Source of the DNA: Candidatus Latescibacterota bacterium
GTDB lineage: Bacteria; Latescibacterota; UBA2968; UBA8231
Direction: 5' to 3'
NCBI GenBank assembly: GCA_965200315.1
Contig: OZ241362.1
Coordinates: forward strand, 2,347,117 to 2,411,116
DNA length: 64,000 bases
A program made the position numbers and the translations under genes. Shown here one piece after another: positions 1 through 64,000 of this stretch. Numbering within the stretch: the stretch's first letter is position 1; the number at the start of each line of letters is the position of its first letter. The notes under the pieces are model-generated. The model did no database searches and was not told the DNA's origin. It was given only the letters and a program-made list of their open reading frames with translations.

Positions 1-127
1 AAACATGGTGTCGGCGCAGATTTTCCGTCACATTATTCCAAAAGGCCGTCTCATGCAGCCAAAACGGGTTCCCTATTATCAAAAAGGGCGGCGCAATAAC
101 AGGACGCTTGTCCTTGATTTCTTTCAT
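1..127 (-). CDS. hypothetical protein, N-terminal part only (runs off the left edge)
   Basis: ATG at 127 with AGGAGA 6 nt upstream. The frame stays open to position 1 (MKEIKDKRPVIAPPFLIIGNPFWLHETAFWNNVTENLRRHHV...). Under 60 aa is visible, so it is absent from the ORF track. No family recognised. Confidence 0.3.
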   Translation of the reverse strand, partial: MKEIKDKRPVIAPPFLIIGNPFWLHETAFWNNVTENLRRHHV

Positions 128-157
128 GCTCTTTCTCCTGTCCAGTTCTATCGGCCA

Positions 158-346
158 TTAGGGTGTATTCCTTTGGACCATCTCTTCTGTTTGCTGCCTA
201 ATCTCTGCGGCCCGGTGATATTTTTTGGCCGCCTCCGGGTCAGCAAAATGCTTCTTGGATAGCCTGACAACCTTCCGCGCTTGAAACGGATTGAAGGCGA
301 CCTTTACCTGCCTATTGCAGCTTGCATAGACCATGAATGGATTCAT
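158..346 (-). CDS. hypothetical small protein (62 aa)
   Basis: ATG at 346 preceded by AGGGAG about 8 nt upstream (the track start at 355 is GTG). It lies 30 nt upstream of the next small ORF, in a visibly lower-GC stretch. No family recognised. Confidence 0.35.
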   Translation of the reverse strand: MNPFMVYASCNRQVKVAFNPFQARKVVRLSKKHFADPEAAKKYHRAAEIRQQTEEMVQRNTP

Positions 347-411
347 AATAATCACTCCCTTCCTAGGGGAGAGAGTCAGTCGGTTGAATTAACAGGTGCT
401 ACCGCCCCGGT

Positions 412-3400
412 CTAACGTTTTGCCACCCACAGCTTCCACTCCTCGACCGCGCAGTAAAGCACCGGCACAACCGGCGCGGTCAGCACCACCGCCATCATGC
501 CGCCGAAGGTGGGAATGGCCATCGGCAGCATGAGGTCTGCGCCGCGTCCACTTGCCGTCAGCACCGGGACCAGCGCCAAGATCGTGGTGGCCGCGGTCAT
601 CAGGCAGGGGCGGATGCGCCGCACCCCAGCGGCGAGCGCGGCGCGGCGCATCGCCTCGACGGTCGCTGGCTTTTGCTCGCGGAAGATTTGGCGCAAGTAC
701 GTCGCCACGATCACGCCGTTGTCCGAGGCAATGCCAAACAGCGCGAGAAAACCCACCCACACCGCCACGCTCAAGTTCAGCGGACGGACGTGGAAGAGGT
801 CGCGCATCTGTGTGTCGAAGACGGAGAAATCCAAAAACCATTCCTGCCCGTAGAGCCACAGCATGGCAAAGCCACCGGCCCAAGCCACCGCAACCCCAGA
901 AAAGACCATCAGCGCTGTGCCGGCGTTGCCAAATTGGAAATAGAGGATGAGGAAAATAATCGCCAGCGCGAGCGGCAGCAGCACGTTGAGCTTCTTCTGC
1001 GCTCGCAGTTGATTTTCATAGCTGCCGGCGAAGGTGTAGCTGACGCCAGTCTCCAGCACTAAATCGCCATTGGCCCTTTTACTGGCCAAATAATATCGAC
1101 ACGCTTCCACCACATCGACTTCCGCGTACCCCGGCTTCTTGTCAAAGAGCACGTAGCCTAGCAAAAACGTATCTTCGCTCTTGATGACTTGGGGGCCGCG
1201 CACGTAGCGAATCTCGGCCAATTCGCCCAAGGGTATCTGCGCTCCGTCCGGTGCTGGCACCAGAATGCGCACTAGGTCCTCGACGCTGTCGCGCAACTCG
1301 CGCATGTAGCGCACCCGCACGGGATAGCGCTCGCGCCCTTCCACCGTAGTAGTGACCAGCTTGCCCCCGATGGCGATCTCAATTACGTCCTGCACCTTTT
1401 GCAGGGCGATGCCGTGGCGGGCAATGGCCTCGCGGTCGATGTGGATCTCCAAGTAGGGCTTACCGACGATGCGGTCGGCGTTGACGGTCGCCGGCTCGAC
1501 CAAGGGCACTTTCTTGAGCAAGCGCTCTATCTCCAAGCCGGCGCGCTCGATGGCCTCCAAACTCGGGCCTTTGATCTCAATGCCCATGGGCGCGCGCATC
1601 CCGCTCTGCAACATGACGAGCCGGGCGGCAATCGGCTGCAACTTCGGTGCCGAGGTTGAGCCGGGAATCTGGCCGGCCCGAGCGATCTCCGCCCATATAT
1701 CGTCGGGGCTCTGTATCCCCGGCCAAGCGGCGCGTCCCGGATTGAGCGCGGGCTCCAAGGGCGGACGCCACAAGCGAAAAGGACGCCCGCTGGCGTCGGG
1801 CACGAGGCGACCAGTCTCATCGCGAATATAGCGGCCCGGCACCTTGTAGGGTGCGCCATCGGGGGCGGACGCAGGCGTGCCATCGGACGCACGGAACAGG
1901 TCCGTGGCGTGCTCGTCAAAAGCGAACAATCGGCGGCGACCATCCACGTCAGTGAGGTATTCCGCACGATAGTTGATCACAGTCTCAATCATGGAAATCG
2001 GCGCGGGGTCCAGCGGCGACTCCGCCCGTCCCAACTTCCCCACGGCGGACGCCACTTCTGGTATCTGCGAAATGGCCGCGTTTTGCTTCTGCAGGACGTC
2101 GAGCACCTCGCCGATGGATGCGTGCGGCATGGTCGTCGGCATCCACAGGAAGGAGCCTTCGTCGAGAGGCGGCATAAACTCCTTGCCCAACCCGGGCAGG
2201 GCCTCGGCGAGAGCGGCAAAAGGCGCTGAATGACGCAAGGCAGGCGGCACAAAGCCAAAGACGCGGGCAAAACCCAGCCACGCAGACGCGCCCGCCAGCA
2301 GCAGCAACAAGGGGAACAACAGGGCCAAGCCCTTGTGATCCAGACACCACCGGAGTACGCGGGGGAATGCGCCTTGCAAGGCGCGAAAAAGCGCCAACAG
2401 GCCGCCGATCAATCCGGCGACGAAGAGAAAATTGCGCCATCCGCCCTTTTCCGGTCCCAAGGGCAACCAATGTTCCGCTAGCACGGCAACGACCCCGATA
2501 GCCGCGGCGGCTATAACACCCCGAGCCACCCACAAGCGCACCCGCTCAGGTACGCGGGCGGCGAGCAGGTGATACGCTCCAATAGCTATCAGCAGCAGAC
2601 CAACCCACCACGACAGCGCGAGGGCCACTCCAAGACCACAGGCCGCCCAAAGACCAGGTGCCCAACTCCCCAGTCGCGTACCAAACGCGCAGTGCGCCAA
2701 GGCCGGCAAAGCCGTCAGTGACAGCCACACCGCGGCCAACAGCGCGAAGGTCTTGGTAAAAGCCAGTGGCGCAAAGAGTTTGCCCTCGGCCCCTTGCATG
2801 GCGAAGACGGGCAAAAAGCCCACCACTGTGGTGAGCACGGCCGTCAGCACGGCACCGCCGACCTCGCGCGTGGCGCGGAAGACCACCTCCAAACGGTCGT
2901 CCTCTGCGTCTGCATCCTCTAGGTGCTTGAGGATGTTCTCGCTGATGACGATGCCCATATCGACCATGGTGCCGATGGCGATGGCAATGCCGGAGAGGGC
3001 GACTATGTTGGCGTCAATGCCAAAGACCTTCATCGCGGCGAAGCAGGCGAGCACAGCGAGCGGCAACAGCCCAGAGACCAGCATGGCTCCCCGTAGGTTC
3101 AGCACCAGCGCCAGCACCACGATCACCGTTACCAGCACCTCCTCGCTCAGGGCACGCTCCAACGTGCCCAGCGTCTCCTCAATCAATCCGGAGCGGTCGT
3201 AAAAAGGGATCACCTGCACTTGGCTGACCCGCCCGTCGAGCAAGGTTTTCTTGGGCAGGCTCGGGGCGATTTCCGCGACCTTGGCCTTGACGCTTTCAAT
3301 GGCGGCTAGCGGATTAGCACCGAAGCGCGCCACAACCACGCCGCCGACCACCTCTGCACCTTCCTTGTCCAACGCGCCGCGCCGCAACGCCGGCCCTAGC

Positions 3401-4266
3401 GCGACCCGCGCGACGTTCTTGACGTAAATCGGAACGTTGTCCCGCGCCTTAATGACGGCATTTTCAAGGTCGGCCAAGCCTTTGACAAAGCCGATGCCGC
3501 GAATGACGTACTCGGCTCGATTCAGCTCTACGGTGCGCGCGCCCACGTCCCGGTTGGACATGCGCACCGCGTGGAAGACCTCGTCGAGCCGCACCCCATA
3601 GGCGCGCAGTGCGTCTGGGTTGACATCGATTTGGTATTCCTGCACGAAGCCGCCCACAGACGCCACCTCGCTGATGCCGTCGGCCGCTAACAGGGCATAG
3701 CGCACCTGCCAGTCCTGAATGCGGCGCAACTCGTGCAAATCCCAGCCGCCGGTGGGCGCACCCTGTTCGTCGCGGCCTTCCAGTGTGTACCAGAACACTT
3801 GCCCCAAGGCCGTTGCGTCCGGCCCCAAGGCCGGCTGGACGCCCTCGGGCAAAAGGCCGGCCGGTAGGCTGTTGAGCTTTTCGAGAATGCGGGAGCGCGA
3901 CCAGTAGAAATCGACTTCTTCGGCAAAAATTACATAGATGCTCGAAAAGCCGAACATCGAGGAACTGCGGATCGTCTCGACGCCCGGCACACCCAAAAGG
4001 GCCGTAGTCAGCGGATAGGTCACCTGATCTTCCACGTCTTGCGGCGAGCGGCCCGGCCATTCGCTGAAGACGATCTGCTGGTTTTCGCCAATGTCTGGGA
4101 TCGCATCTACAGGCACGGGGTCACGCGGCAGCCACTCCAATTCCCAAGCAAAGGGGGCGACCGCAAGGCCCCAACCCACGAGGCCGACCAACATGAGCGC
4201 GACGACCAGCTTGCGCGTGAGAAAGAAGCGCACCAAGCGGGTGAGCAGCGAATTTTGTCCTTCCAT
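412..4266 (-). CDS. heavy-metal efflux RND permease, CusA/CzcA family (1284 aa, long form)
   Basis: The N-terminus (NSLLTRLVRFFLTRKLVVALMLVGL ... ENQQIVFSEWPGRSPQDVEDQVTYPLT) and the 12-TM RND architecture read like CusA/CzcA. The start overlaps the adaptor stop by 1 nt (TGATG). It has extra segments relative to the roughly 1040-aa CusA. Confidence 0.93.
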   Translation of the reverse strand: MEGQNSLLTRLVRFFLTRKLVVALMLVGLVGWGLAVAPFAWELEWLPRDPVPVDAIPDIGENQQIVFSEWPGRSPQDVEDQVTYPLTTALLGVPGVETIRSSSMFGFSSIYVIFAEEVDFYWSRSRILEKLNSLPAGLLPEGVQPALGPDATALGQVFWYTLEGRDEQGAPTGGWDLHELRRIQDWQVRYALLAADGISEVASVGGFVQEYQIDVNPDALRAYGVRLDEVFHAVRMSNRDVGARTVELNRAEYVIRGIGFVKGLADLENAVIKARDNVPIYVKNVARVALGPALRRGALDKEGAEVVGGVVVARFGANPLAAIESVKAKVAEIAPSLPKKTLLDGRVSQVQVIPFYDRSGLIEETLGTLERALSEEVLVTVIVVLALVLNLRGAMLVSGLLPLAVLACFAAMKVFGIDANIVALSGIAIAIGTMVDMGIVISENILKHLEDADAEDDRLEVVFRATREVGGAVLTAVLTTVVGFLPVFAMQGAEGKLFAPLAFTKTFALLAAVWLSLTALPALAHCAFGTRLGSWAPGLWAACGLGVALALSWWVGLLLIAIGAYHLLAARVPERVRLWVARGVIAAAAIGVVAVLAEHWLPLGPEKGGWRNFLFVAGLIGGLLALFRALQGAFPRVLRWCLDHKGLALLFPLLLLLAGASAWLGFARVFGFVPPALRHSAPFAALAEALPGLGKEFMPPLDEGSFLWMPTTMPHASIGEVLDVLQKQNAAISQIPEVASAVGKLGRAESPLDPAPISMIETVINYRAEYLTDVDGRRRLFAFDEHATDLFRASDGTPASAPDGAPYKVPGRYIRDETGRLVPDASGRPFRLWRPPLEPALNPGRAAWPGIQSPDDIWAEIARAGQIPGSTSAPKLQPIAARLVMLQSGMRAPMGIEIKGPSLEAIERAGLEIERLLKKVPLVEPATVNADRIVGKPYLEIHIDREAIARHGIALQKVQDVIEIAIGGKLVTTTVEGRERYPVRVRYMRELRDSVEDLVRILVPAPDGAQIPLGELAEIRYVRGPQVIKSEDTFLLGYVLFDKKPGYAEVDVVEACRYYLASKRANGDLVLETGVSYTFAGSYENQLRAQKKLNVLLPLALAIIFLILYFQFGNAGTALMVFSGVAVAWAGGFAMLWLYGQEWFLDFSVFDTQMRDLFHVRPLNLSVAVWVGFLALFGIASDNGVIVATYLRQIFREQKPATVEAMRRAALAAGVRRIRPCLMTAATTILALVPVLTASGRGADLMLPMAIPTFGGMMAVVLTAPVVPVLYCAVEEWKLWVAKR

Positions 4267-5750
4267 CAGGGACCTCCGTGGCTGTGCTCATGCGTGGAGG
4301 ATGTGGGTGCGCTACTCCCACCGCGATGGGGAGCACCGCCTGCTGGATACATCGCACTCGGCTGGGCGCGGATCTGGAGGGCACTGTCGATTTTGAACGC
4401 GCCATTGATCACCACTTGCTCTCCCGCGCGCAGCCCCTCGCGGACCAAGTAGTAATCCCCGGCCCGCGGCCCAAGCACGACCTCGCGGCCTTCGTACATG
4501 CCCTCGCCGAGCGCGACGTACACCACAGCGCGTTTGCCCGTCAGCAGCGGTGCCGAAGCTGGCACCACTAGCGGCATCTCGCGCTCCGCCTCGTCGCCAG
4601 TGTCATACAGCTCTTCGGCGCTCACTAGGGCCATGCCGCAAATGTCGCAGGCACCGGGCGCGTCGCGGACGATCTCTGGGTGCATTGGGCTGACCCACTT
4701 GCCCTTGAGCGCGGGCGACATGGCCCGGCCGTGGGCACCCACCTCGGCTTGGGCCACGGCCCACACCAGCATCCCCGGCTTTAGCCGACCTTGCTCGTTT
4801 GCCACGTTGACTCGTACGCGCACCGTGCGCGTACGCTCGTCCAGCACGGGATCGACGAAGGATATTTGGCCGTTGAACACCTCGCCCGGATAGGCTTCGG
4901 TCGAGAATTCGACGGCCTGACCGTAGTGGATCCAAGATATATCCGACTCGTAGGAGCGGAGTTCCAGCCACAGCCGCGACAAGTCCGCAATGGTGTATAT
5001 CGGCGTCCCGGTCTGCACGTACGCCCCCTCGCTGAGGTGCTTTTCTATCACCACGCCACCTGTTGGCGCGTAGATCGTCAAGTGGTCGGAGGCACGGCGC
5101 TCGCGCTCGACGCGCTCGATTTGCTCCTCCTTCAGCCCAAGCAGGCGCAGCTTTTCTCGCGCGGCCTCGACTGTCGCCTGCGCCGTCTGCCCAACGGACG
5201 TGCCGCTGTCAATCAATCGCTCGCGAGCGCGCAGGGCCTGGATTAGCTCCTCTTGGGAGGTCAGTAACTCGGGGCTGTAGAGATAGGCTATGTGATCGCC
5301 CTTTTCGACCCGCACGCCCGTGTAGTCCACGTACAGCCGATCAATCCGGCCCGCAACCCAAGCGGTGATGGAGCGGACTTGCGTCTCATCTACCGCAATT
5401 TTGCCGACCATCCGCGTCTCGACCGGCGCGAAGCGGCGCTCGACCGACGCAGTCTGGATGCTGGCAAGCTCCTGCGCGGCGGGTGACAGGCGCAGCTCGC
5501 GCGGCCCCAAGGAGTCTCCCACAGCGGGCGCAGCCACCGGGATTAGGTCCATTCCGCAAATTGGACATTGGCCCGGTCTAGGCTGGCGAATTTGCGGGTG
5601 CATCGAGCAAGTCCACGTTTCGGCCTGTTCAGCGACTGCAGAGGGTGCGTGTCCGCTCGGTGTGTCCGAGCCGCCCAGACCCCAACCCACAGCGAGGCCG
5701 ACGATCCCCGCCACGATACCGGTAGCTATTATTTGCTTTGTCGCTTTCAT
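4266..5750 (-). CDS. efflux RND periplasmic adaptor (CusB/CzcB-like) with two Cys-x2-Cys metal-binding modules
   Basis: Signal/anchor helix, then CSMHPQIRQPRPGQCPICGMDL and a second module SPMHPEIVRDAPGACDICGMAL. Barrel-sandwich, beta-barrel and membrane-proximal adaptor regions follow. C-terminal His-rich tail THEHSHGGP. Confidence 0.9.
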   Translation of the reverse strand: MKATKQIIATGIVAGIVGLAVGWGLGGSDTPSGHAPSAVAEQAETWTCSMHPQIRQPRPGQCPICGMDLIPVAAPAVGDSLGPRELRLSPAAQELASIQTASVERRFAPVETRMVGKIAVDETQVRSITAWVAGRIDRLYVDYTGVRVEKGDHIAYLYSPELLTSQEELIQALRARERLIDSGTSVGQTAQATVEAAREKLRLLGLKEEQIERVERERRASDHLTIYAPTGGVVIEKHLSEGAYVQTGTPIYTIADLSRLWLELRSYESDISWIHYGQAVEFSTEAYPGEVFNGQISFVDPVLDERTRTVRVRVNVANEQGRLKPGMLVWAVAQAEVGAHGRAMSPALKGKWVSPMHPEIVRDAPGACDICGMALVSAEELYDTGDEAEREMPLVVPASAPLLTGKRAVVYVALGEGMYEGREVVLGPRAGDYYLVREGLRAGEQVVINGAFKIDSALQIRAQPSAMYPAGGAPHRGGSSAPTSSTHEHSHGGP

Positions 5751-7012
5751 CGTTGGATTTCCTCTGTGATTGAGGGTTCACCGACCAGCTTCTCTATCTC
5801 GGCCCAATGCAGGGCTTGGTCGGTGCGTGCGCGTTCGTACGCTAGCTGGAACTCCAGCAAAGTCCGTTGGGCGTCGATGACCGCGAGAAAATCGCTGCGG
5901 TCGGCAGCAAAGGCGCGTTGGGTTACGTTGAGCACCTGTTCGGCCTTGGGCAGCAGGCTGTCTCGGTAGAGGGCACTGCGGCTTTGGGCGTCGCGCTGCT
6001 TGTACAAGGCCAGTTCCAACTCGGCAACGAGTCTATTCTCCTCGTCCGCAATGCCCTGCAAGGCGGCCTGATGGCTCAGCTTAGCTGCACGTTCCCCGGC
6101 CTCGTAGGACGAGCACCACAAGGGCAAATTGATCGTGGCCATGGCCATCAGTGGATTTTCGCCGCGTTCGCCGATGTGGATGTAATCGAGACTCACGGTC
6201 AGGTCCGGGTAAAACCGCTTGCCAGCCAACTCGACGCCTAGGGACTGCGCCTGCACCTGCGCTTGTCGCATTTGCAGCGTTGGATTCGCGGCCTGCAAAC
6301 GCGCTTTTAACATTTCCTCGTCTAGGTCCGACGCAGCCATGGGCAGCGAATCGGGCACGGCTATCGGAGCCGTCGCCGTGCGACCGAGCGCCGCATTTAA
6401 TCGGGCCGTGACCGGCCGCCGTTGCTGACGCAGACTGCGCAGTTGATCCTCTAAGCGGCCCAATTCCACCTGCGCTTTGAGAACCGGAGCGTGATCGCCG
6501 GTGCCGCCGCGATAGCGAGTGCGGCCTACTTCTTCTAGGTGGGCCAACAGCCGCAAGTTTTCCTCGCTGACGGCGATGGCCCGCTCCAAAAAGTAGCAGT
6601 CGTAGTACGCGGCCTTGACCTCGAAAATCAGCGACCGCCGAGTGGCTTCATAGCGCTGGGCTGCGGCTGCGGCCTCTTGCTGAGCGATCCGTCCCTTGAG
6701 ATCCAATTTGCCCTTCCAAGGGAAGGTTTGCGCCGCGCTAAAGCGCATTTCCTGCGGGCCGGTGCGCGTCTCCACCGGGCGGACGAAATAGCCGTAGGTC
6801 AGGCGGGGGTCGGCCCAAGCACTCGCCGGGGCCACCTTTGCTAGGGCGGCCTTGTAGCGAGTCAAAGCCTGCTTGAGCTTGGGAGTGTGCTGTTCGGCGT
6901 AGCGCACGTACTCCGCGAGGTCGGCGCGGGGATCGAGTGCTGCTTCTTCCTGTGACCAAATCGGTCCTGCGAGCAAACCGACTAGCAGTAGGGCCGTTTT
7001 ACTTTTGTACAT
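5747..7012 (-). CDS. TolC-family outer-membrane efflux protein
   Basis: Signal peptide MYKSKTALLLVGLLAGPIWSQ (ATG at 7012; the track start at 7063 is further upstream). Long helical repeats typical of outer membrane factors. 4-nt overlap with the adaptor gene. Confidence 0.82.
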   Translation of the reverse strand: MYKSKTALLLVGLLAGPIWSQEEAALDPRADLAEYVRYAEQHTPKLKQALTRYKAALAKVAPASAWADPRLTYGYFVRPVETRTGPQEMRFSAAQTFPWKGKLDLKGRIAQQEAAAAAQRYEATRRSLIFEVKAAYYDCYFLERAIAVSEENLRLLAHLEEVGRTRYRGGTGDHAPVLKAQVELGRLEDQLRSLRQQRRPVTARLNAALGRTATAPIAVPDSLPMAASDLDEEMLKARLQAANPTLQMRQAQVQAQSLGVELAGKRFYPDLTVSLDYIHIGERGENPLMAMATINLPLWCSSYEAGERAAKLSHQAALQGIADEENRLVAELELALYKQRDAQSRSALYRDSLLPKAEQVLNVTQRAFAADRSDFLAVIDAQRTLLEFQLAYERARTDQALHWAEIEKLVGEPSITEEIQR

Positions 7013-7158
7013 GCAAATACTCCTCGCCGCGGGAGGTCTGAAATTCTCGTATAGACCCCGCAAATTGAGTGGAGTGTGGGACTTAGAAGCGTCTGAAAAT
7101 TTCCGAGTATGCCCTAAGTTCGGACAGCTTATTTAGGACAAACCCAGTGCGGCGAGAA

Positions 7159-7521
7159 TCAGATCAGAAAGGAGCAGTAGAGTTGGAAAAGCGGGGGATG
7201 TGGTTGGGGAATGCGGTTGGGCAGCGGTCGCAGCGCAGCCGAACGAGGCGGCAGCGGAGCGGCCGCAACCATGCCGAGCACGGGCGTTGAGACGGATAGC
7301 TGCTCGGCTGGGGGAACAAAAGGAGGAGACGCGCTGTTGGATTTGGTGCGCAGACAGCAACAACCCGCTTGCAGGCCCACGTCGCCGCAGGCATTGGCGA
7401 CGTGGCAGGGCATGGGAGCGGCCTCTGCGACAGAAGCACAGAAAACCTGCAAGCCGCTACAGACAAAAGCCAGCAGCAGGACTAAAGACGCAGTTATGAG
7501 TCGAACGTTTTTCATTCGCAA
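7159..7521 (-). CDS. small secreted Cys-rich protein, unknown function
   Basis: N-terminal signal-like MRMKNVRLITASLVLLLAFVCSG, then PMPCHVANACGD and GCCCL, then a Pro-rich tail. Sits about 146 nt upstream of the efflux operon on the same strand. Several overlapping alternative ORFs make the call tentative. Confidence 0.45.
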   Translation of the reverse strand: MRMKNVRLITASLVLLLAFVCSGLQVFCASVAEAAPMPCHVANACGDVGLQAGCCCLRTKSNSASPPFVPPAEQLSVSTPVLGMVAAAPLPPRSAALRPLPNRIPQPHPPLFQLYCSFLI

Positions 7522-7582
7522 TCAATCGCTCGGCAGCAGGCCAAGTACACAAATAGACTACGGATCGAATAAAGAAAATTCG

Positions 7583-8299
7583 CTACTTGGGCACCAGCTT
7601 GCGCACGCCGCGCTCGTACACCACCTCGTACTCGCCCTCCGGCACCTTCATATTCCGCACGGCCAATTCGCCCATCGTCACCAGCGGCTCAGACTTTAAG
7701 AGCAGCTCGTCGAACGACTCCTCGGGCGTCTTGCCGGTGGTGTCTAAGACGATGGTGCGGTTCTGGTGGGTAAACAGCGACGCGGCGATCTCTTCCTCAA
7801 AGCGCGCTTTAACCTCGGCAATATGTTCTTGGCGTACGACCGGATATTCGTGCGGGCTGTCCTGCATCCGCCGTGCGATCTCCTCGTCGGAGGCCGTTAC
7901 GTGGAAGAGCACCACATCGGGCAGATGGGCCTCGATCACCAGCGATTCGTAGAGCCGCTGGAAGCCGTAGTGGAAGTTCGGGTAGTAAAAGCTGTCCGGG
8001 TCGTCGCCGTAAAAGCGAGTGTACACGGCCTCCTCTAGATGCCAGCCGACGATCAGCGGACAGGCGTACTTTTTGATGATGTCCACATGGTAGTGGATCT
8101 GCATTCGCTGGGAGCGCTCCTTCATGTCGTTGGGCAAGCCAACCAATATCTGGCGCGACTCCGGGCTGAGCGAAGCGTCGGGGAGGGTGAAATGATCGTC
8201 GCCGTGGATAGGGACTCGGCGGTGCCGGTAGTACCCCCCGAGCATGGTGGCCAGCGTACTTTTCCCTGCGTATTCAATGCCTGCAAAAATGCTGCGCAT
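7583..8299 (-). CDS. P-loop NTPase / kinase-like protein, function unknown
   Basis: Walker A-like GIEYAGKST at the N-terminus. ATG at 8299 with AAGGAG about 7 nt upstream. Divergent from hemH. Confidence 0.7.
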   Translation of the reverse strand: MRSIFAGIEYAGKSTLATMLGGYYRHRRVPIHGDDHFTLPDASLSPESRQILVGLPNDMKERSQRMQIHYHVDIIKKYACPLIVGWHLEEAVYTRFYGDDPDSFYYPNFHYGFQRLYESLVIEAHLPDVVLFHVTASDEEIARRMQDSPHEYPVVRQEHIAEVKARFEEEIAASLFTHQNRTIVLDTTGKTPEESFDELLLKSEPLVTMGELAVRNMKVPEGEYEVVYERGVRKLVPK

Positions 8300-8388
8300 G
8301 TCTGCTCTCCTTAGGGCTTTTCAAGACGGCGTTCTCAGATATATTGTCAAAGGTAAGTCGCTTCACACCCTCCAGCAAACGCCTGCTT

Positions 8389-9405
8389 ATGCCCGCTAGC
8401 TCTGCCAAAATTGGCGTCCTCGTCGCCCAGCTCGGCACGCCGCAAGCACCCACTGCCCGCGCCCTGCGGCCCTATCTGCGCCAATTCCTCTCCGACCCGC
8501 GCGTCATCGACCTCCACCCGCTCAGGTGGTATCCCATTCTCTATCTTTTGGTCCTCACCCGCCGTCCCGCGCGCTCGGCCGCCCTGTACGCCAATATCTG
8601 GACCGACGAAGGCTCGCCTCTCATGGTCCATTCCCAAGCGCAAACCCGCGGCTTGCAAGAGCGGTTGGGCGCGGCATACCGGGTCGTGCTCGGCATGCGC
8701 TACGGCGAGCCGAGTATCGCACGTGCCGTACAGTCCCTAGAGGGGGAAGGCGTCGAGCGCATTCTCGTCTTTCCCATGTACCCGCAGTTTTCCTGTGCCA
8801 CCACCGGCTCGATCTACGACGCGGTCAACCGCGCGGCCTTGGGCCGGCGCTGCCCTTGGTTTTTCGACCGCAAACGCCAGATGCCGGTGCTGCGCTTTGT
8901 CCCGCCCTACGCAGACCACCCCGCGTACATCAATGCACTCAAACAGTCGGTCGCCGAAGCGGTCGCCCACCTCCATTGGACGCCTGACCGCTACCTCATC
9001 ACCTTCCACGGCATTCCCCAGCGCTATGTCGATGAAGGCGACCCCTACCGCCGCCAGTGCGAGGAAACCGCACACCAGCTAGCCACAGCACTCGGTCTCG
9101 CAGATGATGAGTGGGTCAGCGGCTTCCAATCGCGCTTTGGCAAAGAGCCTTGGTTAGAGCCTTATACCGAGGAGGTGCTGGCGCGTCTCGGGGGACAGGG
9201 CGTGCGCCGCTTAGTCGCCATCTGCCCCGGCTTTACCGCCGATTGTCTCGAAACGCTCGACGAGATTGGCCGCGAAGGAGCCGAGCAATTTGCCCACGGA
9301 GGCGGCCAACAGTTCCACTTAGTGCCCTGCCTCAACAACCACCCAGCTTGGCTCGACGCCATGGCCGCTATCGCCCGCCAAGAACTAGCCGGTTGGGATG
9401 CCTGA
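8389..9405 (+). CDS. hemH: ferrochelatase
   Basis: Motifs RPYLRQFLSDPRVID, FHGIPQRY and CPGFTADCLETLDEI. ATG at 8389 is preferred over the upstream TTG at 8344. Confidence 0.9.
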   Translation: MPASSAKIGVLVAQLGTPQAPTARALRPYLRQFLSDPRVIDLHPLRWYPILYLLVLTRRPARSAALYANIWTDEGSPLMVHSQAQTRGLQERLGAAYRVVLGMRYGEPSIARAVQSLEGEGVERILVFPMYPQFSCATTGSIYDAVNRAALGRRCPWFFDRKRQMPVLRFVPPYADHPAYINALKQSVAEAVAHLHWTPDRYLITFHGIPQRYVDEGDPYRRQCEETAHQLATALGLADDEWVSGFQSRFGKEPWLEPYTEEVLARLGGQGVRRLVAICPGFTADCLETLDEIGREGAEQFAHGGGQQFHLVPCLNNHPAWLDAMAAIARQELAGWDA

Positions 9406-9468
9406 CGGCAATGCGTCCTTTGCTTGACAATTTTATGTCTTTTTTGTCATACTTAGCGCGGCTCTGCC

Positions 9469-10578
9469 ATGGACAAGCTACCCCTCGCGCTCGAACGCAA
9501 ACTCATCCGACTCGGCACTCGTCTCATCGACCAAAAGCGCGGCCGACGCCTCGTTGAGCCGACCCAAGACCGCGATGGCTTCTGGTTTGGCGGCGGCAAC
9601 TCGGTCCGCGACCCCAGCGATGGCAGCCTCTGGCTCATCGGCCGCTACCGAGACGCCGGCGACAGCCGCACCGGGCTGACCGCCGGCTCCCGAGGCCGCG
9701 CCTTGGCCATTTTTCGCTCAAAGGACAATGGACGGAGCTTTGCCGAGGTTCGCACTTGGAACAAGTCCGACCTCTACTGCGGCTCGGCCGTGCTCAGCAT
9801 CGAGGGCAGCACTCTGCGCCTCAACAAGAACCGCGTTCAAGTGCTGGTCTCCACCGAAAAAGTTCGCCTCTACCCACGGCCCGTCGCTGCTTTTCAGAAG
9901 CCGGGCACCGGCGTCTGGAGCATCGACGCCTTCTCTGCTACCTCCATTGACCGGCTCGACCCACAGGCGTCGCTTGCACCGCTGCTGATGAGCGACGATC
10001 CAGCCTATCTGCACCTCAAAGACCCCAACTTCTCGGACCGAAGGGGCCGGCAGCCTCTACTGTTCTATTGCGCTCATCCCTACACTTGGTCTGCAAGCAC
10101 TTCGGGCCACGGAGTACTGGCGGCTCATTCGTGCAAGAGCCACGGCCACGACTTCTTTCCCCGCGGCCCGACTTGGGATGCGGCGGCCTTGCGCGTCACC
10201 TGCCGTCTGTCCGTGCCCAAGGTGGGTGCATTCGCTTGTTTACCTGCGCTCTCGCTCTATTTCTACGACGGGGCCGAGTCTATGCGTCCGCTCAAAGCGC
10301 ATGCAAAAGGGGTCGTCCGGCCGCGCGGGTACTCCTGCGAGGAATTGGGAGGCTTGGCGTATGGCTTCGATCGCCAATTTCCGCGCCTTTACCGCCTCAG
10401 CCGTCTCCAGCCGCTCTTCGTCTCTCCAGAAGGCACGGGCTGCTCGCGCTACGTGTCCGTGCTGACAGAAGCGGACGGAGGGCTTTTCGCCACCTGGCAA
10501 CGCTCGACCCCTACCCGCTCGCAGCCGCTTTTCGGCCACCGGCTCACGCCAAGGCGGGTTGAGTCCCTGCTATCCTGA
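9469..10578 (+). CDS. hypothetical protein, possible beta-propeller (Asp-box-like SKDNGRSF)
   Basis: 369-aa ORF with coherent coding appearance and a single BNR/Asp-box-like motif. No signal peptide seen. The function assignment is weak. Confidence 0.5.
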   Translation: MDKLPLALERKLIRLGTRLIDQKRGRRLVEPTQDRDGFWFGGGNSVRDPSDGSLWLIGRYRDAGDSRTGLTAGSRGRALAIFRSKDNGRSFAEVRTWNKSDLYCGSAVLSIEGSTLRLNKNRVQVLVSTEKVRLYPRPVAAFQKPGTGVWSIDAFSATSIDRLDPQASLAPLLMSDDPAYLHLKDPNFSDRRGRQPLLFYCAHPYTWSASTSGHGVLAAHSCKSHGHDFFPRGPTWDAAALRVTCRLSVPKVGAFACLPALSLYFYDGAESMRPLKAHAKGVVRPRGYSCEELGGLAYGFDRQFPRLYRLSRLQPLFVSPEGTGCSRYVSVLTEADGGLFATWQRSTPTRSQPLFGHRLTPRRVESLLS

Positions 10579-10583
10579 AATTC

Positions 10584-11234
10584 TTAGGGGGCGTCCAGCC
10601 GCGCCCGCAGCCAAGAGTCCAAGTCCTCTAAGCACGGCTGGTCAATCGCGTGGGGCATATCGTATTCTTTGTACGACAAGTCCAACCCGAGGGGAGTGAG
10701 CAGGTCTCTGGAGGCGCGGGCTTGGGCAACGGGGATGACCGGATCAAAGCACCCATGCGACATAAAAATTTTCAGGCCCCGCACCGACGCCGTATCTTCC
10801 GGCAACATCTCCGGACTGCACAGCCCGCTCAATGCAATGGCCCCGGCAAAATCCCGAGGCCGCTTCAGCGCGGCAGCCAAGGCCATGCTCGCTCCTTGGC
10901 TGAACCCCGCGATGAAGATGCGATCTGGCCGGTGCGTGCTCCGCAGCGCGTCCACCAAGGCCAAGACCTGCCTCAGCGGTTCGGCCGCCTCGGCAAAATC
11001 AAAGCGCACCCCCTCTGCGCCGATCTCGATATTAAACCATGCAAAGCCGCCAAAATCGAGCGCGTAGGGCGCACGAACACTGACGCTAAGGAGCCGCGCA
11101 TCCAAGTGCGGCACCAAACCGAGTAGATCCTCCTCATTGGCACCATAGCCGTGCAAAAGCAGGAGCAGCGGTGCCCCTTTGAAAGGCGCGTCGGGCGACT
11201 TGTAGGAGACGTGGTAGAGAGATGCTTTAGCCAT
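10584..11234 (-). CDS. alpha/beta hydrolase, phospholipase/carboxylesterase family
   Basis: LLLLHGYGANEEDL, the nucleophile elbow GFSQGASMA, and a C-terminal HG..D..IP region. Confidence 0.82.
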   Translation of the reverse strand: MAKASLYHVSYKSPDAPFKGAPLLLLLHGYGANEEDLLGLVPHLDARLLSVSVRAPYALDFGGFAWFNIEIGAEGVRFDFAEAAEPLRQVLALVDALRSTHRPDRIFIAGFSQGASMALAAALKRPRDFAGAIALSGLCSPEMLPEDTASVRGLKIFMSHGCFDPVIPVAQARASRDLLTPLGLDLSYKEYDMPHAIDQPCLEDLDSWLRARLDAP

Positions 11235-11241
11235 GTCGCCG

Positions 11242-13347
11242 CTACGCTACCAAGACTTTGTACTGCCCGGCCCGCCGCAACACCATCACCATCCGCTCCT
11301 CTTGGCTGATTAGCTCATGCACGTGGAAATTGGGATGGGCTTTCTCGTTGCGCCACACGGTCTCGCCGTTGATTTCGATTTGGGGGAAGCGCTTGTCGCG
11401 GCGGGGTACGGACAGGTGCGTTTCGCCGTCGTGCGGCACAGCAAGACGCGCGGAAAAGCCGCCGCCATACGCCCCCCAAGCAACCTCGACATCGCCGTGT
11501 GGCGTGGGCACGACGCCCCCGGCGCGTTCGAGCCCGGACAATTGCGGCCGAATCTCCAAGATTCCCTCGGCTTTAGGAACCACCCCCAGAACGTGCGCCG
11601 CCAGCAAGCTCTCCGGTCCAGGTTGCGTGGCCAACGACCCGGCCTTCTCGCCCCATGTCCGGCCCGGGCTCGCCAGCAAGCGGCCCCATTTTCCCTGTAC
11701 GTAAGCCAAGGCCGCCGCGTCCGCACCCGCTCGCCACAGCGCCCCGGCGACAAAAAACGCCTGCCACAAATCGCCTTCTGACTCCAAGGCATCGGATAGG
11801 TGTTGCGCCACGCGCACTTGCTGCCTAGGGTTGGCCAAATCGAAGTAGAGCACCAGAGCATTCGTCCAGCGGCTGCAATCAGCGGACCCAGCAGCATCGG
11901 CAAAAAGCCCTTGCTCTTCGCTCCAAGCGGCTTGCAATTGCTTGCGCGCCCGGTGATGAGTGCGCTCGCATTGGACCGCTTGCTGGCGGTTCCTCGTGCG
12001 CCGACACAAGGCCGCGACCGCAAGCCAAGCCCCGGCCCGCAGAGCAACAGTAGTGGTCGCCTGCGCACCTTCGGCCTCGGCCGTTTGCAAGCTATTCACT
12101 AGCTCCGCTAGCCGCTCGGCAGTCAATCGGTCTCCGCTATAGCGCTGCGCCAGCTCGACGAACAATGCGTGGAAACAGGCTTGTTCTCCGCCGATCGGTG
12201 TCTTGCTGCCAGTCAGTACAGCGCACATCGTATCCACGCGGCCGGTCGCGGACAAATCGTTCATGGCCCAGACGTAGAGCTGGTCCCAGTTGAGCCGTTC
12301 CGTGCCGAGGGAATACACTTCTTGGCGGCTAGCGGCTAAGGTTTGCTCTCCGGTCCGCCACAGCCGCTCCCAATCTTCGCCCACGGTTGTAAAGCTCCCG
12401 CACGGCTCGACAACTACGCGCCGCTCCACCAGCGCGACACTGTCTATTTCCATGGCTTCTGGGCACGATCCGATCCGCACCACTAGGTAGCGGCACGTCG
12501 CCAATTGCGGCGCTGTCCACTCCTGCAATCCGTCGCGGCACACGTAGCGCAAGCGCGATTCCACTGCGCCGCCCGCCCGCGCAAAACCTAGGTCAAGCAC
12601 CGCGCCAGACCGACCTCGCAGCCGCAGATAGGGGAATCCGCAGAGCAACCGCCCGAAGTCCAAAACTAGGTATGCGGCCCGAGCTTCGTCTGTTGCCTGC
12701 ACCAAGGAGTGGGTTTTACCGCCTGTCAGCAACGCTTCTCGCCGTACGCATTTGGCGGTCTGCATGGCCTCGGGGGACGCGACCCATGAGAGCGCACCCC
12801 CGCTAGCTACCTCGCCAAAAGCCACCACCTCTCGCGCCCACACCATGCTTTCCACAGCCGGCAACGGCGACCAATCCATTGGCTCGGCTCCGGCCACCAC
12901 AGCCGCGTCCCGCCATCCCGCAAACTGCCCTTTGGCCCACTCAGCCGGTGCCAGCACGGCTGCGTAGCTAGCCGGACCCCAAGCATCGGCTGGCTGCACC
13001 TGCCAAGGCTCACCGGTGTACAGCACCTGCTCGGCCCCATCGCTGCGCTCGATTTTGCCCTCGGCGCGGAACCAGTCTGCTGCGCCGCAGCCGATGGCAA
13101 AGACCAACAGCACGTTTTCGCCCTCCCGCAACGCAGCGTCCAACGCAAACTGCTCCCACACGGGCACTTCAGCCACCGCTGGCCCCAATCCCCTACCCAC
13201 TCGCTCTCCATTCAAATACACCTCGTACGGCCCACTCGCAGCACAGCGCAGCAACCCTTTGGCTGCTGCGCTGGTCAGGTGAAACTCGAGGCGGATGTAC
13301 ACGGCCAGTGCGGCCGGGTGCCATATAGCTTGCGAGTGCATACTCAA
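11242..13347 (-). CDS. glycoside hydrolase-like protein (alpha-L-rhamnosidase / GH78-related six-hairpin type)
   Basis: N-terminal GPYEVYLNGERVGRG resembles the rhamnosidase N-domain. The C-terminal VLGVVPKAEGILEIRPQLSGLERAGGVVPTPHGDVEVAW resembles the GH78 C-terminal region. The family call is by eye only. Confidence 0.6.
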   Translation of the reverse strand: MSMHSQAIWHPAALAVYIRLEFHLTSAAAKGLLRCAASGPYEVYLNGERVGRGLGPAVAEVPVWEQFALDAALREGENVLLVFAIGCGAADWFRAEGKIERSDGAEQVLYTGEPWQVQPADAWGPASYAAVLAPAEWAKGQFAGWRDAAVVAGAEPMDWSPLPAVESMVWAREVVAFGEVASGGALSWVASPEAMQTAKCVRREALLTGGKTHSLVQATDEARAAYLVLDFGRLLCGFPYLRLRGRSGAVLDLGFARAGGAVESRLRYVCRDGLQEWTAPQLATCRYLVVRIGSCPEAMEIDSVALVERRVVVEPCGSFTTVGEDWERLWRTGEQTLAASRQEVYSLGTERLNWDQLYVWAMNDLSATGRVDTMCAVLTGSKTPIGGEQACFHALFVELAQRYSGDRLTAERLAELVNSLQTAEAEGAQATTTVALRAGAWLAVAALCRRTRNRQQAVQCERTHHRARKQLQAAWSEEQGLFADAAGSADCSRWTNALVLYFDLANPRQQVRVAQHLSDALESEGDLWQAFFVAGALWRAGADAAALAYVQGKWGRLLASPGRTWGEKAGSLATQPGPESLLAAHVLGVVPKAEGILEIRPQLSGLERAGGVVPTPHGDVEVAWGAYGGGFSARLAVPHDGETHLSVPRRDKRFPQIEINGETVWRNEKAHPNFHVHELISQEERMVMVLRRAGQYKVLVA

Positions 13348-14774
13348 TTTGCGGGCATCCGCATCCCTATCAGCCGCGTCCCTCGTTGACCCAGCACCCG
13401 TATCATAAACGCGTCTCCCGGCTCAATTTCCGCCAACGCATCCTCTAAGTCTTCCACCGTTTCCACCTGTTGGCGGTTGACCTCCTGAGTTTCCATCTGT
13501 TTGCGGTTGACCTCCTGAATGAGCAGTCCTCGGTGCAAACCCCGTCGTGCCGCCTCACTACCCCGTTTTACTCGGGCGACCAGAACCCCGTTCTCGTCCT
13601 CGTATCCTAGACGCTGCGCTAGCTTATCGGTCAGTTCCTGGACCTTCAGGCCCAGCACCCCTTGTTCTGAGTCTGCATCATCGCGTGAGCGACCAGCGGC
13701 CAGCGCTTCCTCAGTCCGCAGCTCTAGCTCGACTTTAATGCGTTTCTCTTTGCCATCCCGCAACACCAGCAACTCGACTTCGGTCCCCGGTGCCGTGCGT
13801 CCAATCCGGTCGCGAAATTCGGTTAAGTTGCGCATGGGTTGGCCATCAATAGCAATTGCTATATCGCCAACCTTGACGCCTGCTTTGTCTGCTGCTCCTT
13901 CCGACACCACTTCAGCGATCACCACGCCATGATTGCGGTCCAGCCCCATAGTCTCAGCCACTAGCGGATCCAAGTTGGCAATACTCACGCCGAGTAAGCC
14001 GCGCCGCACCTCCCCGTGCTCAACCAACTGCGCGACCACGTCCTTGACCAAGTTGATCGGAATGGCAAAGCCAAGACCTATATTGCCGCCGTTGCGGCTG
14101 ACGATGGCCGTGTTGATTCCCACGAGCTCGCCGTGCAGGTTGACCAGCGCCCCGCCACTATTGCCTGGATTGATCGCCGCGTCGGTCTGGATAAAGGAGC
14201 CGTACTCGCCAAAGAAGCGCTTCCGTCCTAGCCCACTGACGATGCCGGTAGAAACCGAATGGGAAAACGTCATAGGGCTTCCTATCGCTAGCACCCATTC
14301 GCCCTCCCGGATCTGGTCCGAATCACCCAGCACTACCGCCGGCAAATCTTTGGTATCGACCTTAAGCACGGCGATGTCGCTCAGGGAATCGCGGCCGATG
14401 ACCTCGGCTTCAAAGAAGCGAGAATCCGTCATCTCGACGCGGATATTGTCGGCGTGGCGAATCACGTGGTTGTTGGTGATAATGTACTGATCGCCGTTGA
14501 AGTTGATGCTTACTCCCGAACCTTGCCCATCGCGTTCGCGTGGCTGGTCAGGTAATTCAAAGGAGTCCCCCCAAGGGATGCCGCGCAGGGGAGAGCGCCC
14601 TTCGACATTGACAGTGCCCTCTGTGGTGATTTTTACGACGCCGGGCTTGACCTGAGCTACGACCTCGGCAAAGCCGTCGCTCATCTGACGCAGGAACTGC
14701 AAGTTCTCGCTAGCTTGGGCACTGCCAGCCACCGCGAGGCTTAGAATGAACAGGGAAAGGTACAACTTCCGCAT
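13344..14774 (-). CDS. periplasmic serine endoprotease, DegP/HtrA family, two PDZ domains
   Basis: Signal peptide MRKLYLSLFILSLAVAGSAQA. Catalytic motifs ITNNHVI and GNSGGALVN. Two PDZ-like segments. ATG at 14774 with GAGG upstream. Confidence 0.92.
   Translation of the reverse strand: MRKLYLSLFILSLAVAGSAQASENLQFLRQMSDGFAEVVAQVKPGVVKITTEGTVNVEGRSPLRGIPWGDSFELPDQPRERDGQGSGVSINFNGDQYIITNNHVIRHADNIRVEMTDSRFFEAEVIGRDSLSDIAVLKVDTKDLPAVVLGDSDQIREGEWVLAIGSPMTFSHSVSTGIVSGLGRKRFFGEYGSFIQTDAAINPGNSGGALVNLHGELVGINTAIVSRNGGNIGLGFAIPINLVKDVVAQLVEHGEVRRGLLGVSIANLDPLVAETMGLDRNHGVVIAEVVSEGAADKAGVKVGDIAIAIDGQPMRNLTEFRDRIGRTAPGTEVELLVLRDGKEKRIKVELELRTEEALAAGRSRDDADSEQGVLGLKVQELTDKLAQRLGYEDENGVLVARVKRGSEAARRGLHRGLLIQEVNRKQMETQEVNRQQVETVEDLEDALAEIEPGDAFMIRVLGQRGTRLIGMRMPAN
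13461..13520. repeat. 30-bp tandem duplication (2 copies, 3 mismatches) inside degP
   Basis: ttccacctgttggcggttgacctcctgagt / ttccatctgtttgcggttgacctcctgaat. It is in frame and encodes IQEVNRKQME / TQEVNRQQVE. Confidence 0.95.
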
Positions 14775-14844
14775 GGTATTTCCTCTCTGAAAAAGGGTTG
14801 AAAATACGGACATTTCTCAATATTCACAAAAAAGACGACAATCG

Positions 14845-17460
<2,616 letters not shown>

Positions 17461-17570
17461 GCCGGCTTCCTCCCAGAGTCGGTTTTGCCTGTCCGAATGA
17501 TTGCAAATACCGTACCAGTGCCGATGCGTGTCTTTTTGGATGCTGGGTTATTTGAAATAGAGGCCCATAT

Positions 17571-17610
17571 TGGAAAAATTGGCACTGGACTGAAAAAATT
17601 GGCACTGGAA
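17571..17610 (+). repeat. 20-bp tandem direct repeat (2 copies)
   Basis: tggaaaaattggcactggac / tgaaaaaattggcactggaa. An inverted partial copy (ccagtgcc) lies at 17514-17521. Confidence 0.9.
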
Positions 17611-17614
17611 TTGC
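17600..17614 (+). promoter_or_regulatory. sigma-54 (-24/-12) type promoter motif, rightward
   Basis: TGGCAC-TGGAA-TTGC matches the TGGCAC-N5-TTGC consensus exactly. It points away from clpB into a gap with no convincing ORF. Confidence 0.35.
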
Positions 17615-17739
17615 CTTTGGGAATGGCAGTCTGTCAGCTATAGGGAAATAGCTCGCATTGACTTTCTTCGCCTAAGATTTATGGGTAGCTCCTTTCCGTT
17701 ACGGTAAATAGGCAGACTTCTCCATATCTCTGGGAGAAC

Positions 17740-17777
17740 GTGAACAGGCCCGGCCCCGTTGGGGCCTCCCTGTTCAC
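17740..17777. other. stable imperfect hairpin in non-coding gap
   Basis: GTGAACAGG-CC-CGGCCCC-GTT-GGGGCC-TC-CCTGTTCAC, about 15 bp paired. A T-rich run (cttctttttttatttttt) follows about 25 nt downstream on the plus strand. Confidence 0.5.
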
Positions 17778-18056
17778 CTCGATCTAGAGATGTCTCATGC
17801 CTTCTTTTTTTATTTTTTCATAGCTATAAAGTTGAGCATCGTTCTGGCGTGGATGCTCCCTACCTCCCTTGGCAAGGGGATAGATAGGCGAGAGACGACA
17901 TCCGCGCTCGTGGGGAGGTGGGTCGCGGCTTACCTCCCCACACCTTCTTGCCGCTCGAGGGAGAACAAAGATCGACTCAGCGAAGCGTAAGGGCCTGACT
18001 GAGCCGGAACTTGCAGGAAATGCTGAAGGTCTGAAAATAGATGAGTCGGTGACAAT

Positions 18057-18473
18057 TCAATTTTCGTCCAGACCGATAGGCAAAGATCGAATGCGTATGC
18101 GGGCTTCCTCTAATACCACAATACTGCCCTGCAACAGTGCTTCCTCAAAACGGTCCAGATTGCTCAGCAGAAGCCGGAGTTGCTGTTCCGGCCACCACAA
18201 TACTGCCCTGCAACAGTGCTTCCTCAAAAGGCGGGTCGTGTTACGCCTGAACAAGATGATAGAAGGTTGAACTGCATGGCGGGTAGCTAGCAGGGTGCCA
18301 AAATCGGTATCCGCCGAGATCACGACCAGACCCTCCCGAGCTGCACGGTCGAAGATGACGACATCGGCAGCGTCTTTTAGGCCCCAGTCGCGCACGTGCT
18401 CAGCCAGATAGCCAGCCTGCCGCAACCCCTCTTCCAGCTTAGGCGATAGGGCATTATCCACCAAAAATTTCAT
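18057..18473 (-). CDS. DUF5615-type (PIN/Mut7-C-like) toxin, carrying an internal duplication
   Basis: [22 protein letters not shown]...[13 protein letters not shown] and [10 protein letters not shown] read like DUF5615 proteins. ATGA overlap with the upstream DUF433 gene. Confidence 0.75.
18115..18229. repeat. 36-nt perfect direct repeat (18115-18150 and 18194-18229) within the toxin gene
   Basis: accacaatactgccctgcaacagtgcttcctcaaaa occurs twice with a 79-nt offset. The copies are read in different frames ([12 protein letters not shown] versus [13 protein letters not shown]). Confidence 0.95.
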
Positions 18474-18706
18474 CCCGTGCCGGTCAAGGGCAACACCTGC
18501 TCGCGCACTGCTTCGGCCGCATAGTTCAAGGCTTGGCGAATATCATCCGGTTCGAGGTCGGGATAGGCTTGGAGAATCTCCTGTTGGCTCATATTCTCGG
18601 CGACCATCCCCACGACGGTCGCCACCGGGATACGCAGTCCCCGAATACAGGGGATGCCCCCCATTTGAGCCGGGCTTACTGTGATGCGCGTATATCTCAT
18701 AGTCAT
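18470..18706 (-). CDS. DUF433-family antitoxin-like protein
   Basis: [56 protein letters not shown] matches the DUF433 pattern (GG.PCIRG.RIPV ... YP.L...DI..AL.YA). ATG at 18706 or 18700 follows AGGAG. Confidence 0.8.
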
Positions 18707-18856
18707 AAGGCTCCTAGGCTGATAGATCGCTAGAACTTCCAAGACTACGCCCTAAGCGTCAACATCACCCTCTCGACATCGGCTTATTGAGGTTCACCAA
18801 ACTCGATTTATAACGTTCCCGTACTGGCATTGGGGAGCTTAACCACTAACCGCGGT

Positions 18857-20299
18857 CTAGCCGAGACGCAAGCGAAAGAACATCACAGAAACGGCAGTGC
18901 CCTTCGCTATTCCCGGTAAGAGGCCGCCGCGCATGGCGAGGCTGGCCTCTAAGAAACTGATCTGCACGGACGACAACACAAACGGGCCGAAAGCAAAGCC
19001 GACCGCCGAACTGCTGCTCCGCCCGCCCAGCGACAGGCCAATGCGAGCAGGCAACCAGTCCGCCAGCCAGTACTCGACCCCACCGGCTAGCCGCGGCCGA
19101 GCCCGCATCCCAAACTTAGAACTGAACGCTTGGTCCCAATTGCCAACCACCGTTAGCTGCGGCTTGGCCTGATAAGCTACTCCGAACCGCAGCGTGGCCG
19201 GTAGCGAGCGCGAGAACGGCTTTTGGCCGATCTGCTTGGTAAAGTCTGGATCGCCGTCGCCGTCGAAATCCGGGTTGTCGAAAACTTCCTCAATGGACCG
19301 CGAGTCCGCGTCTAAAAAGCGGGAGATGCGCAATTCGTTGGTCGCGAGAAAAATGGAGTCTTGGCGCGCTCCCCTGCTCCAAGAGAATGTGTCGAGCAGG
19401 TTAAGCGCGCTGAAGCTGAAGGTCGTCTTGCGGTTTTTGCTGCGGCCAGCAATGCCGACATCGAGGCCAACGCCGAAGCCCATGCGGGCGTGCTGGGCAA
19501 TCAGCCAAGCATCCGCCTCAGCACCGCCGACGCGAGCCACCAGCCCGGTGCCGCCGGATTCGATAATCTCTCCGTACGTGCCCAGCGAGAACTTGAGCGT
19601 ACTGCCAACTGTGAACTCGCTTAGATAGGGCGCGAGGCGAACTGGCATCGCGGGCTTTGCAGCAGCGACATTGAGCGTACCCACGGCCCATCCCGATCCA
19701 TTCCAGTCGCTGACGTCGTACCCTTCGCTCCTGCCGGCTGCTAAGCGGTCTTCCGCAAACTCGTTGCCAAAAAAGAACAACTCCAACACGTCCTTGGGAA
19801 TTTCGCTCTCCACCCCGCTGGTAAATCCCACGGCAATGGCCGAGCGCACTTCTCCGATGGCAAAGGCCACGCCCCCATTGATCGGGAGGCCCGCAACGAG
19901 CGTTGGCTCGATATCCCCGTTCATGCGCAGGCCCGCGTCTGGGATGTCGGCGAGCAGCTTTTTTTTCTCTACTGGGCTGATGTAGTAAGGGCTGCCGTTG
20001 GGAGACACCTTCTCGTTGGCGGCCGTGAAGTGGGCATTGTACGTGGCAACCGAAAAACTGTTGTTTTCGGCAACCAAGCAAAGGCCCACACCGAGCAAGT
20101 CCCAAGAAAACTTGCGGCTGTCCGCAAGCGCTAAATTCGCCGGATTCCAAAAGACGGCTTCCGGCCCGCGGGCCAAAGCCGTATAAGCCTGGCCCAGCGC
20201 CATAGCCCGCGGGCTAGCGTCGCCGGGAACGGCAGCCATCTGCTCGTAGGCCCCGGCGACGAACAGGGCCGATAGAACGATCAATCCCTTGCCTTGCAC
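18857..20299 (-). CDS. PorV/PorQ-like (FadL-like) outer-membrane beta-barrel protein, paralog 1
   Basis: GTG start and a signal peptide. N-terminal motif PRAMALGQAYTALARGPEAVFWNPANLA parallels the second paralog at 41689-42723. Alternating beta-strand pattern. Terminal residues FFRLRLG. Confidence 0.7.
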   Translation of the reverse strand: MQGKGLIVLSALFVAGAYEQMAAVPGDASPRAMALGQAYTALARGPEAVFWNPANLALADSRKFSWDLLGVGLCLVAENNSFSVATYNAHFTAANEKVSPNGSPYYISPVEKKKLLADIPDAGLRMNGDIEPTLVAGLPINGGVAFAIGEVRSAIAVGFTSGVESEIPKDVLELFFFGNEFAEDRLAAGRSEGYDVSDWNGSGWAVGTLNVAAAKPAMPVRLAPYLSEFTVGSTLKFSLGTYGEIIESGGTGLVARVGGAEADAWLIAQHARMGFGVGLDVGIAGRSKNRKTTFSFSALNLLDTFSWSRGARQDSIFLATNELRISRFLDADSRSIEEVFDNPDFDGDGDPDFTKQIGQKPFSRSLPATLRFGVAYQAKPQLTVVGNWDQAFSSKFGMRARPRLAGGVEYWLADWLPARIGLSLGGRSSSSAVGFAFGPFVLSSVQISFLEASLAMRGGLLPGIAKGTAVSVMFFRLRLG

Positions 20300-20306
20300 T
20301 TGTGCC

Positions 20307-21878
20307 CTACTTGACCAAGTCCTCGTTGAATTCCATGAAAATCACCGCCCCAGCTTCCACCGCGACGAAATCACTCGCCCGCATCACTACCTCGCGCGGC
20401 ATCTTGTCCAGCTCGACCAGCATACCTGTATAGACGCCGGCTTCCCGCAGAAATACCTGCACGTCTTCGCCGGCGAGCGCGATCCGTTGGTGGCTGAATG
20501 CACTTGCCACAACCTGCCCTTCGGGACCGACATCGCCGGCCCCTACCGCAAAGAAACCCTGCTTGGGAATCCGCAAATAGCCGTTGGCCTCGTTGTCGGT
20601 GAATAGATCTTGGCTGCCGTACACATCTTCGACCCTCGGCGCGACCCACAGGCTGACGCGGATGGCGGTGGGCAGGTGATTTTCAATCGCAGTAACTGCG
20701 ACAGCACTGTCGAGGCTGGCGTGGATGCGGCGGCGGGCATCGTCGTCTTGGAAGCGCCGAAAGATCGGAGCGAACTCAATGCGGGTGTCTTCTTCTAGCT
20801 GAAAATGGCCCTGCGTGGCAAAGCGCACGTGGTCGATCTGCACCCAATGACTGGAATCGATCACTTCTGAGGACTCGCCGTCGCCGATATGCACGGTCGG
20901 AGCAACCGCGACCTCGGCCGGCAGCAGGCTGAGAAATTCGGTCAGCTCTGCGGAAGCCAGCGACAAGACGAGCGACACAGGATGATCTGGGTCGCCGCGC
21001 TGGAACACTTCGGAAATCATCAGGGAACCCTGCTCGCCGTGGTCGTTGGTGCCCGCGATGTGGAGATCGATGCGGCTGCGAAAACCAACGCCCGACGTCA
21101 GGCCAACTTTTAAGGCGACCGAGCTGAAGGCGATCTGATCTAAACCTGCGGGAAAATCGACTGCGCGAGAGACCGGCGCGACCGGCAGGATGACCTCGTT
21201 GAGTACGCCCTCGACGTGGCTGAGGAGCAAGTCCCCGGTCTCAGCTTCTAGCAGTAGCTCGTCAGTAGTGCTGGTCTCTGCAAATTCGCCCTGCACCCGG
21301 TATGAGAACCGCAATTGGAGAGGACTCTGCGGGGCAAACTCACTGCCGGCCAAGTCAAAGGGCACCACCTTGCTCTCGCCAGAGGCGAGCGCGTCAATGA
21401 GGAAGGCGTGGATCGTGCCGTCCGGCCTTTTGACATCGTCCAAGACCAGCTCGACCTGCAAGGGGATCGCGGTCTGGTTGGTCGCCTTGAGGGTCAGGCT
21501 GCCGGCGGCAATGACCGCGTGCGCGATTTGGATGCGGTTGTCGGCAAAGGCGAGGGCCTCGGTTTTGGCAATCGCACCATCAGCCGGCCCAATCGGCACC
21601 GCCAAGGAAGCAGAGATGAGCGCGACGCGAAGGCGGTCGCCGACTTCCTCGCGGTGGTTGAAGTCCGCGGTAAAATCTACCGCGAGCAGGCCCTCGTCGT
21701 CGATCTTCAGGAAGCTGGTGCGCTCGTCGGCCAAGTCCTGAACCGTCGTCCGGTCGTCGGCGACGGGGATGCTGATCTGGAAATTGGTGCTGGGAATTTG
21801 GGGGGAGTTTACTTCGCAGCCCGTCAACGCGCTGACCCCTAGGAGCGCGCCCAACCATCGCCACCGTCCGGCAGTCAT
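20307..21878 (-). CDS. lipoprotein, unknown function (523 aa)
   Basis: Lipobox LGVSALTGC after a positively charged N-terminus. Acidic, beta-rich sequence. 7-nt gap to the downstream barrel gene. Confidence 0.7.
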   Translation of the reverse strand: MTAGRWRWLGALLGVSALTGCEVNSPQIPSTNFQISIPVADDRTTVQDLADERTSFLKIDDEGLLAVDFTADFNHREEVGDRLRVALISASLAVPIGPADGAIAKTEALAFADNRIQIAHAVIAAGSLTLKATNQTAIPLQVELVLDDVKRPDGTIHAFLIDALASGESKVVPFDLAGSEFAPQSPLQLRFSYRVQGEFAETSTTDELLLEAETGDLLLSHVEGVLNEVILPVAPVSRAVDFPAGLDQIAFSSVALKVGLTSGVGFRSRIDLHIAGTNDHGEQGSLMISEVFQRGDPDHPVSLVLSLASAELTEFLSLLPAEVAVAPTVHIGDGESSEVIDSSHWVQIDHVRFATQGHFQLEEDTRIEFAPIFRRFQDDDARRRIHASLDSAVAVTAIENHLPTAIRVSLWVAPRVEDVYGSQDLFTDNEANGYLRIPKQGFFAVGAGDVGPEGQVVASAFSHQRIALAGEDVQVFLREAGVYTGMLVELDKMPREVVMRASDFVAVEAGAVIFMEFNEDLVK

Positions 21879-21897
21879 CCGCTAGCCGCTCAAGGAT

Positions 21898-23064
21898 CTA
21901 TTTGATCCCCACAGCCCGGCGCAGCGGCTCGACCTTGTCGGTCCGTTCCCAGATGAACTCTGGCTCCTCGCGCCCAAAGTGGCCGTAGTTGGTGGTTTTT
22001 CGGTAGATGGGCCGCCTCAGTTGTAGGGCCTCAATGATGCCCTTGGGGGTTAGGTCGAAGACCTTTTCCACAGCCTCGGCGATCTCCTCGTCGGGCGCGA
22101 TGCCCGTGCCAAAGGTATCGACCCGCACGGATACGGGCGCGGCCACGCCAATGGCATAGGCCAGTTGCACTTGGCAGCGGGCGGCCAAGCGGGCAGCCAC
22201 CACGTTCTTGGCCACGTAGCGCGCCATGTAGTGGGCACTGCGGTCCACCTTGCTGGGGTCCTTGCCAGAAAAGGCACCCCCGCCGTGGGGGCACGCGCCT
22301 CCGTAGGTATCGACGATAATCTTGCGGCCCGTCAATCCACAGTCGCCGGCCGGCCCGCCGATGACGAAGCGACCCGTGGGGTTGACGTGGTATTGGGTAT
22401 CTGCGTCGAGCAGGTGAGCGGGAATTACTTCTTTCACGACCTGTTCGATCATGTCTTTTTTGATCTGCGCGTGACTGACCTCGGGAGCGTGTTGGGTCGA
22501 GAGGACCACGGCGCTTACCCGCACAGGCTGACCGTCGTCGTACTCGACCGTGACTTGAGACTTGGCGTCCGGGCGCAGATAGGGAATTTTCTCGTCTTTG
22601 CGCAGCCGCGTCAGGTGTTGCATAAGCGCGTGCGCGAGAGTAATGGGCAGCGGCATGAGCTGGCAGGTTTCGCGGCAGGCATAGCCAAACATCATGCCTT
22701 GGTCGCCAGCGCCCTCTTCCTTGTGCAACCCCTCACCCGCGTTGACGCCCTGGGCTATATCGGACGATTGCTGGCCCAAGGCCACGAGAATAGAGCACGA
22801 GCGAAAGTCAAAGCCTTGCTTGGGAGCGCAGTAGCCAATATCGGCGATGACCTGCCTGACGAGGGCTTTAATGTCTAGGCAAGCCTCGCTTTTAACCTCG
22901 CCGGCGACTACTACTCGATTGGTGGTAACGAGGGTCTCGCAGGCGACCCGGGCGTTGAGGTCCTCCGCGAGCATGGCGTCGAGCACGGCGTCGGAAATCT
23001 GGTCGGCGACTTTGTCGGGATGCCCTTCGGAGACGGATTCGGAAGTAAACATGTATTTGGACAT
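21898..23064 (-). CDS. metK: S-adenosylmethionine synthase
   Basis: [26 protein letters not shown] and [16 protein letters not shown]. Confidence 0.97.
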
Positions 23065-23083
23065 AGTGTATTCTCAAGCTCCT

Positions 23084-24850
23084 TCAGTGATACCTCTGAC
23101 GCCAGAAGGGTACGTACTTGCCGACGGCATCTCCCAAGTGCTCGCGCACCTCAGTTCCAGTGTCCAAGGTCAAGCATTCGTCGGCGATTTCCTGTGCCTT
23201 TTCCGCGCGAATGGCGCGAATGACCTCCTTGACCTCTGGGATGAGACCAGGGCTTAGACTCAGACAATCCAGCCCGAGACCGAGCAAGAGCGTCGTGGCC
23301 AAGGGGTCGCCGGCCATCTCGCCGCAGATGCTCACGGGCGTGTTAGTGCGCTGGCCGCTGTCGGCGACCATCTTGATCAAGCGCAAGACCGCCGGGTGAA
23401 ACGGGTCGTAGAGCCAAGCCACCTTGCTCATGCCGCGATCCACGGCCAACGCGTACTGGGTCAGGTCGTTGGTGCCGAGACTAAAAAAATCCGCTTCGCT
23501 GGCAAAGTGATCGGCCATCAAAGCCACGGACGGCACTTCGACCATAATTCCCAGCTTGCAATGCTCGGCAAAGGGCCGCCCCGCCGCTCGCAGTTCGTCT
23601 TTGGCTTCCTCCACTAGTACCCGGATACGCCGCAGCTCGTTCAAGCTAGATATCATTGGCAACAAAATTTGAGCCTCGCCGCGTACTCCGGCTCTGAGCA
23701 GGGCGCGCAACTGCGTCTTGAACAGATCTGGGGTATCGAGACAGATGCGGATGCCGCGCCATCCCAAGAAGGGGTTGGCCTCGGACGGCACCTCCAAGAC
23801 GTGGGACAGCTTGTCGCCTCCCAAGTCCATGGTGCGGATCACTACGGGATGCGGGACCAGCGATTCGACGAGGGCGGAATAGACCTTGAACTGCTCTTCC
23901 TCGGAGGGCAAGCGGTAGTTGAGATACAGGAACTCGGTGCGGTACATGCCCACGCCGCGGGCACCGTGGTCGAGCGCCATCTGCACTTCGGCCGGCACAT
24001 CGACATTGGCCATCAATACAATTTCCTGCCCGTCTCGGGTAACGGCAGGTAAGTTGCGGCGCCTCTCTAGGCCGCGCTCGCGTCGAAGCTGACGCCGGCG
24101 ACGCGCCCGATAGCTCCGCTCACCGCGAGCATCGGGCCGCAGGTGGACTTGGCCTTCGTTGCCATCAACGACCACCAAGTCGCCATCTACCACTTGCTGC
24201 GAACAGTCGCCGGTGCCGACGACCGTGGGTAGCTGCAACGAGCGGGCGATGATGGCCGCGTGCGAAGCCGCACCGCCGGCATCGAGTACCACGCCTTTGA
24301 TCCGGCGGCGCTCTAGGCGCACCATCTCCGAGGGCAGCAAATCGTGGGCTAGGACAATCGTGTTGGCGCGGAGCGAATCGAGTGCTTTGACCTCGCCTCC
24401 CGCTAAGCGCATCAACACCTGATTCTCGATATCCGCGATGTCGCTTATTCGCGCCCGCAGGTATTCGTTTTCAATGCTGCCGAAGGCCTCTTTGACTTTC
24501 TCCAGTTCTTCGGCGTACGCCCGCTCAGCCGAATAGTGCTTTTCGCGAATCAATGCCTCGGTGCGCTCTATGATGGATGGGTCCTCTAGCATAGCGAGCT
24601 GGGCGTCGAAGATCTGCGCCAACTCCTCGCCCTGCTCGCTGGCGACCCAGCGACGAATGCGGCGAATTTCGTCCCCAGCTTGGTGGAGTATGTTGCGAAA
24701 GCGCTCGATCTCCTCCCCAACCAGATGCTGCGCCACGCGCTGGCGAGTGATAACCGGGGCCTGCTTGTCGTATGCGAAAGCCCGGCCAATGCCAATGCCG
24801 GGGGAGACGCATATACCATCGAAAACCCTATGTTCGCTGGTCGTGGTCAA
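23084..24850 (-). CDS. ptsI: phosphoenolpyruvate-protein phosphotransferase (PTS enzyme I)
   Basis: GGAASHAAIIARSLQLP (phospho-His region), the PEP-utilising TIM-barrel part with GTNDLTQY, and CGEMAGDP. Confidence 0.95.
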   Translation of the reverse strand: MTTTSEHRVFDGICVSPGIGIGRAFAYDKQAPVITRQRVAQHLVGEEIERFRNILHQAGDEIRRIRRWVASEQGEELAQIFDAQLAMLEDPSIIERTEALIREKHYSAERAYAEELEKVKEAFGSIENEYLRARISDIADIENQVLMRLAGGEVKALDSLRANTIVLAHDLLPSEMVRLERRRIKGVVLDAGGAASHAAIIARSLQLPTVVGTGDCSQQVVDGDLVVVDGNEGQVHLRPDARGERSYRARRRRQLRRERGLERRRNLPAVTRDGQEIVLMANVDVPAEVQMALDHGARGVGMYRTEFLYLNYRLPSEEEQFKVYSALVESLVPHPVVIRTMDLGGDKLSHVLEVPSEANPFLGWRGIRICLDTPDLFKTQLRALLRAGVRGEAQILLPMISSLNELRRIRVLVEEAKDELRAAGRPFAEHCKLGIMVEVPSVALMADHFASEADFFSLGTNDLTQYALAVDRGMSKVAWLYDPFHPAVLRLIKMVADSGQRTNTPVSICGEMAGDPLATTLLLGLGLDCLSLSPGLIPEVKEVIRAIRAEKAQEIADECLTLDTGTEVREHLGDAVGKYVPFWRQRYH

Positions 24851-25119
24851 GTTTGCCCCTCGAACGTGCTCTCCAACAGTGAGATCATGGCCGCGGCGGC
24901 CGCGTTCTCGTCTTCGCCCTCGGCCCGGACGGCGACTTGGGCACCTTGCTCGGCAGCCAGCATCATCACGCCCATGATGCTCTTGCCGTTGACCCCATCG
25001 ACGTCGCCTTTGGAAAGGTAAATGTCAGCTTTGAACTGGGCTGCCGTCTGCACCAACAGCGCGGCTGGACGAGCGTGAATACCCAGTGGATTGTTGATGA
25101 TGGCCGTCTTTTCAACCAT
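24847..25119 (-). CDS. ptsH: phosphocarrier protein HPr
   Basis: GIHARPA (His-15 region) and GKSIMGVM (Ser-46 region). 4-nt overlap with ptsI. Confidence 0.9.
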   Translation of the reverse strand: MVEKTAIINNPLGIHARPAALLVQTAAQFKADIYLSKGDVDGVNGKSIMGVMMLAAEQGAQVAVRAEGEDENAAAAAMISLLESTFEGQT

Positions 25120-25130
25120 GGCCTATTGCT

Positions 25131-25886
25131 TTACTCCTGTCGTTCTTTCACGTGTACTGCTCGGCTCAGAGCACATAGGCGCTGCTGATCGTCTTCGACG
25201 ACGCTGCCCGTGACCACGAAGCCCGCACCGGCCTCCACCTTGGCTCGCGCCACTCCCGGTTCGCGGATGCCGCCGCCGACGACGACCGGCACCGATACGC
25301 AATCCGCTACCGCGCTGACCAATTCGTCGGGCACAGAAGCGCACGCGCCGCTGCCGGTCTCTAGGTAAATAAGCCGCATGCCCAAGTACTCGGCCGCCAA
25401 GGCGTGGGCCATAGCAATGTCGATCTTGTCGCGCGGGATGGGCCGGGTATCGCTCATAAATTCCACCGAGGTCAGGGTCCCGGACTCGACCAGCATATAT
25501 CCGGTAGGGATGGCTTCAATGCCGTACTCGCGGATCAAGGGTGCGGCCTTGACGTGCTCGCCGATCAAGAGCTCGGGATTGCGTCCGCTGACCAGCGACA
25601 GAAAGAAGATCGCATCGGCCGTCGGCACCACTTGACCCCAGCTCCCAGGAAAGCTGATCACCGGCACATCAACCTTGGCCCGGACGCGCTCGAAACAGAC
25701 CGCATTGCGAGCCGAGAACATCAGGCTCGTACCGATGAGGATCGCGTCGGCCCCGGCCGCAGCGCAGAGCTGGGCGCGAGCCTCTAATTCGTCTGGAGCC
25801 AACCGATCTGGATCCAGCAAGGGCAGGTAGCCAGCGCCGCGGCGGTGACGGATGTCTAGTAGGTGTTGCAGTACACTGCTTGTCAC
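25131..25886 (-). CDS. geranylgeranylglyceryl/heptaprenylglyceryl phosphate synthase family protein (GGGPS/PcrB)
   Basis: TIM-barrel family signatures YLPLLDPD, IYLETGSGA and VPVVVGGGIREP. 251 aa. Confidence 0.85.
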   Translation of the reverse strand: MTSSVLQHLLDIRHRRGAGYLPLLDPDRLAPDELEARAQLCAAAGADAILIGTSLMFSARNAVCFERVRAKVDVPVISFPGSWGQVVPTADAIFFLSLVSGRNPELLIGEHVKAAPLIREYGIEAIPTGYMLVESGTLTSVEFMSDTRPIPRDKIDIAMAHALAAEYLGMRLIYLETGSGACASVPDELVSAVADCVSVPVVVGGGIREPGVARAKVEAGAGFVVTGSVVEDDQQRLCALSRAVHVKERQE

Positions 25887-25899
25887 AAATTCAACTCGC

Positions 25900-28536
25900 C
25901 TATTTTAGCTGCTGCTCGACGATGCTCGCCACTTGCGCTAGCGCCTCGTCGAGTTTGCCCGGGTCGCGTCCGCCCGCCTGGGCCAAGTGCGCCTTGCCGC
26001 CGCCCGAACCACCAGCTAGCTGCGCCACGCCGCGCACAATGTCGCCGGCCTTCAGCCCGCGGCCCTTAATCAAGTCGTCGGTGACAACGGCAATAAAGGA
26101 AACCTTGCCGCCGATATCCGCCCCCAAGACGCCAACTCCCGACCCCAAGCTCTCTCGCAGTCCGTCGGCCATGGCCCGCAGGCTGGGCACATCCTCGGCT
26201 TGGGTGCGTTGCGCCACGACCTTGACCCCTTGTACTTCTCGCGCCTCGTTCAAATTATTGGTTGCCTCTAACGCCGCAACCCGACGCCGCAATTCGTCGA
26301 GGGACCGCTCCAACTGGCGATTGCGCCCCAAGAGCGCCTCGATTTTGTCCGCCAACTTTTCAGGCGCGGCATTGAGCCGGGTGCCCAAATCCGCCAACAC
26401 CTGCCGTCGCAGGTGCGCGACGCGTTCGGCCCCAGCGCCGGTCAACGCCTCGCTGCGCCGGACGCCAGCGGCAATGCCGCTTTCGGAAAGCAAATCGAAA
26501 GCGCCGATCTCACCGGTCGAGCGCACATGGGTGCCACCGCACAGTTCAAGACTAAAGTCGCCGATCCGCACCACGCGAACTTGATCGTCGTATTTCTCGC
26601 CGAAGAGCGCCTGCGCCCCCATAGCCTTGGCTTTTTCCAACGCTTCTTGAAAGGCACTCACTGCTAGATCGGCGCGAATCTGCTCGTTGACCCGCTCCTC
26701 GATTTCGCGCAACTGCTCAGGCTGTGCGGCGGCGAAATGCGAAAAGTCAAAGCGCAAGCGGTCTGGCGCAACCAGCGAACCCATCTGCCCTACGTGGTCG
26801 CCGAGGGTCCGCCGCAGCGACTCGTGCAATAAATGGGTCGCCGTGTGGTTGCGCTCGGCGTCCATGCGGGCTTGGCGGTCCACTCGGGCGACAACTGCAC
26901 CGATCAACGCTTCAGCCTCGCCCTCCACTAAGCGACCTTTGTGGACGATGCCGCCGCGCGCCCGCTGCACTTCTTCGACTTCGACGGCAAAACCGTTGCC
27001 CTCGATCCGGCCGCGGTCGCCGACCTGCCCCCCGGCTTCAGCGTAGAAAGGGGTCCGATCCAGTACGAGCCACACGGTTCGGCTGAGCTCACCGTCGAAG
27101 CCTCGGCTATTTTCGCCTTCTTCGGCCTGTACCACCCGAGCGTCTGTTTCCAACTCGTCGTAGCCGACGAAGCGCGAATGCGTTCCCTCCAAGGCATCGC
27201 CCATGCCTTCGCTGGCACTAAACTGTGCTCGGGTGGCCTGACGCGCCCGCTGCCGCTGGGATTCAAGTGCGTGATCGAACTGGTCCCGCTCGACTAGCGG
27301 GATCCCCTGTTCGCGGGCCATTAGCTCCGTCAGATCCAACGGGAAGCCATAGGTGTCGTAGAGTTGGAAAGCATCGCCGCCGGTGATCTGCCCCTTGACT
27401 GCAAACCGTGCGAAGATGTCTAGACCGCGGTCGAGGGTCTTGCCAAAACTCTCTTCCTCGGAGTGAATGACTCGGGCAATGTGATCCTGCCTAGCTACGA
27501 CCTCCGGGAAAACATGCCCCATAGTTTCGCCCAACGTGCCAACTAACTGGTGAATGAAGGGATCGTGCTGATCGAGCTGGCGGGCGTAGCGCGCGGCGCG
27601 GCGCAGGATGCGGCGCAGGACGTAGCCACGCCCCTCGTTGGAGGGCATTGCACCATCGGCCATGGCGAAGCTGAGGGCGCGGACGTGGTCGGCGATGACC
27701 TGCATGGGGACGCGGTGCTCGCCGCCGTACTCTTGCCCCGTCAGCTCGGCGATGCGGCCGATGAGCGGCCGGAAGACATCGGTCTCGTAGTTGCTGGCGG
27801 CCCCTTGCAAGAGGCTGCACATCCGCTCAAAGCCCATGCCGGTATCCACGTGCTTTTCAGGCAGGGATTGCAGCGCTCCGGTCTCGTCGCGGTTGTATTG
27901 GATGAAGACCAAGTTCCAGATCTCGACCAGATCGCCCGTATCGTCGATGAGCATACGGGGGGCTTGCGCCGACAAATCGTCTCCCAAGTAGTAATGGATC
28001 TCGGAGCAAGGGCCGCAGGGACCGGTCTCGCCCATTTCCCAAAAGTTTTCCTTGGCCGGCAGGCGCACGACGCGGCCCGGCAGCAAGTCGGTGCATTCGT
28101 ACCAGAACGCCTCAGCCTCCGCGTCGGCTTCTACCGAGTCGTCGCCGACAAAGATAGTCGCCCAGAGCCGCTCCTTTTCCAAGCCAAAGTGCTCGGTAAT
28201 TAACTCCCAGCCCCATTCGATGGCCTCTTTTTTGAAGTAGTCGCCAAAGGACCAGTTGCCCAGCATCTCAAAGAAGGTGTGGTGCCAAGGGCTGTAGCCG
28301 ACTTCGTCGAGGTCGTTGTGCTTGCCCGAGACCCGCACGACCTTCTGAGTATCAACCGCCCGGGTGTAGTCGCGCCGGCCCAAGCCCAAGAAGACATCCT
28401 TGAACTGGTTCATGCCGGCGTTGGTAAAATAGAGGGTGGGGTCGTCTTGCGGCACGACCGGCGCACTCGGCACGCGCACGTGGCCCTTGCCTTCAAAAAA
28501 ACGGAGGAACGCCTCCCTAATCTCCCTTGACTTCAT
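25900..28536 (-). CDS. alaS: alanine--tRNA ligase
   Basis: FTNAGMNQFK, WEMGETGPCGPCSEIH, editing-domain HTATHLLH, and a C-terminal DHHA1-like GGSGGGKA. Confidence 0.97.
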   Translation of the reverse strand: MKSREIREAFLRFFEGKGHVRVPSAPVVPQDDPTLYFTNAGMNQFKDVFLGLGRRDYTRAVDTQKVVRVSGKHNDLDEVGYSPWHHTFFEMLGNWSFGDYFKKEAIEWGWELITEHFGLEKERLWATIFVGDDSVEADAEAEAFWYECTDLLPGRVVRLPAKENFWEMGETGPCGPCSEIHYYLGDDLSAQAPRMLIDDTGDLVEIWNLVFIQYNRDETGALQSLPEKHVDTGMGFERMCSLLQGAASNYETDVFRPLIGRIAELTGQEYGGEHRVPMQVIADHVRALSFAMADGAMPSNEGRGYVLRRILRRAARYARQLDQHDPFIHQLVGTLGETMGHVFPEVVARQDHIARVIHSEEESFGKTLDRGLDIFARFAVKGQITGGDAFQLYDTYGFPLDLTELMAREQGIPLVERDQFDHALESQRQRARQATRAQFSASEGMGDALEGTHSRFVGYDELETDARVVQAEEGENSRGFDGELSRTVWLVLDRTPFYAEAGGQVGDRGRIEGNGFAVEVEEVQRARGGIVHKGRLVEGEAEALIGAVVARVDRQARMDAERNHTATHLLHESLRRTLGDHVGQMGSLVAPDRLRFDFSHFAAAQPEQLREIEERVNEQIRADLAVSAFQEALEKAKAMGAQALFGEKYDDQVRVVRIGDFSLELCGGTHVRSTGEIGAFDLLSESGIAAGVRRSEALTGAGAERVAHLRRQVLADLGTRLNAAPEKLADKIEALLGRNRQLERSLDELRRRVAALEATNNLNEAREVQGVKVVAQRTQAEDVPSLRAMADGLRESLGSGVGVLGADIGGKVSFIAVVTDDLIKGRGLKAGDIVRGVAQLAGGSGGGKAHLAQAGGRDPGKLDEALAQVASIVEQQLK

Positions 28537-29005
28537 TGGCTAACTCCTGCCATACCTGTTCGACCACTGCTCTAGCCATTTCCGCATCGCAACCACGCCG
28601 GGCCAAAAAGCCCAACATCCGACGCTTGGCCTTGTCGGGTGCCAAGCCCCGGTAGCGCCAAGCCTGCTTGCTCAGCAACGCGACCGTCCGTTCGCTCGAA
28701 TCGAGCACTGGCGCGTACTCGGCGATGACCTCGTCAACGACGCCAGCGGCCACGCCTTTGTGCCTGAGATCTTGGGCTAGTTTGCGCGCACCATAAGCCC
28801 GCGGCAATCGCGCCTCAATCCAGCGCCGAGCGAACTCGCGGTCGTCGAGAAGCTGCTGGCGTTGCAAGTCGGCGACAACCTCGGCGACAACCTCGGCGGC
28901 AAAGTCCTTCTCCCTTAGCTTATCGCGCACCTCCGCTACGGATCGCGCCCTATAGCTGAGATAGTGATAGGCGGCATCCTTGGCCTTTTGCAGTGGGTCG
29001 TCCAC
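28517..29005 (-). CDS. recX: recombination regulator RecX
   Basis: AYHYLSYRARSVAEVRDKL ... DDREFARRWIEARL helical repeats. Immediately follows recA. 20-nt overlap with the alaS start. Confidence 0.88.
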   Translation of the reverse strand: MDDPLQKAKDAAYHYLSYRARSVAEVRDKLREKDFAAEVVAEVVADLQRQQLLDDREFARRWIEARLPRAYGARKLAQDLRHKGVAAGVVDEVIAEYAPVLDSSERTVALLSKQAWRYRGLAPDKAKRRMLGFLARRGCDAEMARAVVEQVWQELANEVKGD

Positions 29006-30070
29006 TTATTCGTCGGCTTCGCGGGCCTCGTTTTGTCCTGCCACAACTTCGAGGCCCAACTCGACGCGTAGCTTGTGCTCAATCTCTGCGGCGACTGGTG
29101 CGTTTTCGCGCAGAAAGGCGCGGGCATTGTCTCGGCCCTGCCCCAATCGCTCGCCATTGTAGGAAAACCACGACCCACTCTTGTCAATAAGCCCCTTGCC
29201 AACACCGATATCAATCAGGTCGCCCTCCCAAGAAATGCCAATTGAGTCGCCGTGAAAGATCAGGTCGAATTCAGCTTCGCGAAAGGGGGGTGCCACTTTG
29301 TTTTTGACGACCTTGACCCGAGTGCGATTGCCAATATCGAGGTCGCCGTCTTTGACGCGGGCGATGCGGCGGATGTCGATGCGCACCGAGGAGTAGAAGG
29401 GCAGAGCGCGCCCGCCGGTGGTGGTTTCCGGGTTGCCGAACATCACGCCGATCTTCATGCGCAACTGGTTGAGAAAGATCAGACAGGTGTGCGAGCGGTT
29501 GATCGAGCCAGCGAGCTTGCGCAGGGCTTGGGACATCAGCCGCGCGTGCAAGCCCACGTGCGAATCACCCATGTCGCCTTCCAATTCGGCCTGCGGTACC
29601 AGCGCGGCCACCGAATCCACCACGATGATATCGAAGGCACCACTGCGCACCAAGGTATCGACGATTTCGAGGGCTTGCTCGCCCGAATCCGGCTGCGATA
29701 TGATTAGGTTTTCCACATCAACGCCAATGCGCCGAGCGAAGCTGACGTCGAGGGCGTGTTCGGCGTCGATAAAGGCCGCGGTGCCGTTCTGCTTTTGCGA
29801 CTCGCGAATGGCGTGCAGCGAGAGCATGGTCTTGCCCGCCCCTTCTGGACCGGATATTTCGACGATCCGCCCCTTGGGCAAGCCGCCGATACCCAGCGCT
29901 ACATCTACAGCCAGCGATCCGGTAGAAATCGCCTCCATCTCTTGCACTCCGCCCTCGTCGCCGAGGCGCATAATCGACCCCTTGCCGTACTGCTTTTCAA
30001 TCTGCGACATCGCCAGTTCCAGCGCTTTGGCCTTGTTGCCGTCTGCGCTGTGTCCGTTCGCTTTCGCCAT
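29006..30070 (-). CDS. recA: recombinase RecA
   Basis: [38 protein letters not shown] and Walker [12 protein letters not shown] at 30070; the track start at 30193 adds an implausible 41 aa. Confidence 0.97.
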
Positions 30071-30102
30071 GAAAATCTCCCTAATTAAGTGTGGTATCCA
30101 TT

Positions 30103-30504
30103 CTAGCCCATCCACTCGGCCAAATAGAACGACGAGCGAATGACCGCGTTGCTGTACAGGCCAGCGACCATGTCGTCGGCCACAATACCCCACCCCCCGG
30201 GCAGGGCTTCTAGTTGCCGCGCCGGGGGCGGCTTGACAATATCGAAGGCGCGGAAGACGAAGAAGCCCGCAATGACCGTTCCTGCGCTTGGGGGCAAAAA
30301 TGCCACTGCAAAGAGAAAGCCCACCCCCTCGTCAATGACGACTTGCCCGGGGTCCTCGCCCCATTCCGGGGCCGCCCGGCCCGCGCTGTACACCCCAAGG
30401 GCCGAAGCAGCTAAAAGCACTCCGATCCATTCCAGCTCTCCCAAAGTGGGAAAAAACAGCCAGTATAACAGAGCGACGAACGCGGTACCAGCCGTACCGG
30501 GCAT
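30103..30504 (-). CDS. pgpA: phosphatidylglycerophosphatase A (true start probably upstream at a non-canonical codon)
   Basis: [15 protein letters not shown] and [16 protein letters not shown]. The frame is open for 21 more codons upstream, encoding the family-typical LIATLFFVGYAPW, but contains no ATG, GTG or TTG. Confidence 0.85.
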
Positions 30505-30578
30505 CCACGGAGCATAGCCGACGAAAAAGAGCGTGGCGATCAGTCGGTTCAGAAGAAACGCGTTCCTCTACGCCGCGC

Positions 30579-31181
30579 TCAAGGTTCCTTGTAGGAAGAG
30601 GTCGCGCGGAACAGGTAGTGAAAACCCGACAGCAGCGTCAGCAACAGCACCCCCGCCAATAGCGCATTGGCCAAAAGCTGGATTAGCTGGTCGTCGAGAA
30701 AGAAGAGATGACCTGCGGCAAAGCGCCCCATCGCCTCCTCAAGGCCAATGACAAAAAGTATGAAGATAACCGTGAAAAGCTGGACCGCGGTCTTCCACTT
30801 AGCCAAGCGCGAAGTGACCATGGGGCGGCCCCGGTATATCCCGTAGAGGCGCATGCCCGTAATCAGGATGTCGCGCCCGACGATGGGCAAGACCAGCCAA
30901 AAATTGACCATTCTGTTCAACGCTAGGGCAATGAGTGCCGACGTTACCAAGATTTTGTCGGCCAACGGGTCCAAGAAGCGGCCCAGCGGCGTTACTTGGT
31001 TGCCAGCGCGCGCTAGTTTGCCATCGTAGAAATCGGTCAGCGAGGCTGCGCTGAAGACGACGAAGGCAAGGCTTTTCAAATACCAAGTATCGGTGAACAG
31101 CAGCAGCAAAAACAGCGGCGTCAAACCGATCCTGAGCGCGGTCAGTCCATTGGGCAAGTTAAAAATATCGCGCCGGTCCAT
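30579..31181 (-). CDS. pgsA: CDP-diacylglycerol--glycerol-3-phosphate 3-phosphatidyltransferase
   Basis: CDP-alcohol phosphatidyltransferase motif DFYDGKLAR...G..LDPLADK. ATG at 31181, 7 nt after the recR stop. Confidence 0.88.
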   Translation of the reverse strand: MDRRDIFNLPNGLTALRIGLTPLFLLLLFTDTWYLKSLAFVVFSAASLTDFYDGKLARAGNQVTPLGRFLDPLADKILVTSALIALALNRMVNFWLVLPIVGRDILITGMRLYGIYRGRPMVTSRLAKWKTAVQLFTVIFILFVIGLEEAMGRFAAGHLFFLDDQLIQLLANALLAGVLLLTLLSGFHYLFRATSSYKEP

Positions 31182-31188
31182 GACTACC

Positions 31189-31785
31189 TCACAATGAAGA
31201 TCGGCCGGCAAAGGCCAGCGAAAGAGTGACGCTGTCGGCCAAGTCCAAATCTGCGCCCACCGGCAGACCGCGCGCCAGCCTCGACACCTTGGTCAGCGGC
31301 GTGAGCTGCTGCGCGATGAAGTGAGCGGTCGCATCGCCCTCGGCATTGGCGTTGAGCGCGAGCATTACCTCTTGGACGCCCTGCTGGCGCACGCGCTCGA
31401 CCAAGGTGCCGATGTGCAAATCCTCGGGCAACACGCCGTCTTGCGGGGAGAGCACCCCGCCGAGCACGTGATACGCTCCAGAGTAAAACTGACTCATTTC
31501 AAAGGCCAACACGTCGCTGGCTTCGGCCACCACGCAGAGGAACTGCTGGTCGCGCCGAGTGTCTCGGCAGACTTCGCATAGGGGTTCGCCCTTTTGGGTG
31601 AAATTGTAGCAGGTAGCGCAGTGTTCGATTTGGTCTTTGGCGGCAATGAGCGCTTTGGCGAGCAACTCGGCTTCCTCGCGCGGCCTCTTGACCACATAGA
31701 GCGCCAAGCGCTGCGCCGTCTTGCGGCCGATACCGGGCAGCTTGGCAAATGCGACGATCAAGTCTTCGAGGGCCAGAGGTTCCAT
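31189..31785 (-). CDS. recR: recombination protein RecR
   Basis: HhH motif LPGIGRKTAQRLA, zinc finger CATCYNFTQKGEPLCEVC, and a Toprim region. Confidence 0.95.
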   Translation of the reverse strand: MEPLALEDLIVAFAKLPGIGRKTAQRLALYVVKRPREEAELLAKALIAAKDQIEHCATCYNFTQKGEPLCEVCRDTRRDQQFLCVVAEASDVLAFEMSQFYSGAYHVLGGVLSPQDGVLPEDLHIGTLVERVRQQGVQEVMLALNANAEGDATAHFIAQQLTPLTKVSRLARGLPVGADLDLADSVTLSLAFAGRSSL

Positions 31786-31793
31786 GCGATTTC

Positions 31794-33461
31794 TCAGACC
31801 AACTCGCCATCAAAAGTGTCGAGCACCGAGCGGAGGGTGGGGTCGGATTCGGGCTGGGTTGCCGCCTGCGGGGCCGATTGCTCTCCTTTGTGTGCGACGA
31901 CCTCCAAGCGCAGCAGCCGCCCATATTTCGCCTTGACTATCTCCTCTACGCTTTCTCGGTTGTTGCTCACGTGATTCATGGCAAAGCGGTCAGCGGCACC
32001 AAAGCTCAGCTTGAGCACATGGCCTTCTAGACTATCTAAGGCCGCCCTATTGAGAAAATTGGCCAGCGACGGCTTGGCGGCACGCACGGCATTGACTAAC
32101 TCGGGCCAAGTGGAATGCACCTGATCAAAGCTCAGGCTGGCAGCGACATTGCTTGACTCAGCCGGAGCAGCGGCTGGCTGCTGGGGCAGGGGCGGAGGTG
32201 CGGCCTGTTCGCTGCGACCGCTTGGAGACGGGGACGCGACCTGTTCGCTCCCACTCCTTGGCAGCGGAGACCGGGCCGGTTCACTCCGACCGCTACTTGA
32301 AGGGGGGGGCGTAGCCGGGCGCGGCGCAGCACCTTCAAGCGACTGCAAGCGGCGCAGCAGTTCGCCCACATCGACAGCCCTGCCCATCAGCGCTAGATGT
32401 ACCAAGGCGATTTCTAGGCGGAAGCGCGGCTGTAGCGAACGCTTTAGATCCGCCTCTAAATCTAAGAGCGACTGCATCATGCGGAGCAGATCCTCGACTT
32501 CTATAGCGGCGGCAAGCTCGCCACAGCGGCGGCGGGCGTCCTCGGCCATATCCAGCTCATCGGTCCCACCCTGTATTTTGGTGAAGAGCAGGTGGCGCAA
32601 AAGCTCGACTAGGCCATAGACGAACTCCTCAATATCGGCCCCTTCGTCAACGGCTTGGGCGACGACATCCAAAACCCGTGCAGGGGCCGCTTCGCGCAGG
32701 GCGTCGAGCAATTCAAAGTAGAGGCCGCGATTGACGAGCCCCAACACCTGCACCACGGCTTGCTGCGACACCTCCGTGCCCAATGAGACCACTTGATCGA
32801 GTAGGCTTTCAGCGTCGCGCAGGGCACCGTCCGCACGGCTAGCCAACAGGTGGAACGCTCCCTCTTCGACCGCGATGCCCTCGGCTTGGGCAATGATGCC
32901 CAGATGAGCGGCGATCTGCCCGGTGGAGATGCGGCGAAAATTGAAGCGCTGACAACGCGAGAGAATGGTGTCGGGGACCGACTGTACTTCCGTGGTGGCG
33001 AAGATGAAAACCACGCGCTCCGGCGGCTCCTCCAGCGTCTTCAACAGCGCATTGAACGCCGCGGTCGAAAGCATGTGAACTTCGTCGATGATGTAGATCT
33101 TATAGACGCCTTCGGTCGCAGCGTAGCGCACGACCTCGCGCAACTCGCGGACGTCATCGACGCTGTTGTTGGAGGCCCCGTCTATCTCCAGCACGTTCAT
33201 GCTGGTAGAGGTGGCGATGCTCTGGCAGGAATCGCACGCCTCGCAAGGGTTGCCGTCGCGGGGGTCGGCGCAGTTGAGGACCTTGGCGAGAATCCGTGCG
33301 GTCGTGGTCTTGCCCACGCCGCGAGGGCCGCAAAACAGGTAGCACTGCGCGATGCGTCCGGAATGGACGGCGCTCTTTAAGGTGGCAGTGATATGCTCCT
33401 GCCCGACAACTTCGTCGAATTGGCGCGGACGCCACTTGCGCGCTGTTACCTGATAGGTCAT
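31794..33461 (-). CDS. dnaX: DNA polymerase III subunit gamma/tau
   Basis: MTYQVTARKWRPRQFDEVVGQEH, GPRGVGKTT, zinc module CEACDSCQSI, and a Pro/Ser-rich linker. ATG at 33461. Confidence 0.95.
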   Translation of the reverse strand: MTYQVTARKWRPRQFDEVVGQEHITATLKSAVHSGRIAQCYLFCGPRGVGKTTTARILAKVLNCADPRDGNPCEACDSCQSIATSTSMNVLEIDGASNNSVDDVRELREVVRYAATEGVYKIYIIDEVHMLSTAAFNALLKTLEEPPERVVFIFATTEVQSVPDTILSRCQRFNFRRISTGQIAAHLGIIAQAEGIAVEEGAFHLLASRADGALRDAESLLDQVVSLGTEVSQQAVVQVLGLVNRGLYFELLDALREAAPARVLDVVAQAVDEGADIEEFVYGLVELLRHLLFTKIQGGTDELDMAEDARRRCGELAAAIEVEDLLRMMQSLLDLEADLKRSLQPRFRLEIALVHLALMGRAVDVGELLRRLQSLEGAAPRPATPPPSSSGRSEPARSPLPRSGSEQVASPSPSGRSEQAAPPPLPQQPAAAPAESSNVAASLSFDQVHSTWPELVNAVRAAKPSLANFLNRAALDSLEGHVLKLSFGAADRFAMNHVSNNRESVEEIVKAKYGRLLRLEVVAHKGEQSAPQAATQPESDPTLRSVLDTFDGELV

Positions 33462-33511
33462 TTGCGTTGCTCGACACAGCCAAGCTGAAGGGAATAAATA
33501 AAAAATTAAAA

Positions 33512-33783
33512 GGCCGTGCACCCATCTTCGATCCCGCCCTCAGGTCTGCCCAAAGCCAGTTAGCTCCAACCGGACAACTCTGCGGCACACCAAGAGACAT
33601 TCCTACCGCTGCTACCTTCCGGTCCTGACGGGGTTCAGAAGCTCTTAATTGCGCAGAATCCGGTCTTCAGCGCCACTTTGCTCCGGGTCGAACAAGAGGG
33701 GCGAAAACCTCTGGATGGGAATTCAATCCCGCTATAGCGGATTGCGGGTACAGGGCACCGCTATCTCCCCATCTAGCACGACC
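33512..33783 (-). ncRNA. ffs: signal recognition particle RNA, long (Alu-domain, Bacillus-like) form, about 272 nt
   Basis: The minus strand reads GGTCGTGCTAGATGGGGAGATAGCGGTGCCCTGTACCCGCAATCCGCT ... CGTCAGGACCGGAAGGTAGCAGC ... GGTGTGCCGCAGAGTTG ... GAGCTAACTG ... GATGGGTGCACGGCC. The 5' GGTCGTGC pairs with the 3' GCACGGCC, and TTTTAATTTTT follows. It holds the classical position upstream of dnaX. End positions are accurate to a few nt. Confidence 0.85.
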
Positions 33784-33820
33784 TACAACACTGCATTTCA
33801 CAGCGGATATCCGGAAAATA

Positions 33821-33896
33821 TGGTGGAGCAGATGGGGATCGAACCCACGACCTCCAGATTGCGAACCTGGCGCTCTCCCAGCTGAGCTACTGCCCC
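33821..33896 (-). tRNA. tRNA-Ala (anticodon CGC), CCA encoded
   Basis: GGGGCAGTAGCTCAGCTGGGAGAGCGCCAGGTTCGCAATCTGGAGGTCGTGGGTTCGATCCCCATCTGCTCCACCA. It has the G3:U70 pair and anticodon loop TTCGCAA. Confidence 0.95.
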
Positions 33897-33910
33897 GTCC
33901 GGATCAATTA

Positions 33911-34001
33911 TGGCGGAGAGAGTGGGATTCGAACCCACGGTAGGGGGTTGCCCTACACACGATTTCCAGTCGTGCACCTTCGACCACTCGGTCATCTCTC
34001 C
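33911..34001 (-). tRNA. tRNA-Ser (anticodon GGA), long variable arm, CCA encoded
   Basis: GGAGAGATGACCGAGTGGTCGAAGGTGCACGACTGGAAATCGTG...GGGTTCGAATCCCACTCTCTCCGCCA. Anticodon loop CTGGAAA. Confidence 0.93.
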
Positions 34002-34022
34002 ACAAAAGCATTGTGTCTTAAA

Positions 34023-34112
<90 letters not shown>

Positions 34113-34117
34113 TCAAT

Positions 34118-34603
34118 CTACTTGGCCGCTCGCAGGGCCGCAAAAAACCCCTTGAGCAACTCGGCACATTCTCGCTTTAGTACCCCGCCGCGAACCTGAC
34201 AGCGATGATTGAGCCGAGGATCCTCCGCAATGTTGCACAACGAGCCGCAAGCACCAGACTTAGGATCGGCGGCCCCAAAGACCAACCGTGGCACCCGGGC
34301 TAAAACCGCGGCCCCAGCACACATGGCGCAAGGCTCCAAAGTGACGTAGAGCGTCGTTGCCAACAAGCGCCGCGTCCCCAGTGCCGCTACGGCTTGGCGC
34401 AAGGCCAGCATTTCCGCATGGGCTGTGGGGTCCTGCGTTGCTTCAATGGCGTTGCCGGCCCGGCCCAAAACCTGCCCGGCTCCGACGACGACAGCACCGA
34501 CGGGTACCTCGCCGCGACGACCGGCGCACTCGGCCTCGCGCAGGGCCTCGCGCATCCAATGGCTGTCTTCGGCGAATGAGCTAACTTCTTCCGTAGAATC
34601 CAT
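34118..34603 (-). CDS. tadA: tRNA adenosine(34) deaminase
   Basis: HAEMLALRQA and LEPCAMCAGA zinc-binding motifs. ATG at 34603 is preferred over TTG at 34630. The stop lies 5 nt before tRNA-Ser. Confidence 0.92.
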   Translation of the reverse strand: MDSTEEVSSFAEDSHWMREALREAECAGRRGEVPVGAVVVGAGQVLGRAGNAIEATQDPTAHAEMLALRQAVAALGTRRLLATTLYVTLEPCAMCAGAAVLARVPRLVFGAADPKSGACGSLCNIAEDPRLNHRCQVRGGVLKRECAELLKGFFAALRAAK

Positions 34604-34681
34604 TTGAGGCCGTTTTAAGGGGCCTTCCAAGAGATGTAAATATAACGGCTGCCCAAAACAAGAGCAAGACTTAGTGAGGCT

Positions 34682-35113
34682 TCAAAAACGCTTGCGATAA
34701 TGGTCGCGGGGAAACAGAGAAGAGGCCCGACGCTGCCAGTAACTTTCCGCGTCGGGAGCGATTTTGCGGTCGAGCGGATCGCGGCCCAAAAGGCGCATAC
34801 CAAGCCCAATCAGCGTAAAAAGCGTGTAGAAAACCAGCGCCAAGAGCAGGTGGATATTGACAAAGGCAACGATTCTCGCCAGCCACATGTAGGGAAAGTA
34901 GATCGGCTTCAGCGCGACGGGTAGCACCAACCCAGTCCCGAGCAACACCAGCGAGGCCGCGTGTACAAGCTGGGCAATGCCGATAGCTTCCACGTACCAC
35001 AGATAGCCACCTAACACGGCCAACAATGCCGCCAGCACGATTCCGAATCGGCGCAAATCGACGCGCAAGGGAACCGCAACGCCCCAGTAGCTCTTGACCT
35101 CAGTCAAGCTCAA
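34682..35113 (-). CDS. SxtJ-like small membrane protein
   Basis: Three or four hydrophobic helices plus the C-terminal GRDPLDRKI...WQRR pattern. It overlaps the upstream carbamoyltransferase gene by 14 nt, which is the usual pairing for this family. The family call is from memory. Confidence 0.6.
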   Translation of the reverse strand: MSLTEVKSYWGVAVPLRVDLRRFGIVLAALLAVLGGYLWYVEAIGIAQLVHAASLVLLGTGLVLPVALKPIYFPYMWLARIVAFVNIHLLLALVFYTLFTLIGLGMRLLGRDPLDRKIAPDAESYWQRRASSLFPRDHYRKRF

Positions 35114-36923
35114 ACTCCTCTTGCCAATCCAGCTCTTCCTGCCACTGCGGCTGGTCTTTTTTGTCCAAGATATAAGAGCCTATAACCAAAAAATCCATCT
35201 CGGTCCGCATGAAGCAGCGATAGGCATCTGCTGGGCTTTGGACGATGGGTTCGCCGCGCACGTTGAAGGACGTGTTGACGACCACCGGGTATCCGGTCAG
35301 ACTCTGAAAGGCGCGAATCACGTCGTAGTAGCGCGGGTGATCTTGCCGGCGCAGCGTCTGCACCCGCGCCGAGTAATCCACGTGGGTGACGGCTGGCATA
35401 TCCGAGCGCGGCACGTTTAGCTTGTCGATGCCGAACAGCCGCTGTTGGTCCTCGCTCATGGGAATCTGCCGCTCCGCTTTAATCGGGGCCACTTGCAGCA
35501 TGTAGGGCGAGTCGGCATCTAGCTCAAAGAACTCGTGTACGTATTCGCGCAGGACTGTCGGAGCAAAGGGACGGAAGCTCTCGCGGAACTTGATTTTGAG
35601 GTTCATCACCGACTGCATCTGGGTGGAGCGCGGGTCGCCTAAAATCGACCGGGCGCCGAGCGCACGCGGCCCAAATTCCATCCGCCCCTGAAAAAAGCCT
35701 ACTACCTTGCCCGCGGCCAACAGCTCGGCCACATGCACTGGCAGTTCGTCCTCAGCGAGTTTTTGCGCCACCCCCGCCTGCTCCTCAATGCACTGGTAGA
35801 TTTCTTCGTCCCCGTACTCAGGCCCTAATAGCGCCCCCCGCATCGCGTCGTTTTCGCCATCTGCCATCCGCTCATGGCCCAAATGATTATGCCACAGCGC
35901 TAGCGCCACGCCCAAGGCCCCGCCGGCATCGCCCGCCGCCGGCTGAATCCAGATGTTTTCAAAGGGCCCTTCGCGCAAGATGCGGCCATTGCCGACGCAA
36001 TTGAGGGCTACGCCACCGGCCATGCACAAGTTCTTGAGTTTGGTTTCTCGATGCACCGTGCGGGCAATGCGCAACATGACTTCCTCGGTGACGACCTGAC
36101 AGGAGCGCGCAATATCCATCTCGCGCTGCGTCAGCGTCGTCTCTGGCCGCCGCGGCGCTCCCCCGAAGAGCTTGTCCATAGCCCGACTGGTCATCGTCAG
36201 GCCGGATAGGTAGTTGAAATAACGAGTGTTGAGCTTGAAGGAGCCGTCGTCCTTCAGGTCGATTATCTCGTCGAGCATTAGATCGACGTATTTTGGCTCG
36301 CCATAAGGGGCCAGCCCCATCAGCTTGTACTCGCCGGAGTTGACCTTAAAGCCCGCAAAATAGGTAAAGGCCGAATAGAACAAACCCAGCGAGTGGGGAA
36401 ACTTGATATCGGCCAGCGTGTGAATTTCGGCATCTCGGCCGTAGCCATAGCTGGTAGTGGTCCACTCGCCGACCCCGTCCAAGGTCGCGATCGCCGCTTC
36501 CCGATACGGCGACGGGTAGAAGGCCGACGCGGCGTGCGACTCGTGGTGGTCGCTGAACAGTATGGGTACATCGCAGCCTAGCTGTTCTTGGATTAACTGC
36601 GGGATCCACAGCTTCTTTTCGAGCCATACCTTCATGCTCTTCCAGTAGAGGCGGAGGCCCAACGGCGCCGTGCCGAGATGGGTCTCTAGCAGGCGTTCAA
36701 AAGTCAACAGGGGTTTGTCGTAAAACCCCACGCAGTGCAGGTCTTTGGCCTCAATACCGCCTTTTCGCAGACAGTAGGAGACGGCGCGAGTGGGAAAATC
36801 TGGATCGTGTTTAACGCGCGAGAATCGCTCCTCCTGCACCGCAGCGACGATTTCTCCGTCGCGCACCAAACAGGCCGCGCTATCGTGGTAAAATGCGGAA
36901 ATGCCGAGGATGTAAGTGGCCAT
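35100..36923 (-). CDS. carbamoyltransferase (NodU/CmcH family)
   Basis: MATYILGISAFYHDSAACLVRDGEIVAAVQEERFSRVKHD, an ASKHA-like N-domain, and a YrdC-like C-terminal part. 607 aa. Confidence 0.9.
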   Translation of the reverse strand: MATYILGISAFYHDSAACLVRDGEIVAAVQEERFSRVKHDPDFPTRAVSYCLRKGGIEAKDLHCVGFYDKPLLTFERLLETHLGTAPLGLRLYWKSMKVWLEKKLWIPQLIQEQLGCDVPILFSDHHESHAASAFYPSPYREAAIATLDGVGEWTTTSYGYGRDAEIHTLADIKFPHSLGLFYSAFTYFAGFKVNSGEYKLMGLAPYGEPKYVDLMLDEIIDLKDDGSFKLNTRYFNYLSGLTMTSRAMDKLFGGAPRRPETTLTQREMDIARSCQVVTEEVMLRIARTVHRETKLKNLCMAGGVALNCVGNGRILREGPFENIWIQPAAGDAGGALGVALALWHNHLGHERMADGENDAMRGALLGPEYGDEEIYQCIEEQAGVAQKLAEDELPVHVAELLAAGKVVGFFQGRMEFGPRALGARSILGDPRSTQMQSVMNLKIKFRESFRPFAPTVLREYVHEFFELDADSPYMLQVAPIKAERQIPMSEDQQRLFGIDKLNVPRSDMPAVTHVDYSARVQTLRRQDHPRYYDVIRAFQSLTGYPVVVNTSFNVRGEPIVQSPADAYRCFMRTEMDFLVIGSYILDKKDQPQWQEELDWQEEFELD

Positions 36924-37015
36924 AAGGAGCTTGACAAAATGGGATTTGGCAGCGATAATAGAAGGCTTTCATAAGCTACGGATTCTATTGAAAAATATCA
37001 AGTTAGGTTCATTTG

Positions 37016-38287
37016 ATGGAACGGCTTTCACTCCTGTCTGAAGACCAAGTTCGCGCTGTCCAGTGCCAATTTGGGACGCCCACTTTTGTCTATAGTCAAA
37101 AGGCGTTGGAATCCCAAGCCCAAAAGGCACTGGCCTTCCCCAATGCACACGGCCTGACGGTTCGCTACGCGGTGAAAGCCTGTCCGGCAGCCGGCGTGAT
37201 CCGCATTCTCAATCGCGCCGGCCTGCACATCGACGCGAGCAGTGGCTACGAAGCGCTGCGGGCCATGCGCGCTGGCGTCCCTGCGGACCAGATTCAGATC
37301 ACGGCCCAACAACTACCCGACAATTTAGCAGATCTAGTGCGCCAAGGTGCCCTCTTCAACGCCTGTTCCCTGCACCAACTCGCAGCCTACGGCCGGCTCT
37401 TTCCGGGCCGCGAAGTTTCCGTACGCATTAACCCAGGCCTAGGTTCGGGACACAGCAACCGCACCAATACGGGCGGCCCTTCGTCGAGCTTCGGCATCTG
37501 GCACGAGCATCTCGACCAAGTGCTCGCAACGGCCGCCAAACACAACCTGCAACTCACTGGCTTGCACAGCCATATCGGCTCGGGCAGCGACCCAGCAGTC
37601 TGGCAGAACTGCGCCCGGCTGACCCTCGGCGTAGCCACCAAACTGCCCGAGGTCCGGCGCGTGAACATGGGTGGCGGTTTCAAAATTGGACGCATGGCCG
37701 ACGAAGTATCGACCGACTTGCACAAGGCCGGTCAACCTGTGGCCGACGAATTCAACCGCTTCGCCTGCGAGCATGGCCGCAAACTGCATCTGGAAATCGA
37801 ACCGGGGACCTTCTTGGTAGGCAACGCCGGTGCCATCGTCTGTAGCGTCGTCGACGTAGTCGATACCGGCCCGCAGGGCTATTGCTTTATCAAGGTCAAT
37901 AGCGGCATGACCGAAGTGTTGCGTCCCAGTCTGTACGGGGCGCAGCACCCCATCGTCGTAGTTGCGGCCACCCCAGAGGAACGCGGCCAAGGCGAGTACC
38001 TAATTGCTGGCCATTGCTGTGAAAGCGGGGATATTCTCACGCCAGCGTCCGGCAACCCCGAAGAACTGGGACCTCGTGCACTCACCGAGCCGCGCATCGG
38101 CGATGCGGTCTTTATCGGCGGCAGCGGAGCCTATTGCGCTGGCATGGCCGCCAAAAACTACAATTCCTTCCCGGAAGCATGCGAAGTACTGCTCGGTACA
38201 GACGGCGAGCTGCATCTGCTGCGCCAGCGACAAACCCTCGACCAAGTCCTAGCCAACGAGTCCCTACCCGCTTTCCTCAGCTCCTAA
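37016..38287 (+). CDS. lysA: diaminopimelate decarboxylase (Orn/DAP/Arg decarboxylase fold type III)
   Basis: PLP-lysine context RYAVKACP, GGGFKIG and HCCESGD. ATG at 37016. Confidence 0.85.
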   Translation: MERLSLLSEDQVRAVQCQFGTPTFVYSQKALESQAQKALAFPNAHGLTVRYAVKACPAAGVIRILNRAGLHIDASSGYEALRAMRAGVPADQIQITAQQLPDNLADLVRQGALFNACSLHQLAAYGRLFPGREVSVRINPGLGSGHSNRTNTGGPSSSFGIWHEHLDQVLATAAKHNLQLTGLHSHIGSGSDPAVWQNCARLTLGVATKLPEVRRVNMGGGFKIGRMADEVSTDLHKAGQPVADEFNRFACEHGRKLHLEIEPGTFLVGNAGAIVCSVVDVVDTGPQGYCFIKVNSGMTEVLRPSLYGAQHPIVVVAATPEERGQGEYLIAGHCCESGDILTPASGNPEELGPRALTEPRIGDAVFIGGSGAYCAGMAAKNYNSFPEACEVLLGTDGELHLLRQRQTLDQVLANESLPAFLSS

Positions 38288-39307
38288 GCCGCGCAGCTTC
38301 GGATCCAGCGCGTCGCGCAACCCGTCGCCTAGCAGGTTGTACAAGGTCACGGTCGCAAAAATGGCCAAGCCCGGCACGACCACCAGCCACCACGCCGCTG
38401 CGTTACTACGCGCCCCGGCCAGCAGGGCACCCCAAGTGATCACTTCTGCTGGTATCCCTACCCCTAAAAAGCTCAATCCAGACTCGGCGAGGATGGCACC
38501 TGCGACCCCAAAGGCCGCCGGGATTAAGATCGGGCCGATGGCGTTAGGCAGGATGTGCCGGAACATGATCCGCCCATTTGAGTATCCGAGGCTGCGTGCG
38601 GCTGCCACGTAATCGTAGCTGCGCACCTGCAAAAACTGCGATCGCGCCAAGCGGGCGATACCGACCCAACTCGTAAGACCGATAATGACCATGACGAAGA
38701 ACAGACTTGGCGGAAAAAACGCCGCGACCGTCAATATCAGAAAGAAGCTAGGAATCGCGGCCCACAACTCGAAAAGACGCGAGAGTGCCAAGTCAACCCA
38801 GCCTCCAAAGTAGCCGGCCAACGCCCCCAAGACCAAGCCAATGGCCAGCGATATCCCCACGGCCACTAGGCCGATGGTCAAAGCGTAGCGCGTACCGTGA
38901 ATCAGTCCCGAGAGCACGTCGCGGCCCAAGCGGTCCGTGCCCAGCCAGTGCTCGGCTCCCGGGGGCTGGTACTTCTCCCGCAAGCGGATCTCGCCCGGGG
39001 CATAAGGCACCGGCGGGAAGATGGCCTCCTCTAACTTGAGCTTTTTGAAGTTGCGGCGGCGCTTTAATTCCGCTGGCCAGTCCATTACCCCTAGATAGAC
39101 TGCGTATTGGCGGAAGGCCGGAAAGTAGATCTCGCCCTTGTATTTCATGTAGTACGGCTTGTCGCCGGCCAGCAAGTCGGCGCTCAAGGCCATAATCCCC
39201 AGCAAGACGATGCCCAAGAGACTGAGCAGAGCGGGTCTGTTTTTCTTTAACTGTCTCCATACGACCCGCCCGTAGGACTGCCCTTGTGCAACGGTCTCCG
39301 CGCTCAT
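38264..39307 (-). CDS. ABC transporter permease, peptide/nickel type (DppC/OppC-like)
   Basis: Six TM helices and the conserved loop YVAAARSLGYSNGRIMFRHILPNAIGPILI. Confidence 0.9.
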   Translation of the reverse strand: MSAETVAQGQSYGRVVWRQLKKNRPALLSLLGIVLLGIMALSADLLAGDKPYYMKYKGEIYFPAFRQYAVYLGVMDWPAELKRRRNFKKLKLEEAIFPPVPYAPGEIRLREKYQPPGAEHWLGTDRLGRDVLSGLIHGTRYALTIGLVAVGISLAIGLVLGALAGYFGGWVDLALSRLFELWAAIPSFFLILTVAAFFPPSLFFVMVIIGLTSWVGIARLARSQFLQVRSYDYVAAARSLGYSNGRIMFRHILPNAIGPILIPAAFGVAGAILAESGLSFLGVGIPAEVITWGALLAGARSNAAAWWLVVVPGLAIFATVTLYNLLGDGLRDALDPKLRGLGAEESG

Positions 39308-40603
39308 CTATACACTCGCGAAGTCGATGCGCGGGTCCACGGCCTTGAGCAGAATATCCGCCACCAAGATCCCCGCCAAGGATAGGGCCGAACCAATGGT
39401 GAAAAGCGCCATAGCCACGGGGTAATCGCGCACGATGACCGACTGGAAAGCCAAAAAGCCCATGCCCGGAATGGTGAAGATCGTCTCGATAAACACCGAA
39501 CCCGCGATCATTCCCGGCAAAAGCCCAGCCATCAGCGTTACAATGGGAATCAGGGAATTGCGCAACACGTGACGCAGCACCACAACGCGGTAGCGCAATC
39601 CTTTGGCTTGGGCGGTGCGCACGTAGTCCAGCCGCAAATTCTCCAGCATGCTAGTGCGCATATAGCGCGAGATGCCAGCAAAGCTGGCGTAGGTCGAAGC
39701 CAATATCGGCAAAACCATGTGGTGAGCGTGGTCGGTTAGCAGTCGCCAGAATCCCCAGTCTTCCCCCGCGTCCAAGGATTGGATACCGGAGGCCGGGAAC
39801 CAGTGGAAGAATTCCTTGTTGGAGAAAAACAAAATCAACAGCATGCCGACCCAAAACGAAGGCATTGACCACAGCATGAAAGTCCCGGTGGTAACTAAGC
39901 GATCTGTAATAGTATTTTGCTTGACCGCGATCACTATGCCCAGCGGCACGCCGACTAGATAGGCAAACACTAGGCTGATGAGGTTGATTTCCAGCGTGAC
40001 GGGCAGCCGGTCAAGGATGTGGTCGATGACCGGTTGCTGATCTTTGAAGGAGCGCCCCAAATTAAGCGTCACCAAACGCCAATCTCCCGTCTGCACCAGC
40101 TCCAAACCAGACCCAGCATACGCATAGTTTTTAGCTGGCGAGAAAAGGCGGCTCTGCCAGAAAGGCGACTCGACTAGCTCGTTGACGCGCTCGGGGCGCA
40201 GGCGGCGAAAGTGCTCCAAGAACCGCGCCTTGCGCTCCTCGCCCTCAAGCGAGACCAACTCGGCCCGCTCCGCGTCCGCTAGCTCGTCGAGCACGGCGTC
40301 GGCCAACAAGGCCCCTCGGTCGAATGCGCCTAGGTCCTCCACCCGCAAGACCAAGTTGGAAAGCCAGTGCAAGTATTGGATGTGTAGCGGTTGGTCCAGC
40401 CCAAGTTGGCGGCGCAAATCCCGGCGCGTCTTCTCCATGTCCGTCTGATGGTCGGTGGAGATCCCCTCGCCACCAGCGGCCCCACCCAAGAACAGATCGA
40501 CTGGGTCGCCGGGCGCCAAGCGCATAATCAGAAAAGTCAGTAGGGTGATGCCGAGGAGGGTTGGGATGGCCAGCAGAATGCGCTGGATGGTGTACTGCAG
40601 CAT
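39308..40603 (-). CDS. ABC transporter permease, peptide/nickel type (DppB/OppB-like) with enlarged first periplasmic loop
   Basis: MLQYTIQRILLAIPTLLGITLLTFLIMRLAPGDP and YVRTAQAKGLRYRVVVLRHVLRNSLIPIVT. It carries an insertion of about 100 aa after TM1. Confidence 0.9.
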   Translation of the reverse strand: MLQYTIQRILLAIPTLLGITLLTFLIMRLAPGDPVDLFLGGAAGGEGISTDHQTDMEKTRRDLRRQLGLDQPLHIQYLHWLSNLVLRVEDLGAFDRGALLADAVLDELADAERAELVSLEGEERKARFLEHFRRLRPERVNELVESPFWQSRLFSPAKNYAYAGSGLELVQTGDWRLVTLNLGRSFKDQQPVIDHILDRLPVTLEINLISLVFAYLVGVPLGIVIAVKQNTITDRLVTTGTFMLWSMPSFWVGMLLILFFSNKEFFHWFPASGIQSLDAGEDWGFWRLLTDHAHHMVLPILASTYASFAGISRYMRTSMLENLRLDYVRTAQAKGLRYRVVVLRHVLRNSLIPIVTLMAGLLPGMIAGSVFIETIFTIPGMGFLAFQSVIVRDYPVAMALFTIGSALSLAGILVADILLKAVDPRIDFASV

Positions 40604-40621
40604 GGTGGGAGCGCGGGCGCT

Positions 40622-41632
40622 TTACTCCTCTAGTTCTGCGGCCCGCGCAAACGCCGCTTCGCTTTCCTCAATCAATTCTTTATGGGCGAAAATCGTCCCC
40701 AAGTGCATCCACACCAAAGCATTGTCCGGCGTTTGTTCGGAGAGCTGCTTCAAAAGCGGCAACGCGCTATCCATGTCCTCTGTGGCCAAGTGGACCATGG
40801 CGAGATTGTAGCGTGCGTCCCCGTCGTCGGGTTTGAGCTGGAGGACCTGCTCATAGGCCCGCTTAGCCGCGGTGTATTTTTCTTGCTGCCAGTAGATATT
40901 GCCCAAGTTGAAGTGGGGCCTGAAATCATCGGGGTTTAGTTCAATGACCTTGCGGTAATTGACCTCGGCACGCTCGTAGTCTTGGGCTTGAGCTTGGGCG
41001 ATGGCGAGATTGGTCAGGGCATTGAGGTTTGCGGGATTGATCTTGACCACCTGCGACAAGGTGCCGATGGCCTCATCGAGCTGGCCATTTTCCAAGTAGA
41101 GCGACCCTAGGCTGAAAAAGGTGCTCTCGTCTTCTGGATCCGCGGACGCGACCTTCTGGTAGGTGGCAATGGCCGCGTCCGTGCTGTCGATCTGGTAATA
41201 GACGTACGCGAGGTTGCGCCAAGCATCGAGCGCACTTTCGTCGATGAGGGTAGCGTTGTGGAACGAGTGCCGCGCCAGGTCGTAGTTCGGGGTCTCTCCT
41301 TGGGCGTGGACGACGCCGGCATTGTACTCACGCGTCCAAAAGTGGCGGCGCGTTCGTTCGGCCTCGCTTTGAAATTTGGGGGCGCGCTCAGCGTGCGCTA
41401 GGTGCTCGGCCATTTCGCCATAGCGGCCCTCTTCGCCTAAGAGCTTGCCCATGAGTAGGTGAGCCTCGCTATTTTCTGGCTCGGCTTGCAAGACTAGGGC
41501 GAGTTGTTCTTTGGCCTCTTGCGGCTGCTCCTGTTGGATATAGAGCTTGGCCGCGGTCAGGGTCGAACTCTGACACCCCAATCCGGCGACGATGACGAAC
41601 ACCGCCAGCCAGCACACAAATCTCATTGGCAA
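40622..41632 (-). CDS. TPR-repeat lipoprotein
   Basis: Lipobox VAGLGC, followed by successive 34-residue TPR-like repeats (A..Y..AL...P....A..NLG). Confidence 0.8.
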   Translation of the reverse strand: MPMRFVCWLAVFVIVAGLGCQSSTLTAAKLYIQQEQPQEAKEQLALVLQAEPENSEAHLLMGKLLGEEGRYGEMAEHLAHAERAPKFQSEAERTRRHFWTREYNAGVVHAQGETPNYDLARHSFHNATLIDESALDAWRNLAYVYYQIDSTDAAIATYQKVASADPEDESTFFSLGSLYLENGQLDEAIGTLSQVVKINPANLNALTNLAIAQAQAQDYERAEVNYRKVIELNPDDFRPHFNLGNIYWQQEKYTAAKRAYEQVLQLKPDDGDARYNLAMVHLATEDMDSALPLLKQLSEQTPDNALVWMHLGTIFAHKELIEESEAAFARAAELEE

Positions 41633-41640
41633 TCCCCTTC

Positions 41641-41678
41641 GAGAAAAACTGCGCGGCGCACAGGACGTGCGCCGCGCA
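41641..41678 (-). terminator. rho-independent terminator after the PorV-like gene
   Basis: Perfect 12-bp stem tgcgcggcgcac / gtgcgccgcgca with a 5-nt loop. On the minus strand it is followed by GTTTTTCTC. Confidence 0.78.
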
Positions 41679-41688
41679 ACGGTCGAAT

Positions 41689-42723
41689 TTAGAACCCGAA
41701 CTGAAAGGTAAAGGTATTGAGCGCGTCGAAATACTCAACCGTCGTGTAGGCGTAATCAACGCGCAAATCTTTGATCGTCCCGGCATCCAGATTCAGACCA
41801 AAGCCGAAGCTAGTGCCGTAGATGTAGTCGTCGGTCGAGTTGGGCGCGTAGTCGAAGCCAGCGCGCAGGGCGAAGAACTCGTTCAACACATATTCGGCAC
41901 CCAATCGGTACTGGTCGTAGGCGAAATTGTTGTGCCGGAAGACCGAGGACAGATTGACCGCGCCCAGACCAGTGGGCTCGTAACGGTAGCTCAGACCGAG
42001 TTCAAATACCGAGGGCAGGTCGGCGGAGCTAGCCTGCACATTGTAATCGGAAGGTCCGCGGCGCAACCCGTCGACTTGGCCGCGGCGCAACAGGCCGGAA
42101 CCTCCAAACTGCATCCGCGTACCGATGTGCTTGAGCACCACCCCCAAGTCCAAGCCGGCAATTCCGCCCAGATTGGCGTATTGCAGACCGGCGCTAAACG
42201 AGGCTGCGGTAGCCTCGACGCGCAGGATGCGGTTGACGATATAATGGCTGGTAAACCCGACAGCGATGCGATCAGTCAGTTCCCTCGCAAAGGTCAGGCC
42301 GACCGTGAAGAAGGTCGGCGAAAAGTCCGCGCCGGTGCCGTCTGGATTGGCCTCGGTCGTCACTGGGATTGGGCCAAAATCCAGCGCCTTGATGTTGAGG
42401 GCCAGCGCACCGAGGCTCTTGAAATTGGCACCGGTGGCCAGATAGTTGATGCGGGTATCCGCCAGATAGGACATCGTCGAGAACATGATGCCCGCGTTGG
42501 ATTCGGACTTGGACAAGCCTGCCGGGTTCCAGTGCAGAGCCTCTAAACCAGAACTAGTGGCGATTGAGGCCCCGCCCAAGGCCATGTCGCGCGCGCCAAC
42601 CGGAATCAGCAGTTCCGGGGCCGCGGCCGTACCGGCGCGATCATAGCCGTCGGCAAAGGCCGTAGCCGAGGCGAAAACCAGCGCCAGCAGGATCGTCGAG
42701 ATGCGAAAGCTGTGTCGAAGCAT
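41689..42723 (-). CDS. PorV/PorQ-like outer-membrane beta-barrel protein, paralog 2
   Basis: ATG at 42723 with AGGAGG 7 nt upstream. Signal peptide MLRHSFRISTILLALVFASATAFA. Motif LLIPVGARDMALGGASIATSSGLEALHWNPAGLS. C-terminal FTFQFGF. Confidence 0.75.
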   Translation of the reverse strand: MLRHSFRISTILLALVFASATAFADGYDRAGTAAAPELLIPVGARDMALGGASIATSSGLEALHWNPAGLSKSESNAGIMFSTMSYLADTRINYLATGANFKSLGALALNIKALDFGPIPVTTEANPDGTGADFSPTFFTVGLTFARELTDRIAVGFTSHYIVNRILRVEATAASFSAGLQYANLGGIAGLDLGVVLKHIGTRMQFGGSGLLRRGQVDGLRRGPSDYNVQASSADLPSVFELGLSYRYEPTGLGAVNLSSVFRHNNFAYDQYRLGAEYVLNEFFALRAGFDYAPNSTDDYIYGTSFGFGLNLDAGTIKDLRVDYAYTTVEYFDALNTFTFQFGF

Positions 42724-42762
42724 GGAATGGCCTCCTATTTCTCTCTTTGATATCCCGTGCAC

Positions 42763-45700
42763 CTAGAAGTTCTCCAAGAACTGCTGCTCTTGGATGACGG
42801 CCAGCTTGAGGATTCGACTCATGCCGTGATCCGGCAGTTCGATATGGGCGATGTACATGCCGCTGGCCACCGGCAGTGCATTGTGGTTTTGCAGATCCCA
42901 GCGCGTGAACTGCGATGGGTCGTCCTTCTCAATCGTGCGCACCAGCGTACCGCTCATGTCGAAGATGCGGATATTCGCCTTGGACGGCAGGTGGCTGAAG
43001 GTCACGAAGTGGCTGTAACGGCTGGTTTCCGCCATGTTGACGCCGAGGTAGGGATTGGGGAAGACGTTGATCTTCTCGATGTCCTCCTTGAGGAATTCGG
43101 CGTTCTCATCTCGCCCTGGGACGAGAAAGGAGAATACATCGTCAGCGCTGTTGACCCTGTAAGGGATCAACCTCAGAATCTGACCGTCTTCGAGCATATC
43201 CATCTCGTGGTCACCACTTCTTAGCGTACCCCATAGTGCCGCATGGATGTCGAAGGTAACTGCATCGGCTAAGATGCTTTTGCCTTCGCCGTATTGATCC
43301 AGTGGCGCGTCGCTATAGTCGCTGTCAAAAATAAACAAGTACTCGCGACCACCGAGCCCGCGATCCGGGTCTTCCGAGGCCAAATCCCAAGTGCCGTTCT
43401 CCGAAGTGGAACCCGAGTTCTCGACAAAGCCGATATTGACCTGCCGCGGTGGGTCGCTGTCCACTTCCCAAGCGGTAAAAGGCACATCGGCAAAATCTTG
43501 AAAACCGTAATTGGGATCGCCGCCGCGCAGATAGCGGTAGCCTTTCTGCGTATTGGTGCGACTAAAACGAATCTCGATGGCCTTCAGGTCGGCACCGCCA
43601 AGCGAAGAGCCGAAGAAATTAGGACCGACGTCAGCACCGCCGCCAAGGGCACTGCCACCCCAGTTTATACCGGTTAGCCAGCGCTCCGATCCCTCCCACT
43701 CCCAACCACTAAGCGCCAGCGGTGGGCCGAGGACCATCAGTTCAAAGCCGTGGTCCGGGAGGTAGATGGCCGCTCGCTCGTCGCCCGGACCGATCTCGAA
43801 CTGGTCGGCAAGGAGAATCTTGCCACCATCGGTTTCATCTATCAAGCTCCACACGGTGTGTCCCTCTTCATCCGCGCCGAAGCGGACCTGATAGTTGTGG
43901 CCCGTGGTGAATGTAGGGTTGACTACCACGACCTCAACCTCTCCCTCACTGATACCGGAAGTGTGCTCGGGGGTTATCGCGGTGTCAGGCTTGCTCAGAT
44001 AGCGGGTACCTGGCGGCGGCTCCTGCGGTACGCAGATCAGGTTCTGCGGCGTACTCTCCAGCGTAGTGTTAGCGGCTTCTTCGGCGGTGGCGCGGTTGTA
44101 GGCCGTCACTGCAAAGTAGTACCGCTGGCCGTTGACCAGCGGGCCGCTACGGATGTGGTCCTGAGTAATCGTGGTATTGCGCCTGAGCCCGAAGTCGATG
44201 CCGATCTGTAGGGGCACATCGAGCACCACGCCCGATTCCTCGTCGAGGGCAATGCCGAGGATTGTAGTCACACCATTCTCGATGTCAAAAGTCGCTACCC
44301 TGACGCCCTGAGAAAGCGTGGCTTCGGCCGAGGGCAACTGATAGAGGTTGTAGCCTTCAAATTCAAAGCCGGGCGAACCCTCGCCTTCGGTGGCCTGAAT
44401 CGACTCGTCGTCCCAACCCCAATCCAAGAAGATCGCCTGATCGAGCTCGGCTACGCGGACATTGGGCTGGGTCGGCGGCTTGGGCACCTCGAAGAAGCTG
44501 TTGTAGGCGTCCTGTACAAACTGGTCGTTGAATTTCAGCTTGGAGACACTACGCAGGCGATCGGTAGAAATGCCGCCGAGCAGCGCGACCACCACTTCCT
44601 GAGTATCGCCTAAGGCCATCTCAAACGGACCGGTGTTGAGCACGATGCGCCGGTCGCCGGCTGGCAGCGGAATTCCGTCGTTCCAGCCTTGGGCCGTAGT
44701 CGGATCGCCGTCGAGGGTGAAAAAGGTGCCATCGCCAGTCAGGGGATTGGTGTACGGAACGGGGTTGCCAATGTCGGGCTGGGGCTGAAAGCCGCGCAGC
44801 AAATTGTACCACTCCTCGGTACCGATGTATTCGCCGAGTTCCGGGTCGTCAATAGCCGAGCCGGCGGCAAAGTACACAAAGGAAGTCATTGGCAAATTAC
44901 GATAGCCGAGTCTCCGGCCAAAGTTGAAAATGGCTTCCGAACTCTCATCCAAGACCAAGTTGCCGTCTTCGTCCAACAGCGGGTCGCCGTTTTCGTCTTT
45001 CTGGAATACCGGAACGGCCGGCCCTTGGAGGAAGTCGTAGCCCACGGCTGGCGGTGCCAGTCCAAAGGGTACGTAGTGCGAGTCGTCGTTGATTGAGTTG
45101 TACACGTAGCCGAGACTTAAATCGATATCGGCCCCGGCGAAGTCGTCGCCGTAGTTGCCCAAATCTGGGTCGGACCACTGGGCAAAGTACATATCTTCAA
45201 TGCGGGCTGTATCCGGGGTGGCACTGGTGCCTTTGTAAATGACCGTGAACTTCTTGAAAATCACATCGCCCAGCGCGTCGGTGCGGGCGTACCCCCAAAG
45301 CAGCACCTGGACTTCAAGGCCAATGGGTTTGGAGCCGTACAGGGATTGCGCCGCCCCCACATCGAGGTCGTTAATCACAAACCAAGCCACTTGGTCGGCC
45401 CCGGCCACGCCCGGCTCGTCAATGTCTGGATTATACTCGCCGTCCCCGTCATTGTCGTAATAGGGTGCCCCTTTCTGATGGGGCCATTCGCGCCAATCCT
45501 GCTCGTACTGGGCGCGCAAGGCTTCCTCGTCGCTGTCGGTGACCGCACTCAGCCCAATTCCCAAGCTCTCGGAGGCGTCGAGACGCAAGTCCGCCGTCTG
45601 ATAATCGCGGCGAATGCGGTAGATGCGGACGCTTGGATCGGCGGGATCTTCGGCCACGCCCTTGCTGATAATGCGGCCGGGCACGGTGCCTATTGCGTAG

Positions 45701-46020
45701 GTCTGGCCGCCGACGCGCAGTTCCTGTGGATCGCCGTCCTTGACGATGCCACCCCAGATCAGGCCATCCCTATAGATGACTTGGTCAGTCGAGCGCGGAA
45801 AGGTTACCCCGGAGCCGGAGGTGAGTGGGTTGTACCCGGACGAGCCGTTGTGCTCAAACCACATGGCCATGTTGTTGATGTTGAGCAAGGCGCGCCCGCC
45901 GAAGTCGTTTTCCTGCGTGGTTTTGGCAGCGCGATACGCGCTCGGTCCGCGGCTTTGGACCGGGCCGGCTACGCCGAGCAAAAGCCCAGCGGTCGCCAAA
46001 TAGGTGACAAACTTTTTCAT
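42763..46020 (-). CDS. large secreted protein with T9SS type-A C-terminal sorting domain (1085 aa)
   Basis: Signal peptide MKKFVTYLATAGLLLGVAGPVQS. The C-terminal part, roughly 85 aa (VFPNPYLG ... IRIFDMSGTLVRTI ... WDLQNHNALPVASGMYIAHIEL ... KLAVIQ), fits the Por secretion tail pattern. The body has no recognised catalytic domain. Confidence 0.8.
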   Translation of the reverse strand: MKKFVTYLATAGLLLGVAGPVQSRGPSAYRAAKTTQENDFGGRALLNINNMAMWFEHNGSSGYNPLTSGSGVTFPRSTDQVIYRDGLIWGGIVKDGDPQELRVGGQTYAIGTVPGRIISKGVAEDPADPSVRIYRIRRDYQTADLRLDASESLGIGLSAVTDSDEEALRAQYEQDWREWPHQKGAPYYDNDGDGEYNPDIDEPGVAGADQVAWFVINDLDVGAAQSLYGSKPIGLEVQVLLWGYARTDALGDVIFKKFTVIYKGTSATPDTARIEDMYFAQWSDPDLGNYGDDFAGADIDLSLGYVYNSINDDSHYVPFGLAPPAVGYDFLQGPAVPVFQKDENGDPLLDEDGNLVLDESSEAIFNFGRRLGYRNLPMTSFVYFAAGSAIDDPELGEYIGTEEWYNLLRGFQPQPDIGNPVPYTNPLTGDGTFFTLDGDPTTAQGWNDGIPLPAGDRRIVLNTGPFEMALGDTQEVVVALLGGISTDRLRSVSKLKFNDQFVQDAYNSFFEVPKPPTQPNVRVAELDQAIFLDWGWDDESIQATEGEGSPGFEFEGYNLYQLPSAEATLSQGVRVATFDIENGVTTILGIALDEESGVVLDVPLQIGIDFGLRRNTTITQDHIRSGPLVNGQRYYFAVTAYNRATAEEAANTTLESTPQNLICVPQEPPPGTRYLSKPDTAITPEHTSGISEGEVEVVVVNPTFTTGHNYQVRFGADEEGHTVWSLIDETDGGKILLADQFEIGPGDERAAIYLPDHGFELMVLGPPLALSGWEWEGSERWLTGINWGGSALGGGADVGPNFFGSSLGGADLKAIEIRFSRTNTQKGYRYLRGGDPNYGFQDFADVPFTAWEVDSDPPRQVNIGFVENSGSTSENGTWDLASEDPDRGLGGREYLFIFDSDYSDAPLDQYGEGKSILADAVTFDIHAALWGTLRSGDHEMDMLEDGQILRLIPYRVNSADDVFSFLVPGRDENAEFLKEDIEKINVFPNPYLGVNMAETSRYSHFVTFSHLPSKANIRIFDMSGTLVRTIEKDDPSQFTRWDLQNHNALPVASGMYIAHIELPDHGMSRILKLAVIQEQQFLENF

Positions 46021-46037
46021 AACGTTTTCCTCCCTTT

Positions 46038-49000
46038 TTACAAGCCCAGTTTGATCCCTAAACGGATCTGGCGCGGCGAGCCAAACAGGTCTCCACCTTC
46101 GGTGTTCCAGTAGTGCTGCCGATTGGCCAAATTGATGGCCTCGTATAGCTGCCGGTACGTATCACTGCCACTGGCTGCAATAATTTGGCTGCTCAGATCG
46201 GGGTTGGTGAGGAAACCGTCGTCCTCGGCACTGCCGGTGCGGCCGTACACGTTAATCACGTTTTTGCGGTTGAACAGATTATAGACAGAGAGATAAAGCT
46301 GTGCATCGGCACCGAACAGACCAAAGCCTTTATCCACTTTCAGATCAACCTCAAACGTCCAAGGCGTCGAAGAGGCGTTGATGCTTTCTAAAGGCTTGCG
46401 CGAGCGCGGATCGTCGTTGGCGAGGATGCCACCCTCTTCGGGGCCGCGCTGGCCAATGGACCCGCTCGACAGGGTGAAATTGTGGCCGCTGCTAAAGTAA
46501 AACAGCAGGTTGGCCCCCAGATTCTCTAGGATCGGCCCACCGTCGTTGTCGGCAAAGCGATAGTCAACAAAGATGTTGCCTCGATGCGCCTCATTAAAAT
46601 CCAACGGCGAAATGATGGTGGGCAAGTTGGTGTTGTTCTCAACCCCAGAAACGGCCGAATTGGTCGATGAGCCGGTGCCGCGAGCATCCGACAGGGTATA
46701 GTTAAGCTCAGTGCGCAACCGATTGATACGACGCAACTTGAAGACGAACTCCAAACCCTTGGTCGTAGCAAAGTCGCCGTTTTGCAGGAAATTGTACGCG
46801 CTGGCGTTCTTCGCGCTCGCCGAAATGTTCTGGCGCTGAATCTGCAACTGCCCTTTTACGTCGCGGTAGAAGCCAGTGATGTCGAAGGAAGCCATGTCGG
46901 TAAATTGACGTTCAAAGCCGATCTCGTATTGGGTCGTGCGGATCGGCTCAATGTCGAAGGCCGTGGGCACGGAGATGAAATTTTGGCCGCCTAGCTCCAA
47001 GGCCAGCCGTGCCCCGCCGGCGTACATGGAGCGCATGGCTGGCATTTGCGAGAAGCGGCCGTACTGCACGTGGAAGACCGTCCGATCCGACACTGGAAAC
47101 GAGAACCCGAGTCGCGGGCTGAGTTCGCTAAACGTGCGGGTCTTGGTCATTGACTCGAGATTGATCGTATAGAGCGAATCGGTGCGCACCGGGGCTTCGG
47201 GATTCTTGAAGCGCCAGCTATCGACATCGAAGTAATCCCAGCGCAGGCCGGCGTTCACGATGAGATCATTGTATTCGATCTTGTCCTGTACATAGGCCGA
47301 GGCCATCACCGGATGGCGCGGTGCCTCCAGCCCTTCGCCTTGGTCCTTGCGGCCAAAAGCGTCGAAGCCGAAGTAATCGGAGCGGCTGCTGTTGCGGATC
47401 AAGGTCTCAAAATCCGCAAGGCTGCCCTGCCCGTCGGGCAAGGTTTCGGCGGTGGCGATCAATTCATCTAGCACTTGGTCGGCACTTATGCCGCCGGCGT
47501 AATACCGATCGTAAACCGCGTCTAAGTCGGGGTATGTGGTGGAGATGGCTCTGCGGAGGGCACTGGTCCTGATGTCAAAGCGGCGCGAAGTCCAGTACTG
47601 ATAGTTGAAGCCGACCTTGAACTGATGGAGGTCAGTTTGGTGCATCAGGCTGCCACCCCCCCCGTAGTAGCTCTCCTCGGCTTTGCCATAGGAGGAGGCC
47701 AAATCGCCCGTCCTAGCAAAGGGGAAGCCGTTCAGATCGTAATCCCGCAGCGAGATGCCCTGACTGGAGTACGGCGTGAAATCCGGGTTGGCTTGGGCGA
47801 CAGCGAGGCTGTCGTTGTAGAGCATGAACGCATCGCCGAAAACCGGATCAAAGTACTCGCGCGCTTGGTTGTAGAGGCTGGCGTTGAATTCGTAAAGGGT
47901 ATTGGCATTGAGGAGGTGAGTGCCGCTGACATGGAGCAGGCCCGTAGCCCGATCGGCCTCGGGCAGCCGCTCGGTATTAAAGGCACTGTAAACAGGCAGC
48001 CCATTAAATTCCTGGTCTTCCCCTGAGTACAGGCCCGTGACCCGCACCTGAAAGGGCTGCAAGTCAAAGAGCAGGGTGCCGTTGAACGTCATCGCTTGCA
48101 AACCTCGATGATCGATGTTGCCCGGACTGATGGCTAGATCAACCGTATCTGGCACCGCGTTGTCCTCGGCGTCCTTGCGCCAATGCACCCGGCCGCCGCG
48201 GTCACCCGAATCGACTAAGTCGGCAAACTCAAAGCCCTCCCAGAAGACGGGTGGGGAGTCGCGAACCCAGCGCTGCCCGGCCAGAAAGGCTCGCACCTTC
48301 TTGCTGCCGACGACCGGGCCGCCAGCCGTGAACACTTGGGTGGAATACCCATAAGAATACGTGCCGAAGCGCTTTTCGTAGGGGGAGGTGAAGTTGTCCG
48401 TCTCGCTCAGCAGCCCGAATTCCCAATTGGAGGGGCCGGTGCGTAACTCCTGCAAGATGATGCCGGCGTTGGCCCCACCGTACTCGGCGTTGAAGCCCCC
48501 GGCCTGTAGCTGGACCTCCGCTAGGGCTTCATCTATCAGGTTGACTGCTACTCCGCCAGTGACCGGATTGCGGACGGTGGCCCCATCGACGTAGTAGCCG
48601 ATCTCGTCCGAGCGCGAGCCGCGCACATGCAACGTGCCCTCGTCATATACCACGCCCGGCTGTAGGTTTATGACACTCGCGACGCCTCTGAACGGCAGAA
48701 GCTCTATGTCCTCGGCATCAACGATGCGCACCGCATTGGTCGCGGTTTTGTCGATGATCGGCCGCTCGGCGCGAATTACCACCTCATCGACTTGGATATC
48801 CGAAGAAGTCAGGTCAATGTCGAGATTCGTAGTCAGGTCGGCGGAGACCCGCACATCTTCAACGATATAATCCGCGTAGCCGACATAGGTGGCCTTGAGG
48901 GTGTAGGTACCCGCCGGCACGTTGAGGATAAAGAAGCGGCCCTTTTCGTCCGCTGTGGCCCCTAACTTGGTATCCATCACCACGATATTGGCATGGGGCA

Positions 49001-49136
49001 GCCCATCCCCGGTGGCGGCCTCCTTGACGACACCAGCTATTTTGCCACCCGTACTGGCCTCGGCCGGAGCCAAGCTCAGCGCGAGCAAAACGCCCAATGC
49101 GGTCAAGACGCGAAAAACGTCAGCAAATTTGGTCAT
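46038..49136 (-). CDS. TonB-dependent receptor with N-terminal carboxypeptidase-regulatory-like domain
   Basis: Signal peptide, then GKIAGVVKEAATGDGLPHANIVVMD...GTYTLKATYVGY (CarboxypepD_reg-like). Plug region VVIRAERPIIDKTATNAVRIVDAEDIELLP. Long beta-barrel. AAGGAGG sits before the ATG. Confidence 0.9.
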   Translation of the reverse strand: MTKFADVFRVLTALGVLLALSLAPAEASTGGKIAGVVKEAATGDGLPHANIVVMDTKLGATADEKGRFFILNVPAGTYTLKATYVGYADYIVEDVRVSADLTTNLDIDLTSSDIQVDEVVIRAERPIIDKTATNAVRIVDAEDIELLPFRGVASVINLQPGVVYDEGTLHVRGSRSDEIGYYVDGATVRNPVTGGVAVNLIDEALAEVQLQAGGFNAEYGGANAGIILQELRTGPSNWEFGLLSETDNFTSPYEKRFGTYSYGYSTQVFTAGGPVVGSKKVRAFLAGQRWVRDSPPVFWEGFEFADLVDSGDRGGRVHWRKDAEDNAVPDTVDLAISPGNIDHRGLQAMTFNGTLLFDLQPFQVRVTGLYSGEDQEFNGLPVYSAFNTERLPEADRATGLLHVSGTHLLNANTLYEFNASLYNQAREYFDPVFGDAFMLYNDSLAVAQANPDFTPYSSQGISLRDYDLNGFPFARTGDLASSYGKAEESYYGGGGSLMHQTDLHQFKVGFNYQYWTSRRFDIRTSALRRAISTTYPDLDAVYDRYYAGGISADQVLDELIATAETLPDGQGSLADFETLIRNSSRSDYFGFDAFGRKDQGEGLEAPRHPVMASAYVQDKIEYNDLIVNAGLRWDYFDVDSWRFKNPEAPVRTDSLYTINLESMTKTRTFSELSPRLGFSFPVSDRTVFHVQYGRFSQMPAMRSMYAGGARLALELGGQNFISVPTAFDIEPIRTTQYEIGFERQFTDMASFDITGFYRDVKGQLQIQRQNISASAKNASAYNFLQNGDFATTKGLEFVFKLRRINRLRTELNYTLSDARGTGSSTNSAVSGVENNTNLPTIISPLDFNEAHRGNIFVDYRFADNDGGPILENLGANLLFYFSSGHNFTLSSGSIGQRGPEEGGILANDDPRSRKPLESINASSTPWTFEVDLKVDKGFGLFGADAQLYLSVYNLFNRKNVINVYGRTGSAEDDGFLTNPDLSSQIIAASGSDTYRQLYEAINLANRQHYWNTEGGDLFGSPRQIRLGIKLGL

Positions 49137-49169
49137 ATATCCCTCCTTTGTAAGGTATTCAATACCCCT

Positions 49170-49883
49170 TCACATCAGGTGCAACCAGTCGTCCAAGAGA
49201 AAGGTTACACGCCCGATCAACAGCGAGACCCTCGCCATAATGGTGTAACCAAACGAAGCCCCAAACGAGATCATCAAAAACCATATCCCCACCTTGGAGA
49301 TATGACCCGCCGTGCCGGTGTGCTCGACGGAAAAAAAGAAATAAACCAACACCCCGATGACCCCCACTAGGACGATCAGCAAATCGAGCACTTCCAAGCT
49401 CCAAGTCAGTTGATGTAATGCAGGCTCTATTTGGGCTAAAATAAAGGAAGAGATATAGCGAGGAATCGTCAGGCCGGCCCCGAGCCCGACGAAGAATGCA
49501 AAAGCATAGCGGCTGAGCCACCCAAAGCGCAGCGAAAAGCGCGTCAACATCAAAAGCCCGAGCACCATCGGAGCCAACAGCCACCAATTGGGCGTCTCCC
49601 CTTCTTCCGTGTTGGTCCATTCGGCGATGAGCTCGCCGTAGATCGTCGGATACCAGTACTGGCCAAACATGTAAGCCGCTGCCACACCGACGAAAACGTG
49701 CTCGGCAAACTTGAAAAGCGGGTTGTCCTTGTAGAGAAAGCTATAGAGTGCCAAGGTCATGCCCGCCGCGACGATGATGCCCAAACCCGTCCAGTCCGCC
49801 GCCAAGATTCCGCTAGCCATCAAGCCGATATTGACTGCGGCAAACAGCAGGATCAAGCCCAAAAAGACATACGTATTGCGCAT
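49170..49883 (-). CDS. polytopic membrane protein, unknown family (237 aa)
   Basis: About 7 hydrophobic helices. 8 nt after the upstream gene and 33 nt before the TBDR gene. Confidence 0.75.
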   Translation of the reverse strand: MRNTYVFLGLILLFAAVNIGLMASGILAADWTGLGIIVAAGMTLALYSFLYKDNPLFKFAEHVFVGVAAAYMFGQYWYPTIYGELIAEWTNTEEGETPNWWLLAPMVLGLLMLTRFSLRFGWLSRYAFAFFVGLGAGLTIPRYISSFILAQIEPALHQLTWSLEVLDLLIVLVGVIGVLVYFFFSVEHTGTAGHISKVGIWFLMISFGASFGYTIMARVSLLIGRVTFLLDDWLHLM

Positions 49884-49891
49884 GGCGGAGA

Positions 49892-50722
49892 TCAGTTCCC
49901 CTGCTCGGATGAAGTTCGCCGAGCGACGAAGTACGCAATATTGCCGATAATTACAAAGAGGGCGATGACCAAATGAGTCATCGACTGGGCGCTCATACCC
50001 ATGCTGGCACTGCCGCGATGGTCAATCAGGGTCTCGTATTCGGCGGCACCGGCTAGGCCGCCGAGCAGGCCACCGAGCTGTCCCGAGTCGAGGAAAGGAT
50101 AGAGATCGGGAGCCATCACCGCGGTGCAACCAGCGACAAAGGTAAAGCCGTACTTCTCCTGCCCATAGGGGATCCACCAAAACTCAATCGAATCCCCGGC
50201 AGCCAAGTCTAAGACGAGGTCAAAATCGCGCAGTGAGCGCAAACCGCGCGTCAAATCCAAATCGCCGGTATCCACGCCCCATTGGTCCTGCGGGAAGGCA
50301 CTGCGGAAGTCTTGCCCCATATTGAGGATGACACTGAAAGTGCCCGGCTTGTAGCCCATAAAGGCGTAATCCACCCCGTACTCCAAATCGAATTCAGCCG
50401 CCATTTCCTCCAGCACCTGTTGGGCCAGCCCCGGTGCCTCGGGCCATAGACAAATGGCCACCACCTTGAGATCGCGGCGGAAAGCGTGGCGCAACATGGC
50501 ACGCGACATCGGCAGCATTTCAGGTTGCGTGCTGGCACCATAGGAGAAGGAGACCAGCACAATGTCCCCCGCGTCGAGTTTCTCCAACTGGTTGTACGCA
50601 GCTTTTACTTCGTTCGTCGGCGTGATCGGCAGGGAAATTCCGGCCATCAACGGCCACGCCACGCTAATAAATACTAGGGCGAAAATGATGCGGCGGTCGA
50701 TAGCGAGTAGTTTGTGCATCAC
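49892..50722 (-). CDS. bitopic membrane protein, unknown family (276 aa)
   Basis: N-terminal and C-terminal TM helices flank a soluble domain of about 200 aa. The start (GTG 50722 or ATG 50719) overlaps the upstream stop. Confidence 0.75.
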   Translation of the reverse strand: MMHKLLAIDRRIIFALVFISVAWPLMAGISLPITPTNEVKAAYNQLEKLDAGDIVLVSFSYGASTQPEMLPMSRAMLRHAFRRDLKVVAICLWPEAPGLAQQVLEEMAAEFDLEYGVDYAFMGYKPGTFSVILNMGQDFRSAFPQDQWGVDTGDLDLTRGLRSLRDFDLVLDLAAGDSIEFWWIPYGQEKYGFTFVAGCTAVMAPDLYPFLDSGQLGGLLGGLAGAAEYETLIDHRGSASMGMSAQSMTHLVIALFVIIGNIAYFVARRTSSEQGN

Positions 50723-51375
50723 TCAGATCCTCCACCCAAATACGAGCGCTCAATCCCAAAAATGATCCGCAACGAGGTAGCAATAGCACCCAACGACACG
50801 CCGAGCAAGATGCCGCGCTTAGCCGCCAAGTTGGGCACATTCAACAGCCAGTCGGTCGCCAGTGGAAAAAAATCGGAAAGCTCTCTACCAATGGGCACGC
50901 GGCCCAGCATGACGATGACCGCCGCGATCAACAGCACCGCCGCTTCGGGCGTGCGAGCGCGGAAGGTTCGGTACGCCGCCGAGGCGATGAAAAAGGCTAA
51001 AATCGAAAACATGGTAGAGGCGCAAGGCACGTGAATATTGTCGAAGAGCCACTTATAACCCCCGGCCTCAGCCTGAGCGGCGAAGGGGCCTAAACCGTCG
51101 TTGTACACGACGAAGATCATCATCACCGCAAAGCTCAAAATAGCGATCAAGCTATAGGCCCAGCCGGCGACGCGCTGGCGGATCCGCTGCCAGTGCAGGT
51201 TGAGCAGGCTGTATAGTCCGAGCAAATAGGAAAACGCGAAGACTATGCGCACCCATAGCGCCATCTCTCGCTCCAAATTCTGCGCGTGGCCGTGGGGTAT
51301 GTAGTAGATGACAATGCCGAGCATACCGAAGGCAAAGGCAATGACCAGCGGTAGCGTTCGACTAAAAAAAATCAT
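50719..51375 (-). CDS. polytopic membrane protein, unknown family (218 aa)
   Basis: About 6 hydrophobic helices. ATG at 51375 with AGGAGG 6 nt upstream, embedded in the end of the upstream gene. Confidence 0.75.
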   Translation of the reverse strand: MIFFSRTLPLVIAFAFGMLGIVIYYIPHGHAQNLEREMALWVRIVFAFSYLLGLYSLLNLHWQRIRQRVAGWAYSLIAILSFAVMMIFVVYNDGLGPFAAQAEAGGYKWLFDNIHVPCASTMFSILAFFIASAAYRTFRARTPEAAVLLIAAVIVMLGRVPIGRELSDFFPLATDWLLNVPNLAAKRGILLGVSLGAIATSLRIIFGIERSYLGGGSE

Positions 51376-51384
51376 CGCGCCCTC

Positions 51385-52629
51385 CTAGGGGCTAAAAAAG
51401 TGCGTCAACTGCGACCATCCCAAGAAGGTCTCCAGCAGCGTGCCCAGCACCAAAGCGGCCAGCAGAATGGCTTTGCCCCCGTCTTGGCCTTTAAGGCTAC
51501 CGAGCATTCGCGGTTCGCCCGACAGATAGGCGCTGGCTGCATAGAGCTCTTCGCCGAGCAGGGTGTAGTCGCATGTAGTGACGAAAAAGGGAAGTTGGGT
51601 AAAGGCGTCCGTGCCGGCGATCTGGATTGCCCCGGTCGTGGAGCCGGTTTCGGCCAACAGCAGCGACTCGGCGTAGAAATATCCCATCATAATATGAGCC
51701 GCCGGGCGGTCGCGGACCATGATGCCCTCGACTGCTGCCGCATAGCTGAACTGCTCGGTGCTGGCGACGAAAACGTGGTCGGGGTTAAACGCGTCGGGCC
51801 GCCCCGCCTCCACATAAGAGGCTTTCACCGTCTCCTGACTCACCGACATAACTACCGGGTCAGGAGCCACCACCCGCAGCGCGGTGTCGTATTCGGCCGT
51901 ACGCCGCGCAAGCCGCCCCAAGATATTGACCGCGGCAATGGTTGGTATCTGGCTCATGTCGCGCAAGCCGTGGATGAAAAGCACCGGCTTGCCCATCTCG
52001 GTCGCCCGCCCCAACGCCTCGTCCAGTGCCTCTAGCCCGGCGATGCGACGGATCTTGAGCTCGCGCCGCCGCGCAATGCCAATGTAGCCCATGATAAGCC
52101 CTGAAAAAACGAGGCACAACACCAAGTTATTGACCTTGGCGCGGTTAAAAAAATTGCCTTTGGACTCGGCGTTGACGATCACTTTGCCGCGGATCGCGCC
52201 CCCGGCCGACCGCACATCGATGTGAAAGTAATAAGTCTTACCATCTTCTAGCGGCGTCTTGCCACCCGCGCCGGCGAATTCCTCGACATTGACATAGTGA
52301 TGATTCTCCAGATCGGCCCCACGACCAAAGAGCCCCGGTGCCTCGGACATCAAATTCCCCGTTGCCACAACCTCGGCCACGACGCGAAAAGGCCCGCTGG
52401 GCGAATCGGCGATGGCGACCTGATACATCGCATTTTCGCTGATCCGACGATCTCGCGGCCAAGTCAGCGTAATGCTGCCCCCGTCGTCGTTGGGCGTGTC
52501 GAAGGCTTGGACCTCGATCGGCGGTTCAGGATGTGCCAGCAACGTGCTGAGTCCTCGTTCCGCATTCTCCGCCGCGCTCGCCAACGGCCAAGCCAAGACC
52601 AACACAGACAGCCAGTTTTTTGCTCTCAT
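51385..52629 (-). CDS. membrane protein: signal peptide + FN3-like ectodomain + TM + cytoplasmic domain + C-terminal TM (414 aa)
   Basis: MRAKNWLSVLVLAWPLASA, DDGGSITLTWP (FN3-like), TM LVLCLVFSGLIMGYIGIA followed by RRRELKIRR, and the terminal helix AILLAALVLGTLLETFLGW. Confidence 0.75.
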   Translation of the reverse strand: MRAKNWLSVLVLAWPLASAAENAERGLSTLLAHPEPPIEVQAFDTPNDDGGSITLTWPRDRRISENAMYQVAIADSPSGPFRVVAEVVATGNLMSEAPGLFGRGADLENHHYVNVEEFAGAGGKTPLEDGKTYYFHIDVRSAGGAIRGKVIVNAESKGNFFNRAKVNNLVLCLVFSGLIMGYIGIARRRELKIRRIAGLEALDEALGRATEMGKPVLFIHGLRDMSQIPTIAAVNILGRLARRTAEYDTALRVVAPDPVVMSVSQETVKASYVEAGRPDAFNPDHVFVASTEQFSYAAAVEGIMVRDRPAAHIMMGYFYAESLLLAETGSTTGAIQIAGTDAFTQLPFFVTTCDYTLLGEELYAASAYLSGEPRMLGSLKGQDGGKAILLAALVLGTLLETFLGWSQLTHFFSP

Positions 52630-52632
52630 GCC

Positions 52633-53748
52633 TTATTCCTCAATCAACTCCACATTCGCCCGTGGCACTATCGCCTGCTCCCCGTCTTCAAACTCCACGG
52701 CCAATACCCGCACCCGCGCCCCGGATTCGACCTCGCACAACTCGGTCGGCAAGTCGCTAACGCGCCCAATTTGCCCAAAATAGGGCATTCGAATCACGCG
52801 CAACAAATCGCCCACCTGCAACCCTTCCTCACCCGTCCGCACCTCTTCTTCCTCTTTGTCAGCGGCTGTAGGGACGATAATTTCCGGCCGCAAGACGCCA
52901 GCGCGGATCTGAGTCGCACCGGCCATAGACGCATCCATGCCAGCGTACGCTTGCAGAATATCAAAGGTCTTGCGGGCCATGGCGACGCGGCCAAAGCCCT
53001 CGGTCGCTACTACCGTCAGGCCGATCTGCTCAGTCCCGGTGATAGCCACGCCCAAGTCGCGGCCAAGCAAGTCGCGCAAGTCGCTGTCGCGCAGGCCGCC
53101 GCCGATCAACCCCACGGCACCTGCTTGCCGAGCCTGTTCCACGGTCTCCGCGCTAATCAGGCTGCCGACCACCACAATCTTGCCCGCAACTTCCGGGCCC
53201 AGCGACTCGGCTGTGGCGTCTGGAGCATCAACGGCCAGGTGCAGCGCACCCCAGCACTCGCCTCCCACGCCGAAAATACCTTGGATATAAGCACCACGCG
53301 CTGCGACGCGCATACCCTCCTCGGCAAAAACTTCCTCTACGATCCCATCGACGTACGCCAGCACTTCGACCGGCTTGGGAGCTTGCCGCAATATCACCTG
53401 CCCGGTCACCGGCGAAATGCTCTCGACGGTGCCGCTGACCGGAGATTCAATCGTGGTCTTGAACCAGCGAATAAATGGCTTGGTCTCGGCGAGCGGCTCG
53501 TCGGCTTCGACCCGGTCGCCCTCTTTTTTGAGCATATAGCCGGCTAGCTCTTGCGGCGAGATGCCCAAGCGGTTGACCAAGTTGAGGGTCGCCACCTCGC
53601 CCGGCAGTTCGGTGCGAGCCACAACTTGGTCTCGGCGCACAGCTTGGCCGCGCTCGACGACAACCTCGCCTTTGAGGGGCAACCGCCGCTCTTTGTGGAC
53701 GACTGCGTGTTGCGTCACGCGCAGGCCAGGGGTATAAGCATGGGCCAT
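52633..53748 (-). CDS. cytoplasmic protein: hybrid-barrel-like N-domain + Rossmann-like segment + KOW-like C-terminus (371 aa)
   Basis: LPLKGEVVVERGQAVRRDQVVART, GKIVVVGSLISAETVEQARQAGAVGLIGGG, and VGDLLRVIRMPYFGQIGRVSDL. 3-nt gaps to both neighbours. Confidence 0.75.
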   Translation of the reverse strand: MAHAYTPGLRVTQHAVVHKERRLPLKGEVVVERGQAVRRDQVVARTELPGEVATLNLVNRLGISPQELAGYMLKKEGDRVEADEPLAETKPFIRWFKTTIESPVSGTVESISPVTGQVILRQAPKPVEVLAYVDGIVEEVFAEEGMRVAARGAYIQGIFGVGGECWGALHLAVDAPDATAESLGPEVAGKIVVVGSLISAETVEQARQAGAVGLIGGGLRDSDLRDLLGRDLGVAITGTEQIGLTVVATEGFGRVAMARKTFDILQAYAGMDASMAGATQIRAGVLRPEIIVPTAADKEEEEVRTGEEGLQVGDLLRVIRMPYFGQIGRVSDLPTELCEVESGARVRVLAVEFEDGEQAIVPRANVELIEE

Positions 53749-53751
53749 GAG

Positions 53752-55533
53752 CTACTCGTATAGGTTTAACGCCTGCTGCCAGTCGCTTATCTGATGGCGG
53801 CGGTCGCGGTCTGTCGCCATCTGGATGGGCCGACCGCGACCGTCCAGCACTAGTCCTGCGACCCCGCCGCACACCCTTGCATTTAGGGCTTGTCCCGGGC
53901 CAGCACCCACATCCCAACGCCGCGCCGGTTGGAGCGAAACTTCAACCTCCTCGCCATCGGCCAAGGGCATCCACTGTAGCTGGCCAAACTGTAACTCGCC
54001 GGTTTGCCGCCCGCTGGGCAGTTCAATTTCGTATTGGAGGCAGACCTCGCCGCCCTTACCCTCGCCGACGGGGGCCACACAAGTGCCCAAGTAGATCAGA
54101 CAATCGCGCTCAAAAACCTCGGTGGCAGCCCGCTCGTCAACAGTCGAGAGCACCCCTAGGTGGGGCATCATAAAAATGCTATCGACGGCCAATCGGGTGA
54201 CGCCTTCGGGCTGAAAGGCATCTATGAGCATGGCGCAACTCTGCTCGCGGCGGGGCGCGTGCGAGAGCACACCACCGCTGCCGACTAGCATGTCTAGCGC
54301 CATCATCTCGACCAAACTCTCGCCGGTGGCACCCTGCTCAAAGACATCGGCTAGCGTGCGCTTGCTCTGCACCCCCTTCAATCCCACTGCCAACGCCCGG
54401 TGCTGGTCAAAAGCCAAGCGCAAAGCCTCGCGGGCAATGGCTTGCTCGACTTGCAATTCCTGCATGAGCTGGGGGATGGTAGTAGGGCGGATCATCTTGT
54501 TTTTGATCCGGTCTCGGAGGTCGGCCTCCTCAATATCGAAAGGAACCCAGCGCATGATTTGGTCGAGTCCGGCTTCGGCTAGCACGTTGGAGACGCTGTA
54601 GGACATGCCGAGATTGGCACTGACCGTGCGGTTGAAAACGCCGTCGAAAACGCTGAACACATCGGTCGTCGCCCCGCCGATATCCACGCCGACGACGTTG
54701 ATCCCCTGTTGGCGGGCAATAGCCTGCATGATCTCGCCCACTGCCCCAGGCGTCGGCATAATCGGCGCGCTGGTCCAGTCCATCAGCTTGCTATAGCCAG
54801 GAGCCTGCGCCATGACGTGTTCGAGGAAGAGATCGTGAATGACGTGCCGCGCCGGGTCCAGATTTTCCTTTTCGAGTACGGGGCGGATATTCTCGGTAAC
54901 GGTCAGGGCCATCTTACCCCCCAGCGCCTTTTCAACCTCCTCGCGTGCGTCCTCATTCCCCGCAAAAATAACCGGCAACTTGAAGTCCGCGCCAAAGCGG
55001 GGTCTAGGATCGGCTGCGCTGATGAATTCGGCCAACTCGACCACGTGACTGACAGTGCCGCCATCGGTGCCGCCCGACAGCAACACCATATCGGGACGCA
55101 ATTGGCGGATACGCTCTATTTTTTCGTGCGGCAAGCGCCCATCGTTGGTAGCGAGCGCGTCCATGACGATCGCCCCGGCTCCCAAGGCGCAGCGCTGGGC
55201 GCTCTCGCCGGTCATCGCCATCACCACACCGGCAACCACCATCTGCAACCCACCGCCCGCACTGCTCGTCGAGATGTAGATATCGACCCCGACATTGCCG
55301 TCAGCCGGTGCGATAATCCGCTCGCCATCGAGGATCTGCCGCCCGGAAAGCTCCTCAACCTCTTGAATGGCGTTGAGCACCCCCCGAGTGACGTCTTCAA
55401 AGGGGGCCTCAACCGTGGTTGGGGCCTCGCCGCGAAAGGTCTGGCGATACCCTTCGTCCTTCTTTTCGATCAGGATCGCCTTGGTCGTCGTACTGCCGCA
55501 GTCCGTGGCGATAACTACGTTGAGGTCATCCAT
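53752..55533 (-). CDS. MutL/GlmL-like ASKHA-fold ATPase (glutamate mutase L family homolog), orphan
   Basis: VVIATDCGSTTTKAILI, LLSGGTDGG, VVGVDIGGATTDVFSV, and the C-terminal GGVAGLVLDGRGRPI. ATG at 55533 (TTG at 55557 is possible). Confidence 0.8.
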   Translation of the reverse strand: MDDLNVVIATDCGSTTTKAILIEKKDEGYRQTFRGEAPTTVEAPFEDVTRGVLNAIQEVEELSGRQILDGERIIAPADGNVGVDIYISTSSAGGGLQMVVAGVVMAMTGESAQRCALGAGAIVMDALATNDGRLPHEKIERIRQLRPDMVLLSGGTDGGTVSHVVELAEFISAADPRPRFGADFKLPVIFAGNEDAREEVEKALGGKMALTVTENIRPVLEKENLDPARHVIHDLFLEHVMAQAPGYSKLMDWTSAPIMPTPGAVGEIMQAIARQQGINVVGVDIGGATTDVFSVFDGVFNRTVSANLGMSYSVSNVLAEAGLDQIMRWVPFDIEEADLRDRIKNKMIRPTTIPQLMQELQVEQAIAREALRLAFDQHRALAVGLKGVQSKRTLADVFEQGATGESLVEMMALDMLVGSGGVLSHAPRREQSCAMLIDAFQPEGVTRLAVDSIFMMPHLGVLSTVDERAATEVFERDCLIYLGTCVAPVGEGKGGEVCLQYEIELPSGRQTGELQFGQLQWMPLADGEEVEVSLQPARRWDVGAGPGQALNARVCGGVAGLVLDGRGRPIQMATDRDRRHQISDWQQALNLYE

Positions 55534-55861
55534 GCTTTTGGCTTTCGCGCTGGGCAATGGCCTCCGCGAGTAGGTCTATAGATTGACGGCGCTCCAACAT
55601 GCGCGTAAATCGCTCGTACTCATCTCGCGAAAAAACCAGCGTGGCAAATGGAGCCAAAAAGGTCAGGGCTTGGCTGCCCAAAAAATTGAGGGGGCGGCAA
55701 GCCTCCAATGCCATAGACGCAGCCGCTCCCATGCGGCGACTCACTATAAACTCGGCCAGCCGCTCGGCCAGCGTACGCTCTTCCTCAGACCAACCTACCT
55801 CTGGATCTTCGAGGGCAAAAGCGTGCCGCCACCGCGCTTTTAAACTATCGACTTGAAACAT
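55526..55861 (-). CDS. small hypothetical protein (111 aa)
   Basis: ATG at 55861. One hydrophobic segment (LNFLGSQALTFLAPFATLVF). It overlaps both neighbours (17 nt and 8 nt). Confidence 0.55.
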   Translation of the reverse strand: MFQVDSLKARWRHAFALEDPEVGWSEEERTLAERLAEFIVSRRMGAAASMALEACRPLNFLGSQALTFLAPFATLVFSRDEYERFTRMLERRQSIDLLAEAIAQRESQKHG

Positions 55862-56261
55862 GGCACCGGACGAAACGCGCAACTTCTTCGCGGTTTTGAT
55901 CAAAGCGCAAAAAAACGCCGCGAAAGGAATCCAGCCGACCTAGGCGAGCGGACGGACGTAAAAAAATACCGTCCCGATGTTCGTCTGCTCGACGGAATTC
56001 CGCCCAAGAACGGCACTGTTTAAGGCCGAGATGTTGACTGCTGACGCCGACGCCGTCGAGCGCATAGCGCGTAGGGAAGAAATAGCGCGACAGCGAAGCA
56101 GTCAATGCTCCGAGTGAAAACACCCCGTAAAACCAATGCTCAAAACCGAAAGCGGCGGCCGCTGAGGAAGCGACCATGAGCGCGATTAGCAGTATCGACT
56201 TTGCCGGCCGCTCCCGGCGCAGGGGGTGACTTTCCCAGTGGAGAGAGGCTGCGGAGGACAC
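55845..56261 (-). CDS. small membrane protein, two TM helices + PH-like C-terminal domain (138 aa)
   Basis: GTG at 56261, 10 nt after the SBP stop. The track ORF (to 56495) extends out of frame into the SBP gene. Helices SILLIALMVASSAAAAFGF and FYGVFSLGALTASL. Confidence 0.5.
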   Translation of the reverse strand: MSSAASLHWESHPLRRERPAKSILLIALMVASSAAAAFGFEHWFYGVFSLGALTASLSRYFFPTRYALDGVGVSSQHLGLKQCRSWAEFRRADEHRDGIFLRPSARLGRLDSFRGVFLRFDQNREEVARFVRCHVSSR

Positions 56262-56271
56262 AGCCGCGTCC

Positions 56272-58104
56272 TTAGTACATCTGCGCTTCCTGCGCGACCC
56301 ACCAGTCTTGCAAGCGGACGCCGGGGGGATACCAAGTGACGCCACTGAAGCGCCGGCTATAGGCTTGGGCATTGCGCGGCTTCCACAGGAAGGTGTATGG
56401 CTGTTCCTCGTGCAGGATTGCTTGGAAACGCTGGTAGAGTGCAATGCGCCTTTCCATATCGAACTCGCGGCGATAGTCCTCCAAAATTTGATCAACCTCG
56501 GCGTTGATGAAGCTCACCGCGTTGGAGCCGTTTTCTACGGTCTGGGAGGAATGCCAGATCTGGTAACCGTCGGGCGCGAACCTCACATTGCCGGTCCAGC
56601 CCAGCACCATGGCGTCAAAATCCTTGCCGCGGACCTTCTGTAAAAAAATCGACCAGTCTAACTCGCGCACTTGGCAGTCAATGCCAATATCCTGCAACTC
56701 GTATTGCAAGGTTAGGGCGATATCTTTGCGGATCTGGTTGCCCGAATTGATCAAAATCTCAAAGCGAAATGGCACTAGCTCCCCGTCGATGGTCTTGTCG
56801 AGAATGCCATCCTCGTCGGCATCCTCCCAGCCAGCTTCCGCCAGCAGATCGAGGGCGCGGTCGGGATCGTACGCGTACGGCGCGAGGCCGTGGTTGTATT
56901 CGGGGCGGAACTTGTGGATCGGCCCCTCCACCGTCTCGGCTAGGCCGAACATGATGTTTTCGACCATGCCCTCGCGGTCGGTCAAATGGGTCATGGCTTG
57001 GCGTACCCGCTTGTCGCCAAAAATTGGATGTTTGTTGTTCCAGCCGATGTACATATATCCACCGGCGTAGCTAACGCCTTTGAGGAAGCGGCGGTTGAAG
57101 TCTTCCGACCAGCTCTTTTCCCTAAATTCCAACGGACGCAGAGTGTGGTAGTCGAGGTTGCCGTTGGTCAACTCGATGAATGCCGCGTCGGTATTGTTGA
57201 TGATGTTAAAGACGATCTTATCGACAAAGCCAGGTGGCAGCAGCCCTTCCACATCCCGCCCCCAGTAGTTCGCATTTCGCGTCAGCACGACTTTCTGCTG
57301 GGTGACCAAGTCTCGCTCTGGATCTTCGATTATATACGGCCCCGAGCCTAATACCTTGCGGTTGAAATTTTGATTGAATTGTTCGGCAAAGCGCTCGACT
57401 CGCTCTTTGTGCGGCCCCTCCTCCCAAGAACCATCCACCAAACTCTTGACCTCGACTGGGTCCAGCAAACCCTCCGGATCGTAAAAGTGCTTAGGTAGGA
57501 TACTGAATGAACCCAACATCAAATCGTTGCGGAAATAGGGCTTGTCGCACAGGAAGCTAACCTTGTTGGCCCCTACCTGTTGTACCACCTCGACGGCGGC
57601 ATAGTAGTTGCGCAGATGCGGCGTCAGCACTTGGGGATTGTGGATGACCTTCATGCTGAAGACGACGTCCGCAGCCGTCAGCGGCTTGCCGTCTGAGAAG
57701 TAAACCCCATCGCGCAGCTCAAATGTATAGGTGAGTTTGTCCGCGGAAATGTTCGGGTAGCCTTTGGCGACTAGCCCTCGCAACGCGTAGGGCGGGTCCG
57801 ATTCGGCGTCGAGCAGGCCTTCAAATACGTAATTCAAGACCATGCTGGCACCGGCATCGTTGGAGGTGTACGGATTGAGTTTCTCTGGGTCGGACAGCAT
57901 GTGGCGCACCATCCAGTCGCCGTAGGTCGGCTCTTCTCCGCTCTCGTAGCGCAGCGGCACCTTCGCAGTGCCGTCGAGCACGATGATATCCTTGGTACTC
58001 AGGAGAATTTCCTGCACTACTTCCCACGACGACTCAGCGACGGCATGATCGCCGATACAGATACCCAACCAAGCGGCCACTGCGAACATTTTAACTTTTG
58101 GCAT
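56272..58104 (-). CDS. ABC transporter substrate-binding protein, family 5 (peptide/nickel type)
   Basis: 610 aa with a signal peptide MPKVKMFAVAAWLGICIG. The overall pattern is typical of OppA/DppA-like binding proteins (e.g. GSGPYIIED, NANYWG). Confidence 0.88.
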   Translation of the reverse strand: MPKVKMFAVAAWLGICIGDHAVAESSWEVVQEILLSTKDIIVLDGTAKVPLRYESGEEPTYGDWMVRHMLSDPEKLNPYTSNDAGASMVLNYVFEGLLDAESDPPYALRGLVAKGYPNISADKLTYTFELRDGVYFSDGKPLTAADVVFSMKVIHNPQVLTPHLRNYYAAVEVVQQVGANKVSFLCDKPYFRNDLMLGSFSILPKHFYDPEGLLDPVEVKSLVDGSWEEGPHKERVERFAEQFNQNFNRKVLGSGPYIIEDPERDLVTQQKVVLTRNANYWGRDVEGLLPPGFVDKIVFNIINNTDAAFIELTNGNLDYHTLRPLEFREKSWSEDFNRRFLKGVSYAGGYMYIGWNNKHPIFGDKRVRQAMTHLTDREGMVENIMFGLAETVEGPIHKFRPEYNHGLAPYAYDPDRALDLLAEAGWEDADEDGILDKTIDGELVPFRFEILINSGNQIRKDIALTLQYELQDIGIDCQVRELDWSIFLQKVRGKDFDAMVLGWTGNVRFAPDGYQIWHSSQTVENGSNAVSFINAEVDQILEDYRREFDMERRIALYQRFQAILHEEQPYTFLWKPRNAQAYSRRFSGVTWYPPGVRLQDWWVAQEAQMY

Positions 58105-58141
58105 ATTCTCCCCTTTGTACTAACCAGCTAGACCCAATCCA

Positions 58142-59062
58142 TTACACAAAGGTCAACCATCCGTGCCGGTCTTCGACTCCGACGCGGACCACGGCGAAAA
58201 AAGCGTCTTGTATCTGCGCGGTGATCGGCCCGCACTTTCCACAGCCGATCTGCACTTGGTCTATGGCGCGGATCGGCGTGATTTCGGCGGCCGTGCCAGT
58301 GAAGAAGACCTCATCGGCGATGTAGAGGAATTCGCGCGGAATCCCGCGCTGCTCGACCCGCATCCCCAGATCGCGTATCAGGGTAATGGCGGTGTGGCGG
58401 GTGATGCCCGGCAGGATGGCAAAACACGACTCAGGCGTGTAGATCAAGCCATTTTTGATGACAAAGATATTCTCGCCGCTGCCCTCGCTCACCAACCCAT
58501 CCGTTCCCAAGACAATGCCCTCGTCATAGCCGTTGGCATTGGCTTCGATCCGCACGAGCTGCGAGTTGAGGTAGTTGCCGCCGGCCTTGGCCAAGGCGGG
58601 AAACGTATTCGGGGCCATGCGGTTCCACGACGAGGTGCAAACCGAAACGCCGTTTTTCAGCGCCGCTTCTCCAAGGTACTCTCCCCACTCCCAAACGGCG
58701 ATCACTACGTCAACCGGACACCCCATCGGATCAACCCCCAAGTTCTCATAGCCGCGGAAGACAACCGGGCGAATATAGCAGGCCGCGAGCCGATTGACGC
58801 GGATCGTCTCGAGGATAGCCTCTTTGATTTCCTCTCGCGTATAGGGAATGTCCATGCGGTAGATTTTGGCGGAATCAAATAGCCTGTTGACGTGCTCGTC
58901 AAGGCGGAATACGGCCGAGCCTTTCGCGGTCTTGTAACAGCGAATGCCTTCAAAAACGCTTGAACCGTAGTGTACTACGTGGGAGAGCACGTGGATTTTG
59001 GCGTCGTCCCAATCGACCAATTGGCCATTGAACCAGATCTTATCGCATTTAGGCAGGGGCAT
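58142..59062 (-). CDS. ilvE: branched-chain amino acid aminotransferase
   Basis: [35 protein letters not shown], class IV aminotransferase. ATG at 59062 with AAGGAGG 8 nt upstream. Confidence 0.92.
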
Positions 59063-59137
59063 GTAGAAAACCTCCTTGAGCAAGTACGCGAATAATTAAG
59101 GTAACACCACGGCGAAACCGTTACCAGTGTTAAGCGA

Positions 59138-61108
59138 TTACAACGTTCGCGTATAGGTTACAGTCAAGCTGTTAAACGAGCCGCTGCGCTGGAGACTGCG
59201 GCTGCCGCGCAAGCTGAGCTTGTTGTCGCTGCCGGCCGGATTGTAGTTAAAATTCGCCGCCAGATTCCGGTGTTTGTTGGGAAGGCGACTGAGGGAACGC
59301 AACTGGGCGAGCTCGGAGTATTCGTAATTCCACTGGCGATCGAACCTGTAGGTGTAGGTTGCGCCGGCCGAGTAGTCAGTGCTGGGCGAGTAGGTCATGC
59401 CGAATCTAAGAGTGTATCTGGCGTTTTCCTCTTCGACAATCTGGGTGCCGTTTTCCAAAATCAAGGTGCCGTCATCGTTGGCCGAATAGTTGTAGCGCGC
59501 GTTGAGTGAAAGGTCGTCGAGGATCTTGCGCCGCAGCGAATGCACCATGCTCCAGCCGCGGCGGATATTGCTTTTGCGCGACGACTCGCGGCGATTGACT
59601 TGGCGATCAAAATCGTAAATGATGCGCTTCGCGGAGACGCTGAATCGGTGCGAAAAGGACGCGCCCAATCGCTCGTAATTGGTGCCGATATTGAGCGAAA
59701 TGTCGCGGCTGCGCGAGTTGTCCACAGCGCGGGTGGCGTGCAGGTTCACGCGATGCAAAAAGATATTTTTGAGGTCGACTCTGAGCTTGGCACCCGAGCG
59801 CAGAGTGCCGTCATAGCTGAGGCTCACGCTGTTGTTGAAGGTGTCGCGGTCCTGCTTGGGGTCCCCTGGATTTTCCGAGCGTTTGATCTCGCCAAAGGTC
59901 GCCAATCGCATCGAGTGCCCATCGGCCAAGGGCCAGTTGAAAGAGCCGTTGAGAAAGAGATTGCGATTGATCTCGTCGGAGCTTGGATCGCGGCACGTTC
60001 CGTCCGCCGAGCGCGTGAAGTGGCTATCGCAAAGGCTGGTATCGGGCACCCGCACCGCCAAGCGACGCATGTCGCTGCCTTTGAAGCGAACTCTGGAATT
60101 GAAGACCAGCTTCTCAATCAGCTTGCCCGAAAGGGACGCGTCCCAGCTAAAGTTCTCGCCGAGGCGGTCTTTGCCAAAGAAGCGGTTGTCTAAATCCTGG
60201 ATCGCGTTGGCGGTGTTGGTGTGCTCGTTCTGACTGTACGAGGCGCGGTTTTTTATTTTAAAGCGCCCTAGATCAAACTCCACGTTGGAGGCCAAGCTAG
60301 TGCCGCGCGTTTCCGCCAACTCGGCGCTGACCACCGTGTCGCGCACCACAGCCTCGCCTACTGTAGCCTCGCTGATGGCGCGGCGTGAGAGGCCCCTCTG
60401 AGAGCGGTTTTCAGATAGAGTCAGGCCGACGCGCACCTCGCCGGGAAAGACATAACTCACATTGCCGCTCATCCGCTCACTGCGATCTTTGTTGTGCTCG
60501 AGCGTATCGTCTGTTTTACTCAGCGAAATCGAGTTTTTCAGCTTCTTGCCCGCAATCTCAATGTCGGGCGAGACCCGCAGCGAAGCATTGTAGCGGATCC
60601 CGGTCTCCTTTATGGTGCTGTCGAGGCTGGCGCGGCTAGCGCGGGTGGCCGAGATTAGGCTCGGGGTCAGGTTGGCATTCAGGCTCTTGAATGGACCGCT
60701 GCTCAACGGCTTAGATCTAAATCCAAAGTTAAAGGACTGGCTGCGCGTCTTCTGCTTGTGCAGCGTTACGTTGCGCGTGCTCATGCTGGCACCGAGGCTG
60801 ATGGTGGCCTTTGGGCCGAGAATGGGATAGTTGATTGAAGAGCTGCCCGAGGCATCGTCCTGCCAACTCTTGCCGGTGCTGCGATCGTCGAGGCTAAACT
60901 TCATTCTCGCCCGTGCGTTAATCGTCAGCTTGGAGGTCGAGTCCCCCACCGCCGAGAACCGCACGGGCGTCGAGTAGCTCCAGCTAGGAAACGAATGGTT
61001 CCAAGAGGTTCGGGAACTGGAGCGGTTAAAGTTGAGCGTGTACTGTGCATCGGCCGCCGTCCATGCGACCAACACCAGCCAACCCGCGTACCACAAGACC
61101 GGCTTCAC
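59138..61108 (-). CDS. large outer-membrane beta-barrel protein, unknown family (656 aa)
   Basis: The GTG at 61108 overlaps the rsmA stop (GTGA). Signal peptide KPVLWYAGWLVLVAWTAADAQ. Ser/Arg/Asn/Thr-rich sequence with alternating beta-strand pattern. The 830-aa track ORF is an out-of-frame extension into rsmA. Confidence 0.7.
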   Translation of the reverse strand: MKPVLWYAGWLVLVAWTAADAQYTLNFNRSSSRTSWNHSFPSWSYSTPVRFSAVGDSTSKLTINARARMKFSLDDRSTGKSWQDDASGSSSINYPILGPKATISLGASMSTRNVTLHKQKTRSQSFNFGFRSKPLSSGPFKSLNANLTPSLISATRASRASLDSTIKETGIRYNASLRVSPDIEIAGKKLKNSISLSKTDDTLEHNKDRSERMSGNVSYVFPGEVRVGLTLSENRSQRGLSRRAISEATVGEAVVRDTVVSAELAETRGTSLASNVEFDLGRFKIKNRASYSQNEHTNTANAIQDLDNRFFGKDRLGENFSWDASLSGKLIEKLVFNSRVRFKGSDMRRLAVRVPDTSLCDSHFTRSADGTCRDPSSDEINRNLFLNGSFNWPLADGHSMRLATFGEIKRSENPGDPKQDRDTFNNSVSLSYDGTLRSGAKLRVDLKNIFLHRVNLHATRAVDNSRSRDISLNIGTNYERLGASFSHRFSVSAKRIIYDFDRQVNRRESSRKSNIRRGWSMVHSLRRKILDDLSLNARYNYSANDDGTLILENGTQIVEEENARYTLRFGMTYSPSTDYSAGATYTYRFDRQWNYEYSELAQLRSLSRLPNKHRNLAANFNYNPAGSDNKLSLRGSRSLQRSGSFNSLTVTYTRTL

Positions 61109-61932
61109 GGCCCATCCTTTCCCAAATGCGAGCAGGCGTCGCTCAGCCGGATGAATTCCTCTAGCGACAATTCCTCCGGGCGGCGCGTTAGTTCGATACC
61201 TGCCTGCTGGCCCAGCGCTTCCAGCCAAGGCCGCCCGCCCTCGGGATTGAGACCGAGGAGCGAATTGCGCAGCATCTTGCGCCGCTGGCCAAAGGCTCGG
61301 CGCACCAAGCGGTCGAAACAGTCCATGTCCTGTACCGCGTAGAGGGGCTTGGAAGCAAAGCGCAACTCGACTACAGACGAATCCACGGCCGGCACGGGCC
61401 GGAAGCAATCGCGTCCCACCTGCAAGCTCATCTCCACTTCGGCGCGCATAGTCACCAGCACGGACAACAGGCCGTAATCCTTTGAACCGGGGCTGGCGAC
61501 CAAGCGCCGAGCTACTTCGCGTTGGACCATGACGATGGCACGGCTGATACAATCGGCGTGAGCAAGGAGGTGAAAGATCAATGGAGCGGTGATGTTGTAG
61601 GGAAGATTGCCGACGATCAGCAGGCGGCACCCGCCCGCGTCCCGCAGAACTTCTCTCAGATCAACCTGCAGAATATCTCCTTCGATCAAGCGCAACTTAC
61701 GCGCATCTTGGTGTGCGCGCAGCAAGGCCACTAAGTCGCGGTCAATTTCCACGGCCACCAAGTGATCCACAGCAGCGAGTAGCACTTCAGTCAACGCGCC
61801 CCGGCCCGGGCCAATCTCGACCACCACCTCGCCAGCGGCCGGGCGCACCAACCCCGCAATGGCCTCTATAACACCCCGGGCGACGAGGAAGTGCTGGGCA
61901 AAGCGCAACCGCGGTCGGTGGGCGTTTACCAA
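61105..61932 (-). CDS. rsmA: 16S rRNA (adenine1518/1519-N6)-dimethyltransferase
   Basis: RFAQHFL, VVEIGPGRGALT and GNLPYNI. A TTG at 61932 overlapping the holB stop is a plausible start; the start is uncertain. Confidence 0.9.
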   Translation of the reverse strand: MVNAHRPRLRFAQHFLVARGVIEAIAGLVRPAAGEVVVEIGPGRGALTEVLLAAVDHLVAVEIDRDLVALLRAHQDARKLRLIEGDILQVDLREVLRDAGGCRLLIVGNLPYNITAPLIFHLLAHADCISRAIVMVQREVARRLVASPGSKDYGLLSVLVTMRAEVEMSLQVGRDCFRPVPAVDSSVVELRFASKPLYAVQDMDCFDRLVRRAFGQRRKMLRNSLLGLNPEGGRPWLEALGQQAGIELTRRPEELSLEEFIRLSDACSHLGKDGP

Positions 61933-63065
61933 CGTCGCGCCCTCACCAAGCTGGGGTCGAGTGGAGGCATTAGTGCTGTTCCCCCTCGACGCAAGCCGCG
62001 CCACAGGTCGGTCAACACCAACTGAGGATTGGCATTGTGCCCTAGGGTCTCGGCTGCTCTGTCGATCTCCAAGGCGACTCGGGCTGCGTCTATTTTCTCT
62101 AGCAGGTTTTCCAAATAAGGACGCCGATCTACCTGGACGATAGATGCGCCTTGGCCGTGCGCCAACAGGAAGAGATCCCGTAGATACAGGCCGCAGACCT
62201 GCAAAAAACGCTCTAGCTGTCCCCGATCTCCCCCCAACTCCTCAAGGATGCTCCAATAGACCTCGTCCCGCTGCTCCGAGCCACCACTGAGAAACAACTC
62301 AACTAGCTGCCGCGTCCCGTCAAACGCCCCAGCCGCCACCTCTTTGGCCTGCTGCAACGAACCAGCCCCCATGCGCACAGCCAGTTCCAAACGCTCCCCA
62401 GCCACGCCCTCTTGTTCGAGCTGCGACCGCAAGGTCGCTGCATCTAAGGGACTCAAAATCATGCGCTGGCAGCGCGAGAGCACGGTGGGCAAAAGGCGCT
62501 CTGGTGCAGCCGAAACCAGCGCGATGACGGCCCGGGGTGGTGGCTCTTCCAAGAGCTTGAGCAGCGAATTGGCACCCGCCGGGTGCATTCGATCGGCGGC
62601 GAAGATCAGGCCGACTTTGCGCTGGGATTCCGTCGGCGCAAATGCCAACTCCCTTTGCAACTGGCGCAGGTGCTCCACCGCGATATTGGCGTTGCCGGGG
62701 ATGGCTGCGCCCGCGTCGTGAACGTACTCCACTACGGACTCGCGCAAGTCCGCCAGCGCCAGCCGCTGCTTGCCTCGGCGCGGAGGCAATGGCAATGCGG
62801 TGTGGAGGTCGGGATGTATGAACGAAGCGACCTTGCGACAGCTCGGGCAACGATTGCAGGGAGAAGGGCCGCTGTCCGTACACAACAGAGCCTGTGCCCA
62901 CGCGAGCGCAAAGCGTCGTTTGCCGGTTCCCTCGGCCCCGCAGATGAGAACCGCATGAGGGATGCGGCCCGATTCGAGCCACGCTGTAGCCACGGCCCCA
63001 GCCCGATCTCGACGGGCCAGATCGCTAAACTCCCCAGAGTGCGGGATGCCGCCCGTGCTGTACAA
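61926..63065 (-). CDS. holB: DNA polymerase III subunit delta-prime
   Basis: GRIPHAVLICGAEGTGKR, zinc module CNRCPSCRKV, and SRCQ. TTG start 8 nt after the upstream stop. Confidence 0.88.
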   Translation of the reverse strand: MYSTGGIPHSGEFSDLARRDRAGAVATAWLESGRIPHAVLICGAEGTGKRRFALAWAQALLCTDSGPSPCNRCPSCRKVASFIHPDLHTALPLPPRRGKQRLALADLRESVVEYVHDAGAAIPGNANIAVEHLRQLQRELAFAPTESQRKVGLIFAADRMHPAGANSLLKLLEEPPPRAVIALVSAAPERLLPTVLSRCQRMILSPLDAATLRSQLEQEGVAGERLELAVRMGAGSLQQAKEVAAGAFDGTRQLVELFLSGGSEQRDEVYWSILEELGGDRGQLERFLQVCGLYLRDLFLLAHGQGASIVQVDRRPYLENLLEKIDAARVALEIDRAAETLGHNANPQLVLTDLWRGLRRGGTALMPPLDPSLVRARRW

Positions 63066-63073
63066 GCCAATCC

Positions 63074-64000
63074 TTATTCCTGCAACAGGCTCTCTTGGTT
63101 GTCCAGAGCAAAAAAGTGGGCTTTGTCTATCTCGACGACCAACCGCACCGTTTGGTCAACTTGCGGCATGTGTAGCGGATCGACGCGGGCGACAAAAGCG
63201 GTTTTGCCGGTGGTCAGATTGAGAAAGACCTCGTTGCCCATGGGTTCGACCACTTCGACCTTAGCCGCAATTTCGACGGTCTCGACATTGCGGCCAATGG
63301 TATCCGGGTCGTGGATGTCTTCCGGGCGAATGCCCAGCGTCACTTCCTGACCCAAGTAGCTGCCTAGCTGTTCGCCGTGGCCGGCGGGCAGGGTGAGTTG
63401 CACACTGCCTTCGTCGAAGACTAGACCGCTGCCGTTAGAGGTCAGCTTGCCGCGGATGAAGTTCATGGAGGGGCTGCCGATAAAGCCGGCGACGAACTGG
63501 TTGACGGGTTTGTTGTAGAGATGGAGAGGCTTGTCAATCTGCTGGATTAGGCCATCGCGCATAACCACGATGCGGTCTCCCATGGTCATGGCCTCGACTT
63601 GGTCGTGCGTCACGTACACCATGGTGGCCCCTAAGCGGGTGTGCAACTTGCTGATCTCGGTGCGCATCTGCACCCTCAGCTTGGCGTCGAGGTTGGAGAG
63701 CGGTTCGTCAAAGAGGAATACCTTGGGCTTGCGGACGATCGCACGCCCCACTGCCACGCGCTGGCGCTGACCGCCCGAAAGCGCTTTAGGCTTGCGCTCT
63801 AGCAAGTCTTGGATGCCGAGTATATCGGCCGCTTCTTGCACCCGCGCCTCAATCTCGTCTTTGGGATATTTCCGCAGCTTAAGGCCAAAGGCCATGTTTT
63901 GATAGACGCTCATGTGCGGGTAGAGCGCGTAATTCTGGAATACCATGGCGATGTCGCGGTCCTTGGGGGGCACGTCGTTGACGATCGTCCCATCTATCGA
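63074..64000 (-). CDS. ABC transporter ATP-binding protein, MalK/UgpC-like; N-terminus beyond the right edge
   Basis: [37 protein letters not shown], and a C-terminal regulatory/TOBE-like domain. The frame is open to position 64000, so the Walker A motif is not in the window. Confidence 0.9.

What the first reader, a model, noticed from the sequence alone, without database searches (positions are those of the whole stretch)
41689..49136. TonB-dependent receptor + 1085-aa T9SS-sorted protein + dedicated PorV-like barrel as one unit
Three consecutive genes are separated by 17 and 39 nt, each with a strong Shine-Dalgarno sequence (AAGGAGG, GGGAGG, AGGAGG). The first is a TBDR with a carboxypeptidase-regulatory-like N-domain and plug. 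The second is a very large secreted protein whose last stretch, roughly 85 residues, fits the type-A T9SS C-terminal domain (VFPNPYLG...IRIFDMSGTLVRTI...SGMYIAHIEL...KLAVIQ), while its body shows no recognisable catalytic domain. The third is a barrel with the PorV-type N-terminal motif (ARDMALGGAS...ALHWNPAGL).

PorV is known as the outer-membrane shuttle that binds T9SS C-terminal domains, so a PorV paralog encoded directly behind one cargo suggests a cargo-dedicated shuttle or anchor. The layout resembles a SusC/SusD pair in which the SusD lipoprotein is replaced by a T9SS-anchored surface protein. That would be an undescribed variant of a nutrient-capture locus.
Basis: partly seen in the sequence, partly recalled or inferred. 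Interest (0 to 1): 0.62.

Follow-up and report, generated by a model that had tools for sequence, protein, structure and literature searches.

The report
TonB receptor with T9SS-anchored partner

Summary
Three minus-strand genes sit 17 and 39 nt apart, each with a strong Shine-Dalgarno sequence, and the region's strongest terminator directly follows the third.

- **Receptor:** gene 1 is a TonB-dependent transporter with a SusC/RagA-type N-terminal domain and a plug.
- **Partner:** gene 2 (1085 aa) has a signal peptide and no lipobox. It has a confidently modelled N-terminal super-sandwich like the non-catalytic N-domains of GH15/GH94/GH116 enzymes, then Ig/FN3-like spacers. Its type-A-like CTD carries an invariant tail, QEQQFLENF.
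- **Barrel:** gene 3 is a PorV/PorQ-family barrel, not FadL, and not the housekeeping PorV, which sits beside porU elsewhere.

The order receptor, partner, barrel holds in 77 of 78 related loci, where the contigs reach, from Latescibacterota, KSB1, Ignavibacteriota, Calditrichota and Bacteroidota. Both barrel and receptor are private lineages inherited with the partner. The CTD is the best-conserved part of the partner, which suggests it is retained, as in PorZ-PorQ.

The genome has no SusD. It carries a second such triad next to an Nramp gene. A triad of the same layout sits undiscussed in the Rhodothermus marinus alginate locus.

Best reading: a SusD-independent capture-and-import module. 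Function is inferred, not shown.

The parts
46038..49136 (-). TonB-dependent transporter, 1032 aa. Signal peptide, SusC/RagA-type N-terminal CarboxypepD_reg domain (res 33-121), candidate TonB box DEVVIRA (res 117-123), plug (res 131-225), and a large divergent barrel of about 800 aa.
   Evidence: Pfam CarbopepD_reg_2 66 bits and Plug 32 bits. A profile against PDB hits TBDT/RagA/SusC N-terminal domains, the PhuR barrel, and the PqqU and YncD plugs. Plug motifs are conserved in 63 orthologues. Orthologues in other phyla score 600-740 bits, against 175 bits for the best own-genome paralog. The TonB box is my inference from the motif's position.
42763..46020 (-). T9SS-sorted surface protein ('cargo'), 1085 aa. 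It has a Sec signal peptide with no lipobox cysteine.
   Evidence: Translation. [quoted passage not shown] It is single-copy in this genome.
44461..45906 (-). N-terminal domain of the cargo (res 39-520): a super-sandwich, and the best-conserved part of the body.
   Evidence: AlphaFold2 on 50 sequences gives pLDDT 94.1 and pTM 0.93. Foldseek against PDB hits the N-domains of dextran dextrinase, GH94 phosphorylases, GH15 glucodextranase and GH116 (prob 1.0, best E = 6.8e-7, TMq 0.30-0.37, about 7% identity), with no (alpha/alpha)6 catalytic part. Identity across phyla is 46-58%. The family has 6932 clusters at E <= 1e-3 and 2291 at E <= 1e-30.
42790..43065 (-). Type-A-like T9SS C-terminal domain of the cargo (res 986-1077), of a PorZ-like subclass.
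   Evidence: TIGR04183 scores 23.7 and 28.4 bits. The CTD of the PorZ model scores 35.8 bits. The top Foldseek hit of the full model is PorZ 5m11. Identity across phyla is 59%, higher than any body region. The only similar CTD in the genome belongs to the second triad.
42766..42789 (-). Conserved 8-residue C-terminal tail EQQFLENF, lying beyond the last CTD strand. The consensus with the preceding residues is [IV]QEQQ[FY]L[ED]N[FY].
   Evidence: Conserved across all phyla sampled, in the 72 orthologues listed, and ending in F or Y in all but one. E1078, Q1079, Q1080 and L1082 are invariant in A1.
41689..42723 (-). Private PorV/PorQ-family outer-membrane barrel, 344 aa, PorQ-sized.
   Evidence: NF033709 scores 149.9 bits (cut-off 90). 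The PorQ model scores 78 bits and the PorV model 62, both below their equivalog cut-offs. PDB PorV 6h3i_F matches at E = 3.9e-10. It belongs to one clade with 72 other triad barrels (SH-aLRT 100), apart from the own-genome paralogs.
41648..41680 (-). Intrinsic terminator with a 15-bp stem (10 G-C pairs) plus a T-run. It starts 9 nt after the barrel's stop codon.
   Evidence: It is by far the strongest terminator-like site in 38000-57900. Metatranscriptome contigs nevertheless run across it.
40622..41626 (-). TPR protein with a lipoprotein-like N-terminus (MRFVCWLAVFVIVAGLGC). It is a lineage-specific fourth gene.
   Evidence: Pfam TPR families. It follows the barrel in 33 of 78 loci. The ATG at 41626 has an upstream GAAGGGG.
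38264..40603 (-). OppB- and OppC-type ABC permeases: lineage-specific context and possible inner-membrane step.
   Evidence: Pfam BPD_transp_1 and OppC_N. They follow the TPR gene in 29 of 78 loci. The matching family-5 solute-binding protein lies at 56272-58104.
49170..58104 (-). Upstream genes of the same co-directional gene string: SBP_bac_5, a GlmL/MutL-like actin-fold ATPase, a lipoyl-like adaptor, DUF6754 and small membrane proteins. These are lineage-specific context, not part of the conserved core.
   Evidence: Pfam. They lie directly upstream of the triad in 24 of 78 loci, all of the Latescibacterota-type group (some labelled Gemmatimonadota by their submitters).

Best explanation
The three genes encode a self-contained outer-membrane capture-and-import module. 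My proposed sequence of events is as follows.

1. The 1085-aa protein crosses the inner membrane by Sec and the outer membrane through the genome's T9SS (the SprA translocon).
2. Its specialised type-A-like CTD, with its conserved QEQQFLENF tail, is received at the translocon by the private PorQ-like barrel encoded next to it, not by the general carrier PorV.
3. The CTD is not cut off. The barrel stays bound to it and serves as the protein's membrane anchor, as PorQ does for PorZ and PorV does for PorU.
4. The anchored protein holds its conserved N-terminal super-sandwich domain, probably a glycan- or oligomer-binding domain, at or over the co-encoded TonB-dependent transporter.
5. It thus plays the part that the SusD lipoprotein or surface glycan-binding proteins play for SusC. 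The transporter then imports the captured substrate with TonB energy.
6. In this lineage the family-5 binding protein and the OppBC permeases that flank the cluster may carry out the next steps.

Shown here: gene anatomy, family memberships, co-inheritance of the three genes across phyla, private lineages of barrel and receptor, the unusual conservation of the CTD, the fold of the N-domain, presence of a T9SS, and absence of SusD.

Inferred: CTD retention, barrel-CTD binding, contact with the receptor, import as the direction of transport, and the substrate.
For: **Anatomy and families:**

**T9SS present in this genome:**
- SprA scores 622 bits.
- PorU scores 615 bits and has its own adjacent PorV.
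- There are 68 CTD matches.

**Synteny:** receptor, cargo, barrel in that order in 71 of 78 loci, with one true exception. This holds across Latescibacterota, KSB1, Ignavibacteriota, Calditrichota and Bacteroidota, while no other neighbour recurs in more than 7 of 33 divergent loci.

**Private lineages:**
- The triad barrels form one clade with SH-aLRT 100 and a stem length of 2.86.
- Receptor orthologues in other phyla score 600-740 bits, against 175 bits for the best paralog in this genome.

**CTD conservation:** the CTD is 59% and the tail 62% identical across phyla, against 27-52% for the body regions. The tail is conserved across all phyla sampled.

**Pairing beyond chance:** in this genome 4 of 12 PorV-family matches lie within 250 nt downstream of a TIGR04183 match on the same strand. 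About 0.02 would be expected by chance (my calculation).

**Paralogous triad:** a second receptor, CTD protein and PorQ-like barrel is followed by an Nramp gene. Its receptor and its CTD are the closest own-genome relatives of the ones studied here.

**Partner fold:** the N-domain matches the super-sandwich of carbohydrate-active enzymes without their catalytic part.

**No SusD:** the genome has no SusD_RagB match.

**Literature:**
- PorZ and PorU keep their CTDs bound to PorQ and PorV, and 'cognate PorV-like barrels' have been hypothesised (PMC10202324).
- Substrates leave the translocon bound to a cognate carrier protein (PMC10994853).
- The R. marinus alginate locus contains tonB, hypA (T9SS CTD) and hypB (PorV/PorQ) in this order (PMC9530828).

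**Expression:** the locus is covered by long contigs of three sponge metatranscriptome runs.
Against: - No experiment or complex model supports any of the contacts. A multimer prediction could not be run here.
- The type-A CTD match is marginal (23.7 bits against a cut-off of 23) and below the Pfam cut-off.
- The fold match of the N-domain is partial (TMq 0.30-0.37, about 7% identity). Super-sandwiches also occur in non-carbohydrate proteins such as amine oxidase.
- No CAZyme, peptidase or regulator is linked to this orthologue family in any of the 78 loci, so the substrate is unknown. The near-universal, single-copy, housekeeping-like distribution would also fit a structural role.
- The receptor's barrel is not recognised by the Pfam TBDT barrel model, and the receptor fails the SusC/RagA model (53 bits against 368).
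- Here the triad is co-directional with an unrelated-looking actin-fold ATPase cluster.
- RNA-run contigs may contain DNA, and they cross the terminator.
Confidence: 0.55

Rival explanations
1. Dedicated shuttle only. The private barrel merely carries this one large substrate away from the SprA translocon. PorU then removes the CTD, and the protein is linked to lipopolysaccharide or released. The receptor is a neighbour that takes up whatever the free protein produces or binds, and no stable complex forms.
For: This is the canonical fate of type-A CTD cargo (PMC10202324; PMC10994853). The genome has PorU. The CTD passes the type-A model.
Against: The CTD and its extra tail are the most conserved part of the protein across phyla, which is unexpected for a disposable signal. 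The general PorV exists and serves the other CTD proteins (about 60 further CTD matches), so a second pure shuttle would be redundant. The CTD resembles the retained CTD of PorZ most closely.
Confidence: 0.2
2. Outer-membrane end of the upstream machine. The triad is the outer-membrane part of the conserved actin-fold-ATPase and membrane-protein cluster encoded just upstream. The TonB-receptor-like barrel would then work in export or assembly, as Oar does for PopC in Myxococcus, rather than in import.
For: All the genes are co-directional with tiny gaps and share one terminator. The two clusters are adjacent in 24 of 78 loci and stay near each other after rearrangement in L041 and L024. A TBDT that is needed for protein secretion is documented (PMC6434023, listed).
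Against: The triad occurs without that cluster within 10 kb in every locus carrying a Bacteroidota, Ignavibacteriota or Calditrichota label and in many Latescibacterota loci. The plug and the N-terminal domain are of the import-type SusC/RagA kind.
Confidence: 0.1
3. Structural surface layer or adhesin. The large protein is a cell-surface coat or adhesin anchored by the barrel. The receptor-like barrel is a second anchor or an assembly platform, and nothing is transported.
For: The protein is single-copy, nearly universal in the lineage and strongly conserved. It has Ig/FN3-like spacer domains and a variable distal region. No metabolic genes are linked to it.
Against: Plug motifs and a TonB-box-like segment are conserved in 63 orthologues, which implies selection for gated transport. 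The paralogous triad sits next to an Nramp importer, and a triad of the same layout lies inside an alginate utilisation locus.
Confidence: 0.1

Closest known systems
PorZ-PorQ and PorU-PorV pairs of the Porphyromonas gingivalis T9SS attachment complex
   Same: A protein with a type-A-like CTD is exported by the T9SS, keeps its CTD, and is held on the cell surface by a PorV/PorQ-family barrel (PMC10202324). Here the barrel is a PorV/PorQ-family member of PorQ size. The CTD is closest to that of PorZ.
   Different: - The barrel fails both the PorV and the PorQ equivalog models and forms its own clade.
- The partner has no PorZ or PorU body.
- The pair is fused genetically to a TonB-dependent transporter.
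- The CTD carries an extra conserved tail.
- In P. gingivalis the pairs serve secretion itself, not uptake.
SusC/SusD and RagA/RagB transporters ('utilisomes') of Bacteroidota
   Same: A large TonB-dependent transporter with a CarboxypepD_reg-type N-terminal domain is encoded directly before a surface-exposed partner with a binding-type fold. The module occurs in an FCB bacterium.
   Different: - The partner is all-beta, 1085 aa, not a lipoprotein and not SusD-like. The genome has no SusD_RagB match.
- The partner is delivered by the T9SS and would be anchored by a third protein.
- The receptor scores 53 bits against the SusC/RagA cut-off of 368.
- No lid-type contact is shown.
Type-B CTD proteins with PorP/SprF-family carriers (SprB-SprF, PG1035-PorP)
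   Same: The genetic logic is the same: a T9SS substrate is encoded next to its own carrier barrel, which then anchors it (PMC9143113, listed; PMC10994853).
   Different: The CTD class differs (type-A-like, not type B) and so does the barrel family (PorV/PorQ, not PorP/SprF; no TIGR03519 hit). Those systems include no TonB-dependent transporter.
tonB-hypA-hypB genes of the Rhodothermus marinus alginate utilisation locus
   Same: The gene order and annotation are the same: a TonB-dependent receptor, a T9SS type A sorting domain protein, and a PorV/PorQ family protein. There they sit inside a locus with characterised alginate lyases (PMC9530828).
   Different: The partner is shorter (2181 nt), and its homology to the protein here was not tested. 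The authors drew the genes as hypothetical and did not discuss them. The triad studied here has no linked CAZymes.
Oar, the TonB-dependent transporter needed for PopC secretion in Myxococcus xanthus
   Same: It is a large TBDT with a CarboxypepD_reg N-terminal domain that is functionally tied to a secreted protein (PMC6434023, listed).
   Different: That system has no T9SS, no CTD and no PorV-like barrel, and it belongs to another phylum. I did not test membership of the Oar family specifically.

Membership tests
PorV/PorQ family (NCBIfam NF033709) | Whole-protein score above the curated cut-off of 90 bits | tested here: met
   149.9 bits over residues 45-357 against model positions 1-326; 147.9 bits in the genome scan.
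PorV proper (NF033710) or PorQ proper (NF033711) | Score above the equivalog cut-off (250 or 220 bits), and for PorV, linkage to porU | tested here: not met
   62.3 and 78.3 bits, covering the N-terminal half only. porU lies at 1.5996-1.6033 Mb with its own barrel, which scores 237 bits on the family model and 157 bits on the PorV model. On the tree the barrel falls in a separate clade.
FadL/Toluene_X transporters (PF03349) | Score above the gathering threshold of 29.7 bits | tested here: not met
   20.9 bits on a 29-residue stretch.
T9SS type-A C-terminal sorting domain (TIGR04183 / PF18962) | C-terminal domain scoring above the curated cut-off | tested here: inconclusive
   TIGR04183 scores 23.7 bits against a cut-off of 23 and 28.4 bits in the genome scan. 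PF18962 scores 16.2 bits against 27. The CTD region of the PorZ model scores 35.8 bits. The modelled region is a beta-sandwich, and the top fold hit is PorZ.
T9SS substrate | Host genome encodes the translocon, a carrier and the sortase | tested here: met
   SprA scores 622 bits. PorU scores 615 bits with an adjacent PorV. There are 68 CTD matches. PorK/L/M/N were not searched.
T9SS type-B CTD with PorP/SprF carrier | A type-B CTD model hit on the substrate and a PorP/SprF model hit on the barrel | tested here: not met
   No type-B CTD or TIGR03519 family appears among the NCBIfam hits at E <= 0.1 for either protein.
TonB-dependent transporter | Plug domain, TonB box and 22-strand barrel | tested here: inconclusive
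   The Plug model scores 32 bits against a cut-off of 23.9 (met). Plug motifs are conserved. A profile hits the PhuR barrel (E = 1e-8) and the PqqU and YncD plugs. The Pfam barrel model is not hit. The TonB box DEVVIRA is inferred from position only. The strand count was not modelled.
SusC/RagA subfamily (TIGR04056) | Score above 368 bits, and an adjacent SusD/RagB gene | tested here: not met
   53.2 bits, in the N-terminal domain only. There is no SusD_RagB match anywhere in the genome, while the B. thetaiotaomicron control rings.
SusD/RagB (PF07980) | Alpha-helical TPR-like lipoprotein matching the family model | tested here: not met
   The partner has no such hit, is predicted to be almost entirely beta, and has no lipobox cysteine.
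Glycoside hydrolase or phosphorylase (GH15/GH94/GH116/GH65) | (alpha/alpha)6 catalytic domain with its catalytic acids | tested here: not met
   Only the N-terminal super-sandwich is matched. The model has few helices. No GH family is hit in Pfam or NCBIfam, and no sequence relative is found in PDB.

The most novel reading that the evidence does not exclude
The triad is one orthologue family of a general, undescribed third way of building TonB-dependent uptake complexes in the FCB superphylum. In this design the transporter's substrate-capturing partner is not a lipoprotein. It is a T9SS-delivered protein locked permanently, through an uncleaved PorZ-type CTD with a conserved tail, onto its own PorQ-like barrel beside the transporter.

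Different partner bodies would then serve different nutrients. Candidates are this one, the Nramp-linked one in this genome, the alginate-locus one in Rhodothermus, and the hmu-like loci in Porphyromonas. In SusD-less phyla such as Latescibacterota this would be the main high-affinity capture device.
Probability: 0.4. Interest if true: 0.85.

Novelty: new variant of a known kind. Interest (0 to 1): 0.7.

Why it matters
TonB-dependent uptake with a surface partner (SusCD, RagAB) is the defining nutrient-acquisition strategy of Bacteroidota. It is thought to depend on surface lipoproteins. [quoted passage not shown]

This would link two signature FCB machines that have so far been studied separately. 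It would also extend the PorZ-PorQ 'retained CTD' principle from the secretion apparatus itself to ordinary surface proteins.

The partner's N-domain family is large, with 6932 clusters at 50% identity. It is unannotated and present in at least five phylum-level lineages, including abundant uncultured groups and a sponge symbiont. A function for it would therefore annotate thousands of 'hypothetical' genes.

The idea can be tested directly, because a triad of the same layout sits in the alginate locus of the cultured, genetically tractable Rhodothermus marinus.

Tried and rejected
- **Full-length structure model.** The model of the partner had pLDDT 69.9. Its fold search gave only generic multi-Ig/FN3 chain matches at TM about 0.1, so it was uninformative apart from PorZ as the top hit. 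I re-modelled the N-domain alone.
- **PDB sequence and profile searches.** Searches with the partner and its N-domain found nothing significant.
- **Guilt by association.** Outside Latescibacterota, neighbours of the triad are unrelated housekeeping or miscellaneous genes: rpoA, serA/serC-like, SDR, PIG-L, GWxTD and DUF4397 proteins. No substrate clue came from them.
- **Other CTD-plus-barrel pairs in this genome.** A Pfam scan added little.
- **FadL reading of the barrel.** Rejected.
- **Catalytic enzyme reading of the partner.** Rejected for lack of any catalytic domain. No histidine or cysteine is invariant in the body.
- **Bacteroidota BAM-associated FadL-like barrel (BamG).** Considered as a relative and set aside: it belongs to the FadL family, not the PorV family.
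- **Literature searches.** Four searches found no description of this triad, only undiscussed gene drawings.
- **Metatranscriptome runs.** Contigs show the locus is represented in RNA libraries, but they cannot give strand, ends or reliable depth.
- **Not possible here.** A multimer prediction, and a third structure job for the receptor or the barrel.

Full report
**1. What is there**

The window lies in a single-contig 5.36-Mb genome. Its closest public relatives are MAGs labelled Candidatus Latescibacterota. The same sequence is held by sponge-metagenome runs.

Three ORFs lie head to tail on the minus strand:
- 46038-49136 (1032 aa);
- 42763-46020 (1085 aa);
- 41689-42723 (344 aa from the ATG).

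The gaps are 17 and 39 nt. AAGGAGG, GGGAGG and AGGAGG precede the three ATGs. Nine nucleotides after the third stop codon comes a hairpin with a 15-bp stem and a T-run (41648-41680). It is by far the strongest terminator-like site in 20 kb.

One addition concerns the wider layout. Upstream, without a break in orientation, lie a family-5 solute-binding protein, a GlmL/MutL-like ATPase, DUF6754 and small membrane proteins. Downstream of the terminator lie a TPR lipoprotein-like gene and OppB/OppC-type permeases.

**2. The three proteins**

*Gene 1* is a TonB-dependent transporter.
- It hits CarboxypepD_reg-type N-terminal domain models (66 and 58 bits) and Plug (32 bits, above the cut-off).
- A profile of 16 orthologues hits the isolated N-terminal domains of a TonB-dependent receptor, RagA and a SusC homologue. 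It also hits the barrel of the haem receptor PhuR and the plugs of PqqU and YncD.
- Plug motifs are conserved in 63 orthologues.
- It is not a SusC/RagA family member: 53 bits against a cut-off of 368.

*Gene 2* has a Sec signal peptide without a lipobox cysteine and no catalytic family hit.
- Its last 100 residues or so pass the NCBIfam type-A CTD model marginally (23.7 and 28.4 bits against 23) and fail the Pfam version. They resemble the CTD of PorZ best (35.8 bits).
- The full-length AlphaFold model is mediocre (pLDDT 69.9) and is a chain of beta-sandwiches, with PorZ as the top fold hit.
- Residues 39-520, modelled on 50 diverse orthologues, give a confident model (pLDDT 94.1, pTM 0.93). 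Its fold matches the non-catalytic N-terminal super-sandwich of dextran dextrinase, GH94 phosphorylases, GH15 glucodextranase and GH116 (prob 1.0, best E = 6.8e-7, TMq 0.30-0.37, about 7% identity). The (alpha/alpha)6 catalytic domain of those enzymes is absent. This is a fold-level hint of carbohydrate binding and nothing more.

*Gene 3* is a PorV/PorQ-family barrel.
- NF033709 scores 149.9 bits against a cut-off of 90, and FadL only 20.9 bits.
- Its best solved relative is F. johnsoniae PorV, E = 3.9e-10.
- It fails the PorV, PorQ and PorV2 equivalog models.

**3. Is the barrel 'dedicated'?**

The genome has a working set of T9SS parts: SprA (622 bits), PorU (615 bits), and the best-scoring PorV-family barrel directly behind porU at 1.598 Mb. 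There are also 68 CTD matches. So the barrel in the window is a paralog, not the housekeeping PorV.

A maximum-likelihood tree places the window's barrel with the 72 barrels from related triads in one clade (SH-aLRT 100, stem 2.86). All nine other PorV-family paralogs of this genome fall outside it.

The receptor behaves the same way. Orthologues from triads in other phyla score 600-740 bits against it, whereas the best paralog in its own genome scores 175 bits.

**4. Synteny**

A scan of one genome per species found 269 loci encoding a relative of the partner. The best 78 were analysed. The order receptor, partner, barrel is contiguous in 71 of them. Of the seven exceptions:
- five are contig ends;
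- one is a split ORF;
- one is real (L061, a second copy in a genome that also has a full triad).

The loci carry the labels Latescibacterota, KSB1, Ignavibacteriota, Calditrichota and Bacteroidota (Chitinophagales, Cytophagia). A few carry submitter labels that are probably binning artefacts, such as Gemmatimonadota and Planctomycetota.

Nothing else is conserved around the triad. In 33 divergent loci no other neighbour family recurs in more than seven, and those that do are unrelated genes. The TPR gene follows the barrel in 33 loci and OppBC in 29. The ATPase cluster precedes the triad in 24, all within the Latescibacterota-type group. The triad is therefore the unit, and the rest is lineage-specific context.

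**5. Evidence that the CTD is retained**

Across phyla the partner's CTD is 59% identical and its 8-residue tail 62% identical. The N-domain is 52% identical and the C-terminal half of the body 27-32%. The tail, consensus [IV]QEQQ[FY]L[ED]N[FY], lies beyond the last CTD strand. It is conserved across all phyla sampled, in the 72 orthologues listed, and ends in an aromatic residue in all but one.

A signal that is cut off and discarded would not be expected to be the best-conserved part of a protein. By contrast, PorZ and PorU keep their CTDs, which bind PorQ and PorV. A review has explicitly hypothesised that 'cognate PorV-like barrels' protect such CTDs (PMC10202324). Structural work shows that substrates leave the translocon bound to their cognate carrier (PMC10994853).

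**6. A recurring design**

In this genome, 4 of 12 PorV-family matches lie less than 250 nt downstream of a TIGR04183 match on the same strand. About 0.02 would be expected by chance (my calculation). A fifth barrel follows a BNR protein with a FlgD_ig/CTD-like end.

One of these pairs is again preceded by a TonB-dependent receptor (1130 aa), and it is followed by an Nramp metal importer. That receptor is the closest paralog of the window's receptor. That CTD is the only one in the genome detectably similar to the window's CTD. This suggests the duplication of a whole triad with exchange of the partner's body.

Published gene maps show the same order without comment:
- tonB, hypA (T9SS type A sorting domain) and hypB (PorV/PorQ family) inside the alginate utilisation locus of Rhodothermus marinus (PMC9530828);
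- 'T9SS' and 'porV/Q' genes in hmu-like loci of some Porphyromonas species (PMC12106395).

The genome has no SusD_RagB match and only about ten receptor-like ORFs.

**7. Expression**

Three sponge metatranscriptome runs hold 96-100% of the sampled words. They yield contigs of 9-13 kb that span all three genes. This is consistent with transcription. However, contigs carry no strand or end information and may include DNA, and they cross the terminator.

**8. Interpretation**

The best-supported reading is a SusD-independent capture-and-import module. A T9SS-delivered, probably ligand-binding surface protein is held by its uncleaved CTD on a private PorQ-like barrel next to a TonB-dependent transporter.

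The module works like SusC/SusD on the uptake side and like PorZ-PorQ on the anchoring side. It is a member of neither: the equivalog and subfamily models are failed and SusD is absent.

Three rivals cannot be excluded by sequence alone:
- a pure shuttle followed by CTD cleavage;
- the outer-membrane arm of the upstream ATPase machine;
- a structural coat or adhesin.

The substrate is unknown. The flanking family-5 binding protein and the OppBC permeases would fit peptides or oligosaccharides.

**9. Novelty**

Four full-text searches found no paper that describes this arrangement. Earlier notes of this scan report the same kind of triad in at least 32 other genomes and reach similar readings. 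They are not independent evidence, but they agree with the breadth seen here. The N-domain family comprises 6932 clusters at E <= 1e-3 in a library of 1.84 billion representatives.

Noticed in passing
G000:C1:1917032-1925522 (locus L014 7032-15522): A second triad in the same genome: a 1130-aa TonB-dependent receptor, a 746-aa CTD protein with no family hit, and a 360-aa PorQ-like barrel whose start overlaps the CTD gene's end. An Nramp metal transporter follows directly. Its receptor and its CTD are the closest own-genome relatives of those in the window.
   Followed up: partly
G000:C1:1592577-1603339 (locus L013 2577-13339): The canonical porU (615 bits) and porV pair. It is followed by a 907-aa homologue of the 'T9SS-dependent M6-like inactivated metalloprotease' (287 bits, below its cut-off) and a 1028-aa protein with TolB-like propeller repeats.
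   Followed up: partly
G000:C1:3147670-3151145 (locus L016 5670-9145): A 565-aa BNR-repeat protein with a CTD-like end, followed by two tandem PorV-family barrels (342 and 285 aa). This could be the genome's PorZ-PorQ equivalent.
   Followed up: no
G000:C1:386517-387521 and G000:C1:1503312-1504247: Two PorV-family paralogs with near-identical sequence (tree end branches 0.03-0.04 and identical C-termini), which points to a recent duplication. Neither lies next to a CTD gene on the same strand.
   Followed up: no
window 49170-58104: Upstream genes in the same orientation: a family-5 solute-binding protein, a GlmL/MutL-like actin-fold ATPase, a lipoyl-like protein, DUF6754 and small membrane proteins. 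The matching OppB/OppC permeases lie 16 kb away, beyond the triad, and no ABC ATPase is nearby.
   Followed up: partly
window 41648-41680: Metatranscriptome contigs of 9-13 kb (runs X2 and X5) run straight across the strong terminator into the TPR and permease genes. This means either read-through or DNA in the RNA libraries.
   Followed up: no
L035 234-14572 and L050 200-14511: Two receptor-partner pairs in tandem, followed by a single barrel (T-C-T-C-V). One barrel may therefore serve two partners. L076, L089, L091 and L093 carry a second receptor-partner pair a few kb away.
   Followed up: no
proteins P0110, P0111, P0113: Longer variants of the partner (1408-1420 aa) carry extra dockerin-type (PF00404) and PKD-type (PF18911, PF22352) modules.
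   Followed up: no
L026, L028, L029, L032, L036, L038, L039, L044 and others: Several MAGs labelled Gemmatimonadota, Planctomycetota or Deferribacterota carry triads that nest inside the Latescibacterota or KSB1 groups of the barrel tree. One labelled 'Gemmatimonas phototrophica' does so as well. These are probably mislabelled or mis-binned records.
   Followed up: no

Follow-up and report, generated by a model that had tools for sequence, protein, structure and literature searches.

GlmL, EutA and DdrA are ATPases of the ASKHA (actin-fold) type, and we know of no role for such proteins in energising membrane transport. Here we describe an ATPase of the same type, G3, which has no mutase partner beside it and is encoded in a cluster of eight genes (G1–G8) of a Latescibacterota bacterium. 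The cluster lies in a 64,000-nucleotide stretch of DNA, hereafter called the window. Using Pfam, NCBIfam, PADLOC, PDB sequence profiles and Foldseek, we could match G1–G8 to none of the systems described for transport, secretion, motility, cell division or defence, and our literature search found no report on a system made of G2–G8. This agrees with the original prediction from the sequence, which could not place the set in any described system. The conservation of gene order in at least five phyla points to an undescribed machine of the cell membrane.

Results

Gene layout at the locus

Eight open reading frames of the minus strand, read directly from the sequence, lie within positions 49170–56261 (Table 1); the predicted genes, their starts, overlaps and gaps are all as claimed. 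The distances at the junctions from G1/G2 to G7/G8 are −17, −8, +3, +3, +9, −4 and +8 nt, with G2 overlapping both of its neighbours (17 nt with G1 and 8 nt with G3). The neighbour upstream, the SBP_bac_5 gene, ends with its stop codon 10 nt before the G1 start, which has AAGGA immediately 5' of it.

Table 1. Features of the cluster and its surroundings (positions in the window).
Feature	Position	Strand	Description
SBP_bac_5 gene	56272–58104	−	Opp/Dpp/Nik-type periplasmic solute-binding protein; Pfam SBP_bac_5, 254 bits
G1	55845–56261	−	138 aa, GTG start
G2	55526–55861	−	111 aa, ATG start
G3	53752–55533	−	593 aa, ATG start
G4	52633–53748	−	371 aa
G5	51385–52629	−	414 aa
G6	50719–51375	−	218 aa
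G7	49892–50722	−	276 aa
G8	49170–49883	−	237 aa
TonB-dependent-receptor-like protein	46038–49136	−	Pfam/NCBIfam
T9SS type A cargo protein	42763–46020	−	1085 aa; Pfam/NCBIfam
PorV/PorQ-family protein	41689–42762	−	Pfam/NCBIfam
Intrinsic-terminator-like hairpin	41648–41680	−	strong; 15-bp stem, 10 G-C pairs, T-run
Two OppB/OppC-like ABC permeases	38264–40603	−	Pfam BPD_transp_1, BPD_transp_1_N, OppC_N

The ATPase G3

G3 gives a strong match to Pfam MutL (PF13941, 432 bits). Its residues 7–478 form an ATPase core of the GlmL/MutL family, and a beta-rich C-terminal extension of ~115 aa completes the protein. The motifs named in the prediction (VIATDCGSTTTK, VVGVDIGGATTDVFS and LLSGGTDGG) were found in the sequence. 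Alignment A11 shows no variation in the phosphate-1, phosphate-2 and adenosine motifs, the median identity between phyla is 68%, and the scores are under the NCBIfam cut-offs for GlmL (236.5 vs. 475), Or-4 (218.7 vs. 600) and glmL_fam (166.3 vs. 204). These sequence features suggest that G3 is a functional ATPase and belongs to a subfamily of its own. A sequence search found no relative in the PDB. We checked most of the larger open reading frames of the window and, as claimed, found no B12-mutase, eut or pdu genes among them. There is also no recurrent mutase neighbour across the 80 related loci. Together with the scores below the NCBIfam cut-offs, this bears out the description of G3 as an orphan GlmL/MutL ATPase.

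The membrane proteins G5–G8

G3 had been considered the only product with a recognisable family. Its assignment to MutL stands, but G5 also has one, Pfam DUF6754 (PF20539, 373 bits). Hydropathy fits the predicted order of G5: signal peptide, periplasmic FN3-like domain, TM helix, cytoplasmic DUF6754 domain (the segment of ~200 aa) and C-terminal TM helix. Foldseek supports the FN3 ectodomain and returned FN3 matches only. The AF2 model of G5 (pLDDT 65.9) is confident for the FN3 domain but has pLDDT <50 in the C-terminal half of DUF6754, which is conserved, and leaves the most conserved stretch (residues 290–385) unresolved. DUF6754 occupies the C-terminal position in every case across its family, with ectodomains from almost nil to ~1000 aa. 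The family comprises 2207 clusters at 50% identity, so the DUF6754-containing system is widespread.

Hydropathy also agrees with the prediction that G6 and G8 are polytopic (~6 and ~6–7 TM helices, respectively) and that G7 has a TM helix at each end. The invariant loop or boundary residues of G6 are R136, R139, R141, H61 and E209 (alignment A4), and G8 has the conserved motifs YKDNP..AEH, WLSR, IPR and FSVEH.G (alignment A5). G6 and G8 are unrelated to each other, and neither has a match in Pfam, NCBIfam or PDB profiles. We saw no internal repeats in them and, at the sequence-profile level, no likeness to transporter folds; a conduit role for this pair is therefore a guess. Between its TM helices, G7 carries an acidic alpha/beta domain of ~210 aa, probably periplasmic, and a conserved GAAEYE segment. 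A PDB profile search with G7 gave nothing significant (alignment A3), and the 120 homologues listed are unnamed or annotated 'hypothetical protein', none with a Pfam domain. The topology of the membrane proteins indicates domains on both membrane faces. Positive-inside flanks are seen at the G7 helices.

The adaptor G4 and the small proteins

Three domains make up the cytoplasmic protein G4, namely a barrel-sandwich hybrid, an alpha/beta domain of PA-like type and a KOW/SH3-like barrel. The predicted reading of G4 as hybrid barrel, Rossmann-like segment and KOW motif is supported by Pfam matches in orthologues (RnfC_N in 20/26, Biotin_lipoyl in 19/26, KOW in 8/26), by the AF2 model (pLDDT 84.9, pTM 0.67) and by Foldseek, which matched BCCP/BesA-type and Spt5-KOW-type domains. 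Matches to the PDB are at the domain level only, with whole chains at TMq ≤0.15. The biotin/lipoyl lysine is not conserved in the barrel-sandwich hybrid. The N-terminal peptide MAHAYTPGL is near-invariant (six of nine positions invariant in both alignments A2 and A7) and disordered in the model, which, together with the three domains, gives G4 an adaptor-like build. Two G4 homologues (P0189 and P0191) are fused to a PilZ domain. One such fusion lies within a complete cluster, which suggests a regulatory input to the system.

G2 has the conserved motifs HAFA, P..FLES..PLNFIGSQ and LLERR (alignment A8) and no family match in Pfam, NCBIfam or PADLOC; it is found upstream of G3 in 51/67 loci. G1 (alignment A9) was predicted to have two TM helices and a PH-like domain. 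Indeed, hydropathy reveals a hydrophobic hairpin; the C-terminal domain after it is bacterial-PH-like, and one orthologue has a weak bPH_6 match (E=0.0014). Orthologues of G1 occur in 35/67 loci, mostly in Latescibacterota and Gemmatimonadota, and G1 is a lineage-restricted accessory gene.

Conservation and the two modules

We compared 80 loci/genomes of Latescibacterota, Gemmatimonadota, Planctomycetota (anammox; Brocadiales), Methylomirabilota and Nitrospirota. Gene order and strand are as in the window at 80 loci, drawn from five or more phyla, which goes beyond chance. The original prediction depended on conservation of the neighbourhood in related genomes, and it turned out that it is kept across phyla. 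The overlaps of 4 and 8 nt also recur, which fits stoichiometric co-production. G6, G7 and G8 are downstream of G5 in all 74 loci whose sequence extends far enough to assess G5–G8. Directly upstream of G5–G8, G3 is found in 54/67 loci and G4 in 55/67 (~80%).

In 12 loci, G5–G8 have no G2–G4 within 10 kb and adjoin unrelated genes; one locus (L070) has two G5–G8 sets in tandem; and in four loci (L013, L024, L030 and L053) G3 is separated from G4 by other genes, inserted exactly at that junction. Thus, there are two separable modules: a self-sufficient membrane core, G5–G8, with G5 as its hallmark subunit, and a cytoplasmic ATPase/adaptor set, G2–G4. Brocadia and Kuenenia-type genomes carry G5–G8 without nearby G2–G4, so the ATPase may be dispensable, or it may be encoded elsewhere in the genome. 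The cluster can also stand among housekeeping genes, with fab, acpP and rnc upstream of it in L081 and kdsA, kdsD and plsY in Nitrospira sp. KM1.

Neighbouring genes

The SBP_bac_5 gene directly upstream of G1, whose product has Opp4A/NikA-like NCBIfam matches under the cut-off, accompanies the cluster at loci of Latescibacterota and Gemmatimonadota. It is a lineage-specific associate outside the conserved core. The permease genes share the strand of G8 and lie ~9 kb downstream of it. In the four loci with insertions, both the SBP_bac_5 gene and the permease orthologues are located between G3 and G4; in L022, a contig without G3, the permease orthologues are upstream of G4. The Opp-type peptide ABC importer is a recurrent neighbour of the cluster in FCB lineages, and the link is limited to these and Anammoxibacter.

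The gaps from G8 through the TonB-receptor-like and T9SS cargo genes to the PorV/PorQ gene are 33, 17 and 0 nt, and these three outer-membrane/secretion genes are probably co-transcribed here. The only strong terminator locally is the hairpin 3' of the PorV/PorQ gene, likely the end of the transcription unit. All three genes are linked to the cluster only in L001–L007, L015 and L020, and L008 has only the TonB-receptor-like gene. The predicted tie to the outer-membrane genes therefore holds only for this genome and close Latescibacterota; it is absent in all other lineages. Beyond close relatives, what stands of the prediction is the orphan ATPase, the lack of a described counterpart and the cross-phylum conservation.

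Discussion

Our reading is that G2–G8 may form one conserved, undescribed system of the cytoplasmic membrane with two modules and an ATPase-gated conduit, to which G1 is a lineage-specific accessory. We hold it tentatively, at somewhat less than even chances. As to its role, our best guess is a complex of the inner membrane, gated by ATP, that acts in transport or in the envelope. The gene set, its domain architectures, its conservation as two modules and the lack of a mutase partner are observed; we infer that the proteins form a physical complex, that the ATPase is coupled to its membrane core and that the system transports or gates.

In such a system, G3 would act by analogy with its reactivase and Hsp70-like relatives, and ATP binding and hydrolysis would change its conformation. 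The three-domain adaptor G4 and the small G2 would relay this change to the cytoplasmic DUF6754 domain between the two TM helices of G5, and the response of DUF6754 would gate or remodel the putative conduit made by G6 and G8. The periplasmic domains of G5 (FN3, with a far longer ectodomain in other lineages) and of G7 (the alpha/beta domain between its TM helices) may touch the substrate or the envelope.

We found no riboswitch or other regulatory RNA that gives a clue to a ligand. The persistent linkage to the Opp-type peptide importer and to outer-membrane protease/receptor genes suggests a peptide-related or envelope-related cargo in the FCB group. In some lineages, the PilZ domain fused to G4 could place the system under c-di-GMP control. 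To the original prediction, our analysis adds the placement of G5 in DUF6754, the repeated association with the importer and the PilZ–G4 fusions.

Gene Layout and Probable Transcription of the Cluster

Reading of the junctions in the sequence confirmed that the eight minus-strand genes originally predicted, G1–G8, are real and correctly placed. G1 starts with a GTG codon at position 56261, preceded by AAGGA and located 10 nt past the stop codon of a solute-binding protein (SBP) gene of the SBP_bac_5 family. G1 overlaps G2 by 17 nt, and G2 overlaps G3 by 8 nt. The junctions from G3/G4 to G7/G8 measure +3, +3, +9, −4 and +8 nt. The G+C content of the window is about 60%, and its nearest relatives are Candidatus Latescibacterota MAGs, with a G5 identity of 94%.

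In the window, the cluster is followed by three outer-membrane genes, which encode a TonB-dependent-receptor-like protein, a 1085-aa T9SS type A cargo protein and a PorV/PorQ protein. The gaps from G8 to the receptor-like gene, then to the cargo gene and then to the PorV/PorQ gene are 33, 17 and 0 nt. The hairpin behind the PorV/PorQ gene is the sole strong intrinsic-terminator-like structure on the minus strand within 38–58 kb. Because of these gaps and this single terminator, the three genes are probably co-transcribed with the cluster in this genome. The position of the terminator implies a long co-directional transcription unit. The predicted unit may start at the SBP gene or at an aminotransferase gene and proceed via G1–G8 to the PorV/PorQ gene. 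Rfam models detected no relevant riboswitch or other regulatory RNA in the window or in seven loci.

Coordinates of the cluster and of other features in the window and in homologous loci (L numbers)
Feature	Sequence	Position	Strand	Remark
G1–G8	window	49170–56261	minus	
Aminotransferase gene	window	58142–59083		
Terminator-like hairpin	window	41680–41648	minus	directly 3′ of the PorV/PorQ gene
830-aa ORF	window	59138–61630	minus	
523-aa ORF	window	20307–21878	minus	
SRP RNA and three tRNA genes	window	33514–34112	minus	SRP RNA, 178 bits
dnaX-like gene	window	31794–33521		
RND efflux set	window	412–7063	minus	
Tandem G5–G8 sets	L070	3570–10089		
Insertion between G3 and G4	L024	4467–8757		
1191-aa protein gene	L033	15449–19024		
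PilZ-G4 fusion	L081	10001–11425		Pfam and motifs
PilZ-G4 fusion	L082	603–2027		Pfam and motifs

Conservation of the Cluster and Its Two Modules

One genome per GTDB species was scanned with the G5 alignment, and at least 579 loci were found. We examined the best 80 of these at least 579 loci together with their 10-kb flanks, and taxa are named here as in the MAG records. According to the record titles, the 80 loci belong to Latescibacterota, Gemmatimonadota, Planctomycetota, Methylomirabilota and Nitrospirota, and the Planctomycetota among them include Brocadia, Kuenenia, Scalindua, Anammoxibacter and others. Thus the census of gene neighbourhoods across phyla, proposed with the original prediction, shows that the gene set is conserved in five phyla. 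When only loci with enough flanking sequence are counted, G6, G7 and G8 lie downstream of G5 on the same strand in 74 of 74 loci. Upstream of G5, we found G4 in 55 of 67 loci, G3 in 54, G2 in 51 and G1 in 35. Overlaps of four and eight nt recur in distant phyla. Outside the FCB group, the median identity to the window proteins is 47–52% for G4–G8 and 68% for G3.

It turned out that twelve loci, mainly of the Brocadia and Kuenenia types, carry G5–G8 without G2–G4 within 10 kb. An alternative cytoplasmic partner was not found in these loci, where the neighbouring genes are unrelated. A Planctomycetota MAG (L070) contains two complete G5-G6-G7-G8 sets in tandem, and the first G5 copy in it is a 295-aa protein without the ectodomain. 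In four loci (L013, L024, L030 and L053), G3 and G4 are separated by an SBP gene and two permease genes, inserted at exactly this point. Since G5–G8 stand alone, occur as tandem sets and are separable from G3 at this point, the best-supported reading is that the cluster encodes a two-module system of the cytoplasmic membrane, made up of a membrane core (G5–G8) and a cytoplasmic module (G2–G4), with G1 as a lineage-specific addition. The synteny makes it very probable that G2–G8 form one functional system. Nitrospira sp. KM1 carries G2–G8, and it is a practical starting point for further work because it is cultured and its genome is complete.

G3 Is an Orphan ATPase of the MutL/GlmL Superfamily

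The 593-aa G3 matches the Pfam family MutL (PF13941) with 432.4 bits against a cut-off of 27. The match covers residues 7–478 of the protein and positions 1–450 of the 450-position model, and by sequence G3 is a member of the MutL/GlmL superfamily of Pfam. The ASKHA motifs are present (phosphate-1 DxGxTxxK, phosphate-2 DIGGATTD and adenosine GSGG), as is the LLSGGTDGG motif. In the alignment of 22 orthologues, residues D11, G13, T15–T17, K18, D284, G286, G287, T289, T290, D291, G420 and G421 are invariant. G3 had been described as an orphan GlmL/MutL-like ATPase, and this description holds. No mutase, B12-binding, eut or pdu gene was detected among the Pfam-scanned ORFs of the window, and neither glmS/glmE nor any other B12-dependent mutase or aminomutase forms a recurrent neighbour family in the 80 loci. 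Searches of all PDB sequences with G3 and with its profile did not reveal a solved structure.

The best NCBIfam matches of G3 are GlmL and the Or-4 protein of the ornithine pathway. However, G3 scores below the cut-offs of the GlmL equivalog (NF040745, 236.5 against 475 bits), of Or-4 (NF040744, 218.7 against 600 bits) and of glmL_fam (TIGR01319, 166.3 against 204.05 bits). It also has a conserved beta-rich C-terminal extension of about 115 aa, which lies outside both the Pfam MutL model and the GlmL match (residues 8–476). Unlike the proteins of these families, G3 is never found beside a B12 mutase; it always occurs with G4 and usually with G5–G8. Considering the scores and the genomic context without a mutase, we rejected the assignment of G3 as a bona fide GlmL.

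DdrA-DdrB (PduG-PduH) and EutA are Hsp70-like ASKHA ATPases that pry open their partner enzyme. In these systems, a large ASKHA ATPase (about 600 aa) is paired with a small protein, and the two perform ATP-driven conformational work on another complex. The sizes and the pairing of G3 and the 111-aa G2 are similar, which provides a lead. In contrast to them, G3 and G2 have no match to the DDR or EutA families in Pfam, there is no cobalamin enzyme, and the presumed client is a membrane complex.

G4 Combines Three Domains and Is Fused to PilZ in Some Lineages

The 371-aa G4 consists of a barrel-sandwich hybrid, an alpha/beta domain with a PA-like signature and a KOW/SH3-like barrel. The hybrid barrel and the KOW-like motif had both been noticed in the sequence, and both were recovered by Pfam, the AF2 model (pLDDT 84.9, pTM 0.67) and Foldseek. 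Among 26 orthologues, Pfam detected RnfC_N in 20, Biotin_lipoyl in 19, KOW in 8, NQRA_N in 5 and PA in 2. In the G4 of the window, the barrel-sandwich domain matches Biotin_lipoyl with 30.6 bits, while RnfC_N (23.5 against 25.6) and NQRA_N (17.7 against 25) remain below the cut-offs. Foldseek found domain-level matches only among PDB structures, namely the KOW domain of Spt5 (target TM-score of about 0.8), PetP, NdhS, BCCP and BesA; no whole-chain match in the PDB exceeded a query TM-score of 0.15. The position equivalent to the biotin/lipoyl lysine varies in the 26 orthologues (AETKP, AATQP, AETRP, AENNP). Since the modifiable lysine (E-x-M-K-M or D-K-A) is not conserved, G4 was rejected as a biotin/lipoyl carrier.

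In the order of its parts, G4 resembles NqrA and RnfC of Na+-NQR and Rnf: a barrel-sandwich hybrid stands at the N-terminus, then comes an alpha/beta domain, then a small beta-barrel. Its gene also lies beside genes of small polytopic membrane proteins. However, only the first domain is shared, the matches are mostly below the gathering scores, and motifs for FMN, NADH or Fe-S are absent. G5–G8 and their orthologues have no Rnf-Nqr match. With RnfC and NqrA below the cut-off and no match to RnfA/D/E/G or NqrB–E subunits in G5–G8, the cluster was not assigned to the Rnf or Na+-NQR complexes.

The N-terminal peptide of G4, MAHAYTPGL, hardly varies: 6 of its 9 positions are the same throughout both orthologue alignments. 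Yet it is disordered in the AF2 model, which suggests a putative docking peptide. Pfam detects no PilZ domain in the G4 of the window. Two homologues of 473–474 aa, P0189 and P0191, carry an N-terminal PilZ domain with the RxxxR and DxSxxG motifs. P0191 is encoded inside a complete G2–G8 cluster (L081), followed by OppD, OppF and a TolB/Tricorn-like gene. The fusion points to putative control by c-di-GMP in some lineages.

G5 and the Other Membrane Proteins

The 414-aa G5 matches DUF6754 (PF20539) with 373.1 bits against a cut-off of 27 at residues 157–409; thus one subunit is already registered by the Pfam curators as a domain of unknown function. The protein is composed of a signal peptide, a periplasmic FN3-like domain, a TM helix, the cytoplasmic DUF6754 domain and a C-terminal TM helix. 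The FN3-like domain was identified by Foldseek on the AF2 model, with no other Foldseek matches. Residues 290–385 are the best-conserved stretch, rich in invariant Asp and Glu, as in AIQIAGTD..QLPFFVTTCDYTLLGEELYAASAYL, and the pLDDT of the AF2 model is below 50 there. The stretch is possibly re-entrant, or an interface that takes up its fold only within the complex. With E ≤ 1e-3, the DUF6754 family comprises 2207 clusters at 50% identity. DUF6754 always occupies the C-terminal end, and the ectodomain in front of it ranges from almost nothing to about 1000 residues. Of the long forms with an organism name, most belong to Planctomycetota, and the ectodomains of the long proteins have no Pfam domains.

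G6 (about 6 TM helices) and G8 (about 6–7) are polytopic. In G7, N- and C-terminal TM helices flank an acidic alpha/beta domain, which is probably periplasmic. G1 combines a hydrophobic hairpin with a bPH-like tail. We found no Pfam, NCBIfam or PADLOC match for G2, G6, G7 and G8, and no recurring Pfam family among 91 orthologues of G1, G2, G6, G7 and G8. Comparisons of G5 with G7, of G6 with G8, and of the halves of G6 and of G8 gave no sign of paralogy or internal repeats, and the orthologue alignments of G6 and G8 contain no conserved cysteines.

The scans of G1–G8 with Pfam, NCBIfam and PADLOC revealed only MutL, DUF6754 and the domain-level matches of G4. The sequence-profile searches of the PDB with G3–G8 gave nothing significant. 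No anti-phage model of PADLOC-DB v2 matched G1–G8 at E ≤ 0.01, and at the same threshold Pfam and NCBIfam detected none of the defining subunits of MreBCD/RodZ, MotA-ExbB-TolQ/ExbD or the PilM-GspL of T2SS/T4P. In the literature, we found no paper that mentions DUF6754, PF20539, PF13941, or GlmL together with ASKHA. Since G5–G8 do not match ABC, Rnf/Nqr, Mre, Mot/Exb/Tol, PilM/GspL or defence proteins and the literature search was negative, the composition of G2–G8 is outside every described kind of system. This agrees with the original prediction, in which the set could not be mapped onto any known system; Pfam, NCBIfam, PADLOC, PDB profiles and Foldseek (for G4 and G5) all bear it out.

Possible Mechanism and Alternative Explanations

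By analogy with the ASKHA reactivases and their Hsp70-type relatives, G3 would perform ATP-driven conformational work. G4 and G2 would relay the conformational change to the cytoplasmic DUF6754 domain, and the relayed change would gate or remodel a conduit built by G6 and G8. The periplasmic domains of G5 and G7 would handle the cargo or the envelope, and in FCB bacteria the cargo may be peptide-related. We infer this whole chain from G3 through G4/G2 and DUF6754 to G6/G8 tentatively: it is plausible, with the balance of probability tilting somewhat against it. It is conceivable, though less likely than not, that G2–G8 represent a novel type of envelope machine, of ancient origin and as conserved as housekeeping genes, in which an actin-fold ATPase of the GlmL type works mechanically on a four-subunit inner-membrane core, a core without relatives among the known transporters, secretion systems, motors and divisome components. 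Such a machine may rely on neither a P-loop ATPase nor an ion-driven stator, and c-di-GMP may tune it in some phyla. Its users may be Nitrospirota, anammox Planctomycetota, Methylomirabilota, Latescibacterota and Gemmatimonadota.

If G2–G8 are one machine, they would provide a new coupling of energy to work at the bacterial membrane, by an Hsp70-like ASKHA ATPase on a membrane core, and the first functional context for the GlmL branch of the actin-fold superfamily. To our knowledge, the biochemistry of this branch itself is barely known. That G3 is about 68% identical between phyla suggests that its role is important and under strong constraint. Among the carriers are organisms with a central part in nitrogen and methane cycling (Nitrospira, anammox bacteria and Methylomirabilis), as well as abundant sediment and soil phyla. 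The gene set is now concretely defined, and three of its members, G6, G7 and G8, have no Pfam family.

The same conservation of the actin-fold G3 could indicate a morphogenetic or cytoskeletal system like MreB-MreC-MreD-RodZ, since proteins that interact through many surfaces are typically conserved very strongly. By this analogy, G3 assembled at the membrane would position G5–G8, and the periplasmic domains would act on the wall or envelope. The build is parallel, with an actin-fold ATPase and bitopic and small polytopic proteins with periplasmic domains: G5 would be RodZ-like, G7 MreC-like and the small polytopic G6 and G8 MreD-like. The length of the G5 ectodomain is variable and greatest in Planctomycetota, and in some genomes the cluster is surrounded by housekeeping and envelope-lipid genes. 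However, there is no Pfam signal of MreB, MreC, MreD or RodZ, apart from a sub-threshold MreB-like_C match of G3 (15.2 against 27.8 bits, E = 0.032), and within ASKHA, G3 falls in the GlmL/hydantoinase branch rather than in that of MreB/ParM. We know of no polymerisation in the GlmL family, and the recurrent neighbours include no peptidoglycan synthase or hydrolase. Thus we consider a morphogenetic role unlikely.

An Opp/Dpp-type ABC importer is a more persistent neighbour of the cluster in FCB lineages than the outer-membrane genes. The SBP gene immediately precedes G1 both in the window and in its relatives; the window also has two permease genes 9 kb downstream. In the four loci with the insertion between G3 and G4, OppD/OppF follow G8, so the importer genes are split and interleaved with the cluster. 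L022, with no G3 on its contig, has the SBP and permease genes upstream of G4 and OppD/OppF after G8. Only OppD/OppF follow G8 in nine further Latescibacterota/Gemmatimonadota loci, in L081 and in two Anammoxibacter loci (L077 and L080). In 14 loci, OppD/OppF-like genes stand directly after G8 and share its strand, and L018-type loci, L081, L077 and L080 have no SBP or permease gene within 10 kb. G6 and G8, together with G5 and G7, could therefore serve as an accessory or alternative membrane part for OppD/OppF or modulate peptide uptake, with G3 and G4 as regulators. This appears quite unlikely. Opp genes are absent near the cluster in Nitrospirota, Methylomirabilota, most Brocadiales and most anammox loci, and full Opp sets, where present, already own permeases. 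There is no ABC component among G1–G8; in particular, Pfam found no BPD_transp_1 or other ABC membrane-domain signal in G6 and G8, and no BPD_transp_1 match among the 91 sequences of G1, G2, G6, G7, G8 and their orthologues. The scanned ORFs of the window contain no OppD/OppF except for a weak match to the L018 queries (27% identity) in an ORF that is incomplete at the window end.

The original prediction tied the cluster functionally to the outer-membrane genes that follow it. The linkage stands for this genome and its close relatives: all three genes are linked to the cluster in L001–L007, L015 and L020 only, and L008 keeps only the TonB-receptor-like gene. The general functional tie was rejected, as the linkage is lineage-specific. 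In other Latescibacterota/Gemmatimonadota loci and in L081, OppD/OppF are followed by the gene of a 1191-aa HExxH protein with TolB/Tricorn-like beta-propellers and, judged from its sequence alone, probably a C-terminal outer-membrane barrel (L033 and orthologues, cluster 10, 13 loci); it is absent from the Anammoxibacter loci. The cluster could then be an inner-membrane energiser of the Ton/Tol kind, in which the G5 ectodomain, up to about 1000 aa in Planctomycetota, spans the periplasm to outer-membrane receptors or proteases. The TonB-receptor-like gene 33 nt after G8, the lack of a terminator before the end of the PorV/PorQ gene and the 1191-aa protein would fit such a role. However, these outer-membrane neighbours are limited to particular lineages, no subunit gives a MotA/ExbB, ExbD or TonB signal, and the known systems of this kind run on ion-motive force, not on an ASKHA ATPase, which makes the energiser very unlikely.

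Finally, the classical GlmL role, in which G3 reactivates or assists a B12-dependent mutase encoded elsewhere and its adjacency to membrane genes is incidental, agrees with the Pfam MutL score of 432 bits and the best NCBIfam matches but is highly improbable, given the scores far under the GlmL, Or-4 and glmL_fam cut-offs, the extra C-terminal domain, the absence of mutase or B12-binding genes from the scanned window ORFs and from the recurrent neighbours in the 80 loci, and the tie of G3 to G4–G8, which spans five phyla and holds for about 80% of loci.

Other Genes near the Cluster and in the Window

In Nitrospirota loci (L060, L062, L065, L068, L069, L074–L076, L078 and L083), a gene of the Memo family (PF01875) directly follows G8 on the same strand. 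The 830-aa ORF of the window has no Pfam or NCBIfam match; in related Latescibacterota its product is conserved, with the aminotransferase and SBP genes next to it, and by composition it looks like an outer-membrane beta-barrel. The 523-aa ORF has no Pfam match. The RND efflux set is unrelated to the finding on G1–G8; its pump is AcrB-like, its adaptor resembles CusB/HlyD and carries heavy-metal-binding repeats, and an outer-membrane factor completes it. A large SRP RNA of the bacterial type and, after it, three consecutive tRNA genes are encoded immediately upstream of the dnaX-like gene.
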